Part shown: piece after piece, positions 1 through 64,000 of the stretch
How positions within the stretch are numbered: the stretch's first letter is position 1
Layout of the letters: each line of letters opens with the position of its first letter
NCBI GenBank assembly: GCA_015233405.1
Contig: JADFXT010000002.1
Span: forward strand, 4,451-68,450
Source of the DNA: Candidatus Omnitrophota bacterium
GTDB taxonomy: Bacteria; Omnitrophota; Gorgyraeia; Zapsychrales; Zapsychraceae
Direction of reading: 5' to 3'
Length of the DNA: 64,000 nt
Translations under genes and position numbers: made by a program
The notes under the pieces: model-generated
Database searches by the model: none
What the model was told of the DNA's origin: nothing
Seen by the model: the letters and a program-made list of their open reading frames with translations, nothing else

Positions 1-213
1 ATGGCTTTTCGTAAGCTAAAAATGTCGATTGTCCGAGAAAATCATGATCTGCATTATGCCGCCCTTTTGTCTGAATTTTCAGACGGGAGAGAGGTCATTG
101 TTAACATTGAGCAAATTGAAAATTTTGTTTCCAAGGTTAAAATAAAGATTGGGCCCCAGGGGGACCAGCAATATTCTGACTTTCTCATGCAGACTATTAT
201 GAAGGAGCTGTAA
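1..213 (+). CDS. 3' end of an unidentified ORF (probably continues upstream of the window)
   Basis: Open frame from base 1 to TAA at 211-213, 1 nt before the next gene. No recognisable motif in the 70 aa. Confidence 0.3.
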   Translation: MAFRKLKMSIVRENHDLHYAALLSEFSDGREVIVNIEQIENFVSKVKIKIGPQGDQQYSDFLMQTIMKEL

Positions 214-214
214 A

Positions 215-583
215 ATGCAGTCTCCGCAATCGATTAATTTCTCCGAACGTCCTTGGGGGTTTTATTTCAAGCTTTTTGAAGAAAAAGGCGTGTGGGTCAA
301 GCGTGTTCAAATCAATCCGCATAGCCGCCTAAGTCTTCAAAAGCATGGACATCGGTCGGAGAAATGGACCATTGTCTCCGGTAAAGGCCTGGCCACTGTT
401 AATGGTACGGAAACGATTGTTCAACCTGGGCACATAATCGATGTCCCTGTTGGCTCTGTCCATCGCATCGCGAACGTAGGAAATGAAAAGCTGGTCTTTA
501 TTGAAGTTGCTTGTGGGGATTATTTGTCTGAGGATGATATTGTCCGTTTAGAAGATGATTATGAGAGAAAGGGCAAAGGGTAA
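215..583 (+). CDS. Cupin-domain protein, type II phosphomannose-isomerase-like (ManC C-terminal domain type)
   Basis: 122 aa. Cupin motifs SLQKHGHRSEKWTIVSG and GSVHRIAN; sits next to wecB. Confidence 0.7.
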   Translation: MQSPQSINFSERPWGFYFKLFEEKGVWVKRVQINPHSRLSLQKHGHRSEKWTIVSGKGLATVNGTETIVQPGHIIDVPVGSVHRIANVGNEKLVFIEVACGDYLSEDDIVRLEDDYERKGKG

Positions 584-594
584 GAGAACAGACC

Positions 595-1704
595 ATGCTC
601 AAAGTGATTCTCATCGCAGGTGCTCGTCCAAATTTCATGAAGGTCTCCGCTTTATATGAGGAAGTTCGAAAATATCCGCGTAAGATAAATCCCATCGTTG
701 TCCATACCGGCCAGCATTTTGACCGTCGGATGTCCCACTTATTTTTTCATGACCTTAATCTTCCTAAGCCCGATTACTATTTAAATGTCGGTTCGCTTTC
801 GCACGCCCAACAAACTGCAAAAGTTTTAGAACGCTTAGAGCCGGTTTTGTTAAAAGAGAATCCGGATATTGTTATTGTCGTTGGAGATGTCAATTCAACC
901 GTGGCCGCGGCTTTATGTGCCTCTAAACTTAACATTCCCGTGGCTCATGTCGAAGCGGGTTTGAGAAGTTTTGACCGGACTATGCCGGAAGAAACAAACA
1001 GGATTTTGACGGATGCTATTAGCGATTATCTTTTTGTGACAGAAGAAGCTGGTGTCAGGAATTTATTAAAGGAGGGCGTTTCGCGTAATAAGATTCACTT
1101 CGTCGGCAATGTCATGATCGATACGCTTAAGGCCCAGCAAAAGAAGGCGGCTGAAAGTTCTATCCTTAAAGAGTTGAGCCTCCAAGAAAAGAAGTATGCC
1201 CTTTTAACGCTTCATCGTCCGAGTAACGTTGACAATAAAGAGTCTTTCTTGAATATTTTAAAAATTCTTGAAACGATCCAGAAAGATATTACGGTTATCT
1301 GGCCAGTCCATCCGAGAACGGACAAGATGATCGATGTTTTTCGTTTAAAGTCAAAGATCTCGCCGCTAAAAAATTTAAAAATGATCCCTGCTTTAGGTTA
1401 TCTTGATTTTTTAAAACTCATGGCTGATGCAAAGTTTGTTTTGACCGATTCTGGCGGAATTCAAGAAGAAACAACCATTCTTAATGTCCCTTGCCTGACG
1501 TTAAGGGAAAATACCGAGCGGCCAGTAACTATTTCAATGGGAACGAATGTCCTTACGGGGCAGAATTACAGGAAAATTATTTCTGAAAGCCGAAATATCC
1601 TTAAAGGGAAAGGGAAGAAGGGGCGTATTCCGCCTTTGTGGGACGGTTTAGCATCTCAAAGAATTATTGCTATTCTTCTTAAAAATTGTAGTCAGCCGCG
1701 GTGA
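595..1704 (+). CDS. wecB: UDP-N-acetylglucosamine 2-epimerase (non-hydrolysing)
   Basis: 369 aa. GARPNFMK, HTGQHFD, HVEAGLRS and DSGGIQEE motifs typical of WecB/MnaA. Confidence 0.9.
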   Translation: MLKVILIAGARPNFMKVSALYEEVRKYPRKINPIVVHTGQHFDRRMSHLFFHDLNLPKPDYYLNVGSLSHAQQTAKVLERLEPVLLKENPDIVIVVGDVNSTVAAALCASKLNIPVAHVEAGLRSFDRTMPEETNRILTDAISDYLFVTEEAGVRNLLKEGVSRNKIHFVGNVMIDTLKAQQKKAAESSILKELSLQEKKYALLTLHRPSNVDNKESFLNILKILETIQKDITVIWPVHPRTDKMIDVFRLKSKISPLKNLKMIPALGYLDFLKLMADAKFVLTDSGGIQEETTILNVPCLTLRENTERPVTISMGTNVLTGQNYRKIISESRNILKGKGKKGRIPPLWDGLASQRIIAILLKNCSQPR

Positions 1705-1806
1705 GGTAGGCAAATATTCATACAATTTGTTGAAAAGAAGCGGCGCAGTGGTAGAATAAATACAAATTCAGACATTTTTTAAAAACTTTTTAATTTTTCT
1801 TTCCCC

Positions 1807-2415
1807 ATGACTAATAACCGCCGTAATCTTGTCCGATATTTTATTAAAAAAGAGTTTCAGCTCAAGATGATTTATCAATTTTGGGCGCTTTTGATTGTCA
1901 GCGCTATCCTTGCCGGGGCGGCTTTGGTCTTTATTGCGGCAAGTGTTCCGGTCAAACAATTTTTACTTTCCAGGTTTTCTATTGATTACGGCAGCAGCCA
2001 AATGCCCTATGGCTTCTTATCTGTAGGATTTATCAGCATTATATTGATCAGCTGTACCGCTTTTGTCATTATTATTTATTATGCCTATCGGGTCGCAGGT
2101 CCGCTTTTTAATATCGAAAAAAATGTGAAGCAAATAGGAGAGAGCGGTGACCTGACAAAAAAGATAAAATTAAGGAATGAAGATGAATCTCAAATCAAAG
2201 ATCTGGCAGAAAGTTTGAATAATATGTTAGAAAATATGGAATCGATGGTGTATCGCATTAAAGTAAGATCTGATCAGTTGGAAAGTGAGCTGGAAAGATT
2301 GTCCGCTTGCCGTGATGGGGAAGAGATCAAGTCTTCGTTGGAAGAAATTCAATCTTCGAAAAAAGACCTCGACCGGGCCATCGAGGCGTTTAAGTTAAAT
2401 AGCCCTAACAAATAA
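1807..2415 (+). CDS. Membrane protein with HAMP-like linker and C-terminal coiled coil
   Basis: 202 aa. Two hydrophobic helices, then a HAMP-like segment (GPLFNIEKNVKQIGESGDLTKKI...DESQIKDLAESLNNMLENM). Confidence 0.55.
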   Translation: MTNNRRNLVRYFIKKEFQLKMIYQFWALLIVSAILAGAALVFIAASVPVKQFLLSRFSIDYGSSQMPYGFLSVGFISIILISCTAFVIIIYYAYRVAGPLFNIEKNVKQIGESGDLTKKIKLRNEDESQIKDLAESLNNMLENMESMVYRIKVRSDQLESELERLSACRDGEEIKSSLEEIQSSKKDLDRAIEAFKLNSPNK

Positions 2416-2527
2416 ATCTTCAAGTCGTGTAAGCTTCCTTCCGTAGAATTAAAAAACAACCACAATATTCATAAAAAAGAAGAGACGAATTTTTCTTATT
2501 TCTTATTGAAATGAGCATAATTACATA

Positions 2528-2587
2528 TTATTATGAGCATATGCTAATAATAACGTTGATATTATTATGAGCATATGCTCATAATAA
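2528..2587 (+). promoter_or_regulatory. Two tandem 26-bp palindromes (candidate operator pair) upstream of the DUF134 gene
   Basis: TTATTATGAGCATATGCTCATAATAA at 2562-2587 is a perfect palindrome. 2528-2553 is the same with one C-to-A change, 34 bp start-to-start. A third ATGAGCATA half-site lies at 2511-2519. The pair ends 27 nt before the ATG at 2614. Confidence 0.6.
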
Positions 2588-2613
2588 AGTATTATTAAGT
2601 AAGGGGGCAAAAT

Positions 2614-3057
2614 ATGAAAAAAGGACGACAAAAAAAGGTCCGTTATGTTCAGGAAATGCCGAAAATTGCCCAGTTTAGCCCTAGGGGCAAGCCCGGAAGG
2701 CCTGATGAGGCTGAGCTTTTGATCGATCAGTTTGAGTCGATTAAGCTCCATGACTACCAGGGCTATGACCAAGATCAAGGCGCTCAAATCATGGGAATTT
2801 CCAGGCCAAGCTTTGGCAGAATTTTGCGCCAAGGCCACAAGATTGTTGCCGATGCCTTGGTTAATGCTAAAACCCTGCGTATTCGTATTGGAGATGTTCA
2901 GGTTGGTGTTCATCAGCATAGTTTGCCTCAAAGGCAGGATATTTCTTCTGGGCGTTCTGCTGAAGCGTCTATTCGTGAGAATATTTTGCAGTTTACTGCG
3001 CGTAGACGTAAATTAAAGGGAGCCAATTCTTCGGTGAATAAGACCGCAAATGTCTAA
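2614..3057 (+). CDS. DUF134 (UPF0251) family predicted DNA-binding protein
   Basis: 147 aa. Family pattern F.P.G....L..D.FE...L.D..G..Q..GA..MGISRP.F.RIL...H.K.VADALVN.K.L.I; SD-like AAGGGGG 7-14 nt upstream. Confidence 0.8.
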   Translation: MKKGRQKKVRYVQEMPKIAQFSPRGKPGRPDEAELLIDQFESIKLHDYQGYDQDQGAQIMGISRPSFGRILRQGHKIVADALVNAKTLRIRIGDVQVGVHQHSLPQRQDISSGRSAEASIRENILQFTARRRKLKGANSSVNKTANV

Positions 3058-3471
3058 AATCTGCTATAAACGGCCTTAGTCTTCCTAAACCACGAACTTC
3101 CTATAATACATCTTATGTTAACTTGTAGATATATGAATATTGTGGTGCAAGCCTTTGCGCTGCAACAAATTAACAAGTGTATTAATTTGGCCTGTGGAAA
3201 TCTCCGTTTAAACTTACTTGCTTTATAATTCAATAATAAAACAAATATCTTCTTTGCCATCCACTGGCAGATATATAATCATGGATAGATGGTTTAGAAT
3301 GCTTTATATTCTTTTATAAAATAAGATTGTTTTTATACAGATGATTGCGGAAGTTTCGAAATGGAAGGTCCTCCCTTCTAAAAATTGTGCCAGGTGAAGG
3401 GAGGTATTCGTGATAATTAGGGGATAGATATATAAAAGTCTTTAAAGAAGAGCGGAATTTAAAATCTTTAT

Positions 3472-3879
3472 TTAGAATTTAATCGTTTCTGGCTGCATAT
3501 CATGAGGAGACATAGCTTCCACATGATTAATGGAAACGACCATAAGTGTAAAATTAGGATCTTGAGGCCCGGCAAAATACATTTTCATGCTTGGGATGTT
3601 GTCCCAAAGAATGGTTTTCTTGTCCAAACTATCTACAATTTTAGCTTTTCCTGATAAGCGGCAGAAGTTCATTCTTCGGTCTACATAACAAAGTTCAACC
3701 ATGGGGTTTTCTTTGATTTGTTTTATAGTCCTAACCCCAGGCAATAAAGCCACTAAAAGTTCTCCATCAGTTGTTAAATAAGGGGACATGGGCCGTATTT
3801 TGGGACAGCCCCCTTCTATTGTTCCTAAAATGCAATATTGGGTGTCTTTGATGATATCGATAACGTCTTGCTTCGTCAT
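3472..3879 (-). CDS. Pyridoxamine 5'-phosphate oxidase-like FMN-binding protein
   Basis: 135 aa. PNPOx/general-stress-26-like layout (CILGTIEGGCPKIRPM ... IKENPMVELCY). Confidence 0.6.
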   Translation of the reverse strand: MTKQDVIDIIKDTQYCILGTIEGGCPKIRPMSPYLTTDGELLVALLPGVRTIKQIKENPMVELCYVDRRMNFCRLSGKAKIVDSLDKKTILWDNIPSMKMYFAGPQDPNFTLMVVSINHVEAMSPHDMQPETIKF

Positions 3880-3893
3880 TGCTCATTCCTCCC

Positions 3894-4700
3894 TTAATTA
3901 ATTTTTTTCATTTTAAATTTATCGGTTCCCATTAAATCTTTATTTTGAACAGCTATAATTTCCGCCATAATGGATACGGCTATTTCTTCAGGCGTTTGGG
4001 CGCCAATATCAATGCCTACGGGCATTTGTAATTTGTGTAAATCGCTTGTGCTGATTTTTAATTTTTTTAAATCCTTTAGGAATTTGAGTTGTTTAATCTG
4101 GCTTGAGATAACGCCAACATAGGCAGCTTGAGATTTTATAACTGCTTTAAGGCATTCGAAATCATGTTCGTGGCCATGGGTGACAATGATAATGTAGGTA
4201 TTTGGATTTACCGGGATTTTACAAAGGTTTTTTATATAATCACCGGAAAAAATGGCATCCGCGTGCCCAAAGCGTTTTTTGTTGGCGAAATCTTTGCGAT
4301 TATCTAAAACGGTAACTTTAAAATTAAGGATTTTAGCTATGGCCGATAAAGGCAGCGCAATATGGCCGCCACCGCAGATAACGATATGGCTTTCTGCCAA
4401 AATAGGCTCAATGAAGACCTTGATATATCCTCCGCAAACGGGTTGTCCTGGTTTGCCGAAATGTTCATAGGTCACGACTTTTGATCTTTTTGTTTTTATG
4501 GCCTTGAGGCATTCCTCCCTTGCTTTTTTTTCGCTGCTTCCCCCTCCGATAGTTCCTAATAAAGAGCCATCTTGAAGGACCACCATTTTAGCGCCTATTT
4601 TTCGTGGAGTGCCTTTTGAGGCTTCAATAATCGTGGCAAAACAGGCCGATTGGCCTGTTTTCACTGCTTGAACAGTTTTGGTAATAAGGTCAGGATCCAT
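3894..4700 (-). CDS. XdhC/CoxI family molybdenum-hydroxylase accessory (Moco insertion) protein
   Basis: 268 aa. XdhC N-domain plus Rossmann-like C-domain (IVICGGGHIALPLS...VTVLDNR...IIIVTHGHEHD). Confidence 0.85.
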   Translation of the reverse strand: MDPDLITKTVQAVKTGQSACFATIIEASKGTPRKIGAKMVVLQDGSLLGTIGGGSSEKKAREECLKAIKTKRSKVVTYEHFGKPGQPVCGGYIKVFIEPILAESHIVICGGGHIALPLSAIAKILNFKVTVLDNRKDFANKKRFGHADAIFSGDYIKNLCKIPVNPNTYIIIVTHGHEHDFECLKAVIKSQAAYVGVISSQIKQLKFLKDLKKLKISTSDLHKLQMPVGIDIGAQTPEEIAVSIMAEIIAVQNKDLMGTDKFKMKKIN

Positions 4701-4754
4701 AAATGCGTGAATTTATTTTGATAAAAAATGCTGTTGTTTTTATAGGCCGGAAAA

Positions 4755-5309
4755 CTATTTTACATAAGCCTTGATGATCTTTTGGTCTTGAAGCGGCTTG
4801 TCTCCGGGGCCTGTTGGGGCATTTTCGATTTTTTGAACAACGTCATATCCACTGATGACTTCTCCAAAAATCGTATGATGCATATTAAGCCACTGAGTTG
4901 CTGCGGTTGTGATGAAAAATTGGCTTCCATTGGTGCTAGGACCTGCATTGGCCATAGCGAGAAGACCTTTTCGGTCAAACTTGATCTGAGATGAGAATTC
5001 GTCGTCAAAAGTCCCTCCCCAAAGGCTTTCTCCTCCCCTGCCTGTTCCTGTCGGGTCTCCGCCTTGAATCATAAAGTTTTTAATGACGCGATGAAAGATG
5101 ATGCCGTTATAGTAACCTTTTTTGATAAGGCCGATCATGTTTTCACAAGCCTTGGGCGCGATATTAGGGAAAAGTTGGATTTCAATGTTTCCTTGATTTG
5201 TTTCAAAGACAATGATGGGTTGAGTTGTTGGCATGCGAGTTTCTCCTTTGGCTAATTGCGGGATTATTAAAAGAAATAAAGTAGTGAACAATAAATATTT
5301 TTTTAACAT
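4755..5309 (-). CDS. Secreted cyclophilin-type peptidyl-prolyl cis-trans isomerase
   Basis: 184 aa. N-terminal signal peptide; FHRVIKNFMIQGGDP and GLLAMANAGPSTNGSQFFIT cyclophilin motifs. Confidence 0.9.
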   Translation of the reverse strand: MLKKYLLFTTLFLLIIPQLAKGETRMPTTQPIIVFETNQGNIEIQLFPNIAPKACENMIGLIKKGYYNGIIFHRVIKNFMIQGGDPTGTGRGGESLWGGTFDDEFSSQIKFDRKGLLAMANAGPSTNGSQFFITTAATQWLNMHHTIFGEVISGYDVVQKIENAPTGPGDKPLQDQKIIKAYVK

Positions 5310-5342
5310 AATTCCCCTTTCTTTTAGAAATGCATGAAGAGA

Positions 5343-6443
5343 TTATAAGATTTTGCCTTCCTCATCGTTTTCGGCGATGTCTGGGTTTAATTTTAAGAAT
5401 CCGTCTTCAGGAAAAACGTATTCAATATCTTTTTTGGTCAATCCTGTTTTCTTTTTAGGAATGAGTGTTTTGGGGTTTTTCTGTGCGTCTTCTTCATGGA
5501 ATTGAATAATTTTATCTTGCGATGATTCTTCTTGAATATCAGGACGAGAATTATCGGCATTCGATTGTCCGATATCAATCGGCACAATGTCCGCTGATGG
5601 CAGAATGGTTCTCGGAGAATCTTGAGTAATATCAATAAGATTTAATTCAGAGAGTTTTATTTCTTCTGATGTTCTTTGAGGGTTGACCTCTGTAAGAATG
5701 ATGTCTTCGGATTTTTCGATTTTAGGCGGACGTTGGGTTTGCTGGTTAATAGGCGAAGCAAAAGAGTTTTGTTGATCTTGTTTTAGCCGTTTTAACAGTT
5801 CTTCCACTTCTTGGTCTTTCTCAAGCAGATTCTTTTCAAGATAGTTCAATCTTTGTTTGAGCTCAGCAATTTGTTCTTTGTATTCCTGGTTTTCTTTAAA
5901 GACAGCGGAAAGACCGTCTTGTGCTTTTTTTGTTTTTTGTTTTGCTGTTTCCAGTTCCTCTGTCAAAAGCGTTTTGACTTTATCAAAATCTTGCCGATTT
6001 CTTAGCTCACTGTTAAGGCCTTGTTCGAGAGTTTCTAAAGTTTTATTTTTTTCTTGGAGAAGCTGATCCATCTTTTTATATTTTTCTTCTGTGGTATTGT
6101 TTGGCAAAGAAAGGCTCTCATCTGCCGGCGCAGTTTTTAAAGAAGCCGTCCCTAGGTTATCTTTGATGGTGGCATCTTTTTCAGAAGAGAAATTCTCTTC
6201 TTGGCTGAGGGTGGATTTCTTTTTCCCAATGTTAAAATTAAACTGGCTTAAAAGAACGTCTATTTCCTGCGCAGATTCTTTCACGACGGGTTTTTTATCT
6301 AATAAGGCCGAAGGTTTTGAGGGTTCAGGAGTTTTTAAGAGGGTTGGAGGTTCTTTTCCTGGGGATTCTTCTTTTTTGAGATTCGCGAAGATAAAACCAA
6401 TGCCTCCAAGAGAAAATATGATAAGAATAAAAAATATGATCAC
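5343..6443 (-). CDS. N-terminally membrane-anchored, low-complexity coiled-coil protein of unknown function
   Basis: 366 aa. One N-terminal TM helix, then K/E/Q-rich heptad-like sequence. No catalytic motif recognised. Confidence 0.5.
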   Translation of the reverse strand: MIIFFILIIFSLGGIGFIFANLKKEESPGKEPPTLLKTPEPSKPSALLDKKPVVKESAQEIDVLLSQFNFNIGKKKSTLSQEENFSSEKDATIKDNLGTASLKTAPADESLSLPNNTTEEKYKKMDQLLQEKNKTLETLEQGLNSELRNRQDFDKVKTLLTEELETAKQKTKKAQDGLSAVFKENQEYKEQIAELKQRLNYLEKNLLEKDQEVEELLKRLKQDQQNSFASPINQQTQRPPKIEKSEDIILTEVNPQRTSEEIKLSELNLIDITQDSPRTILPSADIVPIDIGQSNADNSRPDIQEESSQDKIIQFHEEDAQKNPKTLIPKKKTGLTKKDIEYVFPEDGFLKLNPDIAENDEEGKIL

Positions 6444-6468
6444 AGGACCCTCTTTGGATTAAGTTTGA

Positions 6469-6498
6469 TTGACAAGGCCTTTAAGGCGACGATATAAT
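6469..6498 (+). promoter_or_regulatory. Near-consensus sigma70-type promoter placed for a leaderless mocA-like mRNA
   Basis: TTGACA (6469-6474), 18-nt spacer, TATAAT (6493-6498). ATG at 6506 is only 7 nt past the -10; no SD. Confidence 0.5.
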
Positions 6499-6505
6499 AA
6501 AATTT

Positions 6506-7108
6506 ATGATTTCCTGCATTCTTTTATCTGCCGGGTTAAGTAGCCGCTTTGGTTCCCCCAAGGCATTAGTTTCATTGGACCGTTCGTCTTCTACTGTCCT
6601 GATCGAAGATCTTCAACATCTTTTAATCCAGGTGCCTATTATTGATGAAATCATTGTTGTTCTAGGCGCAGAGCAAGAGAAAATAAAACCGTTCCTATTC
6701 AAACACAATCGAATTAAAGTTGTTTATAATAAAGATTATATTCTTGGTCAGACATCTTCTTTTAAAAAAGGATTGGAATATTTAAGCCCATCTTCCGACG
6801 GTATTATGTTGTTTCCAGTGGATTATCCGTTTATCCGGCAAGAAACCCTTCTTCAATTATGCGCATTATTTATGGAACAGAAGCCAGACATTCTTATCCC
6901 GACCTATCATGGCCAAAAAGGGCACCCGCCGATTTTTTCGATAAAATTAAAAGAAGAATTCCTTGGGTTGCCAAATGATGCTGGGATCAATATGTTAATC
7001 CATTCCTATTCCGGGCCAACAAGATTTGTGCCTGTTGAAGATGCTGGCATTATTAAAACATTTAATACCCCAGAAGAATTGGAAAAAATAAAAGGCCCTA
7101 ATTTTTAA
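6506..7108 (+). CDS. mocA: MobA-like nucleotidyltransferase, probable molybdenum cofactor cytidylyltransferase
   Basis: 200 aa. N-terminal LLSAGLSSRFG.PKAL motif of the NTP_transf_3/MobA/MocA family; lies beside XdhC and a molybdenum hydroxylase. Confidence 0.75.
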   Translation: MISCILLSAGLSSRFGSPKALVSLDRSSSTVLIEDLQHLLIQVPIIDEIIVVLGAEQEKIKPFLFKHNRIKVVYNKDYILGQTSSFKKGLEYLSPSSDGIMLFPVDYPFIRQETLLQLCALFMEQKPDILIPTYHGQKGHPPIFSIKLKEEFLGLPNDAGINMLIHSYSGPTRFVPVEDAGIIKTFNTPEELEKIKGPNF

Positions 7109-7475
7109 AGACAACAACAGCCGCTGTAAAGTTTGCGCGGATATACGCATTGCCGATCAATTTCTGGGCTGGCAATTTTTTCCATTCACCTGTCGCATCG
7201 GTTCGGATATCAGTAATGGCATCCCCGCCCAAGATCGCTGCCTCTCTTTTTATTTTATCTAGGACATCTTCAATGGTGTGTCGGCGTTCTGTGTTGACGG
7301 TGACATATCCGATGATTTCATGAGGTTCCGTCACGGTTTCTAAATAGACCACGTCACTTGCGGATTTCTTCGACGGATAATAATTGGTCGTGACATCCGC
7401 GGAATCCACATGGTAAAGGCTACAGGCGGAAGCCAGGAAAACAAGAGAAATTAAGGTGAGAAGTTTTTTTGTCAT
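7098..7475 (-). CDS. Small lipoprotein of unknown function
   Basis: 125 aa. Signal peptide with lipobox (LVFLASAC). Confidence 0.55.
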   Translation of the reverse strand: MTKKLLTLISLVFLASACSLYHVDSADVTTNYYPSKKSASDVVYLETVTEPHEIIGYVTVNTERRHTIEDVLDKIKREAAILGGDAITDIRTDATGEWKKLPAQKLIGNAYIRANFTAAVVVFKN

Positions 7476-9778
7476 TTTGTCATTCCTTTCAAAGCTTTTA
7501 TTATTTTATCCGGTGTAAACGGAAGTTCTTTAAGCCGTATCCCAACGGCATCTTCAATAGCATTGGCGATCGCTGCCGCCGTCGGAAGAAGAGCCGCCTC
7601 TCCCATTCCCTTGGCGCCGAACGGCCCGTTGGGGTCATTGGTTTCGATCAAAATACTTTCCATGGGCGGAATGCCAACCGACCGGGGAACTTTATAATGG
7701 CCAAAATTAGGATTGACCACGCGGCCATTTTTAAACTGTAAATTCTCATAGAGCGAATACCCAATGCCCATAATAAGCGAGCCTTCAATCTGCCCTTTGA
7801 CGGATTGAGGATTGATGGCTTTCCCGACGTCATGAGCGTCCCAAATTTTAAGGATTTTCACTTCCCCTGTTTCTTTATTGACCTCCACTTCCGCGATTTG
7901 GGCTTCGAACCCATAACTACCGGAGACGTTCCCTTCTCCTGTGCGAAAATCAATAGGAGTGGTCTTAGGGTTGAAACTACCCCGTCCGATAACTTGAGTC
8001 CCGTAATTAAATGAATAGCAAAGTTCGACGGCTTTTTCAAATGAAATTATCACAGAATTCGATGCCTTTTTAATGACCTGTTCGGCCTTAATATCGAGGT
8101 CTTCGCTTTGGCATTGATATTCTTGAGCAACAACATTTAAAATTTGCTGTTTGGCATCGCGTGCTGCGAGTAATGCGGAATTTCCCGAGATGAATGTGAC
8201 CCGGCTGGCGAAGCTTCCTGTATCAAATGGCGTAATTTCCGTGTCCGCGGCCGTGCATTTAATACGTTTAAAACTGATGCCTAATTCCTGGGCGGCAATT
8301 TGGGAAAGAGCGGTATTAGCGCCTTGCCCGGTGTCTGCAGCGCCAGTAAAGAGATATACAGAGCAATCCTCCTCTACTTTGATGATGGCTCCCCCAGACT
8401 CATGCGATTTGTACATCTTAGAGCCCATAACGTCGGCGGCAATGCCAATGCCGATGCCACGGCAGATATTTTGCTGCTTGCCGTGTTTCTGTTTCCAGCC
8501 GCTTGCCGCAGTCGCTTTCTCAATGCACTCCCGAAGGCCGTTAGAGGTAATGATCATTTTATTGGTCGTGACCATATTCGGTTCGGTAATATTTTTTAGG
8601 CGGAATTCCACCGGGTCCATGCCGATGCCTTGGGCTAAAAGGTCCATGTGCGATTCGATGGAAAATCCCGATTGTACGCCGCCAAATCCGCGAATCGCGC
8701 CGCTGACGGGATTATTGGTATAAATCCGATATGCGGTGATTTTTAAATTTGGAATTTTATAGACCATAAAAATCCGCATGGTGGCGGCCGCCAAAACAGT
8801 CGGGCCATAACTGCAATAAGCTCCTCCGTCGGCAATGACCTCGCCCGTGATCGCCACAATGGTGCCGTCTTTTTTTATCCCGCTTTTAAGTTTATAGATC
8901 ATGCTATGTTTCCGTCGAGAAAATGAAAATTCTTCTTCGCGGTTATAGCAGATTTTAACCGGTACGCCACCCGCTTTCTTCGATAGTAAGCACGCGGAAA
9001 AATCCATCGGGAGCATTTCGAGTTTTCCGCCGAAGCCGCCGCCGGATGCGAGCTTAATGACGCGAATATCGTTTAAATTCATCTTAAGACATTTGGCCAA
9101 GGCTTCCCGGACTTTAAACGGGGCTTGATGGGAGATCCATAAAGTAATTTTATTAGAAAAAGTCTCCCATTGCCCGACGCAGGTATGCGTTTCCATGCAG
9201 GCGTGCGCCGCGGATTGGCAATAGAAAACATCTTCACGGACGTAATCGGATTCCTGAAGGCCGCGCTCGGCATTGCCGAAGTTAACCGGGAGCATGACGC
9301 CGATATTATTACGGACGTGGTTATGGACTTGCGGTGCCCCGGGTTTCATGGCTTCTTCAGCGTCGAAGACTGCGGGTAAGATTTCATATTGGACATCAAT
9401 GAGCTTTATGGCTTCGTCTGCGGTTTTCTCATCGATAGCCGCAACGGCGCCGATCTCATCGCCGATATAACGGACCTTTTGGGACTCAAGCGCTTCCTGA
9501 TCGACCGTATGAGGAAAGAAATATTCGTTGGACCCGAATTTTATTTTAGAGGTGTCTTCCGCCGTGATAATGGCTTTAACCCCGGGCAATTGTTCGGCTT
9601 TGGACGTATCAATTTTAAGGATCTTGGCGTGCGGATGCGGCGAGCGCAGCATTTTACCGACGAGTATGCCGGGCAGGTTCATGTCGAAGGTATACTTCGT
9701 CTGGCCGGTCACGAGCCCTTTGCCGTCAATGCGCGGGATATTTTTTCCTACAGGATTTAAAAAGTCTTTGTTATCCAT
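7472..9778 (-). CDS. Molybdenum hydroxylase (xanthine dehydrogenase / aldehyde oxidoreductase family) molybdopterin-binding large subunit
   Basis: Family motifs GKNIPRIDGKGLVTGQTKY, GGGFGGK, IRGFGGVQ, GAKGMGEAAL. I place the start at ATG 9778 (MDNKDF...), overlapping the stop of the 2Fe-2S gene (ATGGATAA). The track ORF extends to 9889. Confidence 0.9.
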   Translation of the reverse strand: MDNKDFLNPVGKNIPRIDGKGLVTGQTKYTFDMNLPGILVGKMLRSPHPHAKILKIDTSKAEQLPGVKAIITAEDTSKIKFGSNEYFFPHTVDQEALESQKVRYIGDEIGAVAAIDEKTADEAIKLIDVQYEILPAVFDAEEAMKPGAPQVHNHVRNNIGVMLPVNFGNAERGLQESDYVREDVFYCQSAAHACMETHTCVGQWETFSNKITLWISHQAPFKVREALAKCLKMNLNDIRVIKLASGGGFGGKLEMLPMDFSACLLSKKAGGVPVKICYNREEEFSFSRRKHSMIYKLKSGIKKDGTIVAITGEVIADGGAYCSYGPTVLAAATMRIFMVYKIPNLKITAYRIYTNNPVSGAIRGFGGVQSGFSIESHMDLLAQGIGMDPVEFRLKNITEPNMVTTNKMIITSNGLRECIEKATAASGWKQKHGKQQNICRGIGIGIAADVMGSKMYKSHESGGAIIKVEEDCSVYLFTGAADTGQGANTALSQIAAQELGISFKRIKCTAADTEITPFDTGSFASRVTFISGNSALLAARDAKQQILNVVAQEYQCQSEDLDIKAEQVIKKASNSVIISFEKAVELCYSFNYGTQVIGRGSFNPKTTPIDFRTGEGNVSGSYGFEAQIAEVEVNKETGEVKILKIWDAHDVGKAINPQSVKGQIEGSLIMGIGYSLYENLQFKNGRVVNPNFGHYKVPRSVGIPPMESILIETNDPNGPFGAKGMGEAALLPTAAAIANAIEDAVGIRLKELPFTPDKIIKALKGMTK

Positions 9779-10238
9779 TTTTAAGTTTTTGTCCTGCTGA
9801 TTTAACCGCTTCGACGATTTCAACATATCCGGCGCAGCGGCAGAGATTTCCATCCAAGGCCTTTTTGATTTCTTCTTCGGTTGGTGCAAGATTTTTATTT
9901 AATAAAGATTGCGCTGCTAGGATCATGCCTGGCGTACAGAATCCGCACTGCACCGCCCCCTTTTCTAAGAATGCTTCCTGAAGAGGATGAAGATTGTCTC
10001 CCTGGGATAGTCCTTCAATGGTGGTGATATTTTGACTGTCTAGCGTAGCGGCTAAGGTGATACAAGATAACACTGATTTCCCGTCGACAAGAACCGTGCA
10101 GGCTCCGCATTCGGCTTCCTGGCACGCGCTTTTGGTCCCTGTAAAACCCAAATGGTCGCGCAAGACTTCCAGCAAGGTTTCGTGGCCCTTAAGGTTAAGT
10201 TCATATTTTTTATTGTTTACGATCAGTGTCGTTGTCAT
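9771..10238 (-). CDS. Molybdenum hydroxylase (2Fe-2S)-binding small subunit
   Basis: 155 aa. CQEAECGACTV and CGFCTPG...CRCAGY cysteine motifs for two [2Fe-2S] clusters. Confidence 0.9.
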   Translation of the reverse strand: MTTTLIVNNKKYELNLKGHETLLEVLRDHLGFTGTKSACQEAECGACTVLVDGKSVLSCITLAATLDSQNITTIEGLSQGDNLHPLQEAFLEKGAVQCGFCTPGMILAAQSLLNKNLAPTEEEIKKALDGNLCRCAGYVEIVEAVKSAGQKLKNG

Positions 10239-11083
10239 TTGGCTTTCCCAGTAATTTCTTCAAGTGCCTGTTTGATAGAAACTTCAAACATGTGTCTTTT
10301 GTAATCATCGTCTTTTGTTTCATATATTGGACTTTTTAATTGTCCTATAGCTTCAGTTGCCAGCGTCGGTGAAAACGGCTTTTGGTTTAGGAAATTTTCT
10401 AAGAGGTTGTCTCTTTGGCAAAATACTGTACCGTTATTAACGGTAACTTGTGTGTCCGCAAATGTTTTATTTTTTAAACAAGTTTTGATGCAAACGGAAA
10501 GCATCGGAATATCGATGGCTGCGGTGCGTGTGGCTCGTCGGTAGCTGACAACTAGATTCTCTTCCTTGGGAATAGTAATTTTAGTCAGGATCTTATTTGT
10601 CTTGGCTGCATTTTTAAAGAAGTTTTCTGCCTCGACAATTTCTTCCTTGCCGTTTGATGTAAAATGTAGGCGAGCATTGAGCGCCACCATAATCGTCGGC
10701 AATTCTGTCCAGGTATAACGGCAGGTCAAATTTCCGCCGACCGTGGCCATATGACGAATCGGTGTTGTGGCAATCTGAGAGCTAACTGTTTTTAGAATTC
10801 CAAATTCTTTGGCGATGACGGAGGAATTTATTATATCGTCTAAAGTGACCATAGCACCGAGCGAAAGAATTCCATTTTCTAAAGAAATTGCGTGAAGTTC
10901 AGGGATTTTTTTGAGGCTGATGATGTTGTCCGGCGTCTTGAGACCTTTGTTCTTTAAGTTCTTTAAGCTGTTAACCAGAAACGTCCCTCCTGCCAGGATC
11001 TTGATGTTATCCAATTTGGCATAAAGCTCGTCGGCTTCAGCGATTGTTTGAGGTAGATGTAATGTCAATGGATTGAGTTGCAT
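10235..11083 (-). CDS. Molybdenum hydroxylase FAD-binding medium subunit (CoxM/XdhB-like)
   Basis: 282 aa. ILAGGTFL and ATVGGNL FAD-binding-5 motifs; 4-nt overlap with the downstream subunit. Confidence 0.85.
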   Translation of the reverse strand: MQLNPLTLHLPQTIAEADELYAKLDNIKILAGGTFLVNSLKNLKNKGLKTPDNIISLKKIPELHAISLENGILSLGAMVTLDDIINSSVIAKEFGILKTVSSQIATTPIRHMATVGGNLTCRYTWTELPTIMVALNARLHFTSNGKEEIVEAENFFKNAAKTNKILTKITIPKEENLVVSYRRATRTAAIDIPMLSVCIKTCLKNKTFADTQVTVNNGTVFCQRDNLLENFLNQKPFSPTLATEAIGQLKSPIYETKDDDYKRHMFEVSIKQALEEITGKAK

Positions 11084-11091
11084 AATAAATT

Positions 11092-12924
11092 TTATTTTCC
11101 GTCGAAGTCTTCCAGGGCCACTTCCACAACAGCGATATCCCAGCCGTGGGAAAATATCTCTTTTTTGACCTCTTCTTTTGTTTTTTGAGCAAAATCTTTT
11201 TTATGAGCCTCAATAAAAGTTCTCAATATTTTAACATTATACTCCTGATGCTTGTTCAATTGCCAGCGTAAAGGCACCATCTCTTCTTTTTTGTTAAGCA
11301 GATACGCGATAACCGCTAACCCCATCGGCAGCAAAAGTACGCCTAACGAAGAATAAAAATCTACCGGTTGAGAAGGGCTTAGGAGAAATCCCGAGACGTG
11401 CCAGAAGGCATCAAAAAGATAGTGCGCCACAATAACGGGAATGATCCCAATCGAAAGATAGACGACGGATAAAAATATGCCTAAACAAGAAACTTCCACG
11501 CCACGAAACCACATAGGGAAAACCGGATAGCTGCTGTGAGCGAATCCCCAAATGAGCGACGAGAATAATACGGCGAGAAGAGTGCTTTTAAAGACTTTCT
11601 TCATCCAGTTGACGGCAAATAACCGGTAAAGAATTTCTTCCGAGAAACCGGCTTTCCAGCCGATCGTAAGTGCAGTGATAAACGGTAGATAGGTCGTCGA
11701 GAGCTGGCCCATCCAGGTATTCTCGACCCAAACGCCCCAATAGGCTTGTCCGATCTTTACAAGCAGCGCTTGAAGCCCAAGCATGATGATGCTAATGAAA
11801 TATCCTAGAATAATGAGCTCAGCAAAGGACCGCGTCCAAAAACTTGAGAGCCGGTAAAATAAGAAAGACCCTTTCTTTTGCTCGGGCGAAACTTCAAAGT
11901 GCATAAGCTCTCCGGATAAGCCGGGAATAATGCAAATCAATGAAGCAAGGATCATCGGGGCGATGTTATTGACGCCATAGCGCATCAGGTAGGAATTTAA
12001 TGGGCCTGTGGTCCCATAACCGTAAAGCACGTTTTGAAAAAAGTTGAAGATCGATAAGATGGACAAAAAGAAAAATATCCCGGCCATGGCCAGATAGAAA
12101 TTTTTGGTTTTGTTCATGGCCAGATGATTCCGTCGGGAAAAAAGAACAAAGGCGGCCATTGCATAGAGAATAGCATAAAGGATCCGGACAAAAGATGTAA
12201 GGTTCTCCCCTACTTCTTGTTTTTGTCCCAAGAAACGGTTGAACTGGTCAGGGACAGCAAAAATGTTTTTAGAAAAAGACAGGATTTCATTTCCCGAGAT
12301 GCTTGCCCCCGTCAGCAATTTTCCGGTTCCGGAATCTTTTTTATCGCTCCAGGGAATATGGACGCTCTTTTTTTCCCAGGTAAAAGAATAATCAATGCGG
12401 TTATCTTTGGCGATTTCCGTATCATCTTTGAGTTTGTAAAGGTCAAAATTAATGTGAAATTGGTCTTTTAAGAAAGTCTGGACGCGCTGTAAAGATTCTT
12501 CTTTGGAAATCTTTGGGCGATAAGCGCTGTCTTCAATGACATGGCGGAAAGAAGTGGCTTCTCCCGTCGAAGAACTGACGGTAATCCGGTATTCTTCCTT
12601 TTCCTGTTCTTTAAAAAAACGGACAGCCCAGAAGAATGTCTCAAAATCGTTATCGTGGATAAATTTTTTAAATCCTTTAAATCCGATCGTTTTTTGAAGA
12701 TAGCGGTCCGTCGGGGAGTCTTGAGTAAAGACGATAGCTGTTTTATACTGCGACGGATTTGTTCCGGTTTTAGAAAGATAATCCTTGGCGATCGTGAGGG
12801 CTTTTGCCCTGCTGGTGGAGAAATTCCCAAAGCTGAGCTGAGGATAGCTATAGGCATACCAAAACCAGAGGCTTAAAAGGCAAAGGATAAAAAAGGTGAA
12901 CCTTGTGGCACGTTTAATGTTCAT
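11092..12924 (-). CDS. Polytopic membrane protein with C-terminal CPBP (CAAX/Abi-type) intramembrane glutamic protease domain
   Basis: 610 aa. Large N-terminal extracytoplasmic domain. CPBP motifs EEILYR, FAHSSY and HYLFDAFW in the TM region. Confidence 0.75.
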   Translation of the reverse strand: MNIKRATRFTFFILCLLSLWFWYAYSYPQLSFGNFSTSRAKALTIAKDYLSKTGTNPSQYKTAIVFTQDSPTDRYLQKTIGFKGFKKFIHDNDFETFFWAVRFFKEQEKEEYRITVSSSTGEATSFRHVIEDSAYRPKISKEESLQRVQTFLKDQFHINFDLYKLKDDTEIAKDNRIDYSFTWEKKSVHIPWSDKKDSGTGKLLTGASISGNEILSFSKNIFAVPDQFNRFLGQKQEVGENLTSFVRILYAILYAMAAFVLFSRRNHLAMNKTKNFYLAMAGIFFFLSILSIFNFFQNVLYGYGTTGPLNSYLMRYGVNNIAPMILASLICIIPGLSGELMHFEVSPEQKKGSFLFYRLSSFWTRSFAELIILGYFISIIMLGLQALLVKIGQAYWGVWVENTWMGQLSTTYLPFITALTIGWKAGFSEEILYRLFAVNWMKKVFKSTLLAVLFSSLIWGFAHSSYPVFPMWFRGVEVSCLGIFLSVVYLSIGIIPVIVAHYLFDAFWHVSGFLLSPSQPVDFYSSLGVLLLPMGLAVIAYLLNKKEEMVPLRWQLNKHQEYNVKILRTFIEAHKKDFAQKTKEEVKKEIFSHGWDIAVVEVALEDFDGK

Positions 12925-12933
12925 GGCGTAAGT

Positions 12934-13656
12934 CTATAGTAAATCCAGGACTTCTTTGGGAAGTTTGTTGAGTTCTTGAATCCCTAACACTTTGACCGAC
13001 CAGCGCAGGATGTTTAATTTTTGTTTAAGCGGCTCATCGGGATCTTTAACATCAGCGAGGCGTTTACGTGACAGAAAAAATATGTTTCTTAGCGCATTAA
13101 AAATGATCCGGGCTTCCCGCGGACGGTTATTGCCGGATTCGATCAGCTCATTGATGCTGTCATAAGCAAATGCGTTGACGGTCTTATTATAATGATTCAG
13201 TTTTTGAATCAGAGCCGGGACCATGGTCTTGAAATATTTGTAACGGTCGATTTTGCACAACGTGTGCATAATTTCCACCTGGACAAACGGAGAAGTGTTT
13301 AGATTAAGTCTTCTTAAAAGGATCCGTTCCGTCACTTCTTTCTCATCGGCGACAACCTCTTTGCTATATTTTTCTTTAAAGACGCCTACAGCGGCGGCAA
13401 TTTGATAGGCGGACAACGTGTCATCCTGAATCATTGCTAAAAGGACATCTTGGGAAAGGTTTGTGTATTGTTGCGCATATCCTTCTAAAAGTGTTTTGTC
13501 GTCGAAGATGGCGTAAGGATTAAAGGGTTGTGTGGCAGGAGCTGTTGAGCTTTCAGATGTCCTGGCCAGTCCTTGTGAGTCCTGGGCATACAATGAACCA
13601 ATAGAAACAAATAATACGCTGATTATGGTTGTGATGTGAAAAAAGATTTTCTTCAT
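12934..13656 (-). CDS. Secreted alpha-helical protein of unknown function
   Basis: 240 aa with N-terminal signal peptide. No motif recognised. Confidence 0.5.
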   Translation of the reverse strand: MKKIFFHITTIISVLFVSIGSLYAQDSQGLARTSESSTAPATQPFNPYAIFDDKTLLEGYAQQYTNLSQDVLLAMIQDDTLSAYQIAAAVGVFKEKYSKEVVADEKEVTERILLRRLNLNTSPFVQVEIMHTLCKIDRYKYFKTMVPALIQKLNHYNKTVNAFAYDSINELIESGNNRPREARIIFNALRNIFFLSRKRLADVKDPDEPLKQKLNILRWSVKVLGIQELNKLPKEVLDLL

Positions 13657-14519
13657 TGTGTCAGGATCTCCATCGACACATCAACCGTTTTATAGGTGTG
13701 CGTGAGTGCTCCCGTGGAGATGCGGTCCACTCCTGTCTTAGCGATAGAGCGGACATTTTTTAAGGTCACTCCGCCGGAAGCTTCCAAAAGAGGATGCTTT
13801 CCTTTAAACGCCTTCACGATTTTGACAGCGTCCCTCATTTGCCGGTTATTCATATTATCAAGTAAAACAATATCCGGTTTGGCCTTGAGCACTCGCCTTA
13901 ATTGGGCGAGCGTGTCCACTTCGATAATGACGGATTTTGTACTTATTTTTCGAAATTTTTTTAAAATCCCGACCAGCTCATCTAAATGTTCTGAGATTTC
14001 ACGGTGGTTGTCTTTGATCAAGACCATCTCATTTAAATTGTGACGGTGATTAACGCCGCCGCCGCAGCGGACCGCGTATTTTTCAAGTTTCCGTAAACAG
14101 GGTGTTGTTTTTCGTGTGTCCAAGATTTTCGCTTTGGTGTGACGGACTTTTTCCGCGAACCGATTGGTATTGGTCGCAATGCCCGAAAGATATCCCAGGA
14201 AATTTAAAGCGGTCCTCTCTCCCGTCAAAATGGTGCGTGTTTTGCCTTTTAAGAAAGCGATCTTTGTCCCTTTTTTGACTTTATCACCGTCGGAAAATGA
14301 CGTGTTGAATTTTAGGTTTTTATCAATCCTGTGAAAAACTTGTTTAGCGATTTTAAGGCCGCAAAGAACAGCATCTTCCTTGACGATCATATAGGCCTCG
14401 GAGATTTTTTCTTTAGGAACAAGAAGGTTCGTCGTGATGTCCTGGTCAAAAGTGTCCTCTAATAACGCCTGAAGGACGATTTGTCGGGTTTCTTTAGAGT
14501 TCATTGCGAGTTCTCTCAT
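13653..14519 (-). CDS. nadC: Nicotinate-nucleotide pyrophosphorylase (quinolinate phosphoribosyltransferase)
   Basis: 288 aa. TGERTALNFL, DTRKTTP and RCGGGVNHRHNL motifs; ATGA overlap with the valS stop. Confidence 0.9.
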   Translation of the reverse strand: MRELAMNSKETRQIVLQALLEDTFDQDITTNLLVPKEKISEAYMIVKEDAVLCGLKIAKQVFHRIDKNLKFNTSFSDGDKVKKGTKIAFLKGKTRTILTGERTALNFLGYLSGIATNTNRFAEKVRHTKAKILDTRKTTPCLRKLEKYAVRCGGGVNHRHNLNEMVLIKDNHREISEHLDELVGILKKFRKISTKSVIIEVDTLAQLRRVLKAKPDIVLLDNMNNRQMRDAVKIVKAFKGKHPLLEASGGVTLKNVRSIAKTGVDRISTGALTHTYKTVDVSMEILTQ

Positions 14520-17143
14520 ATTAAGCCTTTGATAGCTTGTTGGAGTTTTTCGATTTTTTTCTGAAGGTCTTGAAGCCGTTCTTTATCTTTGGCGACGACC
14601 TCTGCTGGTGCTTTTTCGACAAAAGCTGCATTGGCTAGTCGGTCAGCCAAGCCTTGCTCGGCTTTTTTATATTCATCCAGTTGTTTTAAAATGCGCCCCT
14701 TCTCTTTCTCGACGTCAATCACACCTTCAAGGCTAATGGCATTTTCCGAATCTTCAAAGACATTGCGGATGACGTTTTGTGTTTGAGACAAGCTAGGCAA
14801 AATGACAGGGTCTTTGATCTTGGCTAAACTTTTCAAAAGGCCGATATTGTTTTCTAATATGTTCCGTACCGCGGCTGACGACGAGGCAAATTGGCAAGAC
14901 AATTCCTCGTTGGGTTTGATTTCCCACTCGGCCCGCGAGTTTCGGATAGACACGATATGTTCAATAAGAATCCGCATATTTTTTTCTGCTTGCGGGTCGA
15001 TCAGATTGTCTTCAACGGTTGGCCAAGGTTGTATGCAGAGTTCGCTTTGGCCGCTTTTTTTGATGTTCTCCCAGATCTCTTCGGTGACAAACGGCATAAA
15101 AGGGTGGATTATTTTTAAAGATTCCGCGAGGATTTTAAAGACGATATTCTGTGTCGTCGGATTCGCCCAATCGTTTTTGATGATCTCCAGATACCAATCG
15201 CAAAAATTATTCCAGAAGAATTCATAGATCAGCGATTCGGCTTCGGAATACCGGTAATGTTCGATGGCATCTGATACGTCTTTGATCGTCGTATAAAGCC
15301 GGGAAATGATCCATTTCGACGGCAAATCAAGGTCCGGCATGTTTTTTATGGCCGAAAGTTTAAACGAAGGGTCGATCGTTTGAGCGTTCATTAAAATCAA
15401 TCTCGACGCGTTCCAGATCTTATTGGCGAAATTCCGGCCGATCTCGAATTTTTCCTTCGAGATAAAAAGATCCTGTCCGGAGTTGATGATCAAACTAAAG
15501 CGTAAGGCGTCCGCGCCGTATTCCTCGATGATCTCCAAGGGATCAATAGCGTTTCCTAAGGACTTCGACATTTTTCGACCCTTAGCGTCGCGCACCGTGC
15601 CGTGGATATACACGTCGGAAAATGGGATATCTCCTCGAAATTCAAACCCGGCCATGATCATGCGCGCCACCCAGAAAAAGATGATCTCGCTTGCGGTAAA
15701 AAGTGATGACGTCGGATAAAAATATTTAAGGTCTGCATTCTCTTGTGGCCAGCCTAAGGTCGCAAACGGCCATAGCCACGATGAGAACCAGGTATCCAAG
15801 ACGTCCTCATCCTGTTTAAGATTTTTGGAATGGCACTTCGGGCACGCTGCCGGCGTATCTTTGACAACAATTTCCATCTGGCAATCTTGGCAATACCAAA
15901 CAGGAATTCTATGCCCCCACCAGATCTGCCGTGAAATACACCAATCGCGAATCCCTTCCATCCAATTCAAATAGACCTTCGACCAGCGTTCGGGATAAAA
16001 TTTGATGCGACCATCCTTGACCGCCTCAATTCCCGGCTGGGCGAGCGGCGTCATCCGTACAAACCATTGTTTGGATAAATACGGTTCGACCACGGTATCG
16101 CAGCGATAGCAATGCCCGACGGCGTGCAAATGATCGTCGGTCTTCACCAAAAGTCCTTGGGCTTCCAGATCTTCCAGGATTTTTTTGCGTGCCACAAAAC
16201 GGTCGAGGCCGTTATAAACTCCACCCTGCTCATTAATTTTTCCGTCGGGATGCATAATGTTAATGAACTCTAAGTTGTGGCGTTTGCCCATCTGATAGTC
16301 ATTCGGGTCGTGGGCCGGGGTCACTTTGACCGCGCCAGAGCCGAATTCTCTATCGACAAGTTCGTCGGTAATAATAGGAATTTCACGGTTTACCAATGGT
16401 AAAATCAAAATTTTTCCAATAAGATTCTGATAGCGTTCATCTTTCGGATTGACGGCGACCGCGGTATCGCCCAGCATGGTTTCCGGACGAGTTGTGGCAA
16501 CAACGATGAATTGGTCAGGGTTCTCTTTAAGCGGATAACGGATATGATACAAATGCCCTTTGGTATCTTTGTGCTCGGCTTCCTCGTCGGAAAGAGCGGT
16601 GTGGCAGCGCGGGCACCAGTTGATAATATATGTGCCACGGTAAATGAGATCTTTTTCATAAAGACGGACAAAAACTTCTTTGACCGCGTTACTGTATGCG
16701 TCGTCCATGGTAAAGCGCGTGCGTTTCCAGTCGCAGGACGCGCCGATTTTCTTTAGCTGATTGATAATGGTGTCGCCATACTGCTTCTTCCACGCCCAAA
16801 GTTTTTCTAAGAATGCCTCGCGGCCAAGATCGTGGCGTTTCTTCCCTTCTTTCGCGAGCGCTTTCTCGACGACGTTTTGCGTGGCAATGCCGGCATGATC
16901 GGTCCCGGGCATCCAGAGCGCTTCAAAACCTTTCATGCGTTTATAGCGGATAATAATATCTTGTAATGTATTATTGAGCGCGTGGCCCATATGCAGAATG
17001 CCGGTCACATTTGGCGGCGGAATGACAATGGTATACGGCGGCTTGCCAGTATCGGCCTTGGCATGGAAAAGGTTCTTGTCTTCCCAATCTTTGCTCCACT
17101 TGGCATCGACAGTTTTAAAATCGAATCGTTTAGAGAGTTCCAT
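14516..17143 (-). CDS. valS: Valine--tRNA ligase
   Basis: Class I HIGH (HMGHALN) and KMSKS motifs, CP1 editing domain, C-terminal coiled coil. Start taken at ATG 17143 (MELSKRF...). The track uses an upstream TTG at 17155. Confidence 0.95.
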   Translation of the reverse strand: MELSKRFDFKTVDAKWSKDWEDKNLFHAKADTGKPPYTIVIPPPNVTGILHMGHALNNTLQDIIIRYKRMKGFEALWMPGTDHAGIATQNVVEKALAKEGKKRHDLGREAFLEKLWAWKKQYGDTIINQLKKIGASCDWKRTRFTMDDAYSNAVKEVFVRLYEKDLIYRGTYIINWCPRCHTALSDEEAEHKDTKGHLYHIRYPLKENPDQFIVVATTRPETMLGDTAVAVNPKDERYQNLIGKILILPLVNREIPIITDELVDREFGSGAVKVTPAHDPNDYQMGKRHNLEFINIMHPDGKINEQGGVYNGLDRFVARKKILEDLEAQGLLVKTDDHLHAVGHCYRCDTVVEPYLSKQWFVRMTPLAQPGIEAVKDGRIKFYPERWSKVYLNWMEGIRDWCISRQIWWGHRIPVWYCQDCQMEIVVKDTPAACPKCHSKNLKQDEDVLDTWFSSWLWPFATLGWPQENADLKYFYPTSSLFTASEIIFFWVARMIMAGFEFRGDIPFSDVYIHGTVRDAKGRKMSKSLGNAIDPLEIIEEYGADALRFSLIINSGQDLFISKEKFEIGRNFANKIWNASRLILMNAQTIDPSFKLSAIKNMPDLDLPSKWIISRLYTTIKDVSDAIEHYRYSEAESLIYEFFWNNFCDWYLEIIKNDWANPTTQNIVFKILAESLKIIHPFMPFVTEEIWENIKKSGQSELCIQPWPTVEDNLIDPQAEKNMRILIEHIVSIRNSRAEWEIKPNEELSCQFASSSAAVRNILENNIGLLKSLAKIKDPVILPSLSQTQNVIRNVFEDSENAISLEGVIDVEKEKGRILKQLDEYKKAEQGLADRLANAAFVEKAPAEVVAKDKERLQDLQKKIEKLQQAIKGLI

Positions 17144-17323
17144 AGAATATTCCAATAATATTATTAATTTAATAGATATATTTAGATTATTATAAATTTA
17201 CACTTGTGCCAATATACCATAGGACTTGCGTGCTGAGAAGAGAAAATTCAGGTTAAAACATGAAATATTTACTGTCGTTTAGCTTGACAACCGTATATAT
17301 CTATAAGAATATGAAGCCTATAT

Positions 17324-17347
17324 AAGCGGAATCCAGGTTCCGCTTTT
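17324..17347 (+). terminator. Terminator/attenuator-like hairpin in the leader of the MFS gene
   Basis: AAGCGGAA-TCCAGG-TTCCGCTT followed by TT then an A-run. It begins inside the stop codon of a 4-codon mini-ORF (ATG AAG CCT ATA TAA, 17311-17325). Confidence 0.35.
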
Positions 17348-17390
17348 AAAAAAAGTCGTTGATTTAGAAAGTCTGGATAAAGGAAGTCTT

Positions 17391-18644
17391 ATGGCAAATA
17401 GTTCATCCTCTCCTCATTTTATGGAAGCGTTAAAAGAACGAGACATTCGTCTTTTTATTAGCTCGGTTGGTTTCTTTACATTGGCCAGCCGCGCCTTGGC
17501 GGTTGTTATCGCATTTCAAATTTATCAAATCACCAAAAGTGCTCTTTCTTTAGGTTGGTTGGGATTGTTTGAGGCTATTCCGGCAATTACGTTGGCGCCT
17601 TTCGGCGGGTATGTCGCGGATCATTTTAATCGGCGCAAAGTCCTTTTAATTACCCGCGGCGCCTCCGTTATTTGTGTGGGCGTTCTTGCGGGGGTGTCTT
17701 TAAAAACACACGGTCATACTTTGTTCTGGCTTTACGCCATGATATTTTTAGCTGGTGTCGCTCGCGGGTTTGCCGACCCAGCCGGAACCGCTTTCGAGGC
17801 GCAGGTGGTCCCCAAGCATTTGACAGTCAATGCCTCGTCGTGGATTGGCACGGTATGGATCAGCTGTGCGGTCATCGGCCCAGCCGCGATCGGTTTTATT
17901 TTCGACGCAGTTGGCGCAGCCAAATGTTACCTAATTCTCGCGGGGTCTTTTCTTATCTCGTGGGTATGCACGGCGTTCATCGCTCCTAAAGCCCAGACGA
18001 TCCTTAAGGATAAACCAAATATTTTTGGAAGTATTCGCGAAGGTTGGCAAGCCCTTTTTAATATTCAGCCTTTGGTAGCGGCAATGGCGTTGGACTTGTT
18101 CGCGGTCTTTTTCGGCGGAGCGATCATTTTGCTTCCTGTTTACGCAAGCGACATCCTTCACGTCGGAGCCAAAGGGCTTGGTCTCTTAAATGCCGCACCG
18201 TCGTTGGGGGCGTTGTTGATGACATTACGCTCGACTAAGCATCCCCCTATTGCGCGGGCCGGACGAAATCTTTTCTGGATGATTACGGGCTTTGGCATCA
18301 GTATGATCGTCTTCGCGTTCTCGAAAAATTTTATTTTGTCTTTAGTGGCGTTATTTTTTAGCGGTGTGTTCGATGGGGTCAGCATGGTCATCCGCCGGTC
18401 GATGGTTAGACTTTTATCTCCGGATCATTTACGTGGAAGGATTGCCGCAGCGGGTTCCATTTTCATCTGTGCCTCGAATGAACTCGGCGCCTTTGAAAGC
18501 GGAATGGTTGCTGCGTGGATAGGAACGGTGCCTTGTGTTGCCGCCGGAGGGTTGGTTACTCTCATCGTTGTTGCCCTAACAGCTCGCCTCGCCCCTCAGC
18601 TTCGCGCTCTACGTTTCGACACCTCGACGATGGATAGAAAATAA
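17391..18644 (+). CDS. MFS transporter (DHA3/EntS/MefA-like layout)
   Basis: 417 aa, about 12 TM helices. G.ADHFNRRKVL motif between TM2 and TM3. Confidence 0.85.
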   Translation: MANSSSSPHFMEALKERDIRLFISSVGFFTLASRALAVVIAFQIYQITKSALSLGWLGLFEAIPAITLAPFGGYVADHFNRRKVLLITRGASVICVGVLAGVSLKTHGHTLFWLYAMIFLAGVARGFADPAGTAFEAQVVPKHLTVNASSWIGTVWISCAVIGPAAIGFIFDAVGAAKCYLILAGSFLISWVCTAFIAPKAQTILKDKPNIFGSIREGWQALFNIQPLVAAMALDLFAVFFGGAIILLPVYASDILHVGAKGLGLLNAAPSLGALLMTLRSTKHPPIARAGRNLFWMITGFGISMIVFAFSKNFILSLVALFFSGVFDGVSMVIRRSMVRLLSPDHLRGRIAAAGSIFICASNELGAFESGMVAAWIGTVPCVAAGGLVTLIVVALTARLAPQLRALRFDTSTMDRK

Positions 18645-18659
18645 ATTTGGGCTTCAATT

Positions 18660-18923
18660 TTATGAATCTCTGTAAATATTTTTTCTATGCCCGACACGGG
18701 CAATAAGGATGAGAATTTCTTTGTCAGCGATTTTGTAGATGACCCTGAAATCTCCGACGCGGTAACGCCAGAGACCTTTGAGTGGTCCGGTGAGCGGCTT
18801 TCCTAATCCCTTGGGGTCTTTGGCTAAATGGTTTTCGATTTTATCGAGGACTCGTCTGCGGACCTGCTTATCCAGGGATTCGAAGTCTTGTTCAACGCTG
18901 TCCAAATAGAAAACTTTATACAC
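18660..18923 (-). CDS. RelE/ParE family type II toxin
   Basis: 87 aa. Typical ...GKPLTGPLKGLWRYRVGDFRVIYKI...ILILIARVGHRKNIY. Confidence 0.85.
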   Translation of the reverse strand: MYKVFYLDSVEQDFESLDKQVRRRVLDKIENHLAKDPKGLGKPLTGPLKGLWRYRVGDFRVIYKIADKEILILIARVGHRKNIYRDS

Positions 18924-19134
18924 CTAATCGTTTCCTCATTTCCGAGCTAGAAATCACCTTGCTTTTGGGGTCATTGAACCTGTCTTTGGCGATCTGGCCG
19001 TCTTCATACTCTGCGAAATAGTGCTTTAAGGCTTCTTCGACGTAGAATTTTTCCGTGCGGTTTGTTTTCTTGGCCAACACGTTTAACTTGCCGACCAACG
19101 ATTCTTCAATGCGGAACGCTTTAAGAATATTCAT
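18916..19134 (-). CDS. Ribbon-helix-helix type antitoxin
   Basis: 72 aa, 8-nt overlap with the toxin gene. N-terminal beta-strand plus two helices pattern; SD AAAGGAG. Confidence 0.7.
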   Translation of the reverse strand: MNILKAFRIEESLVGKLNVLAKKTNRTEKFYVEEALKHYFAEYEDGQIAKDRFNDPKSKVISSSEMRKRLGV

Positions 19135-19160
19135 GGATGAGCTCCTTTCTGTGATATATG

Positions 19161-19177
19161 TATAACATCATATAACA
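19161..19177 (-). promoter_or_regulatory. Direct repeat TATAACA-N3-TATAACA upstream of the antitoxin gene (candidate TA operator/promoter)
   Basis: Seen 27-43 nt upstream of ATG 19134. RHH antitoxins usually autoregulate through such repeats. Confidence 0.35.
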
Positions 19178-19271
19178 GAGAAATCAAGTGATTAATTACT
19201 AGTGGGACGTGTTTGGCGCCATTTCTGCGAAAGCCTTGCTCCGTCGCTTTATGCCACGGGCAAGTGGTAGT

Positions 19272-19290
19272 GGCGCCCCGAAGGGGCGTC
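19272..19290. other. GC-rich hairpin inside a ~100-bp GC-rich island (19196-19300)
   Basis: GGCGCCCC-GAA-GGGGCGTC. It shares the 10-mer GGCGCCCCGA with tRNA-Thr leader module copy B (copy A has GGCGCCCCGC). Confidence 0.3.
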
Positions 19291-19322
19291 TCTTGGCACC
19301 TTAACGATGGATAGAAGATAAT

Positions 19323-19730
19323 TTAATCGGGATAATTAAAGGAAATTTGATACTGAATGTCCGGATGAAGACTGTTGTGGACGGGGCAAGCATAAACAGC
19401 TTTTTCAAGCGTTGGACGTAGTGAGGCCGGAATTCCCGAACACATTTTGAAAGATAAGCCAATCTTGCCGACCATGTTTTTAGGAGAAGCGGCCATTTCT
19501 TTACTGACGTCAACAAAGGAGCCTTTGATGTCCACATTGTGTCGGCGCATAGAGTAAGCCATTATAGTTAAAGAACAGGATGCCAGAGCTAACGCCACCG
19601 CATCCGTCGGAGAAAAAGCCTCTCCCTTGCCCTGAAATTCTACGGTCGCATCTGTGGCACAATCAAATCCAAAATTATTCCGTGCTCGACAACGTAAATC
19701 GCCTTCATAAACAACTTTAACAGTTTCCAT
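19323..19730 (-). CDS. OsmC/Ohr family peroxiredoxin-like protein
   Basis: 135 aa. Two conserved Cys contexts (LASCSL and YACPVH) typical of OsmC. Confidence 0.85.
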   Translation of the reverse strand: METVKVVYEGDLRCRARNNFGFDCATDATVEFQGKGEAFSPTDAVALALASCSLTIMAYSMRRHNVDIKGSFVDVSKEMAASPKNMVGKIGLSFKMCSGIPASLRPTLEKAVYACPVHNSLHPDIQYQISFNYPD

Positions 19731-19796
19731 GAAAAGTTCCTTTCAGTTTATTAAACAATTAAATGCGAGTCCTTGATTGATTCGAAGAATTGCAGA

Positions 19797-21365
19797 TTAT
19801 TTTTTTTGTTCTTTTAATAGTTTATATTCGATGCTGTCGATGAGGGCTTCCCAGCTGGCTTCGATGATGTTTTCATGGACGCCGACGGTGGTCCAGGAGT
19901 CTGTGTCATCTTGAGATTCGATAAGGACGCGCACCTTGGCCGCGGTCGCTTCCTGAGCGTCGAGGACGCGGACCTTATAATCGGTCAGGCGCATTTCGGT
20001 AAGACAAGAATAAAATTTGGTCAAGGCCTGGCGAAGCGCCTTGTCGAGCGCATCGACCGGACCGTCGCCTTCAGAGGCCTGGAAACGTTTTTCTCCGTTA
20101 ACACTCAGGCGTACGGAGGCTTCCGCAAAAATTTTTCCGTCAAAGCGTTTTTCCGTCGACACTTTAAAGCCTTCCAGCGTAAAGAATGGCGGATATTTGC
20201 TTAAAAATCGTTTGATGAAAAGCTCGAACGACGCATCGGCCGCTTCGAATTGATAGCCTTCGTGTTCCTTCTTCTGAAGTTCTTCCAAAAGTTTTTTCGC
20301 CTCCGGAGATTTCTTGTCGAGCGTGACGTTCATCTTCTGCGCTTTAATAAGAATGGGCATCTTACCGGCTAATTCTGATGTTAAAAATCGGCTATGATTA
20401 CCGACGAGCTTTGGGTCCATATGCTCATAGGCCTTAGGATTTTTGATCATCGCATCAATATGGACGCCTCCCTTATGCGCAAAAGCCGAGTGTCCGACAA
20501 AAGCCGCGTTATCCAAAACGGTGGTATTACTGATCTCACTGATGAAATACGACGTTTCCATCAGTTTGTTTAAATTTTTTTCAGGGATGGCCTTGAGGTT
20601 CATCTTGGTCTGCAGAATCCCGATGATGGTGCACAAATCCGCATTGCCGCAACGCTCGCCGATACCGTTAAAAGTGCCTTGGATATGGCGGCAGCCTTCC
20701 TTAACAGCGGCAACAGAGTTCGCAACTGCCAGGCCTAAATCATTATGCGTATGAAATCCTAAAGGCGTTTTGACATGTTTCTTGACTTCTCTAATGATGG
20801 CGCAAACCTCGTCGGTCAAACATCCGCCGTTGGTGTCACAAAGGACAATACAATCAGCCTTGGCTTCTTCGGCCTTTAATATGGTTTTAATGGCGTACTC
20901 GGGATTATTTTTATATCCGTCAAAAAAATGTTCCGCGTCAAAGAAGACCTCTTTTTTATGTGCCTTAAAGAACGCGATAGTGTCATAGATCATGGCGAGG
21001 TTTTCTTCCAAAGAAGTCTTTAAGACGTCAGTGACATGCAAGTCCCATGTTTTTCCAAAGATCGTAACAGCAGGAGTCTGAGATTCCAGGAGCTCTTTAA
21101 GATTTTCGTCCTCTTCGACCTTGACGTTCGCTCGACGGGTTGAACTAAAAGCCGCAAGCTTGGCGCTTTTAAGTTTTTTATTCTTAAAAAGTTCGAAAAA
21201 TTCACGGTCCTTCGGATTAGAGCCCGGCCAGCCGCCTTCGATATAAAGCACTCCAAGATCGTCGAGTTTTTCCGCAATTTTGACCTTGTCGGTCACGGAA
21301 AACGAGATCCCTTCGGCCTGAGCGCCGTCGCGAAGCGTTGTGTCGTAGATGACGACCTTATCCAT
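19797..21365 (-). CDS. cimA: Citramalate synthase (LeuA/CimA family)
   Basis: 522 aa. YDTTLRDGAQAEGISFS, HTHNDLGLAVANS and a C-terminal LeuA-dimer-like domain, as in long-form CimA. Confidence 0.8.
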   Translation of the reverse strand: MDKVVIYDTTLRDGAQAEGISFSVTDKVKIAEKLDDLGVLYIEGGWPGSNPKDREFFELFKNKKLKSAKLAAFSSTRRANVKVEEDENLKELLESQTPAVTIFGKTWDLHVTDVLKTSLEENLAMIYDTIAFFKAHKKEVFFDAEHFFDGYKNNPEYAIKTILKAEEAKADCIVLCDTNGGCLTDEVCAIIREVKKHVKTPLGFHTHNDLGLAVANSVAAVKEGCRHIQGTFNGIGERCGNADLCTIIGILQTKMNLKAIPEKNLNKLMETSYFISEISNTTVLDNAAFVGHSAFAHKGGVHIDAMIKNPKAYEHMDPKLVGNHSRFLTSELAGKMPILIKAQKMNVTLDKKSPEAKKLLEELQKKEHEGYQFEAADASFELFIKRFLSKYPPFFTLEGFKVSTEKRFDGKIFAEASVRLSVNGEKRFQASEGDGPVDALDKALRQALTKFYSCLTEMRLTDYKVRVLDAQEATAAKVRVLIESQDDTDSWTTVGVHENIIEASWEALIDSIEYKLLKEQKK

Positions 21366-21368
21366 GAA

Positions 21369-22595
21369 TTAACCAACCTTTTCGAGTTGAAATTCTTTAT
21401 GCAAAGTTTTAACGGCTTTATTGACTTGGTCCTGGTTGATGATACAGGAAATGCTGATCTCGGAGGTCGAGATCATTTCGATATTGATCTTGGCTTTGGC
21501 CAGCGCTTTAAACATGCGCGCGGCAATGCCCTGATAAGAGCGCATCCCCGCTCCGACGATAGAAACGCGGGCGATATTCTTATCAAAGCTCACTTCACCG
21601 GCATTGATCTTTTTGGCGATCTTTTTGGTCGCGGCAATGGCTTTGGTGATGTCCACTTTCGGGACGGTAAAAGAAATGTCCGTGTGTTTAGTATGGCTGA
21701 CGTTCTGGACGATAACGTCAACGTTGACGCCAGCTTTGGATATTTCGGTAAATATTTTTGCAGCGACGCCGGCTTGGTCCGGAACCGCACAGATAGTGAT
21801 CTTGGCCTCCGAGGAATTACTGGTAACGCCACGGACGGTGATTTCTTCTAATTTTTCGTTGCCTTGAGTGATCATGGTTCCTTCCTCCTTCGAATAACTT
21901 GATCTGACGTGAATAGGAATATTAAATCTTCGGGCGACTTCAATGGAGCGCGCTTGCATGACCTGAGCCCCTAAAGACGCCATTTCGAGCATTTCATCAA
22001 ATGTGATCGTTTTGATCTTTTTTGCTTCTTTGACCTTGCGCGGGTCTGTCGTATAAATTCCGTCGACATCGGTGAAGATCTCGCAGACAGATGCCTTTAA
22101 GGCCTGAGCCAAGGCAACGGCAGTTAGATCCGAGCCTCCGCGGCCTAAGGTTGTAATATCATTTTCATCCGTAATGCCTTGATATCCGGCGACAATTACG
22201 ATCTTATTTTCTTCGAGGGCTTTTTTGATTCTGTGTCCGCTGATGGTTTCAATGCGCGCTTTTGTATGAGAGGTGTCGGTCTTTATGCCCACTTGCCCGC
22301 CGGTAAACGAAATAGAATCGCGGCCCAGCGCCTTGACCGCCATGGCCAAAAGGGCGCAGGAGATCTGTTCGCCGGTCGACATAAGCATATCCATTTCCCG
22401 CTCCGGAGGGTTTCCATTAAGCTGCAGCGCCAGGGCTTCCAATTCATCCGTGGTATCTCCCATGGCCGAAACGACGACGACAACGTCATTGTCTTTGGTC
22501 TTACGCTCGGCAACGCGCTGCGCTACCGCTTTGATTCGTTCGACGTTCTTGACGGAAGAGCCGCCGTATTTCTGGACAATAATAGGTCTGTTCAT
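21369..22595 (-). CDS. lysC: Aspartate kinase
   Basis: 408 aa. VQKYGGSSV, VVVVSAMGDTTD and two C-terminal ACT domains. Confidence 0.95.
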   Translation of the reverse strand: MNRPIIVQKYGGSSVKNVERIKAVAQRVAERKTKDNDVVVVVSAMGDTTDELEALALQLNGNPPEREMDMLMSTGEQISCALLAMAVKALGRDSISFTGGQVGIKTDTSHTKARIETISGHRIKKALEENKIVIVAGYQGITDENDITTLGRGGSDLTAVALAQALKASVCEIFTDVDGIYTTDPRKVKEAKKIKTITFDEMLEMASLGAQVMQARSIEVARRFNIPIHVRSSYSKEEGTMITQGNEKLEEITVRGVTSNSSEAKITICAVPDQAGVAAKIFTEISKAGVNVDVIVQNVSHTKHTDISFTVPKVDITKAIAATKKIAKKINAGEVSFDKNIARVSIVGAGMRSYQGIAARMFKALAKAKINIEMISTSEISISCIINQDQVNKAVKTLHKEFQLEKVG

Positions 22596-22615
22596 TCTTG
22601 GTTCTGTTCTCCTTT

Positions 22616-23818
22616 TTAAAGGTGTTCTTTAATGAAGAAATTGATCAACGATTCGCCGTTTTCAAAAGCCCAATCGCTTTCTTTGGCGGTTTTTTCGTTA
22701 AATTCCTGAGTCCCACTCTCCGGGATGTTTTTCCCGAACATGATAAATCCGACGGGGTCGTCTGTGTGCGTCCGTAGTTTTATCGGTGTCGGATGGTCCG
22801 GTACAACCAGGATGCGGATATCGTCGTGGCTCTTAAAATAATTTAAGACGGTCCCGACAATGTCTTTGTCAATATGTTCAATGCAGCTGATCTTGGCTTT
22901 GATATCGCCATTATGCCCAGCCTCATCGGGCGCTTCGATATGGATATAAACAAAATCATTTTTCTTTAAAGCCTTAAGCGCATACTCAGCCTTGCCGAGA
23001 TAGTTGGTGTCATAATAACCGGTAATGCCGGGAACTTTCACGATTTCTAGGCCAATCAGTTTTCCCAAACCGTTGACGAGGTCTACCGCTGAAATGATGC
23101 CGCCTTTAAGATTATATTTCTCGACGAATAACGGCATTTGCGGCTTCTGTCCCTGGCTCCAGAGCCAGATCATATTGGCCGGGTTTTCTTTTAAGTCAAT
23201 CCGCACCTGATTAATAGGATGATCTCTTAAGACCTCCCGGGATTTTTCCATGAATCCCAGGATGAGCTCGGCGAATTTTCCTTTAGGTAAATATTTTTTA
23301 ATGTCTTTTCCTAAAATATCATGCGGAGGCGTCGTCTCAATGTCCAGATAGCGTTTGACATCCGGGTCTTTCACCACGAGAAGATGCCGGTAACTTTTTC
23401 CTTCATAAAATTTGATTTTGTCCGACCCAAGTTTCTGATTTAATTCCTGAATAAGGACTTTGGCCTCTTCATTACGGATATGTCCGGCGCTATAATCTGC
23501 CATTTTTTCGTCTTCCACGGTAACGAGGTTACAGCGGAAAGCGACTTCATCTTCATGTAGATGAATGTTAAGATTTGCCGCTTCTAAGGGCGCACGGCCA
23601 TAAAGATATTTTTTAGGGTCATATCCGAGCAAAGACATGTTGGCGACGTCGGAACCTGCAGACATTCCTTTAGGGATAGTCCGGACACGTCCAACCCGGC
23701 CGTGTTGAGCCAGATAATCCATGTTCGGGGTCTTGGCTACCTCCAGAGGCGTTTTCTCTGCCAATAGTTCTAAAGGTAAATCGGCCATTCCGTCGGGGAC
23801 AATGAGGATGTATTTCAT
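22616..23818 (-). CDS. ApgM-family cofactor-independent phosphoglycerate mutase homologue (family also proposed as alternative homoserine kinase)
   Basis: 400 aa. VPDGMAD, HIEAPDEAGH and VVPDHPTP metalloenzyme motifs; sits between thrC and lysC. Confidence 0.85.
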   Translation of the reverse strand: MKYILIVPDGMADLPLELLAEKTPLEVAKTPNMDYLAQHGRVGRVRTIPKGMSAGSDVANMSLLGYDPKKYLYGRAPLEAANLNIHLHEDEVAFRCNLVTVEDEKMADYSAGHIRNEEAKVLIQELNQKLGSDKIKFYEGKSYRHLLVVKDPDVKRYLDIETTPPHDILGKDIKKYLPKGKFAELILGFMEKSREVLRDHPINQVRIDLKENPANMIWLWSQGQKPQMPLFVEKYNLKGGIISAVDLVNGLGKLIGLEIVKVPGITGYYDTNYLGKAEYALKALKKNDFVYIHIEAPDEAGHNGDIKAKISCIEHIDKDIVGTVLNYFKSHDDIRILVVPDHPTPIKLRTHTDDPVGFIMFGKNIPESGTQEFNEKTAKESDWAFENGESLINFFIKEHL

Positions 23819-24456
23819 AAATTTTCCTTAATTGCTTTAATTAAAAGTTTTGATAACCCTTCTTTTTTTGATGCTTTCGCTAAAATGTTTCCTTTTGTGT
23901 CTACGATATACGCCAGATATTGATTGCCGGAAATACTGTTAACAACCGCCAAATTGCATTGGGCCTTTTCGAATAAATTTTTGGTGTAACGTTTAATGTT
24001 TCCTTCGGAAATCTTCGGCTCTAACTTAAATCCTACCAAAAAAGATTTTGGAGCTATTCTTTTTAACTGCTCAATGATTTTCTTCGTCGGAACAAGCTTA
24101 AGGTCAAGGCGTGTCAAATGAGAACTTAATTTCGACCTAAAAGTTTTTTTTAGCTGATAATCCGAAACCGCAGCCAGATGAATGATAACGTCAAAATGAT
24201 CAGTCAGTTGTTTCTTTAAAAGAGCAAAAAGTTCGTCGTAAAGTTTAAATTTAAGGATCTTAATCGTTTTCGATTCGAGCGGCCGTTGGACCGGCCCTTC
24301 GATTAAGGTGACCTTGCCTCCGGCGCGGGCGAAATCCTGAGCCAGCATTTGTCCTAGTGTGCCGGTCGAAATATTACTGATCACGCGTACATCGTCGATC
24401 GGGACCCAAGTCGGCCCGCAGGTGATAAGGACTTTTATCAAAGAACGTTTCATCAT
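23815..24456 (-). CDS. CoaB-like (phosphopantothenate--cysteine ligase domain) protein, stand-alone
   Basis: 213 aa. ITCGPT...IDDVRVISNISTGTLG, AAVSDY and VGFKLE align with Dfp/CoaB motifs. No CoaC domain. Confidence 0.7.
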   Translation of the reverse strand: MMKRSLIKVLITCGPTWVPIDDVRVISNISTGTLGQMLAQDFARAGGKVTLIEGPVQRPLESKTIKILKFKLYDELFALLKKQLTDHFDVIIHLAAVSDYQLKKTFRSKLSSHLTRLDLKLVPTKKIIEQLKRIAPKSFLVGFKLEPKISEGNIKRYTKNLFEKAQCNLAVVNSISGNQYLAYIVDTKGNILAKASKKEGLSKLLIKAIKENL

Positions 24457-25532
24457 TAAAATCCGATGTGCTTTAAAATCACTTTTAAATCCGCGTCGAG
24501 GACTGTCGGCTCTTTAACGTTTCCGATCGCGATATTTGGGTCTTTAAGCCCATGGCCGGTCAAGGTGCAGGCAATTCGTGCGCCTTGGGCATTCTTAAAA
24601 TAGCCAGCTTCGGATAATTTAAGCATCCCCGCGACTGATGCGGCAGACGCAGGCTCGACGAAAACGCCGTCTTTCTGCGCTAAAAGTTTATAGGCGTTTA
24701 AAATTTCTTCGTCAGTCACCATATCAATCAAGCCGCCGGATTCATCTCTCGCCGCCTCGGCTTGTTTCCAGCTCGCCGGGTTTCCAATACGAATCGCGGT
24801 CGCTATGGTTTCAGGTTTTTCAACGATTTTTTTGCGGACAATCGGCGCAGCTCCTTCAGCTTGAAATCCCAGCATTTTAGGCAGCTGCGTATTTTTCCCG
24901 ACTTGTTTATATTCTTTATACCCTTTCCAGTAAGCCGTGATGTTACCGGCGTTTCCGACGGGAATGGCGTGAAATTCCGGCGCATCGCCCAAAACATAGC
25001 TGATCTCAAACGCCGCGGTTTTCTGTCCTTCGATACGGTAAGGGTTCAGTGAATTGACTAAAGTAATTGGATATTGCGATGTAATGCTTTTGACCATGTT
25101 CAAGGCTTCATCGAAGTTGCCTTTAAGCGCGATGACATCAGCATTATGCATCATGGCCTGCGCTAATTTTCCTAAGGCGATTTTTCCGTCTGGAATAAGG
25201 ACGATACATTTCATGCCGGCGCGGCAGGCATAAGCTGCGGCGGACGCGGAGGTGTTTCCCGTCGACGCACACATAACTGCTTTGGAGCCCTCTTCCTTGG
25301 CTTTCGAGATGGCCATGGTCATGCCGCGGTCTTTAAACGAGCCCGTTGGGTTTAGTCCTTCATATTTAAGGTAGACTTTAAGTCCCGTTTTTTCTGAGAG
25401 ATACTCCGACGGAATTAGCGGCGTGTGGCCTTCTAAGAGGCTTACGATAGGCGTTTTATCCGTGACCGGTAAATATTCGCGGAAGCGTTCAATGATCCCT
25501 TTATAAATTAGTTTCGGTGGCTGGTTTACCAT
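24456..25532 (-). CDS. thrC: Threonine synthase
   Basis: 358 aa. PLP-Lys motif [10 protein letters not shown] and GNAGN loop. Confidence 0.95.
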
Positions 25533-26821
25533 AATTGCTCCATGATACGGATGGCGACCGGCTGGCTCTTGACGATAGGAAGTTTTTGGATTCTTTCCAA
25601 GGCGTCCTGAAGCATTTTATTCGTAGCAAAATCCGTGAGCATGACGACGGGCACAGCGGACGTCTTGTCATGGACTTTTTGATTGACCGAATTAATACTG
25701 ATGCCGTGTTTTCCTAAGATTCCAGCGATGGCAGCCAAAACACCGGGTTTGTCGATGGCCATAAATCGGATATAAAATTTGTTTTTGACCTGGTCGATCT
25801 TACGGATTTTTAATTTTACGTTCTCGTCGTAAAGATTGCAGAACAGATTGGCATTCGGTTCTTTGCCGGACAAATTGATGAGGTCGCTCACCACCCCGGA
25901 GGCTGCGGCCATTTGCCCTGCCCCTTCGCCGGATAACAGAATGCTTCCTAAAGGATCGCAATCCAAAAACACCGCGTTATAAACGTCGTTGATGGACGCT
26001 AAAGGATTATCATTTGAAATCAGCGTCGGATGGACTCGCGCTTCAATCTCATCGTCTTCTTTTTTCGCGATGGCCAATAATTTCACTGTATAGTTAAGAT
26101 GGCTCACGTATTCGATATCGGACTGGGCGATCTGGGTGATCCCCTCGACGTACATGTCGGTGGCTTTGATCTTTTTCCCAAACGCTAAATAGATCAGGAT
26201 CGCCAATTTATGCGCGGAATCCATACCATTAATATCCAACGTCGGGTCACTTTCGGCATACCCTTTCTTCTGGGCTTCCTTAAGCGCCTGGGCGAAGGTA
26301 AAACCCTTCTTGGTCATTTCGGTCAAGATATAATTACAGGTCCCGTTGATGATGCCATAAACACCTTTAAATTTATTACCGACCAAACCTTCGGTCATGC
26401 TTTTGATGATAGGAATACCCGCTCCGACGGATGATTCGAAAAATAGATGGCAATTTTCTTTTTTGGCGAGTTCAAAGAGTTCCTTGCCGCTGTCGGAAAT
26501 GAGCGCTTTATTGGCAGTTACGATGTGTTTTTTGGCTTTAAGAGCCCGGACAACAATATCTTTTGCCGGATTAAGTCCACCGATAAGCTCAATGACGACG
26601 TTGATTTCTGGGTCGTTGACAATATCTTCATAATTCGTCGTGAGTTTCGCGTCTTTAATATGCTGGGTGTCTTTTTGATGAATGGCAAGGTCACAAACGG
26701 TTTTTATGATAAATTCCGTATTAAATCTGTTTTGGATATAGGCCTTCCGCTTTTCTAAAAGTTGGACTACGCCGGAGCCGACGGTGCCATATCCGATAAG
26801 TCCTACATTGATTTTATTCAT
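25526..26821 (-). CDS. hom: Homoserine dehydrogenase
   Basis: [14 protein letters not shown] fold, catalytic domain, C-terminal ACT domain. Start taken at ATG 26821 (MNKINVG...), overlapping the pilZ stop (ATGAATAA). The track ORF starts at 26845. Confidence 0.9.
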
Positions 26822-27233
26822 GGATATTGTCTCCTTGGGTATCAAAAACTTCCATCATTTTGGTGATCAGAAAATCAGCCTGCGGGCTTAAAGTTTCAAA
26901 TTGAAGCCGGGTTTCATAAATGATCCCCTCCACCTTCGGGTGAGACGCCAGGACAAAGCCTTCGAGATAAGTGATATCGGATAGGTACGGGGTTCTTAGC
27001 TCCATCGCGATTTTTGTCGACGGTGGATAGGCTTTGGTGGTAATAAAACAAAGCCCCCCTTTGCTGATGTTCTTAAGCTGTGTTAATTCAATTTTTGTTG
27101 ATGGATTATCTTTTTCAAAATAATTTAAGATAAAATTTTTGTTAATACGTCTATGGGTGCGGCGTTCGACCCATTTAGCCTCTTCTTCTTGTTCTTTGGG
27201 AGTTGATGGTTTCTGCGGTTTATTATTAAACAT
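26814..27233 (-). CDS. PilZ domain protein (putative c-di-GMP receptor)
   Basis: 139 aa. RRTHRR...N.SKGGL motifs (RxxxR and D/NxSxxG). Confidence 0.75.
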   Translation of the reverse strand: MFNNKPQKPSTPKEQEEEAKWVERRTHRRINKNFILNYFEKDNPSTKIELTQLKNISKGGLCFITTKAYPPSTKIAMELRTPYLSDITYLEGFVLASHPKVEGIIYETRLQFETLSPQADFLITKMMEVFDTQGDNIHE

Positions 27234-27274
27234 CGTTCCCCTTTTTGTTTACCTGGAATGCGGATTAAAATCAA

Positions 27275-27348
27275 TCGGAGCGGATGGTTTCGAACCATCG
27301 ACCTCTTGTACCCCATACAAGTGCGCTAGCCAGCTGCGCTACGCTCCG
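27275..27348 (-). tRNA. tRNA-Pro (GGG)
   Basis: Hand-folded cloverleaf: CGGAGCG acceptor, GCGC D-stem, anticodon loop AUGGGGU, GATGG-TTCGAAA-CCATC T-arm. 74 nt, CCA not encoded. Confidence 0.9.
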
Positions 27349-27398
27349 GAAATTTTGCTCACTATAATAATATTATTAATATATAAAAATTGAAGCTA

Positions 27399-27426
27399 AT
27401 TATACACTAGGAGGCGGAAACTGCAA
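27399..27426 (-). promoter_or_regulatory. Candidate promoter for tRNA-Pro / pilZ-hom operon
   Basis: TTGCAG, 16-nt spacer, TATAAT on the minus strand, about 50 nt upstream of the tRNA 5' end. Confidence 0.35.
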
Positions 27427-27527
27427 AGGAAAAATTCTTTATGTGTTCCTTTGAGTCTGTTCTATTATTCAGGGAAACATTTCTCTGGCTGCGGTCGATG
27501 GAGCTGTCTATTTAGAGCGGAATCAGA

Positions 27528-28199
27528 TCATTCTTCCAAGAGTTCTCGGTGGTGTTTGACGACCTTGGCGTGGGTCATATAAATGACGTCTTCGGCAATG
27601 GAAGCGGCGAGGTCGCTGATTCGTTCTAAGTCGCGGGCGATTAATAAAAGTGGAACCGCCTGGGGAGCGGTTGTGCCGTCTTTGAGCATATAATCATAAA
27701 TGAGCTCTTTGATGATGGCCGTCCGAAGACCGTTGGAGATTTTATCTGAGACAATCACCTCTTTGGCCAAATTTTCGTCACGACGGACAAAAGCGTCAAT
27801 GGAATTTTTGACCATCCACTGGGCTTGTTCAGCAAGCATGGGAATGTCGATTAAGGGTTTTAATAAAGGTTTTTCCGCGGTTTCTAAAACGCGTTGGCAA
27901 ATATTGACGGTCAAATCTGCAATACGCTCGAGTTCTGAATTGATATGAATGCCTTTGGCAATGAGACGTAAGTCGCCAGCCATCGGCTGGAACAGGGCTA
28001 AAAGGTCAATGGCCTTTTCTTCGATAGCATTTTCCATCTCATCGATCTGTTTGTCTTCGCGAATCACGGTTTCCGCCAGCTCTTTGTTCTGTTGTTTTAA
28101 TGCCTGAATGGATTTATAGATCGATTCTTCGACCTTGGCGGCCATTTTTAAAAGGTCTGTTTTAAAATCCTGCAATTCCTGGTCAAAGTGTCGTTCCAT
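27528..28199 (-). CDS. phoU: Phosphate signalling complex protein PhoU
   Basis: 223 aa. Two PhoU repeats with E(R)I(A/S)D motifs; SD AAGGAG. Confidence 0.95.
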   Translation of the reverse strand: MERHFDQELQDFKTDLLKMAAKVEESIYKSIQALKQQNKELAETVIREDKQIDEMENAIEEKAIDLLALFQPMAGDLRLIAKGIHINSELERIADLTVNICQRVLETAEKPLLKPLIDIPMLAEQAQWMVKNSIDAFVRRDENLAKEVIVSDKISNGLRTAIIKELIYDYMLKDGTTAPQAVPLLLIARDLERISDLAASIAEDVIYMTHAKVVKHHRELLEE

Positions 28200-28221
28200 A
28201 ATGACTGGTCTCCTTGTGTGG

Positions 28222-28647
28222 TCAACGTCTATAGGCTGGACGTCGGCGGTCGATTTTTTCTTTAATAAAAATAGTTAAATTTTCTTTAATCTGGTCCCGA
28301 GTCTTTCGAAAAAAAACGATATCTTTTCCGCTGGGGTCGTCAATATCCCATTCAATATGGTTCGCCGCCGGAATAAAAGGACAATGATCTTTGCATCCTA
28401 AGGTAATGGCATAATCAAATTTTATTTTAGGAAGATCATTAAACCCTTTGGAAGTGCTCTGAGAGATATCGATGCCGATCTCCTTCATCGCTTCGATGGC
28501 AAGCGGGTTGACTTTTCCCGACGGTTTTGAGCCGGCGCTAAAGGCCTCCAGTATGTTTTTGCCCAAGGCGTTCGCCAGGCCTTCTGCCATTTGGCTGCGG
28601 CAGGAATTTTCCACGCAAACAAATAAAATTCTTTTGACGGTATACAT
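28222..28647 (-). CDS. LMW-PTP-fold arsenate reductase (ArsC)-like phosphatase
   Basis: P-loop CVENSCRS (CX5R) and a downstream CKDHC Cys pair. Start taken at ATG 28647 with SD GGGAGG, 1 nt after the pstB stop. The track ORF extends to 28731 inside pstB. Confidence 0.8.
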   Translation of the reverse strand: MYTVKRILFVCVENSCRSQMAEGLANALGKNILEAFSAGSKPSGKVNPLAIEAMKEIGIDISQSTSKGFNDLPKIKFDYAITLGCKDHCPFIPAANHIEWDIDDPSGKDIVFFRKTRDQIKENLTIFIKEKIDRRRPAYRR

Positions 28648-28648
28648 T

Positions 28649-29410
28649 TTATCCAAACCTCCCTGTGATATAGGCTTCCGTTTTATCATCTTTCGGTGCG
28701 GTAAAGATTTCCTGGGTCTTTCCGAATTCAATCAGCTCTCCCATCAGAAAAAATGCCGTATAATCCGAAACGCGCGCCGCCTGCTGCATATTATGCGTCA
28801 CGATAACGATTGTATAGTCTTTTTTGAGTTCCAGGATGAGTTCCTCGATTTTTGCCGTTGAGATCGGGTCCAGGCTCGCGCAGGGCTCATCGAAAAGGAT
28901 CGTTTCTGATTCTACCGCCAACGTTCGTGCGATACAAAGCCTTTGCTGCTGCCCGCCGGAAAGTTTAAGCGCGCTTTCATGAAGACGGTCTTTGACCTCT
29001 TGCCATAGCGCTGCTTTTTTTAGGGATTCTTCCACTTTATCATCAATAAAATTTTTGTCCTTGACCCCGTTAACTGTAAGTCCGTAGCTGATATTATCAA
29101 AAATGCTTTTGGGGAACGGATTGGGTTTCTGAAAAACCATGCCGACGCGTTTGCGGACCTCAACCGCATCAACGGATGCGTCAAAAATATCCGCGCCATC
29201 CAATAAAATTTTCCCCGTGAGGTTTGTATGAGGAACCAGTTCGTTCATCCGGTTTAACAACCGGATAAACGTCGATTTTCCGCATCCCGATGGCCCGATG
29301 ATCGCGGTTACTTGATTTTCATAAAACTTTAGATTGATATTTTTTAACGCGTGCGTTTTACCGTAAAAGAAATCAACGTTTTCCGCCTTGATTTTTGTTC
29401 TTTTATCCAT
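28649..29410 (-). CDS. pstB: Phosphate ABC transporter ATP-binding protein
   Basis: 253 aa. Walker [10 protein letters not shown], signature LSGGQQQR, Walker B ILFDEP. Confidence 0.95.
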
Positions 29411-30260
29411 GTAGTCCTTTCTGTCTTTGACGAATGAAAATGGCTATGCCGGAAATACATAACACCATGAGTAGTAGCACAAGGCTACACCCGTAGGCAA
29501 TGGCCCTCTGTTTATCCGGATGTGCACCCTCGGTCATGAGCGCATAAATATGATATGGCAGCGCCATGACTTCGGAGAACGCTGATTTCGGAAACCCACG
29601 GGTATAAAACGCGGCTGCCGTAAAAAGAATCGGCGCGGTTTCGCCAGCCACGCGGCCGATGCTTAAGATGACGCCCGTTAAAATCCCGGGCAAGGCCGTC
29701 GGCAAAACAATATTCTTAATGGTTTTCCACTTGGTCGCCCCCAACGACAACGAAGCTTCCCTGATCGATTGCGGTACGGCCAATAAGGCTTCTTGCGTCG
29801 AAGAAATAATAAGCGGTAAAACTAAGATGCCCAGCGTTAGACTTCCCGAAAGAATAGAAACACCAAATTTGAAATATTTCACAAAAACGGCCAGGCCAAA
29901 GAGTCCAAAGACAACGGACGGAACACCGGCCAGGTTGTTGATACTGATGCGAATAATATTGACCACGATTCCTTTCGGAGAATACTCGCATAAATAAATG
30001 GCGCAGGCCAATCCCAACGGCAACGCAAATAAGATCGCACCAAGCGTTATATAAAAAGTCCCGACGATAGCCGGGGCAATCCCGCCCGCTGTCATTCCTG
30101 AGCGTGGCACCTGCGTCAAAAATTCCCACGAGATGACCTTGATGCCGCGTGCGGTGATAAAAAAGATAATGGCCCCTAAGAATAAAAGCGTTATGCTGAT
30201 GCACAGGAATAAACCTAAGAATCCTAATTTTTGAGTAATGTGATTTTTCATCTTAGCCAC
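29403..30260 (-). CDS. pstA: Phosphate ABC transporter permease PstA
   Basis: 285 aa, 6 TM helices, EAA-like loop ([11 protein letters not shown]). Confidence 0.9.
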
Positions 30261-31143
30261 TAAGTCCTAATTTTATCCGAAATCGCCGGCTGATGAATTC
30301 AGCGACGATGTTAAAAACAAACGTCGTTAAAAAGAGTACTAGTGCGATCGCAAAAAGCGCATGGTAATGGTCCCCTCCCATAGGAGCTTCCCCCATTTCC
30401 GCGGCAATGGCCGCAGTCATGGGACGGACCGGTTCCAGATAGGAATGGGGAATTACCGCGGCCCCGCCGGAGACCATCAAAACGGTCATGGTCTCGCCGA
30501 TCGCCCGGCTCATGCCTAAAATGATGGCCGTCGAGATCCCGGAACCTGCGGCCGGAATGACCACTTGTGTTAATGTCTGCCACCGATTTGCCCCGACGGC
30601 AAACGAGGCTTCCCGAAATGATTTGGGCACATAACTTAAGGCATCATCTGCTAAACTGCAAACGGTCGGGGTCGCCATGATGCCTAAGATCAGACTGGCG
30701 TTTAAGGCGGTTAATCCTGTCGGGAGATGAAACAAGTTTTGCAAAAACGGTGTTAGGATAACCATTCCGAAAAATCCGTAGACGACCGACGGAATACTGG
30801 CCAATAATTCGACCAAAGGTTTTAAAATAGTCCTTTGTTTATGTCCGGCGAGTTCATGAAGGTATAACGCGCTGCCCACGCCTAAAGGCACACAAACTAT
30901 AACTGCGCCTAACGTTACCCACACCGACGCTAAAATGAGCGGTAAAATACCAAATTCCGGCGTGGAATAAGTCGGATACCAGTTTTGTCCAAATAAAAAT
31001 TGAGAAATGCTGACCCGTTTAAAGATTGGGAGTCCTTCCTTAAAAAGAACGATCACAATTCCGACGAGAAATACTAGCGACGCAAACGCCAGCACAGTAA
31101 AAATTCCCTGATAAATTTTTTCTTTGATTCGAGCTCTTTTCAT
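30253..31143 (-). CDS. pstC: Phosphate ABC transporter permease PstC
   Basis: TM permease with EASFAVGANRWQT loop. Start taken at ATG 31143 (MKRARIK...). The track GTG at 31167 lies inside the intercistronic hairpin. Confidence 0.9.
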   Translation of the reverse strand: MKRARIKEKIYQGIFTVLAFASLVFLVGIVIVLFKEGLPIFKRVSISQFLFGQNWYPTYSTPEFGILPLILASVWVTLGAVIVCVPLGVGSALYLHELAGHKQRTILKPLVELLASIPSVVYGFFGMVILTPFLQNLFHLPTGLTALNASLILGIMATPTVCSLADDALSYVPKSFREASFAVGANRWQTLTQVVIPAAGSGISTAIILGMSRAIGETMTVLMVSGGAAVIPHSYLEPVRPMTAAIAAEMGEAPMGGDHYHALFAIALVLFLTTFVFNIVAEFISRRFRIKLGLSG

Positions 31144-31157
31144 AAGATATGCGCCTC

Positions 31158-31185
31158 GTAGGGACACGGCATGCCGTGCCCCTAC
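31158..31185 (-). promoter_or_regulatory. Intercistronic GC-rich stem-loop between pstS and pstC
   Basis: 28-nt near-palindrome. On the mRNA strand GTAGGGGCACGGCATGCCGTGTCCCTAC pairs throughout with one G:U; on the opposite strand that pair is an A.C mismatch. Confidence 0.6.
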
Positions 31186-31194
31186 AAAGTTTTT

Positions 31195-32007
31195 TTATTT
31201 TAACGGTACAAAGCCTTCTTCATCGACTAATTTCTGGCCATCTGGGCTCAAAATAAAATCAATAAACTCTTTAGCCAATCCTTGCGGAGTGCCATTGGTG
31301 TACATGAATAACGGTCGTCCGATAGGATATTTATTGGTCAGGACAGTTTCTTTGGATGCTTTAACTCCGTCGACATCCACGGCTTTAACAGAAGAAGTTA
31401 CATAGCCTAATCCGACATATCCGATAGCACCAGGAGTGCTGGCAACGGTTGTAGCAACGGCTTGATTCGATGCTTGTAATAGCGCATCTGCCCGAACTTT
31501 TGAACCTTCTAAAACAAGAGTTCCCCAGGCTTCAAAGGTACCGCTTGAGCTATCACGGGAAATGACTACAATTTTATCGTCGGGGCCGTCTAATTGGTTC
31601 CAATTGGAAATGGCTCCGGTAAAAATATCCCTGATCTGTTTTTTCGTCAAGGCATTGACTTTGTTAGCTGGATTAACAATTACGACAATCCCATCCATGG
31701 CGACAACATTGGCTTTGAGGCTTCTGCCATTTGTGACAGCTTTATCGAGCTCCGTGTCTTTAATGGGGCGAGAAGAATCTGCAATATCGCAATTCCCGTC
31801 GATTAAAGAAGCAATTCCAACACCTGACCCTCCGCCACGCACTGAAATATCAGCGCCGGAATTCTTATCCATGAACGTTTCCGCGGCCTTTTGGGCAATG
31901 GGTAAAACTGTAGTTGATCCTTCCACCACGATTTTGTCCGCGTAGCTGGGTATGGTTAATCCTAAGATCACGAGCGCTAGCAGGACTACTTTATTGAAAC
32001 CTTTCAT
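31195..32007 (-). CDS. pstS: Phosphate ABC transporter substrate-binding protein PstS
   Basis: 270 aa. Signal peptide; PBP motifs (GSTTVLPI, SVRGGGSGVG, SRDSSSGT); strong SD AAGGAGGAG. Confidence 0.9.
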   Translation of the reverse strand: MKGFNKVVLLALVILGLTIPSYADKIVVEGSTTVLPIAQKAAETFMDKNSGADISVRGGGSGVGIASLIDGNCDIADSSRPIKDTELDKAVTNGRSLKANVVAMDGIVVIVNPANKVNALTKKQIRDIFTGAISNWNQLDGPDDKIVVISRDSSSGTFEAWGTLVLEGSKVRADALLQASNQAVATTVASTPGAIGYVGLGYVTSSVKAVDVDGVKASKETVLTNKYPIGRPLFMYTNGTPQGLAKEFIDFILSPDGQKLVDEEGFVPLK

Positions 32008-32040
32008 TTTACTCCTCCTTAATTGTTTTTTATTTATTTT

Positions 32041-32062
32041 AGCCCCGCTGTTTTGCGGGGCT
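32041..32062 (-). other. GC-rich hairpin between porin and pstS genes
   Basis: AGCCCCGC-N6-GCGGGGCT, 8-bp stem. No U-tract after it on the transcribed strand, so probably not a terminator. Confidence 0.4.
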
Positions 32063-32107
32063 AACTCCGCTCTCGCCCTAAGAGACCAGGACGTCGCGCC
32101 CTTCGAG

Positions 32108-33394
32108 TTAGAACTTTACGTTCCAATCCACCTGAACGACATGCGCAATTTGTCGGGCGCTTTGCGTCCCATGCAAAACACGACCTTGATAATAATCGAG
32201 TGCAAGATAGGTGTTTTTACCTAACCCATACTGGAATATCGCCTCGTGGGCAAACATGTCAGTTTTACCGCCCATACGGTCGGAATCCGGTAAAATATCA
32301 AGCACGGCATCTTTTTGTAATAGCCCGTAATTGTACTGCGCCTGCCAATCGCCCTTGTTGGCTATTTTGGCCGCGCCGAATTTGACCCCGCCCATATATC
32401 CGTTGGCGTTTTTTCCGTCTTTAATCCGCGGATTGGTGACATATTCTCCGAATAAACTAATTTGAGGAATATCAAGAAATCCGACATTAAGCGCTTTGAA
32501 AGGATCCACAATGGTAAGTTCAAGAGCCGGTGTAATGGTATCATACTCGTTAAGCAAATTTCCGAGGCTGTCTTTCGAGTTTGTGCCCACAGTTCCATCA
32601 AGGGCTCTATTTTTTACGCCGGATGTGGTGTAAAAGGAAACAGCACTTTTTAGCGATACTTTATCATTGAATTTAAAATTTGTTCCACCTTGCGTCACAT
32701 ACATCGTCGGGTCATCTCCATCGCCAGAATTCTCATCCAGAATTAAAACGCCCGAATTGATAAACCAGTCCAAATTGGAATTGAACTTTCCGGACAGCTG
32801 CAGAGCGCCTCCTTCGGGATTGATGTCTGTGTCCCAAATCAAATCGCCGGGTTCCCATAAAACGTTTTTAAATTTACCGACGGTGATGGTTGACCAGGAA
32901 AGTGGCGTATATTGAGCGTACGCGTAATCCAGCGTAATCGGGTGCTTGGAAAATCCGTTACCTAATGTTTGGTTGGTAGAGCGCGCGGTATCTTTGTCAA
33001 TGGCTGTTGCGTCATCTTTTCCCGTTGCCAAACCAATTCCGACGTTGAGTTTATCATTCGCTTTGGCTTCCATGCCTAAACGCAGCCTCACTCTGCCGCG
33101 GTTCTGGTCAGCGTGAGATTTCGCGGTATGGTCAAGCTGATATCTCGCCCGGAAATCCCCTTTTAACTTGATAGTCTGGACCCAGGAAGGTAATGAGGAA
33201 TCCGTGCCCTTGGCAATATCTGCTTTGATTTGTTCTTTGGTTTCTGTTCCGATCTGCTGTGCCTCGCCGGCGGTCAGGATCCCTTTCTCGACGAGCTTAT
33301 TAAGCAAAATGTCAATCTCCCCTGCCTGTGCCGACAGGCTCGCCAGCCCTAAAAATAGAACTGCGACGATAATGGTTAAAAAACGTTTCTTCAT
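32108..33394 (-). CDS. Outer-membrane beta-barrel porin (phosphate-selective by context only)
   Basis: 428 aa. Signal peptide, alternating beta-strand pattern, C-terminal ...VDWNVKF with terminal Phe. Directly upstream of pstS. Confidence 0.7.
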   Translation of the reverse strand: MKKRFLTIIVAVLFLGLASLSAQAGEIDILLNKLVEKGILTAGEAQQIGTETKEQIKADIAKGTDSSLPSWVQTIKLKGDFRARYQLDHTAKSHADQNRGRVRLRLGMEAKANDKLNVGIGLATGKDDATAIDKDTARSTNQTLGNGFSKHPITLDYAYAQYTPLSWSTITVGKFKNVLWEPGDLIWDTDINPEGGALQLSGKFNSNLDWFINSGVLILDENSGDGDDPTMYVTQGGTNFKFNDKVSLKSAVSFYTTSGVKNRALDGTVGTNSKDSLGNLLNEYDTITPALELTIVDPFKALNVGFLDIPQISLFGEYVTNPRIKDGKNANGYMGGVKFGAAKIANKGDWQAQYNYGLLQKDAVLDILPDSDRMGGKTDMFAHEAIFQYGLGKNTYLALDYYQGRVLHGTQSARQIAHVVQVDWNVKF

Positions 33395-33448
33395 GTCTCC
33401 TCCTTTTTAATTGTTGAATTGTTTTTTTCTACAACAACTATAAAAGAG

Positions 33449-33493
33449 GAACGTGAACGCTATAGGGCTAGAATGTGACAAGTTGGTGAATCC
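33449..33493 (-). promoter_or_regulatory. Candidate tandem Pho boxes upstream of the porin-pst operon
   Basis: Minus strand GATTCAC-CAAC-TTGTCAC-ATTC-TAGCCCT-ATAG-CGTTCAC. TCAC cores are phased at 11/22 bp. The array ends 10 nt before TATAGT (33437-33442). Confidence 0.45.
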
Positions 33494-33517
33494 TTGAAAA
33501 AATAAAGTGGGAGTTTT

Positions 33518-35296
33518 TTATGCTTTTGGCAGGGTAAAAGAAAATGCGGAACCACGGCCCAATTGACTCTCGACGGAAACTTCTCCGCTGTGGGCCTGGA
33601 TGATATGCTTGACGATAGACAAGCCTAACCCGGTGCCACCAAGTTCCCGAGAACGGGCTTTGTCGACACGGTAAAACCGTTCAAAGATCCTAGAGACGTC
33701 TTCTGACGGGATTCCTTCGCCGGTGTCTGCGACGGTCACAGACGCCGTGCGGGGACCTTTTTCTTCAGCAGAAATCTTGATCAATCCGCCTTCCTTATTA
33801 TATTTGATGGCGTTGTCCATGAGGTTATAAAAGACTTGGGTGATGCTTTTTTGGTCTACCCACACTTTCGGGAAATTGGACGGGATATAATTGGTAACAG
33901 TGAGATTCTTTTTTTGGATCTCACGAGACAAGGCTTCTAAGACTTGGGTCAACATCTCATTTAGATCGACAGGGACAAAATCCAGTTTTAACTTTCCGGA
34001 TTCGATCCGTGATAGATCCAGCAAATCGTTAATCAAGCTGGCTAAGCGGTTCGCGTCGGAATGAATAATTTCCACAAAATCCCGGGCGTTCTCTTTATCT
34101 TCTAAGGCCCCGTCTAGAAGTGTTTCCGCATAACCCTTGATGGTCGAGACCGGAGTGCGTAGCTCGTGGGATACGTTCGCAACAAAATCCTGGCGGATTT
34201 TTTCCAAACGCCGTAGTTCCGTAATGTCATGAAATACCAAGACCGCGCCATCATTCTGCTCTTCCTTTAGAATGGGCGTGGCATGGATCCATAAAATTTT
34301 TTCTTCGGGGATAAAAACCGCCAGCTGGCGGCTTTCCACACCCTGTTTTTTCTCGAGTGCTTTGTCCGTTAACTCCTGAATTTCGATGTTCCGGATCATT
34401 TCAAGCGGTTTTTGATGGAGATAGTCCTGATGGATATGAAACATGCGTTTTAAGGAATCATTGATAAAAAGGACCTGTCCCTTGGCATCAACCACCATCA
34501 GTCCGTCGAACATGCTTAAAAGGACGGTTTCCAATTTTGATTTATTGGATATCACTTCCTTCATCCTCAGTTTGATCTGATCAGACATTTCATTAATAGC
34601 GTCGGATAAATCCTGTATCTCATCGTTCGTCCTTATATGGCTATGTTTCGTGAAATACCCTTGGGCAATGCCTTTGGCAATCGCGGAAAGTTCCCGAACA
34701 GGTTTGGAAATAAACAAAGACGTCCAGAAGCTTAAAAGGATGGCTAAAGCAAACGCCAGGAGTAGCGCCCATAAAAGGAGTTGTTTTAACTTTGCGGAGA
34801 TCAGAGCGATCTCAGATAAGGGAATGGCTAGCCGGACAACCCCTTGAAAGTTTTTCTCAGATAATAAACCCGCGACGTAGAGCAAGTCCACTTTTAACGT
34901 CGAGCTAAATCGCCGGCTTAACCCAAAGCCGGTGTGCAAGGCTTGTTGGACTTCAGGACGATAAAGATGATTTTCAATCCCTTTGACTTGAGACAGATCC
35001 AGCTTTGAATCTCCCAAAACCACGCCGTCATTTCGGATGATCGTCACTCGTTCGTCAAGATTCTCTCCAAGTCGGTCGGCGATTGTGTCCAGGGATTCAA
35101 ACGATGGATTCTCGGGTAAATTTTCCTTTAGAGAGTTCGTCGCAACATTGAGCTTTCTGGATAAATCGGAAAGAATTCTTTGGTAAGCATTCTCGGTGAG
35201 ATTTTGGTTAAGGTCGTAATAAATAAACGTCAAGACAACGGCTGTTATAAACACCGTCACTAGAATGATCTTGGCGCGAATATTCAGATGGATCAC
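33518..35296 (-). CDS. phoR: PhoR-like sensor histidine kinase
   Basis: 592 aa. TM-periplasmic-TM, HAMP, PAS, HisKA (SHELRTPVSTIKGY) and HATPase (GTGLGLSIV); 4-nt overlap with the response regulator gene. Confidence 0.8.
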   Translation of the reverse strand: MIHLNIRAKIILVTVFITAVVLTFIYYDLNQNLTENAYQRILSDLSRKLNVATNSLKENLPENPSFESLDTIADRLGENLDERVTIIRNDGVVLGDSKLDLSQVKGIENHLYRPEVQQALHTGFGLSRRFSSTLKVDLLYVAGLLSEKNFQGVVRLAIPLSEIALISAKLKQLLLWALLLAFALAILLSFWTSLFISKPVRELSAIAKGIAQGYFTKHSHIRTNDEIQDLSDAINEMSDQIKLRMKEVISNKSKLETVLLSMFDGLMVVDAKGQVLFINDSLKRMFHIHQDYLHQKPLEMIRNIEIQELTDKALEKKQGVESRQLAVFIPEEKILWIHATPILKEEQNDGAVLVFHDITELRRLEKIRQDFVANVSHELRTPVSTIKGYAETLLDGALEDKENARDFVEIIHSDANRLASLINDLLDLSRIESGKLKLDFVPVDLNEMLTQVLEALSREIQKKNLTVTNYIPSNFPKVWVDQKSITQVFYNLMDNAIKYNKEGGLIKISAEEKGPRTASVTVADTGEGIPSEDVSRIFERFYRVDKARSRELGGTGLGLSIVKHIIQAHSGEVSVESQLGRGSAFSFTLPKA

Positions 35297-35985
35297 GCTT
35301 CCTCCTCGGAAAATTTATAACCGTAGCCGCGAATGGTCTCCAAATGCTTTCCTGCGCGGCCCAGTTTCTGACGAAGCCTTTTAACGTGTGTATCGACGGT
35401 GCGGGTGGTCACATCTGCCTGGATGTCCCAGACATCGTCTAAAAGCTGGTCTCTCGATTGAACGCGTCCAACACGGGTCATTAATGTGATCAAAAGCTTG
35501 AATTCCATCGCCGTTAACTCAACGATTTTTTCAGCAACCGTTACGGTATGGCGCGGGATATCAATGGTTATGTCCCCGATGGTGATAATATCTTTAGAGC
35601 CTTCGGGTTTCTTATTTTGAGCTCTTTTGAGGATGGCCTTGATTCTTAAAACAAGCTCTCGAGGACTAAAGGGCTTTACAATATAATCATCGGCGCCAAG
35701 CTCAAATCCCACGACGCGGTCGACCTCTTCCCCTTTGGCTGTCAACATGACAATTGGCACGCTTTGAAACTTGTTATGGGACCGAATTTGTTTACAAACT
35801 TCCAACCCGTCTATTTTAGGAAGCATGATGTCTAAGAGAATCAAGTCAACGCTCTGGGTATCCAAAACGTCAAAGGCCTCTTCGCCGGTAATCACGGCCG
35901 TGCAGGTATAGCCGGATTTCTCCAGAGCATATTTGACCAGCTTGGAAATGTTTTTGTCGTCTTCAACAATTAAAATGTGCGCCAT
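35293..35985 (-). CDS. phoB: PhoB-like OmpR-family response regulator
   Basis: REC domain (ILIVEDD...DLILLDIMLP) plus winged-helix (RGYGYKF). Start at ATG 35985 behind SD GGAGGA. The track ORF starts at 36015. Confidence 0.85.
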   Translation of the reverse strand: MAHILIVEDDKNISKLVKYALEKSGYTCTAVITGEEAFDVLDTQSVDLILLDIMLPKIDGLEVCKQIRSHNKFQSVPIVMLTAKGEEVDRVVGFELGADDYIVKPFSPRELVLRIKAILKRAQNKKPEGSKDIITIGDITIDIPRHTVTVAEKIVELTAMEFKLLITLMTRVGRVQSRDQLLDDVWDIQADVTTRTVDTHVKRLRQKLGRAGKHLETIRGYGYKFSEEEA

Positions 35986-36042
35986 ATTCCTCCAGTTTTT
36001 AACCGATGCAAACATCCTTTTCTCAAAGAATAACTTGCGGAT

Positions 36043-36060
36043 GTGACAATTTGGTGACAG
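36043..36060 (-). promoter_or_regulatory. Canonical Pho box upstream of phoB-phoR
   Basis: Minus strand CTGTCAC-CAAA-TTGTCAC matches the E. coli-type consensus CTGTCAT-A(A/T)A(A/T)-CTGTCA(C/T). A -10-like TATTCT follows 10 nt downstream. 58 nt upstream of the ATG. Confidence 0.7.
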
Positions 36061-36123
36061 CCATGTAATAAGTTCGAAAATTGCGGAAATTTTGTGAATT
36101 TTTAATCTGCTAAGGCAGAAAAG

Positions 36124-38139
36124 TTATTTTGCCTTGTGTTTTAGGTATTCCATCGCCGAAAGGATATTGATCATGACTCGCGCTTTTTCGATGGCAAACC
36201 CTCCCATGAAAAGGAGCGATTCTAAGTCGCCATACACCAGATGCTTGATGATTTTATCATGAGGATCCAGAGGAAAATCCATGTCGGCTAAAATTCGTTC
36301 ATAACGAAGCCCGACGTAAATGGTCCGCCTTAGATCCACTTGGCGAATCCCGTTAAAAAGTTGCACGCCCAGATTGGTCCTGCCGCCGTATTCCTGAACG
36401 TTTAATCCCTTTTTGACATACCCTAATTCCGAAAAAATAAGAGTTTCCGCCGTGCTAAACGGAGCGACGATCAAAAAGTCCGCATAATTGGTTTCGACCT
36501 CTTTGGCGATCTTTTTGTCGATCTGAAGCCGGCTGCGATATTCCAAGCTCCGTTCGAGCGGAGTTGGAATACAGCTCGTGGTCCGCCGGTTAAATGGTAA
36601 AAGGTTATAACAGCTGTCTGCCATGGTGCTAGAAAAGGGGCAATGATTTTCATAGATTAAGCGATAATCGCAATCGTTAGGATAATTAAACCCATACGCA
36701 CAGAAAAATGTGAACAGGATTAGCAGGATAAAACTAAAATGAATCAGCCTTGGCGTTAGAAGAACGAAGACGATCAGAAAGGCCAGAGCAAATAAAATCC
36801 ATGGCGGGAGAATATGAAAAAATAGATACAGATAGCCGGTGACGCCAGCGACGAGGATCTTGACAAAAAGCCGGGCGGTGCGTAAAGATTGGACGGTAAA
36901 GATAAATAGAAACGCCATAAACGGGGCCAATAAAAGTTGATAACGCGGAAGCATGGCGGAAAAGTTGAGATAAACCAGAAACCATAAAGCGCTGATGGTC
37001 AGCATGATCAAGACGATATAATGTTCTGTAAAAAATAATGCAAGCCTCCCTCGTTTTTCCCTCGGCTGCCGCCACCAGATGACTGATTGAATGAGAAAAA
37101 TAATCAAAGCTATTAAAAGGAGTTTTCCCCAAGGGTTTGCGGTCAGAAACGGCAAGCCGCAAAAAGCGGCTATACGGTTACCGGCAAGTTGTTCTCCGGC
37201 GATAACAGCGCGGATTTTAAACTTCACGAGCGAGATGATGAGGACCACGAGCCCGCACAATAAAAATTTCCAGCGCTTCTTTGTATCTGTTTCTTTTAAG
37301 AATAATCCGATACTAAAAATAAAGACCGTTAAACAGGCAATGACTCCGGGATCTTTAACGAAATTGGACAAGAGCGCCGTCACAGATGCGCTCACCAGCC
37401 GTCGTTGCCAGAGAAAATAGACGGCAAGCATGGCAAAAAATAAACATGGCATTTCCAAATTGAGAAGTTCCAGCATGCTTTGAAAAAGTGGCAGAGACAC
37501 AAGCAGGATGGCGCCATAGATGGCGATTTTCTCGTCGAAGGTTTGACGTAATATTTCTCGAAAAGTAACGATAACGATTGTGGCAAAGATGAAATGGAGC
37601 AAATGCATGACCAGAAGAAATATCGGCGTGCTGGGAATGATCTTCATCAGCGTGGCGATAAATAATGTATAGAAACATGTCGGATAGATCGGCGGGCCGC
37701 CTTTTGTAAACAAGTCCAGCTGAATCATGCCGATATAATTCAGGGAATGTTTATAAAGCCAAATGACGTCGATAAAAGGTCCAGTGATCGCCTCGCCATA
37801 CGGAGGGTCGAGCAAAACCTCAAACCGCGTTATGAACAAATAGGCAAAGATGATGAGCCCGAAACGGCGCGGCGTCAGTTTGTTTTGATAAATAAAACAA
37901 ATACTTAATAAGAGGACCCCGGCGAGAACTGATTTGATGGGACCTAAAAAAACAGTTTCAATCCTTCCTAAATAATAATCAAGCGGCATGCCTCCTTGGT
38001 TTCCTGCAAGCTTGTTAAGAAGGTCGTAGGATTGATGCTGGTAAAGATATTCAATGATCGGTTGGCCAAAGAATCTGAAAAAAAGAAAAAGGGCCGCCAC
38101 AGGAATAAAAATAATCCAGGGATTCCTAAAAAATTTCAC
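36124..38139 (-). CDS. Large polytopic membrane protein, possible GT-C-type glycosyltransferase / glycan polymerase
   Basis: 671 aa. At least 12 predicted TM helices plus a ~170-aa soluble C-terminus. Located 21 nt downstream of the sugar cluster. No firm motif. Confidence 0.45.
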   Translation of the reverse strand: MKFFRNPWIIFIPVAALFLFFRFFGQPIIEYLYQHQSYDLLNKLAGNQGGMPLDYYLGRIETVFLGPIKSVLAGVLLLSICFIYQNKLTPRRFGLIIFAYLFITRFEVLLDPPYGEAITGPFIDVIWLYKHSLNYIGMIQLDLFTKGGPPIYPTCFYTLFIATLMKIIPSTPIFLLVMHLLHFIFATIVIVTFREILRQTFDEKIAIYGAILLVSLPLFQSMLELLNLEMPCLFFAMLAVYFLWQRRLVSASVTALLSNFVKDPGVIACLTVFIFSIGLFLKETDTKKRWKFLLCGLVVLIISLVKFKIRAVIAGEQLAGNRIAAFCGLPFLTANPWGKLLLIALIIFLIQSVIWWRQPREKRGRLALFFTEHYIVLIMLTISALWFLVYLNFSAMLPRYQLLLAPFMAFLFIFTVQSLRTARLFVKILVAGVTGYLYLFFHILPPWILFALAFLIVFVLLTPRLIHFSFILLILFTFFCAYGFNYPNDCDYRLIYENHCPFSSTMADSCYNLLPFNRRTTSCIPTPLERSLEYRSRLQIDKKIAKEVETNYADFLIVAPFSTAETLIFSELGYVKKGLNVQEYGGRTNLGVQLFNGIRQVDLRRTIYVGLRYERILADMDFPLDPHDKIIKHLVYGDLESLLFMGGFAIEKARVMINILSAMEYLKHKAK

Positions 38140-38160
38140 CTACCCCTCCTCTTTTGTTCA

Positions 38161-39087
38161 TTATTTCGATTGGCAAGCGTCGATGATCGTCTTGGTGATG
38201 CTGGCGGTATCTAATCCGACTTGATTTCTGGCTGTTTGTTGGCAGTAAGCTTTTTCCAAAAAAATATCCGGCACTCCTAACGAGATGACCTGACAATGAC
38301 GCGGTTTTAATCCGGCCACCACCGAAGCAATGGCGCTTCCTAGTCCGCCGGTCACTTGAGCTTCTTCCAAAGAAATAATGACCGGATAACGTTCAGCGGC
38401 TTTCATAACGCCTTCGTTGTCAAAAGGCTTGAGCCACGGGGAGCTCCAAACTCCGACGGAAAATCCTTTTGCTTCTGTCTGTTTTTGGGCTTCGAGTGCT
38501 GTTATTAACATCCCGCCGGTCGAAATAATAAGCGCGTCTCGTCCATCTTTAACGGGAATCATCTTGCCGACGGTAAAGTCTGGTTTTGTTTGATGAACAA
38601 CCGGCTCGCCGGCTTTGCCTAACCGTAAATAACATGGGCCGGGCAATTCGCTGATCAATTTTGTAATGGCTTTACTCTCGACGGGGTCAGCCGGCGCGGT
38701 AACGGTCATGTTCGGTAAAGTGCGTAAAATAGCTAAATCTTCCAATCCATGGTGCGTGGCGCCTTGGGCGCCATAGGCAAATCCACCGCCGACCGCGACA
38801 ATTTTAACATTGGCTTTATGATAACAAATATCGTTACGGATCTGTTCCAGGCAACGCAGCGTCGGGAAATTTGCGATGGAATAGGTGAAAACGATTTTGC
38901 CAGACATGGCAAGCCCGGCAGCGATACCGGCCATGTTTTGTTCCGCCACACCAACGTTGACGAACCGTTTGGGAAAGCGGCTTATAAAACATTCCAGGAC
39001 GGAAAACCCGAGGTCTCCGCACAAAAGCCAGATGCGTTCGTCTTTCTCGGCTAATTCGCAAAGCGTTTCAATAAACGAAGTCCTCAC
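38161..39087 (-). CDS. Transketolase-family protein, C-terminal (pyrimidine-binding) subunit
   Basis: 308 aa. VGVAEQNMAGIAAGLA and C-terminal transketolase domain; 4-nt overlap with the N-terminal subunit gene. Confidence 0.9.
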   Translation of the reverse strand: MRTSFIETLCELAEKDERIWLLCGDLGFSVLECFISRFPKRFVNVGVAEQNMAGIAAGLAMSGKIVFTYSIANFPTLRCLEQIRNDICYHKANVKIVAVGGGFAYGAQGATHHGLEDLAILRTLPNMTVTAPADPVESKAITKLISELPGPCYLRLGKAGEPVVHQTKPDFTVGKMIPVKDGRDALIISTGGMLITALEAQKQTEAKGFSVGVWSSPWLKPFDNEGVMKAAERYPVIISLEEAQVTGGLGSAIASVVAGLKPRHCQVISLGVPDIFLEKAYCQQTARNQVGLDTASITKTIIDACQSK

Positions 39088-39896
39088 GACTCTTTCTCCA
39101 ATTCATTTAAAGCGTCTTTTAATTGTTCGTCTTTGGGCGATTTATAATGCCATTCGAGTTTGTTTTCCATAAAACTGATCCCCTTACCCTTGACGGTATG
39201 GGCAATGACGACGCTCGGTCGGTTTTGTTCAAAAGGTAGATTGCCTAACGTCGTTTCAATCGTTTCAAAATCGTGACCGTTGATTTCACGGACAGACCAG
39301 CCAAATGATTTCCATTTCTCAGCGAGAGGCTCTAAGTTCAGGACATCTTTGACGGTGCCGAAGCTTTGGATCTTGTTGTAATCCACGATAACGGTTAAAT
39401 TGTCCAGTTGATGATGTCCGGCAAAAAGAATCGCTTCCCAATTTGAGCCTTCATCTAATTCTCCGTCGCTTAATAGCGCGAAAACTCGGTATGGTTTGCC
39501 GTCTCTCTTGGCGGCCAAGGCCATGCCACAGGCGATAGGTAGTCCGTGTCCCAAAGAACCCGTCGAGACTTCTACGCCGGGAACGTGATGGCTGATATGT
39601 CCTGTCAATAACGCGCCGTCCTTGCAATAATCCTTCAGCCATTCTTTGGGGAAAAAACCTTTCTCAGCGAGGACCGCGTAAAGAATCGCGGCGGCGTGGC
39701 CTTTGCTTAAAATAAAACGGTCACGTTCTGGCCAGTCGCTTCGACGAGAGTCAACGCGTAAAATTTTGTTATATAAAACAGCGAGAATGTCGGCGATGCT
39801 TAAGCAGCTGCCGATATGCGAGGCGTTCGCCTGGTGGACCATTTTAAGCGCGTGGCTGCGGATGATCTTCGCTAATTGTTGGGATGTTGGAACCAT
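39084..39896 (-). CDS. Transketolase-family protein, N-terminal (ThDP-binding) subunit
   Basis: 270 aa. SHIGSCLS, SKGHAA and GDGELDEGSNWEA ThDP motifs. Confidence 0.9.
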   Translation of the reverse strand: MVPTSQQLAKIIRSHALKMVHQANASHIGSCLSIADILAVLYNKILRVDSRRSDWPERDRFILSKGHAAAILYAVLAEKGFFPKEWLKDYCKDGALLTGHISHHVPGVEVSTGSLGHGLPIACGMALAAKRDGKPYRVFALLSDGELDEGSNWEAILFAGHHQLDNLTVIVDYNKIQSFGTVKDVLNLEPLAEKWKSFGWSVREINGHDFETIETTLGNLPFEQNRPSVVIAHTVKGKGISFMENKLEWHYKSPKDEQLKDALNELEKES

Positions 39897-40795
39897 TGGA
39901 CGGTCTTTTCTAATCCTTGTTTTAAATTTGTTTGCGGCGTCCAGCCTGTTATTTTCTTGATCTTACGGATATCCGCCTCCAAATGCATCACTTGGTCTGG
40001 TCGATATTCTATAGCGCCAAATTGAGGCTGAATCTTAGGATTAACCAATTTTTGGATTATTTCAATGATTTTTCTTAACGGCACGGCCTTGCCGGATCCG
40101 AGATTGAAAATCCCCGGCGCGTTTGCGTAGGCTACACTTAAAATCCCTGTTGCGACATCGTCGATATAGAGATAATCCCAAAGCTGCTCGCATTTGGTGA
40201 GTTTTGGCGCGCGTCCTTGAGACAGTTCTTTAATGACATAAGGAATAAACCAGTCTGGATTGTCGTCGGGGCCGTAAGGAGAAAAAAGCCGGACCCAAGA
40301 GCCGGTCATTCCCGAAGCTTGGCAAAGCCCCAAAGCGGACCAAGAAGTGGCCACCTTAGACTTGCCGTAAAGCGTCGTCGGGTTTGTCGGAAACAGTTCA
40401 TCAACTTTTTGATTCGGGTTGCCGTATTCCGCCTGGGAACCTATGCCGATCCAATGAGCGCATCCGACGTCATAAGCCAGTTGCACGAGGTCCAGCGTAA
40501 AGGGAAGATTGTTTGTGATTTGAAATAATTCATTTCGGTCTTTCCCTCCCACGCCCTGCCACGCCGCATGAATAAAAATATCAGGCTTTAATGATTTGAT
40601 CTTTTGAAGGTTCTTTTTCTCGAGGAGAGTTTCATAATTAAACAGATAAACGCCTTTAACATTTTTGATGCGTGTTAAGTCGGAAGATTCTCTTTTAAGC
40701 GCAATGACCCGGTTGCCGTCTTTAGCGGCTTGTTTGATCAAGGCCGCGCCGACAAATCCGCTTGCGCCTGTTATGATAATGGTTTTTTTTGTCAT
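39872..40795 (-). CDS. NAD-dependent sugar epimerase/reductase (SDR family)
   Basis: 307 aa. TGASGFVG Rossmann motif and YGKSK catalytic YxxxK. Confidence 0.85.
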   Translation of the reverse strand: MTKKTIIITGASGFVGAALIKQAAKDGNRVIALKRESSDLTRIKNVKGVYLFNYETLLEKKNLQKIKSLKPDIFIHAAWQGVGGKDRNELFQITNNLPFTLDLVQLAYDVGCAHWIGIGSQAEYGNPNQKVDELFPTNPTTLYGKSKVATSWSALGLCQASGMTGSWVRLFSPYGPDDNPDWFIPYVIKELSQGRAPKLTKCEQLWDYLYIDDVATGILSVAYANAPGIFNLGSGKAVPLRKIIEIIQKLVNPKIQPQFGAIEYRPDQVMHLEADIRKIKKITGWTPQTNLKQGLEKTVQWFQHPNN

Positions 40796-40796
40796 A

Positions 40797-42041
40797 TTAA
40801 TTCCATTTCCCCGCCATCACGTCGATCACTGACTTAAACTGGGCAGCAGAATATCCTAATGGCAAGCAATCTTCCAAAATTTCTTTCATATAACCGTAAC
40901 TGAATACAATGACCTCATCGACGGGAGATTTTTTTAGATGGTCGAGCCCGTACACAGGAAGATGAGACTTCGGAGAATAAATCCCTTCCCCTTTTAATTT
41001 TTTATCGATCAGATATTTCATTTTTCCGGCGGAAGATGTTGCCGCCAGCGTCATAATGGCCCGGCCACCTGCGCCATAGCCAGCGACGGATTTCCCTGCA
41101 CGCACAGTTTTTTCAATGAACGCGTCTAAATTTTTTATGCCCTCTTTGATTTTGTCCGCTTGTTCGGTATAGAAACTCAGGCGATTGTATTGTTCCAATT
41201 GAACTTTAGGTGTTTTCCTGGACGAAAACCGCGAGGATTTGGGCGTGGCAATAAAAATCAATGAATTGGCGCGGCGGACAGATTCCGGGATCAGGTCAAA
41301 ATCGATCACCGTTAGTCCGGCTTTTTCCATGACCATCTGGGCTGTCGCCCGCGTTAAATAAATGGTATGTTCATGTTCTAAAAGGCAATATTCCCGACGG
41401 GATAACAATTTTTCGAGGTCGTGGACTTCAATGACCAAAAGCCCTGTTTGAGGGTCGAGAATCGAGCTTACTGCTTCCAGGAATTTAAAAGGCTCTGGAA
41501 GATGGTCAAACGTGTAGGATAAAAGAATAATGTCGGCTTTTTTAAAATCCGCTGGAAGTTTGGAAATGGATGACGAGTCGAATAATCCTTGAATCGACGG
41601 CACACCTTTTTCTTCAGCTTTCTTGACCAATGGCGCGGAAGGTTCATAGCCTAAAACCCGGCAGCCTTTTTCTTTAAAGAAGCGCAATTGTTCGCCGTCC
41701 CCGCTTCCTACCTCCAAAACTTTAAGCCCAGGGGCGTTATCGAAATAAGTTTTTAGGACAGATGCGGCGACATATTCCATGAATTGAGATGCAATTTTTG
41801 ATGCAGCGACGGAATAATGATAGGTATCGTAATAGGCGGATAAATCCGCATTATGTAAGGTCTGAACGGTCTGGCAGTCTTCGCAGAAATAAATATCGAT
41901 GTCCGCCAGAAATTCTTTTCCGAAGGTTTTGTCCGTGACATATTCATCCGTTAAAGGCATCTGAGGCAGCGTAAGGATTTTAACGACGCGAGTGGATTGG
42001 CAAATGCGGCAGGTTTTTTGATAAGCGATCTTAACGCTCAT
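40797..42041 (-). CDS. SAM-dependent NDP-hexose C-methyltransferase-like protein
   Basis: N-terminal Zn-ribbon (CRIC...CEDC), class I SAM motif VLEVGSGDG, C-terminal C-methyltransferase-type domain. Start taken at ATG 42041; the track uses GTG 42077. Confidence 0.8.
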   Translation of the reverse strand: MSVKIAYQKTCRICQSTRVVKILTLPQMPLTDEYVTDKTFGKEFLADIDIYFCEDCQTVQTLHNADLSAYYDTYHYSVAASKIASQFMEYVAASVLKTYFDNAPGLKVLEVGSGDGEQLRFFKEKGCRVLGYEPSAPLVKKAEEKGVPSIQGLFDSSSISKLPADFKKADIILLSYTFDHLPEPFKFLEAVSSILDPQTGLLVIEVHDLEKLLSRREYCLLEHEHTIYLTRATAQMVMEKAGLTVIDFDLIPESVRRANSLIFIATPKSSRFSSRKTPKVQLEQYNRLSFYTEQADKIKEGIKNLDAFIEKTVRAGKSVAGYGAGGRAIMTLAATSSAGKMKYLIDKKLKGEGIYSPKSHLPVYGLDHLKKSPVDEVIVFSYGYMKEILEDCLPLGYSAAQFKSVIDVMAGKWN

Positions 42042-43086
42042 GGGTGTATTCCTGGATTTGGTTGAGGCAAAGCGCACGGGCGTTTTGTTTGTTTTCCTGT
42101 TTGTACCAGTTAACGGTCATTTCGACGGATTCTTTAATATTTAAGCGTGGATGCCAGTTTAATTCCTTCTTCGCTTTTGAAATGTTAAGGCTTAAGAGTT
42201 TTGTTTCGTGGAGATCTTTGGACGTGTGGATGTCCTGCCAACGGCCTTGTCCCCAATATTTGATGACCAGATCTGCTATTTTTCCGACGGGAACAATGGA
42301 TTGCCTTTCGGGCCCAAAGTTAAAGGCCTGCGCAAATTGTTTTTCATTATTAAGTAACTTTTCACCCAGAAGCAAATATCCGTAAAGAGGTTCCAACACA
42401 AATTGCCACGGACGCGTGGATTTGGGATTTCGAATTTTAATTGGCTGATTTTTTTTAAGCGCGCGGATACAATCCGGCAAAAGCCGGTCTTTGGAAAAAT
42501 CCCCTCCGCCGATAATATTTCCTGCCCGGGCAGATGCGACTAAGATGCCTTTCTCGGCAAAGAAAGACTTGCGGTAGGATTCTATAATGAGCTCTGCGAC
42601 CGCTTTGCTGGTGCTGTAAGGGTCATGCCCGCCCAGCTCGTCGGTTTCTTTATATCCTTTATTCGTTTCTTTATTTTTGTAGCATTTGTCCGTCGTGATA
42701 ATAACGCCTTTGTTTAAGAAGGGAAATTCTCTCAAGCACTCAAGGACATTGACGGTTCCTAAGGCATTACTTTCAAAGGTCGTTTTGGGATTCGCATAAG
42801 AGTCTCTGACCAATGGCTGGGCCGCGAGATGAAAAACCATTTGGGGTTTGTATTTGAGGATTACGTTCTTTAAAGATTTAAAGTCTGCGACGTCTCCTCT
42901 TTGATCAACAATATCTTTGGCGAGGTTGGTTTCTTTAAAAAGATAGTTATTGTCCCACTGAGGAAGGGAATATCCGATGACTTTCGCGCCGAGCTGATGA
43001 AGCCAAAGGCTTAACCACGCGCCTTTAAATCCCGTATGCCCTGTGACGAGAATTTTTTTATTTTTATAAATTCCGGAAAAATTCAT
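42031..43086 (-). CDS. rfbG: CDP-glucose 4,6-dehydratase
   Basis: VTGHTGFKGAWL, YSTSK (YxxxK) and overall RfbG layout. Start taken at ATG 43086, 5 nt after the rfbF stop; the track uses GTG 43128. Confidence 0.9.
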   Translation of the reverse strand: MNFSGIYKNKKILVTGHTGFKGAWLSLWLHQLGAKVIGYSLPQWDNNYLFKETNLAKDIVDQRGDVADFKSLKNVILKYKPQMVFHLAAQPLVRDSYANPKTTFESNALGTVNVLECLREFPFLNKGVIITTDKCYKNKETNKGYKETDELGGHDPYSTSKAVAELIIESYRKSFFAEKGILVASARAGNIIGGGDFSKDRLLPDCIRALKKNQPIKIRNPKSTRPWQFVLEPLYGYLLLGEKLLNNEKQFAQAFNFGPERQSIVPVGKIADLVIKYWGQGRWQDIHTSKDLHETKLLSLNISKAKKELNWHPRLNIKESVEMTVNWYKQENKQNARALCLNQIQEYTHER

Positions 43087-43091
43087 CGAGG

Positions 43092-43874
43092 TTACCACAA
43101 TTTCCACGGAGCTTGGTTTTGAGCCCACAATTCATTCAGAAGTTTCATGTCTCTTAAGGTGTCCATCGGCTGCCAGAATCCGTCGTGCAGATACGCCATG
43201 AGCTGGCGTTTAGAAACCAGTTTTTCAATGGGGTCTTGCTCGAACGGCATATGGTCTCCGGCGATATAATCTAAGACCTCCGGCTCTAAGACAAAAAATC
43301 CACCGTTGATCCATCCTTCGCGTAAACGCGATTTTTCAAAAAATTTCGTGACGGTTTGGTTTTCCAAATCAAGACCGCCGAACCGCGCTTCGGGACGAAC
43401 GGCCGTGACTGTGGCTAATTTGCCGTGCTTTTTATGAAAGCGGATAAGTTTTTCAATGTCCACATTGGAAACCCCGTCGCCGTATGTCATCAAGAATGTA
43501 TCATTCCCGATCCATTCTTTAAGCCTTTTGATACGTCCGCCGGTTTGTGTTTTATATCCGGTATCAATTAAATGCACTTTCCAGTCTTCCGGCGGCTGGC
43601 CGTGGACCACAGCCTTTCCGTTTTTGGTGTGAACGGTCAAGTCTCGTCCGAAATAATGGTAGTCGAGAAAATAACGTTTAATAAATTCGCTTTTATACCC
43701 TAAGGCCACCAGGAATTCATTAAATCCAAAGGAGGAATAGATCTTCATGATATGCCAGAGAATGGGTTTCTCTCCGATTTGCACCATCGGCTTGGGCATG
43801 CTGGAGGTTTCTTCCTGAAGGCGCGACCCGACCCCTCCGGCGAGAATAACCACTTTCATGCTTTTTTTCGTCAT
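43092..43874 (-). CDS. rfbF: Glucose-1-phosphate cytidylyltransferase
   Basis: 260 aa. VILAGGVGSRL...PKPMV, YGDGVSNVDI and DTLRD motifs typical of RfbF. Confidence 0.9.
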   Translation of the reverse strand: MTKKSMKVVILAGGVGSRLQEETSSMPKPMVQIGEKPILWHIMKIYSSFGFNEFLVALGYKSEFIKRYFLDYHYFGRDLTVHTKNGKAVVHGQPPEDWKVHLIDTGYKTQTGGRIKRLKEWIGNDTFLMTYGDGVSNVDIEKLIRFHKKHGKLATVTAVRPEARFGGLDLENQTVTKFFEKSRLREGWINGGFFVLEPEVLDYIAGDHMPFEQDPIEKLVSKRQLMAYLHDGFWQPMDTLRDMKLLNELWAQNQAPWKLW

Positions 43875-43899
43875 AATATTTTCTCCGTCTCGGTTTCGC

Positions 43900-44838
43900 T
43901 TAGTCGAAATTAATGCGTTCTTTTTCTACCACCATCGGCCTTTTTAGGCTTCGGATATGCATAAGGCCGATATATTCGCCGAGAATTCCGATAAAAAATA
44001 ATTGAACAGAAAACAGGAAAAAAACGGCGATGATCAGAGGCGCCATTCCCATGGGGAACATGGGCCAGAAAAGTAATTTGGCTATCAAATATCCGACGGC
44101 AATTAAAAAGCTCAAGCTCGCCATAAAAAAACCGGCAATGGTCGCAATTTTTAAAGGCACGCGGGAGTGGCTGGTAATGCCGATCATGGCATAATCGTAA
44201 AGTTTGTAAACGTTTCGATATTTGCTTCTCCCCCGTTTTCGTTCGGCCTGACGATATTCGATCTTAGCACTTTCAAACCCGAGCTCGGCGATAAGCCCCC
44301 GCAAATAGGGATAAGTGTCCGGCATCTCCCGAAAGATGGCAACGACTTTTTTGTCGTACAATCCGAAACCGTTAAAGTGCGTGTCCAGTTCAACGTCGGA
44401 TAATTTGTTGGCGAAACGATAGTAACAGCTTCTTAATTTATATATGAAATGATTTTCCTCGCTGGAGGTCTTGATGCCTTTAACCACGGGAAAGCCTTCT
44501 TCCCATTTGCGGATGAATTCCGGAATCATGGCCGGAGGGTCTTGCATGTCTGCCGCGATAAACACAACTCCGTCGCCGCGGGCTTGGCAAAGTCCGTAAA
44601 AAATCGAGCGGATATCTCCGAAATTTCTTGTGTTAACGATGATCTTGACGTTGTGGTCTTTTTTAGCCAAGTCTTTGAGGATGCTGACGGTTTTATCCTC
44701 GGAGGAATTGTCGATAAAGATGTGTTCGTAGTCATATTTTTCTAGACGATTAAAGATGTCTTTGATCTGGCGATAAATTTCTTCGACATTTTCTTCCTCA
44801 TTGTAACAAGGCGTCACGATGCTGATCAATTTCTTCAT
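43900..44838 (-). CDS. GT2 polyprenyl-phosphate glycosyltransferase (GtrB/ArnC/DPM1-like)
   Basis: 312 aa. N-terminal GT-A fold (VTPCYNEE...IDNSSEDKT...ADMQDPP) plus two C-terminal TM helices. Confidence 0.85.
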   Translation of the reverse strand: MKKLISIVTPCYNEEENVEEIYRQIKDIFNRLEKYDYEHIFIDNSSEDKTVSILKDLAKKDHNVKIIVNTRNFGDIRSIFYGLCQARGDGVVFIAADMQDPPAMIPEFIRKWEEGFPVVKGIKTSSEENHFIYKLRSCYYRFANKLSDVELDTHFNGFGLYDKKVVAIFREMPDTYPYLRGLIAELGFESAKIEYRQAERKRGRSKYRNVYKLYDYAMIGITSHSRVPLKIATIAGFFMASLSFLIAVGYLIAKLLFWPMFPMGMAPLIIAVFFLFSVQLFFIGILGEYIGLMHIRSLKRPMVVEKERINFD

Positions 44839-44859
44839 AAATGTTTTCCTTTGGATAAA

Positions 44860-45867
44860 TTATTCGGATTTCATTTTTCTGGACATAAGGTCTGAAACGG
44901 CTAAAAGAGGTTTCTTATTCTTTGTGATGATATGGTAAACTTCCGTCGTGATTGGCATGGTCACATGATGTTTTTCGCTTAATTTGTAAACCGCGATAAC
45001 CGTGTCCACGCCTTCGGCCACCATATCCATCGAAGAGGTGATGTGCCGAATGGTTTTCCCCTTCCCTAATTGTTCTCCGACCGAACGGTTACGGCTTTGA
45101 GGGCTCACACAGGTTGTGACCAAATCGCCTAAGCCGCTTAATCCGACGAATGTTTTTTCTTTTGCGCCAAACGCTTTTCCCAGACGGGCCATTTCCGCCA
45201 AACCGCGCGTTAAGATAGCAGCTTTGGTGTTTGAGCCAAAACCAAGCCCGTCGCAAACGCCGCAAGCGATCGCGATGATATTTTTTATGCTTCCGCCTAA
45301 TTCAACACCAATGACGTCGGTGTTGGTGTAAATTCGAAAACTCGAAGAATTGAAGATCTCTTGGATGATTTTGGCTGTCTTGATCTTCCGCGAGGCGACA
45401 ACCGCTGTCGACGGAATTCCTTTGGCGACTTCTATCGCAATCGTTGGCCCGGATAAGACGGCAAAGGATACGTCCCCTAATTCTTTTTGAACGATCTGGG
45501 ATATCCGTAAAAGTGATTTTGTATCAATCCCCTTCGTTACGCTTAAGAAAATTTTCTTGGAAAGGTCGACGTTTGTTTTTTTGATATTTTTTAGGACCTG
45601 CGTGGCGTATTTTGACGGAACGGCAAAGACGATAATATCCGCATCCGTAAGAGATTCTTTTAAGTCGTCGGTAATGAGGACTTCTTGGGGGATGGCTATC
45701 CCGGACAGGAATTTTGAATTAGTGCGGGTTTTGCGGACCTCTTTGAGATATTCCGGGAAAGGCCCCCAGAGTTTGACGGGATAATTCTTTTTAGCCAGGT
45801 GAACCGCTAACGTGGTTCCCCATCCTCCGTCTCCAATGATGGCAATGTTTTGTATTTTAGTCGGCAT
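44860..45867 (-). CDS. gpsA: NAD(P)H-dependent glycerol-3-phosphate dehydrogenase
   Basis: 335 aa. IGDGGWGTTLA Rossmann motif and GVELGGSIKNIIAIA. Confidence 0.95.
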   Translation of the reverse strand: MPTKIQNIAIIGDGGWGTTLAVHLAKKNYPVKLWGPFPEYLKEVRKTRTNSKFLSGIAIPQEVLITDDLKESLTDADIIVFAVPSKYATQVLKNIKKTNVDLSKKIFLSVTKGIDTKSLLRISQIVQKELGDVSFAVLSGPTIAIEVAKGIPSTAVVASRKIKTAKIIQEIFNSSSFRIYTNTDVIGVELGGSIKNIIAIACGVCDGLGFGSNTKAAILTRGLAEMARLGKAFGAKEKTFVGLSGLGDLVTTCVSPQSRNRSVGEQLGKGKTIRHITSSMDMVAEGVDTVIAVYKLSEKHHVTMPITTEVYHIITKNKKPLLAVSDLMSRKMKSE

Positions 45868-45935
45868 TCGTTTTCCTTAAAAATTGGTTGTATTATATAA
45901 GATTCCCCAAAATCTTTCCAGTTGCATTATGGATT

Positions 45936-47804
45936 TCATGGATGAGGCCGTGAGACCTGATATAAAGAGAATATTTTATTACTATAAATATGTTTTAATA
46001 ATGCATTATCGGACGGCGGGCGAGCATAATGCATAAAAACGATATAATCGACGTTGTATTTGAAAATGGCCTTCTGAAGCGCCAGGGTATATGGTTCGGA
46101 AGGAAAGACTTTGAAGGTTTCAATGTCTTTGATTCGTCTTTCCCACTCTAAAGCGGCGTTATAGTCAAATCCGACAATCCCGCAATCGCGAAAACAGGCA
46201 ATGATTTTCCGTTCAGAAAAAATGCGGAAGCCGCCCATTTCCATATTATAAGGCACGAGGAGCATAGCGTCTTTGGGTGTGTTTTGCTGGACGTATCGTT
46301 GCATCTCTTCCCACTGGTCCTGAAGTTCCCAAAATCCTGACTGCCTGTTTTGAGGCTGATCAAAGGTGTAGTGATAATAGGAAAATTGGAAGGAAAACAT
46401 GACCAAGGGAATAACATAAAAGAATTTTCTTAGAGAACCAAAAGACGTGTTTTTTCTCGCCCAGGTTTCGTAACAGTAAATCAACGTCAGTAATACGAGA
46501 ATGACTCCTAGGTTAATTCTTGCAAATGACCGTAAAGGCAATGTGCTCTGGAGATAGATGATCAGGATAATACCCGCAAGAAAAGTGACGGCGGTCAACG
46601 CAAGCAGCGTATGCTGAAGCGGCGTCTTATTTTCCCGACGTGAAATTGTCACAAACGTAAATGTCAGTAATATTAAAATTATAGCGATGGGCTCGATCGG
46701 ATGCCCATATTTTAAAAGAGTTAGAAAAATAGCCAGGATAAATCCGATCCATAACGGTCCGTTTTCAATCGTTTCCATTAAAAGGATTAGTAAATATCCC
46801 ATGAGGAAGAATGACAGAAATTGAATGTTCCGGATGAGATTGAGGTCCAGGGCGAATTTATTGGGAGCGACGTAGGAAAACAAGAAACAAAAGAACAATA
46901 AAATTGAGGCGGAGAAACATAGTGCTTGTGTTTTTTTATCCTTGATAAAACGAGGATTGAAAAAAATGTTCGTGAGAAATATTACGGCGAGCACGGCATA
47001 GGGAATGGCTTCTTTGAGATTCATGGTTAACGGAGCGCCGGGCGTTAAAAGAAAGTTCTGTGGGCAGGCGATCTTATAAAGAGTTAGCCAGTCGGAAGCC
47101 CCGGGAATAGGGATGATCGGCGGTTTATTAAAACGGGTGCTGATCGTCCAGATCAGAAAAGGTAAGCTGAAAATCGCATAGAAGAAAACGGATTGGACCA
47201 GCGTCTTTACGCCGTGTTTTTTGTTTTGCCATAACAGGTAGCTTCCTATAAAGACCATCGGAAACAGGCTGTAAAGGGCATGGAAGTTGGCGGCGATTCC
47301 TAAAATGACTGCTGCCAGGACAAAGCGTTCTTTGTAGAAAAAATAAATTCCGGCAAAGACAAAGGCCAGAGTAAACTCCTCGTGGGACATGGTCCGGTAC
47401 AGAAATTCATCCACGCGCACCATGACGATAAAGGCGATGATATACCAGAAGGCCCGCGATCCATTTTCGGCTAAAAGCCGCCAGAGTTTAAACATCCAGA
47501 AAAACATGAAGTATCTAGAAAGAAGAAATAAAATAAAATAAACGGTTGGGATCTGCTTAACGGTGATCAATCGTGCCAGGATAGGAAAGAAAAACGAGGT
47601 GAAATTTTTCTTGAGGCTCTCGACGTAATAATCCCCCTGATAGAGCGAGTGGTCGATGAGGCTTTTGAGCATCGGGAGTTCCAGATGCTGGTCGTCCCAG
47701 CCGTAGTGATAACCGTTCGAGGCCAGGAAGATCAAGAGAATGATGAGCGCGATAAACCAATCGGATCGTAGGAATTTGGGAAGATGCGTTCTAAGAGAAT
47801 CCAT
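45936..47804 (-). CDS. Large polytopic membrane protein, possible GT-C-type glycosyltransferase
   Basis: 622 aa. Many TM helices; acidic first-loop motif YGWDDQH; soluble C-terminal domain. No SD in front of the ATG. Confidence 0.45.
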   Translation of the reverse strand: MDSLRTHLPKFLRSDWFIALIILLIFLASNGYHYGWDDQHLELPMLKSLIDHSLYQGDYYVESLKKNFTSFFFPILARLITVKQIPTVYFILFLLSRYFMFFWMFKLWRLLAENGSRAFWYIIAFIVMVRVDEFLYRTMSHEEFTLAFVFAGIYFFYKERFVLAAVILGIAANFHALYSLFPMVFIGSYLLWQNKKHGVKTLVQSVFFYAIFSLPFLIWTISTRFNKPPIIPIPGASDWLTLYKIACPQNFLLTPGAPLTMNLKEAIPYAVLAVIFLTNIFFNPRFIKDKKTQALCFSASILLFFCFLFSYVAPNKFALDLNLIRNIQFLSFFLMGYLLILLMETIENGPLWIGFILAIFLTLLKYGHPIEPIAIILILLTFTFVTISRRENKTPLQHTLLALTAVTFLAGIILIIYLQSTLPLRSFARINLGVILVLLTLIYCYETWARKNTSFGSLRKFFYVIPLVMFSFQFSYYHYTFDQPQNRQSGFWELQDQWEEMQRYVQQNTPKDAMLLVPYNMEMGGFRIFSERKIIACFRDCGIVGFDYNAALEWERRIKDIETFKVFPSEPYTLALQKAIFKYNVDYIVFMHYARPPSDNALLKHIYSNKIFSLYQVSRPHP

Positions 47805-47842
47805 AATTTTTTTAAAATTGGCTGATGGAAAGAAGTTTGTTT

Positions 47843-47998
47843 ACCCCGTCAGTTGGCGGGATTCGGCTCGAGCTTTATCCTGTCCGTTGACTGGATTCCG
47901 TCCGATTCCGCTTTTGGCGGAATTCATCGGACTTCATCCTGTCCGTTGACTGGATTCCGCTCGATTCCGTCTTTGGACGGAACCAATCGAGCTTCATC
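47843..47998 (-). repeat. 59-bp tandem repeat (2 full units plus 1 collapsed unit) with bulged hairpins
   Basis: The 24-nt core ATCCTGTCCGTTGACTGGATTCCG occurs at 47877-47900 and 47936-47959, with a degenerate copy at 47843-47866. Hairpins lie at 47900-47932 and 47960-47991. The array abuts the GT2 stop codon. Confidence 0.8.
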
Positions 47999-48698
47999 GC
48001 CAGTAGAAAATTTCACGGAAAACTTCGTACATATAGGCAGCGCCCCAGCGTAAGACTTGAAGTTTCCTCTCCCCTCCATCTCTGGCGGGTTCATCGCCGG
48101 GAATTTCAGCGATCTTGAGTTTCCGTTTTGCGGCGCGGATAGATAACAGAGGCTCCCAGCTAATGTTCGTCTTAAAGAGCTTTTCTTCGGTCTCATAACT
48201 GGAGTCTTGGTCCAGATTTAATTCATAAATAAGATTTTTGCGGTAAGCGCGGTAAATGACCATGGCGTCGGTATAATTCCCGCCGTGAAACCAATTGATA
48301 AAAGAGGTGAACATTTTATTCCCAAAAGAGGTGACGGCATCATCGTCGTAGCTTTTGGCTCCCTGGGCATATCGGGAGACTATGACCATATCATAGCCTT
48401 CCTTCATTTTTGCGATACACGGCGGAATCAGTTCTGGAATGGAATTGCCGTCCGGGCTAAAGGTCAAAACCACATCTCCACGCACCAAAGGCCAGGCTTC
48501 CATATAGGCGTGGCGCATTCCCTTTTTTTTCTGAATGACATATTCACAGCCATGCTCTTTGAAGTAATCCAAAGTTCCGTCGGTGGATTGACCGTCCACA
48601 TAAAGGATCTGGTCCACCCATTCGGGCTGGACGCGGGGCATAATGCTTTTGAGCCCGTCGATTTCATTTAAAGTGGGAATCAGTAAGGTGATTTTCAT
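47994..48698 (-). CDS. GT2 family glycosyltransferase (DPM1-like, soluble)
   Basis: 234 aa. IPTLNE...VDGQSTDGT...SPDGN GT-A motifs. ATG is 21 nt after the tRNA-Gly 3' end. Confidence 0.85.
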   Translation of the reverse strand: MKITLLIPTLNEIDGLKSIMPRVQPEWVDQILYVDGQSTDGTLDYFKEHGCEYVIQKKKGMRHAYMEAWPLVRGDVVLTFSPDGNSIPELIPPCIAKMKEGYDMVIVSRYAQGAKSYDDDAVTSFGNKMFTSFINWFHGGNYTDAMVIYRAYRKNLIYELNLDQDSSYETEEKLFKTNISWEPLLSIRAAKRKLKIAEIPGDEPARDGGERKLQVLRWGAAYMYEVFREIFYWR

Positions 48699-48719
48699 AA
48701 AATCTTTCGTGAAAATTAA

Positions 48720-48793
48720 TGGAGCGGGCGATGAGAATCGAACTCACGTATCCAGCTTGGAAGGCTAGTGTTCTACCACTGAACTACGCCCGC
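48720..48793 (-). tRNA. tRNA-Gly (UCC)
   Basis: Hand-folded: GCGGGCG acceptor, GTTC/GAAC D-stem, anticodon loop CUUCCAA, TTCGATT T-loop, CCA encoded. 74 nt. Confidence 0.95.
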
Positions 48794-48904
48794 AAATAAC
48801 CACAGAATCTTTTCAATGGTTTTGCCTGATGCTCAACCATTCCCTCGGACATTTCGTCCTCGGTCAAACTTGCCAGTCCCGCCGGTGTTAGGCGGGGCGC
48901 CCGC
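48794..48904 (-). repeat. tRNA-leader module copy A (heptamer GCGGGCG + GC-rich structured core + leader)
   Basis: Homologous to 49546-49659. Hairpins at 48878-48896 and 48815-48841. The distal heptamer at 48898-48904 is identical to the tRNA-Gly 5' end. Confidence 0.6.
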
Positions 48905-48908
48905 AAAA

Positions 48909-48945
48909 AAGTTATAAGCAATAGGTGATAAGTTATAAGAAAAAA
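48909..48945 (-). repeat. Left inverted repeat of the four-helix-bundle cassette
   Basis: AAGTTATAAGCAATAGGTGATAAGTTATAAGAAAAA pairs with 49334-49362: 25/29 matching positions including G:U, plus a 7-nt bulge. Confidence 0.7.
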
Positions 48946-49296
48946 TTAAGACCGTAATGATCGAATCAAACCGGTGAGTAATTTGCCGATTTCTTCTGAC
49001 TGAAATTTTAACTCCAAATATTTTTCTTCACGATAATAATGCAGGTCTTTTGCGAGAATAAGATAATATTTGGTTTCTTCCAAAGAGCCTTGTGCTATAT
49101 CGAGAAAGCGCGCAAAATCTTTTCTTGTTTTTTTATGCCCTTCGGCAATATTTACACAAATGGAAAACGTTGAACGTCTGATTTGGCTAATAATCCCGAC
49201 GGATTCTTCTTTCGGGAAATCTTTTGTTATTCTGTAGATTTCTATAACAAAGATGTGTGCTTTTTGCCAAACAATAAGATTCTCAAAACTGTTCAT
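48946..49296 (-). CDS. Four-helix-bundle protein (23S rRNA intervening-sequence protein / Avd-like family)
   Basis: 116 aa. Family hallmarks: LIVWQKAH...IYRITKDFPKEE...ISQIRRS..SI..NIAEG, QGSL.E and a helical C-terminus. Strong SD GGAGGGG. Confidence 0.85.
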   Translation of the reverse strand: MNSFENLIVWQKAHIFVIEIYRITKDFPKEESVGIISQIRRSTFSICVNIAEGHKKTRKDFARFLDIAQGSLEETKYYLILAKDLHYYREEKYLELKFQSEEIGKLLTGLIRSLRS

Positions 49297-49299
49297 AAA

Positions 49300-49334
49300 A
49301 TCACCCCTCCTTTTTATGATTTTAGGGGGATGAT
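49300..49334 (-). promoter_or_regulatory. Hairpin pairing the SD of the four-helix-bundle gene with an upstream CCCCC tract
   Basis: mRNA ATCA-U-CCCC ... GGGG-UGAU; 8 Watson-Crick pairs around a 13-nt AU loop. Confidence 0.35.
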
Positions 49335-49362
49335 TTTTCTTACTACTTATTACTTATAACTT
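49334..49362 (-). repeat. Right inverted repeat of the four-helix-bundle cassette
   Basis: Reverse complement AAGTTATAAGTAATAAGTAGTAAGAAAAA matches 48909-48945. Confidence 0.7.
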
Positions 49363-49372
49363 AGAACTAAAA

Positions 49373-49455
49373 TGGGCAGTGCAGGATTCGAACCTACGTA
49401 GCGCAAGCGCAGCAGATTTACAGTCTGCCCTCGTTGACCACTTGAGTAACTGCCC
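49373..49455 (-). tRNA. tRNA-Tyr (GUA)
   Basis: Hand-folded class II tRNA: GGGCAGT acceptor, 3-bp D-stem, anticodon loop CUGUAAA, long variable arm, TTCGAAT T-loop. 83 nt, no CCA. Confidence 0.95.
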
Positions 49456-49472
49456 AATGACAACTATATTTA

Positions 49473-49545
<73 letters not shown>

Positions 49546-49659
49546 AATTTTCCACTAAAATGTTTTCAAAGATGGTTTCGCAGATGCTCAACCACTCCCT
49601 CGGACATTACGTCTTCGGTCAGAATTGCCAGTCCCGACGACTTTTGTCGGGGCGCCAGC
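49546..49659 (-). repeat. tRNA-leader module copy B (heptamer GCTGGCG + GC-rich structured core + leader)
   Basis: Homologous to 48794-48904. Hairpins at 49633-49651 and 49572-49595. The distal heptamer at 49653-49659 is identical to the tRNA-Thr 5' end. Confidence 0.6.
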
Positions 49660-49701
49660 GTTTTCCACTAAAAAATTTTCAAGATATGAAAATGGAAATC
49701 C

Positions 49702-49730
49702 TTTATATCAGATTTTTCACAGGCTGTAAA
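49702..49730 (-). promoter_or_regulatory. Candidate promoter of the tRNA operon
   Basis: Minus strand TTTACA, 17-nt spacer, TATAAA, located just after the SGNH gene stop and about 40 nt before module B. Confidence 0.5.
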
Positions 49731-49746
49731 GGAAGTTTTCGTCCGA

Positions 49747-51111
49747 TTATTCAAAAGATTTCAGGATCACATTGGCCACATTATTAGCGATGATGCGGTA
49801 TCCTTTAGGCGTACAATGGCCGAAATTCCCGCCAGCGCGGTCTTTGAAATATTCTGAATAGCTCCCTCGTTTTAATGCTTCGCGAAATGAGGAATTATTA
49901 TCAACATAATGGGCTTCAGAAGCCCCATCAATATCTTCCAGAAGGTTCTTTAATAAAGATAATGACCGCATCGGATATTGGACAACAACCGCCGTAATAT
50001 CTTTTTGTTTTAAAATAGAGAAGAATTTTGTAAAACTTATATGGGTAATGGGATTTTTCCCGAGCCCGCGCAACTCTTCCGCTTTTGCCCAATGTTTTTC
50101 AGCTTCAGCTTTTTGTCCCGTCTCCGCTAAGCATCCGCCCAGAATATCATGCAGCCCGCGGGTATTAGGATGTGTTTTGATCAGATCATTTAATGCCTCA
50201 ACGATTTCTTGGTCTTTAGGATTGTCGCGGCACATTCTCCAGGTTTGTTCTGCGACCCAGGGATCTTCAGGATTTTTTTCTAATTTATGCCGCATGACTT
50301 TTACATATTCCGTGTAATTTTTGGACTCGCAAGCAGTATCTCCCCACTTTTGAAAGGTCCATTCGGTTAAAACAGGGTCGAGGTTTGCTTCGGTTAATTT
50401 CTGAAAAAGAAACGAAGCCGCTTCATAATGTTTTTTGCCTTCATGAAAAAGAGCAACCAAATATACCCTTGTCAGGTCCGGCGGCAGTTTCTTGAGCTTT
50501 TCTTCAATAATATCCGGGAGCGATTTGATTTGTCCAAAGGATTGCGTTGCCTGAATCTGCCGCGCAGTATTGCTAGGAAAATCTTTTTCCAAAGTCTGTT
50601 TTTGCGGGAAGGCGTCTTTGACGAGCGTTTTGGCTACTTTATACACGCGCACGTTATCTAATAACCCGAGGAATTTTTGCGGCCATGTTTTCTTGTCGAA
50701 CGGAACGCTGTCCACATAATCATTAATGCCCATCATCGCGACGACAATGTGCGGATGATATTCTTCGATCCAACTATTTAACCGTTGGACAGCGACATCA
50801 GAGCCTTCGCCGGGGATCGCTTTATTGATTATTTTAAAATGATGTTTTTGGGACCTTGCATTTAAAATGGTTTCAAGCTGGGTCGGATAGGAAAAGTTCT
50901 CTCCGTCATACGACATGGATTCCCCAATGCATAAGATGCGGAATGTGTTTTCTTGGTTTAACTTGTAGCGATTCTGATAATCTTGAAGAATGATGGATAA
51001 TCCGCCGTCGATATAAAAGAAAAGTTCCAGGAATGCGAGAAAAAGAATGACCCGCAATAAGGCCCTTAAAGAATTTCTTTCTTGTTGTTTAGTGTTTTTG
51101 TCCATAGCCAA
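49747..51111 (-). CDS. Membrane-anchored SGNH/GDSL-family hydrolase/acyltransferase with TPR-like middle region
   Basis: 454 aa. N-terminal TM; block I CIGESMS, block III MMGINDY, block V GNFGHCTPKGY. Adjacent to the MBOAT gene with no gap. Confidence 0.75.
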   Translation of the reverse strand: MAMDKNTKQQERNSLRALLRVILFLAFLELFFYIDGGLSIILQDYQNRYKLNQENTFRILCIGESMSYDGENFSYPTQLETILNARSQKHHFKIINKAIPGEGSDVAVQRLNSWIEEYHPHIVVAMMGINDYVDSVPFDKKTWPQKFLGLLDNVRVYKVAKTLVKDAFPQKQTLEKDFPSNTARQIQATQSFGQIKSLPDIIEEKLKKLPPDLTRVYLVALFHEGKKHYEAASFLFQKLTEANLDPVLTEWTFQKWGDTACESKNYTEYVKVMRHKLEKNPEDPWVAEQTWRMCRDNPKDQEIVEALNDLIKTHPNTRGLHDILGGCLAETGQKAEAEKHWAKAEELRGLGKNPITHISFTKFFSILKQKDITAVVVQYPMRSLSLLKNLLEDIDGASEAHYVDNNSSFREALKRGSYSEYFKDRAGGNFGHCTPKGYRIIANNVANVILKSFE

Positions 51112-52548
51112 TTAGAATTGAAAATAGATAAATTCTTCCGCTTTGAGGACCCCCCACCCTAAGATCAAATAAGTCATAAGCGCATAGAGGAACGTTTTGA
51201 CGAACCAATGTTGATGGAAAAGAACAGACAAGTCTTTCTTATAATACTGCCATAACTGTATGCCCAAAAGCGGCAGCATGATGCCGACAAAATGTAAGAA
51301 CATTTCTTGAGCTTCATTGTTAAAATGAAAATGGAAACAAAGTCCTTTGAGCATCGCGATGACTTGCGTTAAAGATCCTGCTCGGAACAATAACCAGCCG
51401 AATACGACCAAATGAAAGAAAAACAGTGTTTTTAGGAAAGTCAGCCAAGGCTGTTCATTTTTCTGCGCGGGTTCAGGTTCTGATGCATTTCGAGATGTGA
51501 TGATGCGGTGCGAGATCAAAAGAATCGCATGATAAACTCCCCATAAAACAAAGGTCCACGATGCGCCATGCCATAAACCTCCTAAGAACATTGTGATAAA
51601 AAGATTGCGATAGGTCAGAAGCGTGGATTGCCGGCTTCCGCCTAGCGGAATGTAGAGATAATCCCTTAACCAGCTCGACAAGCTGATGTGCCACCGTCGC
51701 CAAAAATCCACAGGATTCGTCACAAAATACGGCCATTTAAAATTGATGGTGATTTCAAATCCCATGCATTTGCCCAATCCCCTGGCGATGTTGGAATAGG
51801 CGTCAAAATCACAGAAGATCTGAAAGGCAAAGGCGTATAGCGCAATTAATACGCTTGCCCCATCATAAGGCGGTGCTGCGGTAAAAACCGGATTTACGAT
51901 CTTGGCAAGGTTGTCCGCGATAAAAAGCTTCTCGAAGTATCCCCAAAAAACCAGAGAACATCCTTCATAAAATTGTTCTAGCGAAAGCACTCGAGGCGCG
52001 ATGATTTGAGGCAGAAAGTCTTTCGCCCGCATGATCGGCCCGGCGACAAGATGGGGAAAATAAATAACAAAGATGACATAGTCCCAATACCGTTGAGCGG
52101 GTTTGATAATTCGGCGATAAACGTCAAAAGTATAGCTGATGGCCTCAAAGGTATAAAACGAGATCCCGACGGGCAAAATAATGTTTAATGTCCACTTTGA
52201 TAAAGCGGCGTGGCTCGTGGGAAAAATGGTCGCAAGGAGTGCGGAAAGATTGCTGGAGAAAAAATTAAAATATTTAAAAAATCCAAGGATCGTTAAATTG
52301 ACGCCGATGCTTAAGGCCAACAGGAGCCTCCGCCTTTTTTCGTCGTTGGTCTGGTCCATATATTTCGCGCAAAAATAATCTGTCGTGATGGACACAAACA
52401 TCAAGGCGAGAAATTTCCAGTTCCAGGCGGCGTAAAACAAGCAGCTGGCGACGATCAAAAGGCGATTCTGCCAACGAAAGGGTGAAATAAGATATAAACC
52501 GTAAACGGCGATAAAAAAGAAAAAGAATTCTAATGAATTAAAAAGCAT
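51112..52548 (-). CDS. MBOAT family O-acyltransferase (AlgI/DltB/PatA-like)
   Basis: 478 aa. Polytopic; FWRRWHISLSSWLRDYLYIPLGG with the catalytic His. Confidence 0.9.
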   Translation of the reverse strand: MLFNSLEFFFFFIAVYGLYLISPFRWQNRLLIVASCLFYAAWNWKFLALMFVSITTDYFCAKYMDQTNDEKRRRLLLALSIGVNLTILGFFKYFNFFSSNLSALLATIFPTSHAALSKWTLNIILPVGISFYTFEAISYTFDVYRRIIKPAQRYWDYVIFVIYFPHLVAGPIMRAKDFLPQIIAPRVLSLEQFYEGCSLVFWGYFEKLFIADNLAKIVNPVFTAAPPYDGASVLIALYAFAFQIFCDFDAYSNIARGLGKCMGFEITINFKWPYFVTNPVDFWRRWHISLSSWLRDYLYIPLGGSRQSTLLTYRNLFITMFLGGLWHGASWTFVLWGVYHAILLISHRIITSRNASEPEPAQKNEQPWLTFLKTLFFFHLVVFGWLLFRAGSLTQVIAMLKGLCFHFHFNNEAQEMFLHFVGIMLPLLGIQLWQYYKKDLSVLFHQHWFVKTFLYALMTYLILGWGVLKAEEFIYFQF

Positions 52549-52612
52549 AAATACTAATTGAAAAGTTTAGTTTAGAAAGAAATGTTGTTAATATGTCTGC
52601 TTGGGGTGATTT

Positions 52613-52990
52613 TTAATGATTGAAGATCTCATTGATCTTGTCTAACAATTCTTGGGCGGTGAACGGTTTACCTAAAGTCGGATAGTGGATCCCTCCCACC
52701 GTTATGCTGGAACTTGGCCCCTCATCTTTTGCGATAATGCCTGACAGAAAAAGGATGGGGATGTTCTTTGTTACAGGGTCATCCTGAAGAATCCGGACGG
52801 CTTCCGGTCCGTCAATGTCTGGGATCATGATATCCATCAAAACAAGGTCTGGCAGATATTTTTGTGTTTTCTCGACGGCTTCTCTACCGGAAGCCATTTT
52901 GATTACTTGATATCCTAATAGGGATAATTTTTTATCCAGGATATCTAAGATTTCCTTCTCATCATCAACGATCAATATTCTTTTGGACAT
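52613..52990 (-). CDS. Single-domain (CheY-like) response regulator
   Basis: 125 aa. REC domain: ILIVDDE, DLVLMDIMIP, ILFLSG, K in GKPF. Confidence 0.85.
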   Translation of the reverse strand: MSKRILIVDDEKEILDILDKKLSLLGYQVIKMASGREAVEKTQKYLPDLVLMDIMIPDIDGPEAVRILQDDPVTKNIPILFLSGIIAKDEGPSSSITVGGIHYPTLGKPFTAQELLDKINEIFNH

Positions 52991-53122
52991 GCATTGCCCT
53001 TTCTCAAATTTTTAACACATAAGAAACAGCGAAAACTTTTGATTTATTATAACAATCGGATAATTTTTTGTATATAATAATAGGCGAAATTTTTAGAAAG
53101 TCAGAATGCGTTCAAAATTTCT

Positions 53123-54796
53123 ATGTTAACTCAACTTACCATCCAGAACTTCGGCCTGATCGATTCCCTTTCAATTGATTTTGAAAAAGGACTCAATGTC
53201 TTTACCGGCGAGACCGGTGCCGGAAAATCCATCCTTATTGATGCCTTACGCATCGCTCTGGGGGAGCGGATTTCTCCTTCTTTAGTCCGTGAGGACACGA
53301 AAGCCTGTATCATTGAGGCGGTGTTCGATCTGTCCAAGAACGAGCTCAAATCGTCCGAGACCTTGCGGGATTTTTTTCAGGACAAGGATTTCACCCTGAT
53401 TATCAACAGAACTTATTCTTCCGACGGAAAAAATAAGATCAAGATCAACGGCCTCAATATTACTTTAAGTCAGCTCAAAGACGTGGGAAACTGCCTGATG
53501 GATTTTCATGGGCCCCATGACCATCAGATGCTCTTGTCCTCCTCTTCTCATTTAGGGATGCTCGATCGATTGACGGATTTCGGAAAGCTGCTGAGCGATT
53601 ACGCAAATCATTACGAGGGTTATGTAAAGCTTAAGGAAAAACTCGGTGAAATCGAGGCGCTGGCCTCCTCCCACGACCGGGACCTTGATTTATTATCTCA
53701 TCAAATTGGTGAGTTAAAGCAAGTTCCTCTTGATGAGGATAAGTTTCAGGAATTGCTTGGGCAGCAGACAAAGGTGAATAATGCCGAGAAACTTTATGAT
53801 TATATCCAGAAAATTCTGAGCTTATTAGAGGCCGGCGATAATAGCCCTGGGGAAAATATCCGGCAGGCCTTCTCTCCTATGCGGGATTTAAACCAGACGG
53901 ATGAGAAAACCGCGTATTTGATGGAGAGCTTGTCACAACTTCAAGGGCTTAATGACCAGATCATTGCGGATTTAAAAGATTACGCCGACAGCATTTCATT
54001 TGATCCTTCCGAAGCCCAGGAGATCAATGCCAAATGTGATATTTACGACGACATTAAAAGAAAATATGGCCCAACCTTAGCTGACGCAAAGATTTTTTTT
54101 GAAGAGGCTTTAAGGAAACATCAGCTTTTATCCAATCTTGAACAGAATGACGCTGATTTAAAAAAGGAAATCCAAGCGGCCGAGGCTGCGCTTGTTCAGA
54201 TTGCTAAGAAAATGACCAAATGCCGTCAGAAAACAGCGGAAAATCTTAAAACAACGATCGAGAAAGAATTGTCTGAGCTAGGGATCATTCATGTTCAGTT
54301 TGAAGCGCGTATCGACAAGGTTGAGCTTGGCGCAAGCGGTCAGGATTCGGTGACGTTTTATATTAGTCCCAATGCCGGCGAGGAATTAAAGCCATTATCA
54401 GAAATCGTTTCTTCCGGGGAAGCCGCCCGTGTTATGCTTGCCCTTAAAAAGGCGCTGATTGAAGTTGACCCGATCCCGGTTCTGATCTTTGATGAAATCG
54501 ACGCGCAGATCGGCGGACGGCTCGGAACCGTGACCGGTAAGAAATTAAAAAGCCTTTCGTCGCATCGGCAGGTCATTTTGATCACCCATCTTCCCCAAAT
54601 CGCCTCTTTTGCCGACCAGCATTTTAAAGTTTTAAAAATGGTCAAGAATGGCCGCACAATCACATCGGTCGAGGCTTTAGATAAGAACGCCAGGGTCAAA
54701 GAATTAGCGAAAATGATGAGCGGTGAAAAGGAAACGCAGATCTCCCTTCAACATGCTGAGGACCTTTTGTCGAAGGCAACCGTTTCTAAAAAATAG
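53123..54796 (+). CDS. recN: DNA repair protein RecN
   Basis: 557 aa. Walker A GETGAGKS, long coiled coil, C-terminal SGGE signature and LIFDEIDAQIGG. Confidence 0.95.
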   Translation: MLTQLTIQNFGLIDSLSIDFEKGLNVFTGETGAGKSILIDALRIALGERISPSLVREDTKACIIEAVFDLSKNELKSSETLRDFFQDKDFTLIINRTYSSDGKNKIKINGLNITLSQLKDVGNCLMDFHGPHDHQMLLSSSSHLGMLDRLTDFGKLLSDYANHYEGYVKLKEKLGEIEALASSHDRDLDLLSHQIGELKQVPLDEDKFQELLGQQTKVNNAEKLYDYIQKILSLLEAGDNSPGENIRQAFSPMRDLNQTDEKTAYLMESLSQLQGLNDQIIADLKDYADSISFDPSEAQEINAKCDIYDDIKRKYGPTLADAKIFFEEALRKHQLLSNLEQNDADLKKEIQAAEAALVQIAKKMTKCRQKTAENLKTTIEKELSELGIIHVQFEARIDKVELGASGQDSVTFYISPNAGEELKPLSEIVSSGEAARVMLALKKALIEVDPIPVLIFDEIDAQIGGRLGTVTGKKLKSLSSHRQVILITHLPQIASFADQHFKVLKMVKNGRTITSVEALDKNARVKELAKMMSGEKETQISLQHAEDLLSKATVSKK

Positions 54797-54821
54797 GCCT
54801 AAAATTATAAAGGAAAAGATT

Positions 54822-55787
54822 ATGACCCAGAAAATTTTTGTAGGCATTGATGTCGGCGGGACAAAAATCGCCACAGGGCTTGTAAGTCCGTCAGGGAAAA
54901 TCCTCTCCCGTGCCAAATCTCCGACGCCTCCTAATGCGTCTTCGGCAGAGATTATCCGCTCGATCTCTTTTCTTTGTGATGAAATGTTTTCTAATTGTAA
55001 TCTTAAGAAAAAGAATTTAGCGGGTTTGGGGATCGGAATTCCAGGTATTGTTGATGATAAAGGCGTGGTCATTCGCACGCCTAATATGAGTTTGTCTAAG
55101 GTGAATCTTAAGAAACAATTAGAACAAAAGTTTAAAGTGAAGGTTGCGTTAGGGAATGATGCGAATTTTGGAGTTCTCGGCGAGAAATGGCTAGGCGCTG
55201 CACGGAAAGTCCATAATGTCGTGGGATTGTTTTTGGGGACTGGTCTTGGCGCGGGAGTTGTGATCAATGACCGGATTTTTACCGGCAGTCATGGTGCGGC
55301 GGCAGAGCTCGGGCATATGATCCTTCAGGATAGGGGCGGCCCGAAATGCGGGTGCGGCAATCAAGGGTGTTTGGAAGCTTTGACCGGAAGATGGGCCATG
55401 GAACGCGATATTAAAAAAGCGATTGCAGAAGGTAAGAAAACGATTGTCACAAAGCTCGTCGATAATATTCATAAGCCGATTAAAAGTAGAATTTTATATG
55501 AATCTCTCGAGAGGCATGACCCTCTTGTCTCAAAAATCGTGACCGAGGCCTCCTATCAATTGGGAATCGCCTGTATATCGGTCAAACATATCTTTGACCC
55601 TGAAATGATCGTCCTAGGCGGCGGAGTGATGAAGGCTTGCGGGGATTTTATCCTGCCTATCGTCAAGAAAGTCGCTCAAAAAGATAAATTTTTTTTAGGG
55701 ATTGGTAGTTGCGAAATTGTGGCATCCGAGCTCGAAGATGATGCGATTATTTTAGGCGCTGTGGCGGCTTTGGCGGGCAGCCGGTAG
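54822..55787 (+). CDS. ROK family sugar kinase (glucokinase-like)
   Basis: GIDVGGTKIA ATP motif and ROK signature with Zn-Cys cluster (GHM...CGCGNQGCLE). Start taken at ATG 54822; the track ORF starts at 54723 inside recN. Confidence 0.85.
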   Translation: MTQKIFVGIDVGGTKIATGLVSPSGKILSRAKSPTPPNASSAEIIRSISFLCDEMFSNCNLKKKNLAGLGIGIPGIVDDKGVVIRTPNMSLSKVNLKKQLEQKFKVKVALGNDANFGVLGEKWLGAARKVHNVVGLFLGTGLGAGVVINDRIFTGSHGAAAELGHMILQDRGGPKCGCGNQGCLEALTGRWAMERDIKKAIAEGKKTIVTKLVDNIHKPIKSRILYESLERHDPLVSKIVTEASYQLGIACISVKHIFDPEMIVLGGGVMKACGDFILPIVKKVAQKDKFFLGIGSCEIVASELEDDAIILGAVAALAGSR

Positions 55788-56376
55788 TGAAAGTGATCCG
55801 CACAATTTTTTTAAAGGCGTCTTTAAGAAGATCTGCCTTTCTCCTTCCGATTGTAATATCTTCAGGAACCAGTCGTTTCCCTTTTAATTGCACGAGGATT
55901 TGTTTGCTAGAGGTTTTACAAATTACATCTTCAACAGAAGATTGATGCGTTCTATCAAGCCCGTCGGCCAGCCTTAAAAAGGATGCCAAGATCTTTACAA
56001 TCCTTTTTGATTTCTCATCGAGATCACAAAAATATTTATGGCTTGCTTCCGGAAGGCTTTTACGGTGATACCGTGCGATCAATCCGATGCGGATTCGTTG
56101 TTGTCTGGGAATCCCAAGTTGTTGGGATTGGATGATAAGCGCTTGGGACGTTTTGTGATGTTTTTGTTGGCCCTTGACCCAGCCGATATCGTGTAGGATT
56201 GCCGCAGCTTCCAGAAGGGTTCGTTCTTTTTCTCCTAATTTATGAAGAGGACTTAATTGGTCAAAAAAACTTTTGGCTAGTTTAGCGACGTGAAGAGCGT
56301 GGCGTTCTTCATAATGAAATACTTTTGCCAAGGAAATGGCGCGAAGACTTAAATTATTTTTTTGAGATGTTCCCAT
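55747..56376 (-). CDS. Stand-alone HD-domain protein resembling the C-terminal half of Ppx/GppA
   Basis: 209 aa. HALHVAKLA...AAAILHDIGW...HHK motif series as in Ppx domain III; overlaps the CHAD gene by 28 nt. Confidence 0.75.
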   Translation of the reverse strand: MGTSQKNNLSLRAISLAKVFHYEERHALHVAKLAKSFFDQLSPLHKLGEKERTLLEAAAILHDIGWVKGQQKHHKTSQALIIQSQQLGIPRQQRIRIGLIARYHRKSLPEASHKYFCDLDEKSKRIVKILASFLRLADGLDRTHQSSVEDVICKTSSKQILVQLKGKRLVPEDITIGRRKADLLKDAFKKIVRITFTTGCPPKPPQRLK

Positions 56377-57236
56377 GTATTTTTTTCTTTAAGGCATTCC
56401 CACTCTTTTATGAAATCTTTATAGGTTTTTGCTCGCAGCGCCGTGCAGGTTTTCTCAAGATAGAAAACAGCCCTTTTTAGATTTTTGGATTGGCCACCTT
56501 TTTTCTTAAGTTTGGGAAAATATTCCAACCACACATCAAGCTCGTGCAAGTCTCCTAAAACGTCCTGAATGCGACGGGCCGCAGTAATCGCTGGGTTGAT
56601 TTTCTTACCGTAAGAAGATTTAAAAATTTCCAGGACATACCGTAATTTTTTGGCGGCGATGCGCGTGTGATGCAGTAGCTTTGTTTTTTTAGGTTTATAG
56701 ACGTGATCTTCACAATGAAGAAAGTTGGATAATTTTTTTATGATCACGTCCCTTCTTTTAATTTCAAGGGGTTTGTTTAAGGATTCCGCTTTGCTGAGAT
56801 TAGATTGGAAATTTATTGTCTTAAATTGATCCAAGACGTCGAGGATTTTTTTCTGGGCTATTGCACGTCTTTCTTGAAGGATCTCGGCAAGCTCATTTAT
56901 ACCGACGATGAGGTGTTTGTTCTTGAGCTGGCGTTTTATGGAAAAAAGAAATCTAAGCTGAATATCGAGCTCTCTGGCTTCGCCGAGCGCTCGGCCGACT
57001 AAAGATATGCGTCTTGACCAGTCGAGGGTTTCTTTTGCCGGCAATAATCCAATCGCTTGAAAGGCCTTAAGGGCGGCTCGAAGCCGGCGGGAAGCGACCC
57101 TCATGCGATGGAGCGGTTCAATCGCGGTTCCATTTTGAACGCGGGTTTTTTCTTTTAAGAAATTATTGAGATAGCAGGATAGTGTTTTCTGGGCGTGAGA
57201 TTGGGGGTGTATTTTTTCATTTTGCATAGTATCCAA
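56349..57236 (-). CDS. CHAD domain protein (polyphosphate-granule associated family)
   Basis: 295 aa. All-helical with repeated His/Arg motifs (HRMRVASRRLRAALKAF, HHTRIAAKKLRYVLEIF); 20-nt overlap with ppk1. Confidence 0.8.
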   Translation of the reverse strand: MDTMQNEKIHPQSHAQKTLSCYLNNFLKEKTRVQNGTAIEPLHRMRVASRRLRAALKAFQAIGLLPAKETLDWSRRISLVGRALGEARELDIQLRFLFSIKRQLKNKHLIVGINELAEILQERRAIAQKKILDVLDQFKTINFQSNLSKAESLNKPLEIKRRDVIIKKLSNFLHCEDHVYKPKKTKLLHHTRIAAKKLRYVLEIFKSSYGKKINPAITAARRIQDVLGDLHELDVWLEYFPKLKKKGGQSKNLKRAVFYLEKTCTALRAKTYKDFIKEWECLKEKNTWEHLKKII

Positions 57237-59250
57237 TCAGACTTTCCTGGGCGTTGAAGGGATTGTCAGTTTTTTCCGGACGGACATATCCTTTGCTGGA
57301 CGTTAAAATGCGGGATTTTACGGTGTCTTTCCAATATTCCTCCAGGATGAATTTCAGGTGTTGTTTAAGCTCTTCCTTATTGACTTCAAAGAGAAGCTCG
57401 ACGCGCCGGTCGAAATTGCGGGTCATCCAGTCGGCTGAAGCCAAAAACATCCGGGAATCGGAATTATTATTAAACATATAGATACGGGAATGTTCCAAGA
57501 ATCGCCCGACGATACTTTTGACTTCAATATTTTCGCTCATTCCTTCCACTCCTGGGATCAAACAGCAGATTCCACGGACGATTAAATTTATTTTTACTCC
57601 GGCGTTGGACGCCTCATATAATTTCTCGATCATCCGGGGATCTTCCAGAGAATTAAATTTAGCGAAAATAAGGCCGTTCTTATATTTTTTCTGAGCAGCT
57701 ATTTCTTTGTCGATGAGCTCGAAAAAATATTGCCTTAGATCATACGGAGCGGAAATGATCCTTTTCCAGCGCGACGGAAGCGAATAACCGGTAATGACAT
57801 TAAAGACATCCGAGATGTCCTTAGCGAAGTCGTCATTGGCGGTGAAATAGCCGATATCGGTATAGATTTCCGCGGTCTTTTCATTGTAGTTTCCCGTCGA
57901 AAGATGAACATAGCGACGAATCCCGCCTTCTTCTCGTCTAACGATCATCGTCATTTTGGAATGGATCTTCATGCCCAAAATGCCGTAAATGACGTGGCAC
58001 CCGGCCGCTTCCAGCTCTCTGGTCCAGTAAATATTTTTTTCTTCATCAAATCGGGCTTTGATTTCAACGAGGACCGTGACCTGCTTTTTATTTTTGGCCG
58101 CTTCAATCAGTGCTTTAATAATGGCAGAATTTTCATTCGCGCGATAAAGGGTCATTTTGATGGCCAAGACGTCATTGTCCCGTGCCGCGGACTGAATCAG
58201 GTCTACCGTCGGATGAAAGGATTGATAGGGAAAATGAAGAATAAAGTCGCTCTCCTTGATCTTATCAAAAATATTTTCAAATCCTGTTTTGACGGGCACA
58301 TAACTTTGATAGAAAAGGTCCGGCTTGTTGACCTGGCCTGGGAGTTCAAAGAGATACGTTAAATCTAAGTCTCCGTCGATAAGGCTGACTTGGTCTTTGG
58401 AGAAATCAATTCCGGTGGAGAGCATTTCCAGTAATTGTGGATGATGGTTCTTTTCGATTTGAAGGCAGACAACTTTTGCCTTGGGCCTTTTTTGGATCTC
58501 GCTTTCGATAACTTTAAGCAGGTCCAGACTATATTCTTCCTCTGCTGACAATTCGCTGTCGCGGATGACTCTAAATAGAAAGCTCCCGAGGATCTTGAAT
58601 CCTTTAAAAAATGTTTCTAGGTTTTCGCGGATAATATCGTCGATCAAGATAAAACAAAACTCGTTTTTCTCTGACGGCAATTTAAAAAGCCTGGGGATTG
58701 ATTTTGGTACTGTGATTAAAGCCAAATAGGGGGAATCATTGCGTCCCAAATAGACGCCGAACGCTTTTGTTTTGGAGACCAACACCGGAAATGGATGCCC
58801 GGGGTCAATCGCCATAGGTGTGACGATCGGAAAAATCGTCGTTTCAAAATAGCGTTTTGCGGCTTTTTTTTGTTCCGCATTGAGCTGGTCGGCTCTGAGA
58901 ATGAAGATTTTGTTTTTTTCAAGTTCTTTGGTGATATCTCCTTTGTAGAGAGAATAAAGACGTTCTAAAAGAGATTCGATTCGGCTTTGAATTTCAGAGA
59001 ACAATTCCTGAGGATAATAGCCAAAATTGTCTTTGTGATTATATCCGGCATCCAAAAGCCTTTTGAGCCCAGCGACGCGGACCATTAAAAACTCGTCGAG
59101 GTTATTGGCAAAGATAGCGAGAAATTTTACTTTTTCTAAAAGAGGGTTCCCTCGGTCCATCGCTTCTTCAAGGACGCGTTCATTAAATGAAAGCCAGCTT
59201 AGGTCGCGGTGAATAAATATGTTTTTGGGGTCTTGGTTCTTGATATCCAT
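57217..59250 (-). CDS. ppk1: Polyphosphate kinase 1
   Basis: 677 aa. N-terminal FIHRDLSWLSFNERVLEEA, autophosphorylation-His region (HSKMTMIVR) and two PLD-like C-domains. Confidence 0.95.
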   Translation of the reverse strand: MDIKNQDPKNIFIHRDLSWLSFNERVLEEAMDRGNPLLEKVKFLAIFANNLDEFLMVRVAGLKRLLDAGYNHKDNFGYYPQELFSEIQSRIESLLERLYSLYKGDITKELEKNKIFILRADQLNAEQKKAAKRYFETTIFPIVTPMAIDPGHPFPVLVSKTKAFGVYLGRNDSPYLALITVPKSIPRLFKLPSEKNEFCFILIDDIIRENLETFFKGFKILGSFLFRVIRDSELSAEEEYSLDLLKVIESEIQKRPKAKVVCLQIEKNHHPQLLEMLSTGIDFSKDQVSLIDGDLDLTYLFELPGQVNKPDLFYQSYVPVKTGFENIFDKIKESDFILHFPYQSFHPTVDLIQSAARDNDVLAIKMTLYRANENSAIIKALIEAAKNKKQVTVLVEIKARFDEEKNIYWTRELEAAGCHVIYGILGMKIHSKMTMIVRREEGGIRRYVHLSTGNYNEKTAEIYTDIGYFTANDDFAKDISDVFNVITGYSLPSRWKRIISAPYDLRQYFFELIDKEIAAQKKYKNGLIFAKFNSLEDPRMIEKLYEASNAGVKINLIVRGICCLIPGVEGMSENIEVKSIVGRFLEHSRIYMFNNNSDSRMFLASADWMTRNFDRRVELLFEVNKEELKQHLKFILEEYWKDTVKSRILTSSKGYVRPEKTDNPFNAQESLIGYYAK

Positions 59251-59254
59251 GGAA

Positions 59255-60808
59255 TTATCCGGCCTGTTGAATTTTAAGATGGACTTTTTTTCCTGAGATT
59301 TCTTCGAACATCTCTTTTTTATCGATAAATTCGAGCTTTTCCAGGGCGAAATTGCTTGTGACAGAGACGGTCAGAACAATATCCTGGGACCGGTTTAAGC
59401 TAACTTCGAGATTCTTGACCTTTTGTTTATGCGAACGGTCCAGCGAGTTAGAGATCCTTAAAATCGAGCTTAATTTCTGGATGAGAATTTGTTTGTCTTT
59501 AGGAAGCGACCGGTAAAGCAAATGCGTATCCGCGGGAAGTCCCCGACGATGATAACGGGCGATACAGGCAATGACCTTGATTTCTTCATCGGTTAAACGG
59601 AACAAATTCAAATTTGAAATGAGGTATTCTGTATGTTTATGGTGGGCGCGATTATAAATAAACAGCCCGATCGGGTGAAGATAAGTCGCCAATAACAAAT
59701 AGAGCAATTCGGTCTTTTTTAAGCCTAGCGTTTCTTTAAAATTATCGAAAAGTTTCTCAGACAATTCAGCCACATGCTGGACGTGGGATAAATCGACGTT
59801 ATATTTTTTACAGATCCATTTGGCGATGGAGATGAGCTGGTTGGTTTTGTTATATTTTTGGGAAACTTCAAAATCCATGACCATGTTCGTTAAGACAGCT
59901 TCCGAAAGCGACGCTTCGAGGATATAAATATTTTTGTTTTCATTAAGGTCCGCGAATGTGTTTAAGATCATCGCATAGCCGGGAAACGTATCTGCGCTTT
60001 CAGGCGGAATTTTATATTCGTCGGCAATTTGCTCAGAATTCTTATCTAAAATTTTTCCAAGAAGCTCCTCTGTTTCCGCTTGGCTTAGCTTAAAGAATTT
60101 ATCCTGAAAGGTTTCTTTGGAAAGAATGCCTGGCAAATAAGTGGTATAATTTTCATCGATCAGGATAATGTCGTCGAGCTTAATGGAGAACAGTTCCCGT
60201 TTTAAATAGGCGAACTCCCCCTCGATATTTTCTCTGACGGCTTCGTAATTTTCCTGAAGGCTTCCGTCTAATTTACTTAAAAGTTGTTTAAGCCGTAACA
60301 TCCCTAAAGGAAGTCCGATATTCATCAGGGTATATCCTTGCGCCATGACGGAAATATCAAGGCTTCCCGCTCCCAATTCCGCGATCAGAAGATTTTTCGT
60401 GTGAATAGGATATTTGTCTTTTAGGATATGATAAAGATACGCGTCGATATAATAGATGACATCGCCAACGGTGAAAACTTCAATATTAAAACCGGTCCGT
60501 CGGGAAATGGTGTCGATAAAGACATCCCTGTTATCGGCTTCCCGCACCGCGGTCGTTGCAATGACGCGGACATCCAAAATCCCATACTCTTTTAATTTTT
60601 CACGGTATTTTTCCAGGATCGCGACCGTATGATTGATCGTCTCTTGGGTGAAGCGGCCTTTATAAAAGGTGTCTTTTCCTAAGAGGGCCACGTTCTTAAG
60701 CGATTCTAAGATCTTGATATCTTCTTTCGCTTCTTCCGCAATCAAGAGTTTGATCGAGTGGGTTCCAATATCGATAATTCCTGCTCGGATGGGTTCTTTA
60801 TCTTTCAT
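59255..60808 (-). CDS. ppx: Exopolyphosphatase (Ppx/GppA family)
   Basis: 517 aa. ASKHA fold (IIDIGTHSIKLLI, ELGAGSLD) plus C-terminal HD-like domain. Confidence 0.9.
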   Translation of the reverse strand: MKDKEPIRAGIIDIGTHSIKLLIAEEAKEDIKILESLKNVALLGKDTFYKGRFTQETINHTVAILEKYREKLKEYGILDVRVIATTAVREADNRDVFIDTISRRTGFNIEVFTVGDVIYYIDAYLYHILKDKYPIHTKNLLIAELGAGSLDISVMAQGYTLMNIGLPLGMLRLKQLLSKLDGSLQENYEAVRENIEGEFAYLKRELFSIKLDDIILIDENYTTYLPGILSKETFQDKFFKLSQAETEELLGKILDKNSEQIADEYKIPPESADTFPGYAMILNTFADLNENKNIYILEASLSEAVLTNMVMDFEVSQKYNKTNQLISIAKWICKKYNVDLSHVQHVAELSEKLFDNFKETLGLKKTELLYLLLATYLHPIGLFIYNRAHHKHTEYLISNLNLFRLTDEEIKVIACIARYHRRGLPADTHLLYRSLPKDKQILIQKLSSILRISNSLDRSHKQKVKNLEVSLNRSQDIVLTVSVTSNFALEKLEFIDKKEMFEEISGKKVHLKIQQAG

Positions 60809-60813
60809 AGAGT

Positions 60814-61653
60814 TTAATTGATCCTAATATTTTTAAAATTTTTTTCCGGTTTCGGGTAGTGCATGTTTAATCTTTTTAGTGTTTCGATAATAAGAATCGA
60901 AATAGAAAGGTTTCTCTGCCATTTTTTGTTGGAAGGAATGATGAACCACGGCGCCCAGGTGGTGCTGGTTGCCTTGATGGCATCTTCATAGGCATCCATA
61001 TATTTGGGCCATAACTTTCTTTCCAAAAGGTCCGCGGAGCTTAATTTCCAGTTTTTATTCTTATCATCAAGCCGTTCTTCTAATCGTTGGGTCTGTTCCT
61101 CTTTGCTGATGTTTAAGAATATCTTTAAGATGGTCGTCCCTTCTTCGACGAGCATCCGTTCAAAATTGTTAATGTGCTCATAGCGTTTTTGTAAAAGGTC
61201 TGTGGGCACCAGATCATGAACGCGTGTAATGATCACGTCTTCATAATGGCTTCGGTTAAAGATAACAATCTCCCCCTTGACGGGAACTTTTTGATGAATG
61301 CGCCAGAGATAATCGTGGTCTAATTCTTCCTTGCTGGGGACTTTAAAGGTGGCGACCCTTACTCCCTGGGGATTGACCCCTTTAAAGACATGTTGAATCG
61401 TCCCATCCTTGCCGGAAGCATCCATGCCTTGAAGGACGATCAGGATTTTATGCTTATGCTCGGCATAAAGCAGATATTGGAGTTCTGCGAGCTTGTCTTG
61501 CAGTTCTCCAATCATGTCCTGTTCGTCTTTTTTCTTTAAACCGGGAACAATAATATCCTCCGGGTCCTGTTTGCACAGTTTTAGCTTGGCGTGAGGAGCG
61601 ACACGGTATTTTTTAAAGACAATGGGCGTTATTTGATCGAAAATTTTGTTCAT
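60814..61653 (-). CDS. ppk2: Polyphosphate kinase 2 family protein
   Basis: 279 aa. Walker A-like QGMDASGKDGTI and lid FNRSHYED, typical of PPK2. Confidence 0.9.
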   Translation of the reverse strand: MNKIFDQITPIVFKKYRVAPHAKLKLCKQDPEDIIVPGLKKKDEQDMIGELQDKLAELQYLLYAEHKHKILIVLQGMDASGKDGTIQHVFKGVNPQGVRVATFKVPSKEELDHDYLWRIHQKVPVKGEIVIFNRSHYEDVIITRVHDLVPTDLLQKRYEHINNFERMLVEEGTTILKIFLNISKEEQTQRLEERLDDKNKNWKLSSADLLERKLWPKYMDAYEDAIKATSTTWAPWFIIPSNKKWQRNLSISILIIETLKRLNMHYPKPEKNFKNIRIN

Positions 61654-61665
61654 AATCGAGCTTCA

Positions 61666-61694
61666 ATTATAGACATAATGCATTGGTTTATCAA
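61666..61694 (-). promoter_or_regulatory. Near-consensus promoter of the polyP operon, giving a very short or absent leader
   Basis: Minus strand TTGATA, 17-nt spacer, TATAAT. Only 12 nt separate the -10 from the ppk2 ATG; no SD. Confidence 0.5.
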
Positions 61695-61858
61695 GAGGTT
61701 TCTGGCTTCTATGGCTGGTTTTCGGCTGATTTTTTCGGCGACAAGGAGAAAAAGGTATTTCTATGGAAATAAGATTGATTTTGTTATTTGAGTATGTTAA
61801 TTTATCATCTTAACTAAAGGACTTAACTTAATTAATCATTCTTAAATAGGAGATTAAC

Positions 61859-63073
61859 ATGAAAAAAATAGGCGTTATTACAAGCGGTGGAGATTGCGGT
61901 GGATTAAATGCGGTCATAAAAGGTGCGGCCCAAATGGCCCAGGCATATAGCGGCGCATGTTATGTGATCCCCAACGGTTATGCCGGGCTTTATAATTTAA
62001 TCGAATTTGATAGTCTTGTTGAGTTAACCGTCGACCGGGTTGATTCCGTCAATGCCAATAACGCCGGGTCGGAAGCCGGGCATTCCAGGGTCAAGGTCAA
62101 GAAAATCAATGATGAAAAAAAATATGAGCGCATCAAGCAGGGATTGAATAAATTCGGGATTGAAGGCCTGGTCATTAGCGGCGGGGATGATTCCGGAAGC
62201 GTGATGGTAGATTTGTCCGAACAGGGTATTAAATGCGTCCATGCGCCTAAGACCATGGATTTGGATTTGCAGACGTATTCCGTCGGATTTGATTCCACCG
62301 TTAACCGTATCGCCAGCTTTGCCGAAGACATTAAAACCACCGGCCGTACGCATAATCGCGTGATGGTCATGGAAGTTTTTGGCCGTTATGCCGGGCATAC
62401 CGCTTTCCGTGCCGGAGTCGCGTCGGACGCTGATGCGATCTTAATTCCTGAAGTCCCAGTCGATTTTGATGCCCTTTATGAGCATTGCAAAAAAGTTTAT
62501 ATGCGCCGTGTTTTAACCAGCGACGTCAAAGCCGGGACCTACCTTATTATTGTCGCCGAAGGTTTACGTAACGCTAATGGCGAAGAGCTTTATGATGAAG
62601 CGGCCGGCATTGATGCCTTTGGCCATAAAAAGCTCGCTGGCGCCGGACTTTACGTCCAGAATGAATTATCCAAACGGTTCAAAGCTGATCCGTCGATCAA
62701 AGCCTTTATGAAGGAATCGAAGATGTTTGTGGAAGGTATTTATGAAAAACCGGAAGTCCGGACTGTGGCTCCAGGGCATTTGGTCCGTTGCGGGCGCTCG
62801 TCGGTCTATGATGTTAATTTCGGTAAAGAAGCTGGTGCCGGTGCGGTGGTCCTTTTACAAAATGGCATTTCCGGTGTGACCATTTGCGGCTTTAGCCAGG
62901 GAAAAATTGTTTATCTTCCGTCTAAAGAAGCGATCAAACAAAGACATGTTGATGCCGAATCGGTTTCTTTTTATGAGAAATTAGGCATTTGTTTTGGACG
63001 AAAGTTTCAGCAATCTTCTTTCCCAGGATTTCAGGAAAAGACCGGACACATCGAGAGATATTTAAGCTTATAA
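61859..63073 (+). CDS. pfp: 6-phosphofructokinase, predicted pyrophosphate-dependent
   Basis: 404 aa. SGGDCGGLNA. GGDDS (Asp111) and PKTMDLD (Lys131) occupy the positions of E. coli PfkA Gly104/Gly124. SD AGGAG. Confidence 0.8.
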   Translation: MKKIGVITSGGDCGGLNAVIKGAAQMAQAYSGACYVIPNGYAGLYNLIEFDSLVELTVDRVDSVNANNAGSEAGHSRVKVKKINDEKKYERIKQGLNKFGIEGLVISGGDDSGSVMVDLSEQGIKCVHAPKTMDLDLQTYSVGFDSTVNRIASFAEDIKTTGRTHNRVMVMEVFGRYAGHTAFRAGVASDADAILIPEVPVDFDALYEHCKKVYMRRVLTSDVKAGTYLIIVAEGLRNANGEELYDEAAGIDAFGHKKLAGAGLYVQNELSKRFKADPSIKAFMKESKMFVEGIYEKPEVRTVAPGHLVRCGRSSVYDVNFGKEAGAGAVVLLQNGISGVTICGFSQGKIVYLPSKEAIKQRHVDAESVSFYEKLGICFGRKFQQSSFPGFQEKTGHIERYLSL

Positions 63074-63141
63074 GCTGATTCATCGTCCCCGGGAGCTTTG
63101 ATGCCTTGAAGGATGAGTGTTTTTAAGCTTTTCCATTTTCT

Positions 63142-64000
63142 ATGGCCAACCCTCTGTCCTATTTGTCTTTCCGTGAATTTAAGCGGTCTTTGTTTAATGC
63201 CATTAAACAAGAAGATAAAACGTATCTGTTTTTTCTTTTTATCCTGACGTTATGGGCTCTTGTTGTTCGGGCGATTTATTTAAGTCAGCCCATGCGTTAC
63301 GATGAAGCTTATACGTATATTGTTTTTGTTGCAAGGCCGCTTAGTATCGGTCTTTCTTCTTATACGGTCCCCAATAATCATATCTTCCATACGCTTTTAG
63401 CTCATATTTTTTGTTCTTTCTTGGGCAATCATCCTTGGGTTGTGCGATTACCGGCTTTTCTCGCCGGGGTCGCTATGGTCCCTGCCTCCTATTTGGCCAT
63501 GCGTCTTTTGTACAATAAAAATGCCGCGATCCTTACGGCCGCATTTGTTGCCTCTTCGGAAATCTTCATTGAATATTCCAGCAATGCCCGAGGGTACACG
63601 ATAATTTGTTTATTTTTTCTGCTGATTTTATCTCTGGCGAAATATCTTAAAGATCACGATAATTCTTTCGCGTGGCTGCTTTTTATTCTTTTATCCAGTT
63701 TAGGTTTTTATACGGTCTTTGCCATGTCATATCCTTTTGGCGTTATTTTGATTTGGCTTCTTCTTTCCGCTGTTTTGAAGGACATAAAAATTTCCTGGGG
63801 GACATTTCTCAAGCGTTTGTTGGCAGCTATCTTTTTAACTGTGGTGTTGGTCTTTGTGTTTTACTCACCTGTGATTATGACGTCAGGGATTCAACCAATT
63901 GTTGGAAATACTTACATAAAGAAGTTTATCGCGCCCGAATCGCTTTTGCCTTTTCTTCAGTCAATAAACCAAATTGTTGAACGTGGGCTCTTGAATGTTC
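63142..64000 (+). CDS. GT-C family (ArnT/PMT-like, GT39/GT83-type) membrane glycosyltransferase, 5' part (runs off the window)
   Basis: Missing from the ORF track because it has no stop in the window. My translation is open from ATG 63142 to 64000 (MANPLSYLSF...). First-loop YDEAYTY acidic motif; multiple TM helices. Confidence 0.65.
   Translation, partial: MANPLSYLSFREFKRSLFNAIKQEDKTYLFFLFILTLWALVVRAIYLSQPMRYDEAYTYIVFVARPLSIGLSSYTVPNNHIFHTLLAHIFCSFLGNHPWVVRLPAFLAGVAMVPASYLAMRLLYNKNAAILTAAFVASSEIFIEYSSNARGYTIICLFFLLILSLAKYLKDHDNSFAWLLFILLSSLGFYTVFAMSYPFGVILIWLLLSAVLKDIKISWGTFLKRLLAAIFLTVVLVFVFYSPVIMTSGIQPIVGNTYIKKFIAPESLLPFLQSINQIVERGLLNV

Follow-up and report, generated by a model that had tools for sequence, protein, structure and literature searches.

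A gene for a DUF134/UPF0251 protein in Candidatus Omnitrophota is preceded by two long palindromes in tandem, and the question that this locus raises is what binds them and to what end. The proximal dyad (O2, positions 2562-2587 of the 64-kb window, by which the whole stretch of DNA analysed is meant) reads TTATTATGAGCATATGCTCATAATAA and is a perfect 26-bp palindrome with its axis between 2574 and 2575. The distal dyad (O1, 2528-2553, axis between 2540 and 2541) differs from O2 only at position 2546, where A replaces C, and the centre-to-centre distance of the two, read from the window sequence, is 34 bp. The last dyad base is 2587, and the ATG of a 147-aa ORF follows at 2614. An earlier note on this DNA had described a perfect palindrome, a copy with one substitution 34 bp upstream of it and a DUF134 gene just after the array, and all three are confirmed by the window sequence and by the Pfam assignment of the ORF.

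The gene (2614-3057, plus strand) encodes a member of the Pfam family DUF134 (PF02001), matched over residues 2-96 with a score of 72.8 bits, the cut-off being 27 bits (E 3.5e-20), and the 147-aa protein also weakly matches sigma-70 region 4. An identical protein has been recorded from a Candidatus Omnitrophica metagenome-assembled genome, and a profile search places 3786 clusters at 50% identity in the family. To our knowledge, DUF134/UPF0251 has neither a solved structure nor a known target. A whole-word search of the accessible literature on the family and the motif returned incidental mentions, with no DUF134 operator and no functional work; within that literature, the earlier statement that the family lacks a defined operator is borne out. 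The protein comprises a basic N-terminal arm, a sigma-70-region-4-like helix-turn-helix, a beta hairpin and a C-terminal helix (residues 107-139). Arg64 stands at the start of the recognition helix, residue 64 opening the third helix of the helix-turn-helix in the AlphaFold2 model (pLDDT 80). A fold search against the PDB gave nothing at E <= 0.001; the helix-turn-helix of about 45 residues is the only part that aligns, the matches being ECF sigma region 4, the DeoR DNA-binding domain, KorA and ArdK. The stretch SPRGKPGRP is invariant in the clade and is modelled with low confidence. It has an AT-hook-like appearance.

The dyads recur in the relatives of this locus. Contig look-ups, a scan of genome contigs with one protein (2 loci) and a metagenome-contig scan based on an alignment of 41 sequences yielded 99 loci with relatives, from which a non-redundant set of 72 upstream regions was formed, the proteins being 49-79% identical. 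Two GAGCAnnTGCTC dyads are present in 53 of the 72 upstream regions, the centres being separated by 34 bp in 51 of them and by 33 bp in the other 2. At least one dyad was found in 64 regions, 11 having one clear dyad only, and the few regions without a dyad either come from truncated contigs or are those of a divergent subclade. Thus, the question posed earlier, whether DUF134 genes in relatives carry similar dyads, is answered positively, with near-constant spacing. Among the relatives, the proximal dyad and the ATG are separated by 24 to 88 bp; the dyads are therefore fixed with respect to each other and not to the start codon.

The extent of the conserved element was determined from the information content of 51 upstream regions aligned on the distal axis. 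Information rises at -13, drops at +12 and is up again from +21 to +46, while the 8-bp linker and the DNA outside remain at background, so that conservation consists of two 26-bp units and the promoter motif TTGaCa-17-TATAAT. The unit consensus, TTATAATGAGCAT and ATGCTCATTATAA on the two sides of the axis, is exactly the 26-bp palindrome. A site that is conserved in front of orthologous regulator genes, in flanking DNA that has diverged, points to an operator.

The promoter motif is placed so that it overlaps the distal dyad. In the distal-axis alignment of the 51 relatives, a TTGaCa-like block at -35 to -30 is followed after 17 nt by TATAAT at -12 to -7, the six -10 columns being T44, A46, T47, A32, A45 and T51. 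The corresponding promoter in the window, identified by a consensus scan, is TTGAAA-17-TATTAT on the plus strand. Its -35 hexamer (TTGAAA, 2506-2511) has its counterpart in the TTGaCa-like block, equally spaced from the distal dyad in the 51 relatives, and its -10 hexamer (TATTAT for the consensus TATAAT, 2529-2534) is the outer left arm of O1, which is why the transcription start site is predicted on the distal axis (about 2541). O1 therefore spans both the -10 and the predicted start of transcription, and O2 is centred at about +34 of the predicted leader. A sigma-70-type promoter with its -10 inside O1 thus appears to be conserved, the promoter and the start site being consensus predictions. 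The third half-site proposed earlier upstream of the dyads, ATGAGCATA at 2511-2519 on the plus strand, is indeed present, but it falls within the promoter spacer and lacks conservation among the relatives, whose corresponding columns (-30 to -22 from the distal axis) carry almost zero information. A second promoter-like match from the consensus scan, TTGATA-18-CATAAT (2556-2585, plus strand), surrounds the proximal dyad; columns +15 to +20 of the relatives are not TTGACA-like, its -35 thus being unconserved, and this match is probably lineage-specific or due to chance. A Shine-Dalgarno-like AAGGGGG read from the sequence (2601-2607, plus strand) is unpaired in the predicted fold of the leader. 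The predicted leader (2541-2616) has a folding energy of -18.4 kcal/mol (z-score -3.4), with O2 forming a hairpin of about 12 pairs. Such a hairpin is unremarkable, as any palindrome would fold in this way.

The box is confined to promoters of DUF134 genes. A 26-bp weight matrix was applied with a threshold of 14 bits (the median true site scores 31 bits) to both strands of 497 kb, made up of the 64-kb window and +/-4 kb around the relatives. Every one of the 145 distinct matches falls in the 200 bp ahead of a DUF134 start; outside DUF134 promoters the count is zero. A second target of the box in this phylum was accordingly not found in the 497 kb scanned, and the palindrome is not scattered over loci without promoters; such scattering had been named in the earlier note as an outcome that would speak against an operator.

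Differences between the operators of the relatives follow differences in the recognition helix. Proteins with Arg64 are preceded by GAGCA..TGCTC dyads in 64 of 64 loci, and proteins with Gln64 by GAGTA..TACTC in 8 of 8 independent loci, counting one with GAATA..TATTC. The Gln-type proteins form a subclade with the recognition helix M[HN]ISQQTFSR against MGISRPSFGR, and have a single dyad with the core TGAGTA..TACTCA, GGGTA..TACCC or GAATA..TATTC. A change from Arg to Gln with a change from G to A on the contacted strand is a classical recognition swap. Putative DNA-contacting residues and operator bases thus appear to co-change, as would be expected of a regulator and its operator, with few independent events: the Arg/Gln covariation represents essentially one or two evolutionary events and is suggestive, in a qualitative rather than a statistical sense. 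Within the Arg-type clade, mutual information between protein columns and operator positions gave phylogenetic-looking signals only, such as the association of D52N with the base at the centre of O2. The number of dyads also varies with the length of the protein. Loci encoding proteins of at least 125 aa have two dyads in 47 of 53 cases and one in 6, whereas those encoding proteins shorter than 125 aa, which lack the C-terminal helix, have one dyad in 12 of 18 cases and two in 6. Since dyad number tracks protein length, the C-terminal helix is suggested as the dimer-dimer contact that fixes the 34-bp spacing.

The box extends beyond Omnitrophota to DUF134 proteins of 35-43% identity. At four Thermodesulfobacteriota loci, CTTGACAAATTATGAGCATATGCTTATAATTA is common to upstream DNA that is otherwise unrelated, and one of these loci has a second box, in the same promoter layout, before a small NifX-like ORF. 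The box of these genes is placed between the -35 and -10 hexamers, outside the transcribed part; a Nitro_FeMo-Co gene follows, and there is no dif. Two Bacteroidales genes, the sole matches in the plasmid collection, encode fusions of DUF134 with a zinc ribbon and a Nitro_FeMo-Co domain, and are preceded by TTGAGCATTTGCTCAT and ATGAACATTTGTTCAT about 45 nt before the ATG. This pair has near-identical recognition helices, yet one core base of the box differs (GAGCA versus GAACA). The occurrence of the box at promoters of distant DUF134 genes, in three phyla altogether, makes it a property of the family and not of this genome.

Several explanations that dispense with a DUF134 operator can be weighed against these observations. 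An origin of the palindromes by chance, or from a generic repeat of the REP or MITE kind, is hardly credible: the region is AT-rich and short palindromes are common in such DNA, but the 64-kb window contains 3 copies of the 16-mer core when up to 3 mismatches are allowed, against 0.20 expected, and none of 100 shuffled windows had 3 core occurrences. The third occurrence, at 27682, has 3 mismatches, lies within a coding region and falls under the matrix threshold. A generic repeat was rejected, as the motif is found solely at DUF134 promoters, in more than 70 lineages and with fixed spacing. It is highly improbable that the palindromes act as RNA, the O2 leader hairpin controlling stability, translation or termination of the mRNA. 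The predicted leader does fold with the O2 hairpin, and O2 was flagged by a terminator scan. However, in 102 dyads with 1326 arm-pair cells, complementarity is lost in 245 of the departures from the consensus and kept by a double change in 48 and by G-T pairs in 45, so that pairing is broken five times more often than it is compensated. It is the bases that are conserved and not their pairing, as expected of a DNA site rather than a hairpin. Furthermore, O1 is equally constrained although the predicted start site divides it, the 3' flank shows a conserved AATAA in place of a T run, the ribosome-binding site is unpaired, and the Thermodesulfobacteriota box, located between -35 and -10, is not transcribed at all. 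O2 was also considered as a terminator or attenuator and rejected, its T run being unconserved and its pairing not kept.

Binding of the palindromes by another, global regulator such as a LexA-type repressor, with the DUF134 gene as one member of its regulon, is very unlikely. The Gram-positive SOS box is GAAC-N4-GTTC, and the core GAGC-N4-GCTC resembles it, especially in the form of the Bacteroidales GAACATTTGTTC; at one locus (L093), lexA and an error-prone polymerase gene are located just beyond dif. Nevertheless, the box tracks DUF134 genes in three phyla and in varied gene contexts, co-changes with the DUF134 recognition helix and precedes no other gene in the 497 kb, the lexA-polymerase cluster of L093 included.

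The two palindromes are thus very probably the operator of the downstream DUF134 protein, which would repress its own promoter. The earlier proposal of an autoregulatory operator is supported at the level of sequence by conservation, promoter overlap, exclusivity, covariation and occurrence in three phyla. According to the proposed mechanism, one DUF134 dimer would occupy each palindrome, its paired sigma-70-region-4-like helix-turn-helix units reading the inner TGAGCA half-sites, with Arg64 presumably in contact with the G of a C:G pair. The flexible basic N-terminal segment (KGRxKK...SPRGKPGRP) would probably reach the AT-rich outer TTAT/ATAA. The distal dimer on O1 would block access to the -10 and to the start of transcription, and the proximal dimer at about +34 would bind cooperatively with it, probably via the C-terminal helices. 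As the protein builds up, two dimers would thus assemble at the fixed 34-bp distance and the promoter would be turned off, repression being the presumed sign of the regulation. We infer cooperative binding of two dimers from the 34-bp spacing and from the association of two dyads with the C-terminal extension. Because 34 bp corresponds to 3.2 helical turns, the dimers would lie on different faces of the DNA, so that cooperativity would need a flexible or extended contact. The near-invariant spacing argues for a direct, geometry-dependent contact over loose looping.

The other conserved element of the locus lies behind the gene. A block of about 30 nt, located 9-280 nt past the stop codon, surpasses the DUF134 protein itself in conservation and corresponds to dif, at which XerCD resolves chromosome dimers. 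In the window it is ACTTCCTATAA-TACATC-TTATGTTAACT (3096-3123, plus strand), 39 nt past the DUF134 stop codon, and is identical to the dif of B. subtilis at 24 of 28 positions; the consensus of 69 loci agrees with B. subtilis dif at 25 of 28 and with E. coli dif at 20 of 28 positions. The site has the dif form of an 11-bp arm, a 6-bp centre and an 11-bp arm, with the variation in the centre, at positions 14, 16 and 17, and it is single-copy, being unique in the window and in every locus examined. Judged by its sequence, 3096-3123 is dif, at which XerCD recombination is predicted. In about 75 of 86 loci the gene immediately ahead of dif is DUF134, always pointing at it, and this linkage is kept in the Gln-type subclade. 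No terminator is present ahead of dif, and at some loci the stop codon is just 9-16 nt away from it; with no terminator and often no room for one, transcription of the DUF134 gene must run into dif.

The position of dif coincides with a change in the orientation of genes. In the window, the strands of the genes ahead of dif are ++++, and 46 of 52 genes after it are on the minus strand. Over 69 loci, 188 ORFs to the left of dif are on the plus strand and 14 on the minus strand, and to the right 136 are on the minus strand and 21 on the plus strand. The GC skew falls from about +0.12 to about 0 at dif and the AT skew flips its sign (paired p = 5e-6). In the window alone, no sign change of the GC skew was found, the step being seen only in the 69-locus aggregate. 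The gene families beside DUF134-dif differ between lineages on both sides and have ordinary functions: GAF histidine kinase and NtrC-type regulator, hemL and hemB, or CBS and HAMP proteins on the left, and a PNPOx-like protein, XdhC or cyclophilin on the right.

Conservation continues past dif in a block at 3191-3229 (plus strand) consisting of CCTGTGGAAA (3191-3200), AAACTTAC (3210-3217) and TTATAAT (3223-3229). In 26 non-redundant loci with CCTGTGG nearby, CCTGTGGAWAA, AAACTTAC and TTATAAT follow dif at fixed distances, the interval from the dif start to CCTGTGG being 93-95 nt at 24 loci and 90 and 92 nt at the other two. The conserved sequence behind the gene was also considered as a small RNA or as an origin, given its TATAAT and the DnaA-box-like TGTGGATAA, and this was rejected, its first 28 bp being dif. 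An Rfam search of the window gave three tRNAs only at the gathering score and chance-level matches (E > 1) in 2950-3550, and RNAalifold found no consensus structure on either strand of the downstream block. An element integrated at dif (IMEX) was rejected as well: no locus has a second dif-like site of at least 10 bits, and the flanking synteny is chromosomal.

Given this location, the dyads and the bound DUF134 protein might be mainly a terminus-specific nucleoprotein element, with promoter repression as a by-product; we regard this as improbable. Such an element could hold up replication forks, anchor the terminus, or modulate either Xer recombination or the transcription that passes through dif. 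Several observations speak for it. DUF134 stays last before dif in about 75 of 86 loci despite differing neighbour families, dif coincides exactly with the change in gene strand and in base skew, the absence of another box in the 497 kb means that the locus could be the sole site of the protein, and the transcription of the gene runs into dif. There is also a precedent in the ter site adjoining tus, which overlaps and represses the tus promoter, and in rtp, which is autoregulated (PMC10331603). On the other hand, the dyads are symmetric and thus without built-in polarity, a single locus on one side of dif was found in 64 kb, and the fold of DUF134 is unlike those of Tus, RTP and MatP. Moreover, distant DUF134 proteins have the same box at ordinary promoters far from dif, beside Nitro_FeMo-Co genes, and the short-protein and Gln-type subclades retain the dif linkage with a single dyad. 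The broader proposition that DUF134, the tandem dyads and dif form one conserved terminus module in Omnitrophota, with a role beyond self-repression, seems unlikely as well. If it were true, the protein-DNA complex, which lies about 550 bp from dif, could halt the last replication fork or set its timing, or mark the terminus for the division machinery, or it could gate transcription into dif and thereby Xer recombination. Self-repression would then be a by-product, as at tus and rtp, and the protein would represent a third, unrelated kind of terminus-bound protein, from an uncultivated phylum.

With autorepression as the preferred explanation, the locus would supply an uncharacterised family with its first DNA box, along with a predicted contact residue and a candidate cooperativity element. 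The box TGAGCA-N2-TGCTCA within the 26-bp consensus unit offers a concrete consensus for DUF134 and may be used to predict DUF134 regulons, which in other phyla seem to include genes of Nitro_FeMo-Co-domain proteins. Arg64 with its natural swap (Gln with GAGTA), and the C-terminal helix with the 34-bp spacing, are predictions that can be addressed without a cultured organism. The conserved DUF134-dif linkage across Omnitrophota is likewise new, and could serve as a simple marker of the replication terminus in Omnitrophota genomes.

Among known systems, Tus and RTP are alike in that a gene in the terminus region encodes a small DNA-binding protein beside its own site, which here is predicted, and RTP binds as two adjacent dimers. 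However, ter sites are asymmetric or polar, several of them being placed around the terminus, whereas the DUF134 dyads are symmetric and were found at one locus. Several opposed polar sites of the Tus-Ter or RTP-Ter kind were not found in the 64 kb or within +/-4 kb in 80 relatives, and DUF134 showed neither homology nor fold likeness to Tus or RTP, the fold search giving a sigma-region-4-type helix-turn-helix only. The XerS-difSL and XerH-difH systems, in which the gene is genetically linked to its dif site (PMC2731167), are similar in that a gene is kept beside dif across a whole lineage. In contrast to XerS and XerH, the linked gene here encodes a helix-turn-helix protein of 100-166 aa that is no recombinase, and its predicted site is about 550 bp from dif and distinct from it.

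The NrdR boxes are two 16-bp palindromes about 31-32 bp apart at ribonucleotide-reductase promoters. They share with the DUF134 dyads the tandem arrangement of palindromes, the rigid spacing of about three turns, the overlap with the promoter and the retention across phyla, but they have their own consensus, are bound by a protein with a zinc ribbon and an ATP cone, and control other target genes, while here the spacing is 34 bp and the presumed target of DUF134 is its own gene. Region 4 of sigma-70 and ECF sigma factors provides the best structural matches, and the half-site TTGAGCA resembles the -35 sequence TTGACA; however, sigma region 4 acts as a monomer on one -35 within RNA polymerase, whereas DUF134 is free-standing and has two-fold symmetric sites. 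Lambda CI and Cro at OR, KorA and ArdK are likewise small dimeric helix-turn-helix proteins with palindromic operators on the -10 and start site (the dimer, the -10 and the start site being predicted for DUF134), and likewise have adjacent operators at a fixed centre distance that implies dimer-dimer contacts. DUF134 has no detectable sequence relationship to them and, unlike them, combines a sigma-70 region 4-type helix-turn-helix with a conserved basic N-terminal arm and a beta hairpin. Its putative operator also differs from theirs in being unusually long (26 bp), with a spacing of 34 bp. By analogy with these systems, the mechanism would be of a kind already known, that of an ordinary autorepressed helix-turn-helix repressor with tandem operators.

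The DUF134 gene is followed by a dif site (ACTTCCTATAATACATCTTATGTTAACT; window positions 3096-3123) that begins 39 nt after its stop codon and matches the dif site of B. subtilis at 24 of 28 positions. The adjacency of the two elements is conserved in approximately 75 of the 86 loci. Gene orientation switches at dif, within positions 3058-3471: all four genes before the site are encoded on the plus strand, while 46 of the 52 genes after it are encoded on the minus strand. In the aggregate of 69 loci, the AT skew reverses its sign at dif and the GC skew steps down; no change of sign of the GC skew was found within the window taken alone. The replication terminus is marked by this switch of gene orientation and base skew at dif.

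Beyond dif lies a conserved block (3191-3229) comprising CCTGTGGAWAA, AAACTTAC and TTATAAT in that order, and the same motifs with the same fixed spacing occur in 26 non-redundant loci, in all but two of which CCTGTGGAWAA is located 93-95 nt from the start of dif. When reversed, this motif resembles a DnaA box. The block yielded neither an Rfam match nor a consensus RNA structure, and its motifs may serve as a promoter or as accessory sites for protein binding. Across the whole window, Rfam matches only three tRNA genes, all on the minus strand (48723-49545). Some of the contigs from the closest relatives carry an IS3-type transposase pair (HTH_Tnp_1 and rve) inserted about 370 nt 3' of the DUF134 gene, just past the dif region, at positions 1459-2543 in locus L004 and 1876-2151 in locus L005.

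To the right of dif, the minus strand carries a molybdenum-cofactor-related cluster (3472-17155) encoding a PNPOx-like protein, XdhC, a MobA-like transferase, a molybdopterin hydroxylase and an FAD-binding subunit. In more than 20 loci, PNPOx and XdhC are conserved on the opposite side of dif from DUF134, and no DUF134 box was found before their genes.

Upstream of DUF134, the 51 aligned relatives display a weak third G-T-T signal at columns +54 to +56 from the distal dyad axis (approximately 2595-2597 in the window), 34 bp past the point where the proximal dyad begins, resembling a third repeat unit that has decayed. In the Gln-type subclade, in which Gln replaces Arg64 of the recognition helix, the proximal dyad is replaced by a conserved direct repeat, GGCGTTAAAAGTAGGTAAA-N-TAGGTAAA, immediately 5' of the ATG (loci L084-L089, L091 and L093). 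Three Gln-type loci (L088, L091 and L093) also encode, upstream of the DUF134 gene, a ParA/MinD-like ATPase that carries a carbohydrate-binding-type domain, the two being separated by several ORFs of 60-130 aa without Pfam matches.

Outside Omnitrophota, a second DUF134 box with its own predicted promoter (TTGACG/TATAGT) is present in the Thermodesulfobacteriota locus L095 (5609-5632), 5' of a 40-aa NifX-like ORF, and in Thermodesulfobacteriota and Bacteroidales Nitro_FeMo-Co domains are encoded downstream of DUF134 genes or fused to them. Together, this second box and the Nitro_FeMo-Co association hint at the usual regulon of the DUF134 family.

Follow-up and report, generated by a model that had tools for sequence, protein, structure and literature searches.

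A CDP-hexose cassette that couples a C-methyltransferase to a split transketolase raises the question of what sugar it builds, and whether the transketolase takes part in building it. In the window, by which we mean the whole 64-kb stretch of DNA analysed, from an uncultured Omnitrophica bacterium, ORF calls place six co-directional minus-strand genes that cover 38161-43874 exactly, in the order (along the minus strand) RfbF-RfbG-C-MT-SDR-TKN-TKC. The original prediction of a tightly coupled six-gene cluster proved sound, as these ORFs fill the interval, their order recurs on independent contigs, and neighbours overlap or lie within 1 nt of each other at all five junctions (RfbF/RfbG, -37 nt; RfbG/C-MT, -47 nt; C-MT/SDR, +1 nt; SDR/TKN, -25 nt; TKN/TKC, -4 nt, overlapping as GTGA and preceded by GGAG). 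Upstream GTG codons exaggerate the RfbF/RfbG and RfbG/C-MT overlaps; the true start of RfbG is likely the ATG at 43086, an internal Met at residue 15, and that of C-MT is likely 42041, in agreement with the 414-aa NCBI protein. The cluster's predicted extent, however, fell short: the functional unit reaches beyond the six genes to a GT2 glycosyltransferase upstream and a 671-aa membrane protein of predicted GT-C fold downstream, all in one operon.

RfbF (43092..43874, minus strand), a glucose-1-phosphate cytidylyltransferase, matches the NCBIfam equivalog TIGR02623 over its full length (375 bits, cut-off 300) as well as Pfam NTP_transferase. RfbG (42031..43128, minus strand), a CDP-glucose 4,6-dehydratase, matches the equivalog TIGR02622 at 474 bits (cut-off 278), with an alignment that starts at residue 20, and both earlier assignments are thus secured. 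The product of RfbF is CDP-glucose, and that of RfbG is CDP-4-keto-6-deoxy-D-glucose. Judged by equivalog family membership, the pair would take glucose-1-phosphate and CTP to this 4-keto sugar. These steps are identical to the first two of the classical CDP-3,6-dideoxyhexose pathway (RfbF, RfbG, RfbH/E1, RfbI/E3, RfbS/RfbJ), whereas the window, without RfbH, carries a C-methyltransferase and a transketolase instead. As had been predicted for E1/RfbH-type genes, a tblastn search of the whole 64-kb window with an RfbH protein as query (734 bits against the RfbH model) returned no match.

Profile and solved-structure searches upheld the predicted identities of the remaining genes, namely a Zn-ribbon SAM C-methyltransferase, an SDR and a two-subunit ThDP transketolase. 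The NDP-hexose C-methyltransferase (40797..42077, minus strand) consists of a zinc domain (Pfam Methyltransf_13), a SAM domain (Methyltransf_23) and a C-terminal domain (Methyltransf_14), and aligns full length with the solved sugar 3-C-methyltransferases 4rv9 (1e-35), TcaB9 and 5t6b. It keeps both CxxC pairs of the Cys4 zinc site and four of five TcaB9 active-site positions (equivalents of Y76, H181, E224 and H225), which speaks against the O- or N-methyltransferase that had been considered as an alternative; a Glu in place of Y222 creates the motif EHEH, common to 116 of its 120 closest homologs. The three-domain architecture, zinc site and catalytic Glu-His are shared with the TylC3/MtmC-type enzyme (4rv9), TcaB9 (3ndi) and KijD1 (5t6b), which act on NDP-4-keto-6-deoxy sugars. 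It differs from them in sequence (~25-30% identity), in its motif (EHEH against Y(D/H)EH) and in its substrate, which retains the 2-OH and is presumably linked to CDP rather than dTDP. A TylC3/TcaB9-type enzyme would use the 4-keto group to methylate an adjacent carbon, most likely C3 given the chemistry of the family.

The transketolase is encoded by TKN (39084..39896, minus strand; Pfam Transketolase_N, 167 bits), the ThDP/PP-domain subunit, and TKC (38161..39087, minus strand; Pfam Transket_pyr and Transketolase_C), the Pyr and C-terminal subunit, which starts with the GTG that overlaps the TKN stop. No second transketolase was found in the 64-kb window. The closest solved relative is the split transketolase of Carboxydothermus hydrogenoformans, which is divided into subunits in the same way and has its domains in the same order; TKN matches 6yak at 294 bits, and TKC matches 6yaj at 215 bits, followed by DXS at ~107 bits. 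TKN keeps H26, H66, H100, D155 and N185 and carries the equivalent of H261 within WHY, while TKC keeps E411 and H473 but has Gly for H461 and Ala/Gln for E468/D469. The C. hydrogenoformans enzyme, a bona fide split transketolase, retains the canonical residues and reads GDG, GQG, TH...GEDG and WHG where the window enzyme reads SDG, GHG, VGGG...GAQG and WHY; SDG, GHG, WHY and NKIQSFG are motifs of the TKN clade. The missing H461 and D469 do not set this clade apart, because catabolic split transketolases lack both as well. With its ThDP, metal and catalytic residues in place, the enzyme looks catalytically competent from its sequence. In canonical transketolases, H26 and H261 hold the hydroxymethyl group of the donor, and the retention of H26, together with an H261 equivalent in WHY, favours ordinary ketol transfer.

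Genomic context was surveyed in 80 genomes from >10 phyla that carry TKN relatives at 57-72% identity. Of these loci, 61 have an upstream flank of 5 kb or more, and in 50 of the 61, RfbF, PglF-like dehydratase, Bac_transf or DegT genes occur near the transketolase, while two more distant split transketolases (~47-50% identity) that keep GDG are located in sugar-catabolic loci. The transketolase tree separates a CDP-type from a PglC/PglF-type clade, and the nearest tree neighbour has the same pathway type in 48/61 loci. Based on sequence and gene context, this is an uncharacterised, widespread two-subunit type of transketolase, confined almost entirely to surface-sugar gene clusters, and is not a housekeeping enzyme. 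The pair is usually accompanied by a ketone-processing enzyme (an SDR ortholog, an aldo-keto reductase or a DegT aminotransferase), and it is last in the sugar-gene string in nearly all CDP-type loci. The exact six-gene order occurs on two other, independent metagenome contigs, and with small insertions or rearrangements in loci L030, L100, L101 and L102. Near-identical gene sets are found in the cultured Spirosoma sp. KCTC 42546 and in L030, L101 and L102; we found no literature on the cassette. About half of its CDP-type relatives (15 of 31 loci) include RfbH (734 bits, cut-off 423), which in the established 3,6-dideoxyhexose pathway leads to CDP-3,6-dideoxy-4-ketohexose. That compound represents the substrate class of the ThDP-dependent branching enzyme YerE (PMC12247030). 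Across relatives, the design would be modular, with a 4-keto-6-deoxy core, an optional C3 module (none, 3-deoxygenation by RfbH, or C-methylation), and the transketolase with its ketone-processing enzyme.

Given these patterns, we tentatively favour, at a little under an even chance, a pathway in which the transketolase attaches a two-carbon branch to a C-methylated CDP-6-deoxy sugar. In the least certain step, the split transketolase would load a two-carbon unit on ThDP. Glycolaldehyde, supplied by hydroxypyruvate or a ketose phosphate, is a likelier unit than pyruvate-derived hydroxyethyl. Adding the unit to the C4 ketone would give a 4-C-branched tertiary alcohol, and the ketone then left in the side chain would be reduced by the SDR, the task that YerF performs in the yersiniose pathway. 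The yersiniose A pathway likewise starts from CDP-4-keto-6-deoxyglucose, made by RfbF/RfbG-type enzymes, and a reductase subsequently reduces the carbonyl of the branch. Both the window cassette and the YerE/YerF pathway of Yersinia pseudotuberculosis, with the YerE-like enzymes ErwE and JanthE, are CDP-hexose based. YerE, however, is a member of the decarboxylase superfamily that takes its ThDP-dependent branch on the C4 ketone from pyruvate (PMC12247030), whereas in the window the putative branching enzyme is of the transketolase family and made of two subunits; C3 is deoxygenated in yersiniose and predicted to be C-methylated here.

The ThDP precedent invoked in the original prediction holds for the known sugar-branching enzymes, which are YerE-like or of the keto-acid-dehydrogenase family (alphaKADH2), but branching of a keto sugar by a transketolase has only been proposed and never demonstrated in vitro (PMC12247030). 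The account given there attributes to Krug et al. (2024) split-gene transketolases for which a role in the hydroxyacetyl branching of miharamycin and amipurimycin has been proposed, along with 13 transketolases from Streptomyces BGCs. As described in that account, the resemblance lies in a two-subunit transketolase in a sugar-modifying cluster that is proposed to attack a keto sugar. Those enzymes come from secondary-metabolite clusters of actinomycetes, with their function still pending, while the window clade, which has motifs of its own, occurs in >10 phyla in clusters for cell-surface glycans.

The main competitor to branching, somewhat doubtful yet with an appreciable chance of being right, divides the cassette in two. 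RfbF, RfbG, the C-methyltransferase and the SDR would alone make a finished CDP-6-deoxy-3-C-methylhexose of the virenose, evalose or vinelose type, and the transketolase pair would have another job in the same glycan, such as making a ketol or aldehyde block for a non-sugar substituent or using another intermediate. The SDR (39872..40795, minus strand; Pfam Epimerase, 124 bits), an extended NDP-sugar oxidoreductase of ketoreductase or epimerase type, would here be a C4 ketoreductase or an epimerase-reductase. Among solved structures it is closest to NDP-sugar epimerases and 4-reductases (such as MoeE5, UDP-Glc 4-epimerase and GDP-6-deoxy-4-hexulose reductase), and its target could be the ketone at C4 or that of the branch. 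Orthologs at 36-56% identity sit immediately upstream of TKN in 16 of the 80 surveyed loci. An ortholog at 54% identity, no more distant than the SDR of the transketolase-bearing Spirosoma cassette (56%), is also found in L099, whose RfbF-RfbG-C-MT-SDR cassette contains the closest C-MT homolog (58% identity) and has no transketolase within 8 kb. The SDR is thus possibly a plain C4 reductase, which would set it in competition with the transketolase over the ketone and counts against branching, and the two-carbon branch and the substrate of the transketolase are unproven. The predicted product, a C-methylated and/or two-carbon-branched CDP-6-deoxyhexose, was worded broadly enough to fit both readings.

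Other observations also fit a division of labour. The transketolase pair occurs without this SDR, beside aminotransferases, formyl- or acyltransferases, TylF-type methyltransferases or aldo-keto reductases, and where an aminotransferase and an acyl- or formyltransferase suffice for a complete sugar, the transketolase looks like an add-on. TKN is strongly conserved across cassettes whose sugars, and even nucleotides, are expected to differ, which is unusual for an enzyme gripping an NDP-sugar and counts against branching. CDP-linked 3-C-methyl-6-deoxyhexose chemistry without a ThDP step is already known, namely in the CDP-vinelose of Azotobacter, although our literature search found nothing on that compound. 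Against this, the SDR and the transketolase pair are translationally coupled, the pair keeps its terminal position in the CDP-type strings, and its phylogeny tracks the type of nucleotide-sugar pathway. No partner for another role (carrier protein, lipoyl domain, kinase or phosphatase) was seen, and these cassettes offer no carbonyl chemistry other than that of the sugar ketone.

It is very improbable that the pair acts on the CDP-4-keto sugar without branching it, whether it uses ThDP to cleave and re-ligate a C-C bond, so as to epimerise the sugar or rearrange its ring, or extends a chain by Stetter-type chemistry. The non-canonical acceptor-site residues are compatible with such chemistry, as is TKC scoring equally well against DXS and against transketolases, but it is without precedent among sugar nucleotides, cleavage beside C4 would open the pyranose ring, and the conserved donor-site histidines point to ketol transfer. 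Although many bacteria and archaea use split transketolases, and the closest solved structure is a functional one, it is very improbable that the pair is the organism's ordinary pentose-phosphate enzyme placed beside sugar genes by chance, since that functional enzyme retains the GDG motif, H461, E468 and D469 lost here, the clade lies in glycan clusters rather than pentose-phosphate or catabolic contexts, the copies in Bradyrhizobium and on a Methylovirgula plasmid look accessory, and the reading frame overlaps the SDR.

Returning to the branching pathway, the genes flanking the cassette suggest how its product might reach the cell surface. The GT2 (43900..44838, minus strand; Pfam Glycos_transf_2), 25 nt upstream of RfbF, is a candidate polyprenyl-phosphate glycosyltransferase resembling ArnC, GtrB and PgfS; it ends in two TM helices (residues 234-286) and has full-length NCBIfam matches, under the cut-offs, to PgfS (205 bits) and ArnC (121 bits). 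Its orthologs (40-53% identity) occur in 9 of 31 CDP-type transketolase loci, and on Methylovirgula pHY1 the GT2 adjoining the cassette (a match of at least 40% to the window GT2) is paired with a GtrA-family gene. The 671-aa polytopic membrane protein (36124..38139, minus strand), 21 nt downstream of TKC and last in the operon, has no match in Pfam or NCBIfam; it comprises ~12-15 TM segments and a 200-aa C-terminal domain. Its AF2 model (pLDDT 75, pTM 0.80) retrieved GT-C enzymes at ranks 1-26, and as most of the top 32, in a Foldseek search of the PDB (ArnT 5f15, E 3.8e-4; ALG9, TM 0.43-0.51; PglB, AftA, EmbB and Pmt4), making it a candidate periplasmic transferase of a lipid-linked sugar. 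Only eight homologs were found among 5.8 billion proteins, one of which (38% identity) likewise shares an operon with a transketolase pair.

Judging by fold and synteny, the GT2 would transfer the finished CDP-sugar to polyprenyl phosphate and, after flipping, the 671-aa protein would pass it to an acceptor in the envelope; we recognised no flippase gene. The resemblance to the lipid-carrier glycosylation systems ArnC/ArnT, GtrB/GtrA/Gtr(type) and CsbB/GtcA/YfhO lies in a GT2 with C-terminal TM helices and a GT-C-fold membrane transferase that share an operon with the sugar-nucleotide genes. Unlike in these systems, the donor would be a CDP-sugar and the GT-C protein lacks a detectable sequence family. 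That the operon both builds and delivers an unusual surface sugar is a tentative proposal, nearly as likely to be right as wrong. Its putative first gene encodes a 622-aa polytopic membrane protein (45936..47804, minus strand) with ~11 TM segments and a soluble C-terminus assigned to DUF6798 (Pfam, 48 bits). It shows no profile similarity to the 671-aa protein and its single-sequence model (pLDDT 45) is unusable, but it may be a second lipid-carrier-dependent transferase. Between it and the GT2, a 335-aa ORF (44860..45867, minus strand; gaps of 68 nt upstream and 21 nt downstream), which resembles GpsA-type glycerol-3-phosphate dehydrogenases when its translation is read by eye, is embedded in the operon but probably stands outside the sugar pathway.

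Six minus-strand open reading frames fill positions 38161-43874, and profile searches confirmed their families, bearing out the original prediction of a six-gene CDP-hexose cassette. RfbF (43092-43874) matches the equivalog model TIGR02623 at 375 bits (cut-off 300), with residues 6-260 covering profile positions 1-255, and RfbG (42031-43128) matches TIGR02622 over its full length at 474 bits (cut-off 278). These are followed by a sugar C-methyltransferase (C-MT, 40797-42077), an extended SDR that profile searches assign to the NDP-sugar epimerase/dehydratase type (39872-40795), and a transketolase split into an N subunit (TKN, 39084-39896; Pfam Transketolase_N) and a second subunit (TKC, 38161-39087; Pfam Transket_pyr and Transketolase_C). 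Junctions between the six genes are overlaps or gaps of 1 nt; the TKN stop and the TKC start share a common GTGA, with GGAG immediately upstream. The RfbG and C-MT frames are likely over-extended by upstream GTG codons, with starts at 43086 and 42041, respectively. The first two steps are the same as in the classical CDP-deoxyhexose pathway. Membership of the classical 3,6-dideoxyhexose route fails on RfbH: as anticipated for this E1 gene, tblastn with a bona fide RfbH query gave no match in the 64-kb window, and no DegT-family match was seen there either. The 64-kb window also holds no second transketolase.

C-MT belongs to the TylC3/TcaB9 family and has its three-domain architecture, with PF08421 (Methyltransf_13, zinc), PF13489 (class I SAM) and PF08484 (Methyltransf_14, C-terminal). 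The NCBI protein is 414 aa long, and C-MT residues 21-403 align to solved sugar 3-C-methyltransferases (4rv9 at 1e-35, TcaB9 and 5t6b). The zinc site retains both of its CxxC pairs, and four of the five TcaB9 active-site positions (Y76, H181, E224 and H225) are kept, the fifth, Y222, being replaced by Glu. Given the full-length match and the conserved zinc site and catalytic residues, the enzyme is therefore a C-methyltransferase, as had been claimed, and not an O- or N-methyltransferase. It would be expected to methylate C3 of an NDP-4-keto sugar. The substitution of Y222 creates an EHEH motif that is present in 116 of the 120 closest C-MT homologs; in the homolog set P0130-P0248, this subfamily has EHEH, as against YDEH in TcaB9 and YHEH in 4rv9, and the motif is a candidate marker of CDP-sugar C-methyltransferases. 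A metagenome scan with C-MT returned five loci, all distant (25-27% identity).

We aligned TKN and TKC using MAFFT with E. coli TktA and with the functional split transketolase of Carboxydothermus hydrogenoformans, which is the closest solved structure (6yak, 294 bits; 6yaj, 215 bits). By fold and cofactor site, the window enzyme is a member of the transketolase superfamily: the PP, Pyr and C-terminal domains are present, and D155, N185, E411 and H473, among them the cofactor-activating Glu and metal ligands, are kept. Of the further cofactor and catalytic residues, H26, H66 and H100 are conserved, and the equivalent of H261 is present as WHY. The set of residues that bind the substrate phosphate or determine stereochemistry in canonical pentose-phosphate enzymes (R358, S385, H461, D469 and R520 in E. 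coli) is incomplete: R358 is kept, H461 is Gly, E468/D469 are Ala/Gln and R520 is Lys, and S385 appears to be Cys when read by eye, the MAFFT alignments having misplaced this position. Motifs are also altered, from GDG to SDG, GQG to GHG and NGxQxDG to NKIQSFG; unlike the window transketolase, the functional split enzyme 6yak retains TH...GEDG. Every score against the NCBIfam transketolase models falls below the cut-off (e.g., 292 vs 488).

We considered whether missing H461 and D469 might mark the glycan-associated clade and dropped the idea, given that the catabolic split transketolases of S. meliloti and Chondrinema (plasmid-borne) also lack both residues. The loss only sets the enzyme apart from canonical pentose-phosphate transketolases; SDG, NKIQSFG and WHY alone are specific to the clade. 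The enzyme is not homologous to YerE, which belongs to the decarboxylase superfamily, though it may act like YerE from outside that family. In canonical transketolases, H26 and H261 hold the hydroxymethyl group of the donor. Retention of H26 and of the H261 equivalent would slightly favor a glycolaldehyde unit, rather than a pyruvate-derived one, as the group transferred.

A scan with TKN over one genome per species found at least 588 stretches encoding a relative. We surveyed the best 80 of these at least 588 loci (TKN identity 57-72%), for which counts are approximate, being based on tblastn and cluster labels; crude ORF calls in high-GC loci gave spurious antisense ORFs. The best 80 loci come from Chloroflexota, Acidobacteriota, Planctomycetota, Proteobacteria, Verrucomicrobiota, Elusimicrobiota, Omnitrophota, Nitrospirota, Bacteroidota and others, together with one archaeal MAG. 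All 80 have TKN paired with TKC, and hallmark nucleotide-sugar or glycan genes occur in 50 of the 61 whose upstream flank is 5 kb or longer. The type A context is CDP-based, with RfbF-RfbG, an optional C3 module and SDR-TKN-TKC, then a Wzx-like gene or an ArnC-like GT2 glycosyltransferase. In type B, a PglC-like transferase, a DegT aminotransferase and a PglF-like dehydratase surround TKN-TKC. A neighbor-joining tree of concatenated TKN and TKC separates the two types and places the window within the CDP clade. Among the 31 CDP-type loci, RfbH (assigned at 734 bits against a cut-off of 423) is found in 15, an ortholog of the window C-MT in 4, a distant C-MT in 5 and neither in 10; the SDR ortholog is found in 16 and an ArnC-like GT2 in 9.

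The exact gene order of the window was found on two metagenome contigs, one of which also has the upstream GT2, and the locus L102 has this order with one extra C-MT inserted. The clade is carried by plasmid pHY1 of Methylovirgula sp. HY1, annotated by PGAP as rfbF-rfbG-oxidoreductase-rfbH-transketolase-transketolase C-terminal, with a GT2 and a GtrA-family gene adjoining. Besides this strain, cultured carriers include Spirosoma sp. KCTC 42546 (Wza-Wzz-...-RfbF-RfbG-SDR-C-MT-TylF-TKN-TKC-GTs), Bradyrhizobium sp. YR681 and Chthonomonas calidirosea (Wzz-RfbF-RfbG-sulfotransferase-kinase-SDR-TKN-TKC). In the C. calidirosea locus (L090), the sulfotransferase and an APH/fructosamine-kinase-like gene lie at 7076-9098, between RfbG and SDR-TKN-TKC, which hints at sulfated or phosphorylated sugar versions in a cultured organism. 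A second, distant C-MT-family gene lies directly upstream of TKN both at 8827-10008 of the locus L087, which has RfbH, and at 7830-8978 of L102, alongside the window C-MT ortholog; these genes imply that the sugars are C-methylated twice or that the new branch is methylated.

In 24 loci (including L018, L025, L036, L043, L055, L056 and L073), a sister transketolase clade occupies a different cassette, comprising a PglC-like transferase, in some cases a TylF methyltransferase or aldo-keto reductase, TKN-TKC, a DegT aminotransferase, optionally a class I/II aminotransferase and a methyltransferase, and a PglF-like dehydratase. Such an arrangement suggests that these transketolases act in a similar way on keto sugars derived from UDP-HexNAc. 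Plasmid pDCAR1 of Solidesulfovibrio carbinolicus (L086) has a split-transketolase pair in a pseB/pseC cluster (pseudaminic-acid type) that also contains radical-SAM, ATP-grasp and several methyltransferase genes; this record has two TKN-like places and, at the locus edge, a further, incomplete transketolase C-terminal-domain gene. On plasmid pSPA1 of Streptomyces parvulus (L084), a DegT-TKN-TKC trio lies within an NRPS cluster.

The unit had been placed at 38161-43874; the six genes are indeed there, and the unit itself is larger. A GT2 gene (43900-44838, minus strand) lies 25 nt upstream of RfbF, and a gene for a 671-aa polytopic membrane protein (36124-38139) lies 21 nt downstream of TKC. 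The GT2 protein has the ArnC/GtrB/PgfS architecture, a GT2 domain with two C-terminal TM helices, and its full-length matches fall below cut-off (PgfS, 205 bits vs 500; ArnC, 121 vs 529); it is a candidate polyprenyl-phosphate glycosyltransferase. The 671-aa protein had no family match in profile searches, and 5.8 billion proteins yielded just 8 homologs of it. An AlphaFold model of the protein, computed from an alignment of 7 sequences, reached a pLDDT of 75 and a pTM of 0.80. In a Foldseek search of the PDB with this model, GT-C glycosyltransferases using lipid-phosphate sugars took all of the first 26 places and the majority of the top 32, including ArnT (E 3.8e-4), ALG9 (TM up to 0.51; TM-scores were modest), PglB, AftA, EmbB and Pmt4, and the structural similarity of the predicted model thus suggests a GT-C fold. 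In the homolog set L091, L092 and L093, the two closest relatives of this protein each follow an unannotated protein of ~272 aa, with no transketolase nearby, and a 38% homolog ends a TKN-TKC-GT2-DUF4915-sulfotransferase-SDR operon.

Upstream of GT2, separated by small gaps, are a 335-aa ORF that we read by eye as a candidate GpsA-like glycerol-3-phosphate dehydrogenase (44860-45867, minus strand) and, further upstream, a gene for a 622-aa membrane protein with a DUF6798 domain (45936-47804). Comparison by hhalign found no similarity between the 622-aa protein and the 671-aa family, and its single-sequence AF2 model (pLDDT 45) was unusable. Given the flanking GT2, GT-C and upstream membrane genes, the operon is therefore probably wider than six genes, running from 47804 to 36124, and it probably joins CDP-sugar synthesis with ArnC/ArnT- or Gtr-like lipid-carrier delivery. 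A promoter and terminator scan found sites no more numerous than in shuffled controls.

Across the relatives the pattern is modular: a 4-keto-6-deoxy core, an optional C3 step (RfbH or a C-methyltransferase), and then the transketolase with a ketone-processing enzyme. This fits ThDP-dependent attack on the C4 ketone. The RfbH versions would yield CDP-3,6-dideoxy-4-ketohexose by the established 3,6-dideoxyhexose pathway. This is the substrate class branched by YerE in yersiniose synthesis (PMC12247030). On the strength of the modular pattern and the YerE substrate parallel, we therefore favor a branching pathway, albeit tentatively. CDP-glucose would be converted to CDP-4-keto-6-deoxyglucose and C-methylated at the carbon adjoining the ketone; the transketolase would move a two-carbon unit onto C4 and the SDR would carry out a reduction, after which GT2 would move the sugar onto polyprenyl phosphate and the GT-C protein would perform periplasmic transfer. 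More cautiously, we suggest that the SDG-motif split transketolases of glycan clusters could be a large, unrecognized family of ketone-accepting ThDP enzymes, placing a two-carbon branch (glycolyl/dihydroxyethyl or acetyl/hydroxyethyl) on NDP-4-keto-6-deoxy sugars. The window operon would then produce a doubly branched CDP-sugar (3-C-methyl, 4-C-C2) for lipid-carrier/GT-C delivery in Omnitrophica, a sugar of a kind undescribed in any glycan.

It is less probable, though a serious contender, that the transketolase does another job within the same glycan pathway. The closest C-MT homolog (58% identity) lies in an RfbF-RfbG-C-MT-SDR cassette with no transketolase within 8 kb (L099), whose SDR is 54% identical to that of the window. 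On the simplest reading, the SDR would be a C4 ketoreductase, and four genes would suffice for a CDP-6-deoxy-3-C-methylhexose; the same locus weakens the idea that the SDR serves the transketolase specifically, in the manner of YerF. Furthermore, aminotransferase, acyl- or formyltransferase sets in other loci seem complete without the transketolase, which is itself unusually conserved between cassettes for different sugars. This alternative therefore keeps substantial weight, not far below that of branching. A housekeeping role is very improbable, and we rejected it on genomic context and motifs.

Among the determinants of bacterial surface antigens and antibiotics, branched-chain sugars are rare. 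The cassette falls within branched deoxysugar biosynthesis, and our literature search found no description of it. In the one review that we found on these enzymes, from 2025, the ThDP enzymes shown to accept ketones and form tertiary alcohols are of two classes, the YerE-like decarboxylases and the alpha-keto-acid dehydrogenases (PMC12247030). Transketolases that accept ketones are listed there as proposed, never demonstrated in vitro, and number only a handful, each of them from Streptomyces; the proposed cases of keto-sugar branching by such enzymes are miharamycin, amipurimycin and 13 Streptomyces clusters (PMC12247030). In contrast to that handful, the window clade is much larger, recognizable by motif and spread over the surface-glycan clusters of more than ten phyla, with cultured strains among its carriers. 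If this clade branches keto sugars, it would be a new class of biocatalyst for chiral tertiary alcohols, and new sugars would be predicted in the envelopes of poorly known lineages. Given the clade's presence in cultured strains, the branching question is directly testable, and the cassette is a well-supported, testable lead rather than demonstrated new chemistry.

The surroundings of the operon held further genes on the minus strand. A complete phosphate-starvation block (27528-36015) starts 108 nt downstream of the GT-C gene and encodes a PhoR-like kinase, a PhoB-like regulator, a porin, PstS, PstC, PstA, PstB and PhoU. A 116-aa bAvd-like/23S rRNA intervening-sequence protein (48946-49296; PF05635, 128 bits) is solitary among glycan genes; bAvd-like proteins can accompany diversity-generating retroelements. 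Just upstream of the glycan operon, at 49747-52548, a GDSL-like acylhydrolase lies beside an MBOAT membrane O-acyltransferase, and the two may together O-acylate a glycan in the manner of AlgI/AlgJ or DltB.

Follow-up and report, generated by a model that had tools for sequence, protein, structure and literature searches.

A tandem array of palindromic hairpin units in the spacer between a GT2 gene and a DUF6798 gene of an uncultured Omnitrophota bacterium

The gene pair and its spacer

The locus described here lies on the minus strand of the window (by which we mean the whole stretch of DNA that was analysed, 64 kb in length, and to which all coordinates refer unless another locus is named). 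It comprises two co-oriented genes and the spacer between them, which ends with a short leader:

47994-48698, minus strand: GT2 gene (PF00535, assigned by Pfam), 234 aa
47994-47996, minus strand: stop codon UGA of the GT2 gene; the repeat unit, GAUGAAG..., starts within this codon, and AUGA gives an overlapping AUG as well
47805-47993, minus strand: spacer between the GT2 and DUF6798 genes, 189 nt
47805-47842, minus strand: A/U-rich, unstructured leader without Shine-Dalgarno sequence, 38 nt, abutting the AUG of the DUF6798 gene (47802-47804)
45936-47804, minus strand: DUF6798 gene, 622 aa, for which Pfam gives DUF6798 only

The GT2 product resembles polyprenyl- or dolichyl-phosphate hexose transferases, at scores below the family cut-offs, and its homologues have their C-terminal end at the same residue as the GT2 of the window. 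The product of the second gene is a polytopic membrane protein of 622 aa. A profile built from 26 of its homologues shows W-D-D-Q-H as an invariant motif of the first loop, and this profile found no sequence match in the PDB. Its fold was read from an AlphaFold2 model (pLDDT 89): the ten best PDB fold matches of this model are GT-C enzymes (AftA, STT3, ALG12, PglB), PimE being found at rank 12, and the scores against GT-C folds are marginal (E ~1e-3, TM ~0.4). Given these fold matches and the neighbouring GT2, which is like a polyprenyl-phosphate-sugar synthase, it is reasonable, if short of proven, to regard the DUF6798 protein as GT-C-like. The label "GT-C gene", which had been attached to it in the original prediction, is hence acceptable at the level of the fold, while Pfam gives nothing beyond DUF6798. 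We also note that HQL24_01755, a protein of a Candidatus Omnitrophica MAG, has exactly the same sequence.

The absence of a Shine-Dalgarno sequence in front of the 622-aa gene, claimed earlier, was confirmed by a duplex energy of +1.2 kcal/mol. Such a sequence is likewise absent in about one quarter of the genes of the window, the GT2 gene being one of them. Promoter-like (sigma-70) and terminator-like sites were sought in the spacer and none was found: the hairpins described below are followed by CGGAAUCC or UAAAC, and do not make up the GC-rich hairpin with a U-tract which characterises intrinsic terminators. An Rfam scan of positions 47000-49000, with E up to 10, returned only a tRNA-Gly and one chance match outside the spacer. 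As the spacer has neither a sigma-70-like promoter nor an intrinsic terminator, read-through transcription is the default inference, and the order of the genes suggests that GT2 and DUF6798 are co-transcribed.

The units of the array

Read in the mRNA sense, the array is composed of UGA-AG, A1, B1; then GAAG, A2, B2; then AAAG, CUCGAG, B3; it is followed by the 38-nt leader and the AUG. Its parts are the following:

47936-47995, minus strand: unit 1, 60 nt
47959-47992, minus strand: hairpin A1, with a 7-bp outer stem, a 4-nt 5' bulge, a 6-bp inner stem and a CAAA loop
47936-47959, minus strand: 24-mer B1, CGGAAUCCAGUCAACGGACAGGAU, an imperfect palindrome after the linker CGGA
47877-47935, minus strand: unit 2, 59 nt
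47900-47932, minus strand: hairpin A2, with the architecture of A1
47877-47900, minus strand: 24-mer B2, identical to B1
47843-47876, minus strand: unit 3, collapsed, 34 nt
47867-47872, minus strand: CTCGAG, an A-type outer stem in which everything between two TCGA words is missing
47843-47866, minus strand: degenerate 24-mer B3, CCGAAUCCCGCCAACUGACGGGGU, agreeing at 18/24 positions and scoring 17.3 bits with the covariance model

The 59-bp tandem repeat of the original prediction, with two full units and one collapsed unit, was recovered with a period of 59/60 nt; it is absent from the output of Tandem Repeats Finder. There are two exact copies of the 24-mer CGGAATCCAGTCAACGGACAGGAT (47936-47959 and 47877-47900), and two matches were obtained in no shuffle. 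The repetition that had been noticed is far beyond chance for the two exact copies, and a third copy retains 18 of the 24 positions. The array had also been said to start at the GT2 stop codon. This is nearly so: the repeat starts inside the stop codon, the word GAUGAAG being common to the end of the GT2 gene and to the end of the 24-mer. In unit 3, CTCGAG at 47867-47872 stands in place of the hairpin, just as the proposed deletion implied. Finally, the word GGAATC has four occurrences, paired 10 nt apart.

Predicted structure and covariation

Both A-type hairpins are predicted to fold, A1 with -18.7 kcal/mol (z -3.7) and A2 with -17.4 kcal/mol (z -3.9), so that the two bulged hairpins of identical architecture described previously stand, with z about -3.8. 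The first base pair of A1 is situated 2 nt past the GT2 stop codon. A feature absent from the earlier description is the imperfect palindromy of the 24-mer, which can be written AUCC-a-GUC[AACG]GAC-a-GGAU. Taken alone, it gives a weak hairpin (-5.6 kcal/mol, z -1.5). Because the 24-mer is self-complementary, B1 can pair with B2 around A2, and the resulting extended hairpin B1-A2-B2 (47873-47959, 87 nt) has a predicted energy of -36.1 kcal/mol and a z of -6.2. This clamp is what forms in the minimum-free-energy fold computed for the whole spacer; against shuffled controls, the spacer in its entirety has a z of about -6 on either strand. In B3, which folds with -8 kcal/mol, the A.A mismatch has become a C-G pair, one U-A pair has become U.G, and one pair has been lost. 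The U.G wobble pairs only in the mRNA sense, and this may be taken as a weak pointer to RNA over DNA.

Comparing A1 with A2, one can see that the adjacent pairs 5-36 and 6-35 of the outer stem are swapped on both sides (C-G/U-A to U-A/C-G), that one inner U-A pair is co-deleted and that no pair is broken. The bulges read UGGU and GAAU, three of their four bases being different, and the loop of A2 is 1 nt longer. Altogether, units 1 and 2 differ at none of the 28 sites of GAAG and the 24-mer and at 10 of the 33 sites of the hairpin (Fisher P 0.0012). By our own estimate, the probability that all 13 pairs survive four random substitutions in the stem is 0.004. A shuffle test for covariation is powerless with two sequences, the observed value being reached in 121 of 500 shuffles.

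The original prediction had put forward multiple compensatory changes as an argument for selection on structure. The changes are there, in the form of two swapped pairs and one co-deletion; they do not by themselves establish such selection, since with only two full copies selection on structure is inseparable from hairpin-templated mutation or gene conversion. Palindromy has been kept between the units, be it by selection or by hairpin-templated mutation. Template switching is a documented process which both creates and maintains hairpins (PMC8794818). One should add that the perfect identity of the 24-mers, beside hairpins diverging by some 30%, is not explained by a role as stem-loops alone.

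Orthologous loci in Omnitrophota

The set of relatives consists of 82 loci, 80 of which were taken from GTDB species genomes and 2 of which were obtained by exact-protein look-up. None is close: the nearest DUF6798 homologue is 50% identical, and the GT2 proteins of the relatives are 68-81% identical. The two genes are adjacent and co-oriented, with GT2 directly upstream, in at least 57 of the 82 loci. The order tRNA-Thr(tgt), tRNA-Tyr(gta), tRNA-Gly(tcc), GT2, DUF6798, gpsA recurs across Omnitrophota, and a tRNA-Pro(ggg) follows gpsA in about one third of the loci scanned. In most relatives GT2 and DUF6798 overlap or lie within 25 nt of each other. Between the GT2 stop and the DUF6798 start, the 55 relatives measured have from -28 to +137 nt, ATGA-type overlaps included, with a median of about 16; compared with these 55, the spacer of the window (189 nt) is the longest. 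From the short or overlapping junctions of the relatives we therefore concluded that the array is an insertion or an expansion in a junction which is normally tight.

Most of the long spacers found in relatives owe their length to palindromes of their own, unrelated to those of the window. Strongly folding inserts of this sort were seen in L032 (137 nt, -44.6 kcal/mol), in L002 (84 nt, -34.8 kcal/mol, resembling a terminator and having a U-run), in L077 (two hairpins), in L082 (a single 12-bp hairpin immediately past the stop codon), and in L006 and L083, whose spacers carry REPIN-like inverted doublets with TGTCAT termini. Doublets of this GTCAT type are found at L006:2380-2476 and 4535-4612, L083:654-716 and L041:2207-2275; the second copy of L006 comes after DUF6798, and the one of L041 adjoins the tRNAs. 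Their half-sites (n=8) are 100% paired, with four covarying pairs. The overall picture is that the spacer between GT2 and DUF6798 tolerates palindromic DNA and repeatedly acquires it.

The hairpin of L082 shares CTRACGGGGTAAAC, at 13 of 14 nt, with the 3' arm and tail of B3 (shuffle P about 0.001, about 58 spacers having been compared). This is a lead only, either to a common older hairpin placed after the stop codon or to a shared element. The possibility that L082 is a sister lineage whose hairpin is orthologous was considered and rejected: its protein is no closer to that of the window than others are, and the locus of the retrieved DUF6798 protein closest to that of L082 (P0047, 58% identical), with a 45-nt spacer, apparently has no such hairpin.

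Search for further copies

A search for the 24-mer and a search with a covariance model had been recommended together with the original prediction; run on the 64-kb window and on the relatives, they gave local copies only. In the window, the 24-mer was sought with up to 3 mismatches and was found in its local copies, while the covariance model of the unit (R1), with filters off, found the three local copies and nothing else. Against the 80 orthologous loci, the best match of R1 has an E of 0.76, and a blastn-short comparison of the spacer with the orthologous loci gave 12-13-nt chance words only. The array is absent from the 82 orthologous Omnitrophota loci.

We then used a degenerate pattern which covers all three copies of the 24-mer. 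It has 0 matches in the GTDB species genomes, 0 in IMG/VR and 1 in the JGI metagenomes; this last one lies inside an unrelated coding sequence, has no hairpins and is attributable to chance. The spacer matches nothing among plasmids and gives chance matches only, at E 0.6, among phages. Repeat peptides translated in six frames, which would reveal spurious ORFs over further copies, were compared with 5.8 billion proteins, and nothing was found with E up to 10. No member of a dispersed repeat family was thus found in the window, which is the 64 kb of this genome that the search covered, in the loci of the relatives or in three public DNA collections; further copies may exist elsewhere in the same genome. 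Exact-protein look-ups of DUF6798, GT2 and GpsA brought to light no second assembly of the strain. The original prediction had counted uniqueness to this locus and absence from relatives against itself; both were observed in the sequence searched, in which the nearest DUF6798 homologue is 50% identical.

Proposed role and rival explanations

On the evidence of its sequence, the array is a real, one-off, lineage-specific module of two palindromic hairpins, locally amplified to 2.5 copies of about 60 nt. As to its role, the reading we favour, and to which we give an even chance, is that its hairpins act like those of REP/BIME elements in a shared mRNA, where they would uncouple the two cistrons and maybe buffer mRNA decay. 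What the analysis establishes is the sequence, the predicted structures, the pairing kept between units, the order of the genes and the lack of the array in relatives; co-transcription is deduced from gene order alone, and every functional consequence is a proposal. Of the "intercistronic processing or stability element" proposed originally, we retain a stem-loop element as the most plausible reading.

REPs are transcribed extragenic palindromes (PMC3116915, PMC3337134), and the decay of mRNAs which contain them needs RNase R and PNPase (PMC12320835). In the case at hand, the array would have expanded the junction of a conserved GT2/GT-C-like pair which is short or overlapping in relatives. 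Because A1 starts 2 nt after the UGA, the ribosome terminating on GT2 would have to unwind it, and about 150 nt of stable structure would abolish the termination-reinitiation coupling which is to be expected in relatives with overlapping genes. The GT-C-like gene would then rely on fresh initiation on its leader; this leader being unstructured, A/U-rich and without Shine-Dalgarno sequence, DUF6798 would be translated independently and probably less efficiently. In addition, the hairpins would hinder 3'-to-5' exonucleases. If the mRNA were cut in the A/U-rich leader, the GT2 part upstream would persist longer than the part downstream, and the 1:1 synthesis of the two products would therefore be lost. 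Newbury et al. reportedly found in 1987 that the REP stem-loops of malEFG stabilise the upstream mRNA, and Liang, Rudd and Deutscher are said to have found in 2015 that a REP lying no more than about 15 nt from a stop codon lowers the translation of the upstream gene. None of this is a function which the GT2/DUF6798 pair requires, because the array is conserved in no relative and many relatives have overlapping genes. Since the element folds equally well on the opposite strand, it could also act at the level of DNA.

The main rival of the REP/BIME-like reading, which we hold to be possible though doubtful, is that the array is neutral or selfish DNA. A small palindromic element, or else a palindrome prone to slippage, would have landed in a permissive spacer and been duplicated by replication slippage. 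Its apparent compensatory changes would be due to template switching or hairpin-templated repair, in which one arm is copied onto the other at a single stroke, and its 24-mers would be alike through recent gene conversion. Such a history fits an array which is found in one lineage only, being absent from 82 orthologous loci, and a spacer which elsewhere received unrelated palindromic inserts, including the REPIN-like GTCAT doublets of L006 and L083. Unit 3 looks as though it had collapsed by a deletion between two TCGA microhomologies, the two covarying pairs are neighbours, as a single event would leave them, and template switching is known to create and maintain hairpins (PMC8794818). This history accommodates less easily the fact that three of the four bulge bases changed while no stem pair was broken and the 24-mer remained unchanged (P 0.0012), which is easier to obtain by constraint; nor was another copy of the putative mobile family found. 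An insert this stable and situated 2 nt past a stop codon would probably affect the mRNA even if it were selfish.

The identity of the 24-mers beside diverging hairpins is what one would predict if a protein recognised their sequence. Hence the array might be a DNA operator, in which imperfect 20-bp palindromes ATCCAGTC-N4-GACAGGAT, 59 bp apart, or else the GGAATC words, bind a dimeric transcription factor for an internal promoter of the GT-C-like gene. That the element folds and reads equally on both strands, and that GGAATC is present four times, in pairs 10 nt apart, would also suit an operator. However, no sigma-70-like promoter was found within the array or beyond it on the strand of the genes, a search of the 64 kb with up to 3 mismatches gave the palindrome nowhere else, and the relatives, many of which have overlapping genes, show no sign of an internal promoter. 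Besides, B3 has lost 6 of its 24 positions and yet keeps pairing, partly by a U.G wobble which is meaningful only in RNA. We judge the operator improbable, and keep it in consideration chiefly for want of another explanation for the exact identity of the 24-mers. A more elaborate reading at the RNA level, to which we give little credit, would make of the array a lineage-specific modular switch: the 24-nt palindromes would bind a protein or each other, local hairpins would be opposed to the B1-A2-B2 clamp, and the bulged hairpins would set the frequency with which ribosomes or RNases pass from the message of GT2 (a polyprenyl-phosphate sugar synthase) to that of the GT-C-like gene. If this were true, the 14-mer possibly shared with L082 would mark an older regulatory hairpin of the gene pair, placed after the stop codon.

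The invariant 24-mer might also be the site of an RNA-binding protein, and the original prediction had suggested a platform, CsrA-like or other, which would sequester a regulator or control the translation of the GT-C-like gene. Its count of 9 GGA triplets is exact, and represents a nominal enrichment over the 3-4 or so that are expected (shuffle P 0.006). CAGGAUG is present too, once and not in every unit. By our own reading, an alternative local fold at the junction of units 1 and 2, GGAC-AGGAUGAA-GUCC, would put a GGA in a loop. But in the predicted ensemble 7 of the 9 GGA triplets are paired with a probability of about 1 and the two others lie in the 4-nt linker between A and B; it is because of this pairing, and because none is in an apical loop, that the CsrA idea fails. 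The excess of GGA traces to a single word, GGAAUC (in the 3' arm of the hairpin and at the start of the 24-mer), which was duplicated with the unit. The GGA nearest to the AUG (47804) is 76 nt away (47880), and no Shine-Dalgarno sequence is present that could be occluded. Moreover, the spacer contains no Csr/Rsm or other Rfam family, the platform would have no conservation in relatives, and tblastn with approximate CsrA queries from E. coli and B. subtilis gave no csrA in the window or the 80 loci, a result which bears on those sequences only. The resemblance to the CsrB/RsmZ sponges and to CsrA-bound leaders, that is, repeated GGA words in a structured RNA and one CAGGAUG, is offset by GGA words which are mostly inside stems, by the lack of any Rfam match, by the fact that the array is not a separate sRNA gene and by the absence of GGA near the start. 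We regard such a platform as very unlikely.

The format of the array also recalls a degenerate CRISPR-like mini-array, with two exact 24-nt repeats, a decayed terminal repeat and 35-36-nt spacers, and indeed the lengths of repeats and spacers and the degenerate last repeat match. This reading is effectively refuted, since the two "spacers" are homologous hairpins with the same architecture. The third "spacer" has 10 nt, the array lies inside a conserved operon, no Cas domain was seen in the ten neighbouring ORFs scanned, and the viral collection contains no match to the pattern.

Four other identities were tried and rejected. Derivation from a tRNA was dismissed because local alignment to the four tRNAs of the window was no better than with shuffles. 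For an origin from the coding 5' end of DUF6798, the word CGAUUGGUU, which the two have in common, lacks significance, as 19% of the control windows do equally well. By inspection, an integron attC site is contradicted by the absence of GTTRRRY/RYYYAAC core sites and by flanking genes which are a conserved pair and not cassettes. Lastly, a 40-codon ORF at 47875-47997, in AUGA overlap with the GT2 stop, was treated as fortuitous because it has no homologue and unit 2 is frame-shifted with respect to unit 1.

Likeness to known palindromic elements

The REP/BIME-like reading draws on several resemblances. Like the REPs of enterobacteria, those between malE and malF for instance, the array is made of imperfect palindromes of 20-40 nt, in tandem in an intercistronic spacer and with compensatory changes; like them, it places stable stem-loops just past a stop codon, without a U-tract. 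A1 and A2 are imperfect palindromes which form stable stem-loops (the 24-mer alone being weak), and they are extragenic and lie within what is probably one transcription unit, in so far as the co-oriented genes are co-transcribed. In contrast, REPs exist in tens to hundreds of dispersed copies, usually with alternating orientation within a BIME, whereas the array occupies one locus, with no other copy within the 64-kb window, its units are direct and it has no GTAG-type 5' signature.

REPINs are inverted doublets of REPs, mobilised by RAYT transposases (PMC3116915). The array resembles them by its two-hairpin module, and by the fact that the 24-mers flanking A2 can form one long hairpin with it. 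It differs from them in that the A and B halves are not inverted copies of each other, in that the units of the array are in direct orientation, in that it shows no sign of mobility, and in that there is a single locus.

The GTCAT doublets of L006 and L083 are found in the same spacer as the array and have short words in common with it: ATTCCGC...GCGGAAT can be compared with ATTCCCGC...GCGGGAAT, and ...GGAUGA with ...GGGAUGAC. These doublets are inverted, with TGTCAT termini, while the array is a direct tandem. A second model (R2) was built from the 8 GTCAT half-sites, whose hairpin consensus is TGTCAT-YCCnGn-loop-nCnGGR-ATCC; it finds nothing in 47800-48000 with E up to 10. Because R2 does not match, the array was not filed under the GTCAT-doublet family, despite the shared words.

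The array is of a familiar kind, has no detectable relatives and teaches nothing general beyond what is known from work on REPs and BIMEs. If it acts as we propose, it would be a small natural case of a palindromic insert uncoupling a translationally coupled gene pair. To our knowledge, Omnitrophota have no genetics and almost no RNA biology. More useful by-products of the analysis are the conserved order of tRNA, GT2, DUF6798 (with its GT-C-like fold) and gpsA, and the spacer itself, as a recurrent landing site for palindromes.

The conserved locus and its flanking tRNA genes

Nearly always in Omnitrophota, the gene for the DUF6798 protein is preceded by a gene for a highly conserved 234-aa GT2 glycosyltransferase (68-81% identity). 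The WDDQH motif is invariant in the DUF6798 proteins (window 45936-47804; loci L002-L083, the orthologous loci of other Omnitrophota), and the best matches of the fold, as modelled, are GT-C glycosyltransferases. In the loci inspected, gpsA comes after DUF6798 and the tRNA-Thr/Tyr/Gly cluster is directly upstream of the gene set. Among the scanned loci of relatives, about one in three has tRNA-Pro(ggg) ~1.1-1.5 kb past the end of DUF6798. In the window the tRNA-Pro gene (27275-27348) is separated from gpsA by ~17.5 kb of sugar-modification genes (27349-44859), of which the four closest to gpsA encode a GT2, a nucleotidyltransferase, a dehydratase/epimerase and a C-methyltransferase. This stretch looks like an island inserted into a conserved tRNA-flanked locus.

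Repeats and gene fragments at tRNA genes

The following features are associated with tRNA genes:
Window 48821-48904 and 49576-49659, minus strand: 84-nt repeat, two copies with 82% identity to each other
Window 48946-49296, minus strand: PF05635 gene (E 1e-37), its product a bAvd-like four-helix bundle / 23S-rRNA-intervening-sequence protein
L064:832-880, L026:1075-1104, L023:1808-1899 and L050:775-801: motif of the 84-nt repeat in other loci
L023:1940-1985: truncated tRNA-Thr 5' fragment of ~15 nt
L041:2283-2325: truncated tRNA-Gly 5' fragment of ~15 nt

In the window, tRNA-Gly and tRNA-Thr are each preceded, ~30 nt upstream, by one copy of the 84-nt repeat, whose first 7 nt are identical to the 5' acceptor strand of the downstream tRNA (GCGGGCG before tRNA-Gly, GCTGGCG before tRNA-Thr). 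This heptamer is followed by a hairpin, in which pairing is kept although the sequence differs, and then by ACTGGCAA. In the four further Omnitrophota loci, too, each copy matches its own downstream tRNA. The tRNA-Gly copy did not match any Rfam family. The repeat could be a small element making a 7-nt target duplication, or else a conserved leader of tRNA operons. The PF05635 gene lies within the tRNA-Thr/Tyr/Gly cluster, flanked by tRNA-Tyr and the second copy of the repeat.

Both truncated tRNA fragments are fused to an identical partner, TCCCGC-nnnn-GCGGGACAAAARCGC. These fusions look like the scar of an element that targets tRNA genes and integrates at their D-arm region.

REPIN-like doublets in other Omnitrophota

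Four copies of an inverted doublet resembling REPINs were found:
L006:2380-2476 and 4535-4612
L083:654-716
L041:2207-2275

Their consensus is TGTCATYCCnGn-loop-nCnGGRATCC ... GGATYCCnGC-loop-GCnGGRATGACA, the eight half-sites pair at 100% with 4 covarying pairs, and two of the four copies are located in the GT2/DUF6798 spacer. The half-site agrees with the pattern of Neisseria dRS3, ATTCCC-N8-GGGAAT.

Other sites in the window

Both full units of the hairpin tandem repeat (47843-47995) are spanned by a 40-codon ORF, MKLDWFRPKTESSGIQSTDRMKSDEFRQKRNRTESSQRTG (47875-47997, minus strand), which starts at the AUG of an AUGA overlapping the GT2 stop codon. No homologue was found among 5.8 billion proteins, and the ORF is probably fortuitous.

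With eight same-strand spacers tested, the only other one having strong structure (z -3.5 to -4.8) is 32008-32107 (minus strand), where a 10-bp hairpin, UUAGCCCCGC-AAAACA-GCGGGGCUAA, precedes an A-run and a strong Shine-Dalgarno sequence, AGGAGG; the spacer's sequence is unrelated to that of the tandem repeat. Finally, an AT-rich palindrome, ATATTATTATGAGCATATGCTAATAATAACGT, occurs at 2525-2590 as two tandem 32-nt copies (94% identity, 34 nt apart), within a long stretch having no ORF of at least 150 aa, and looks like an operator.
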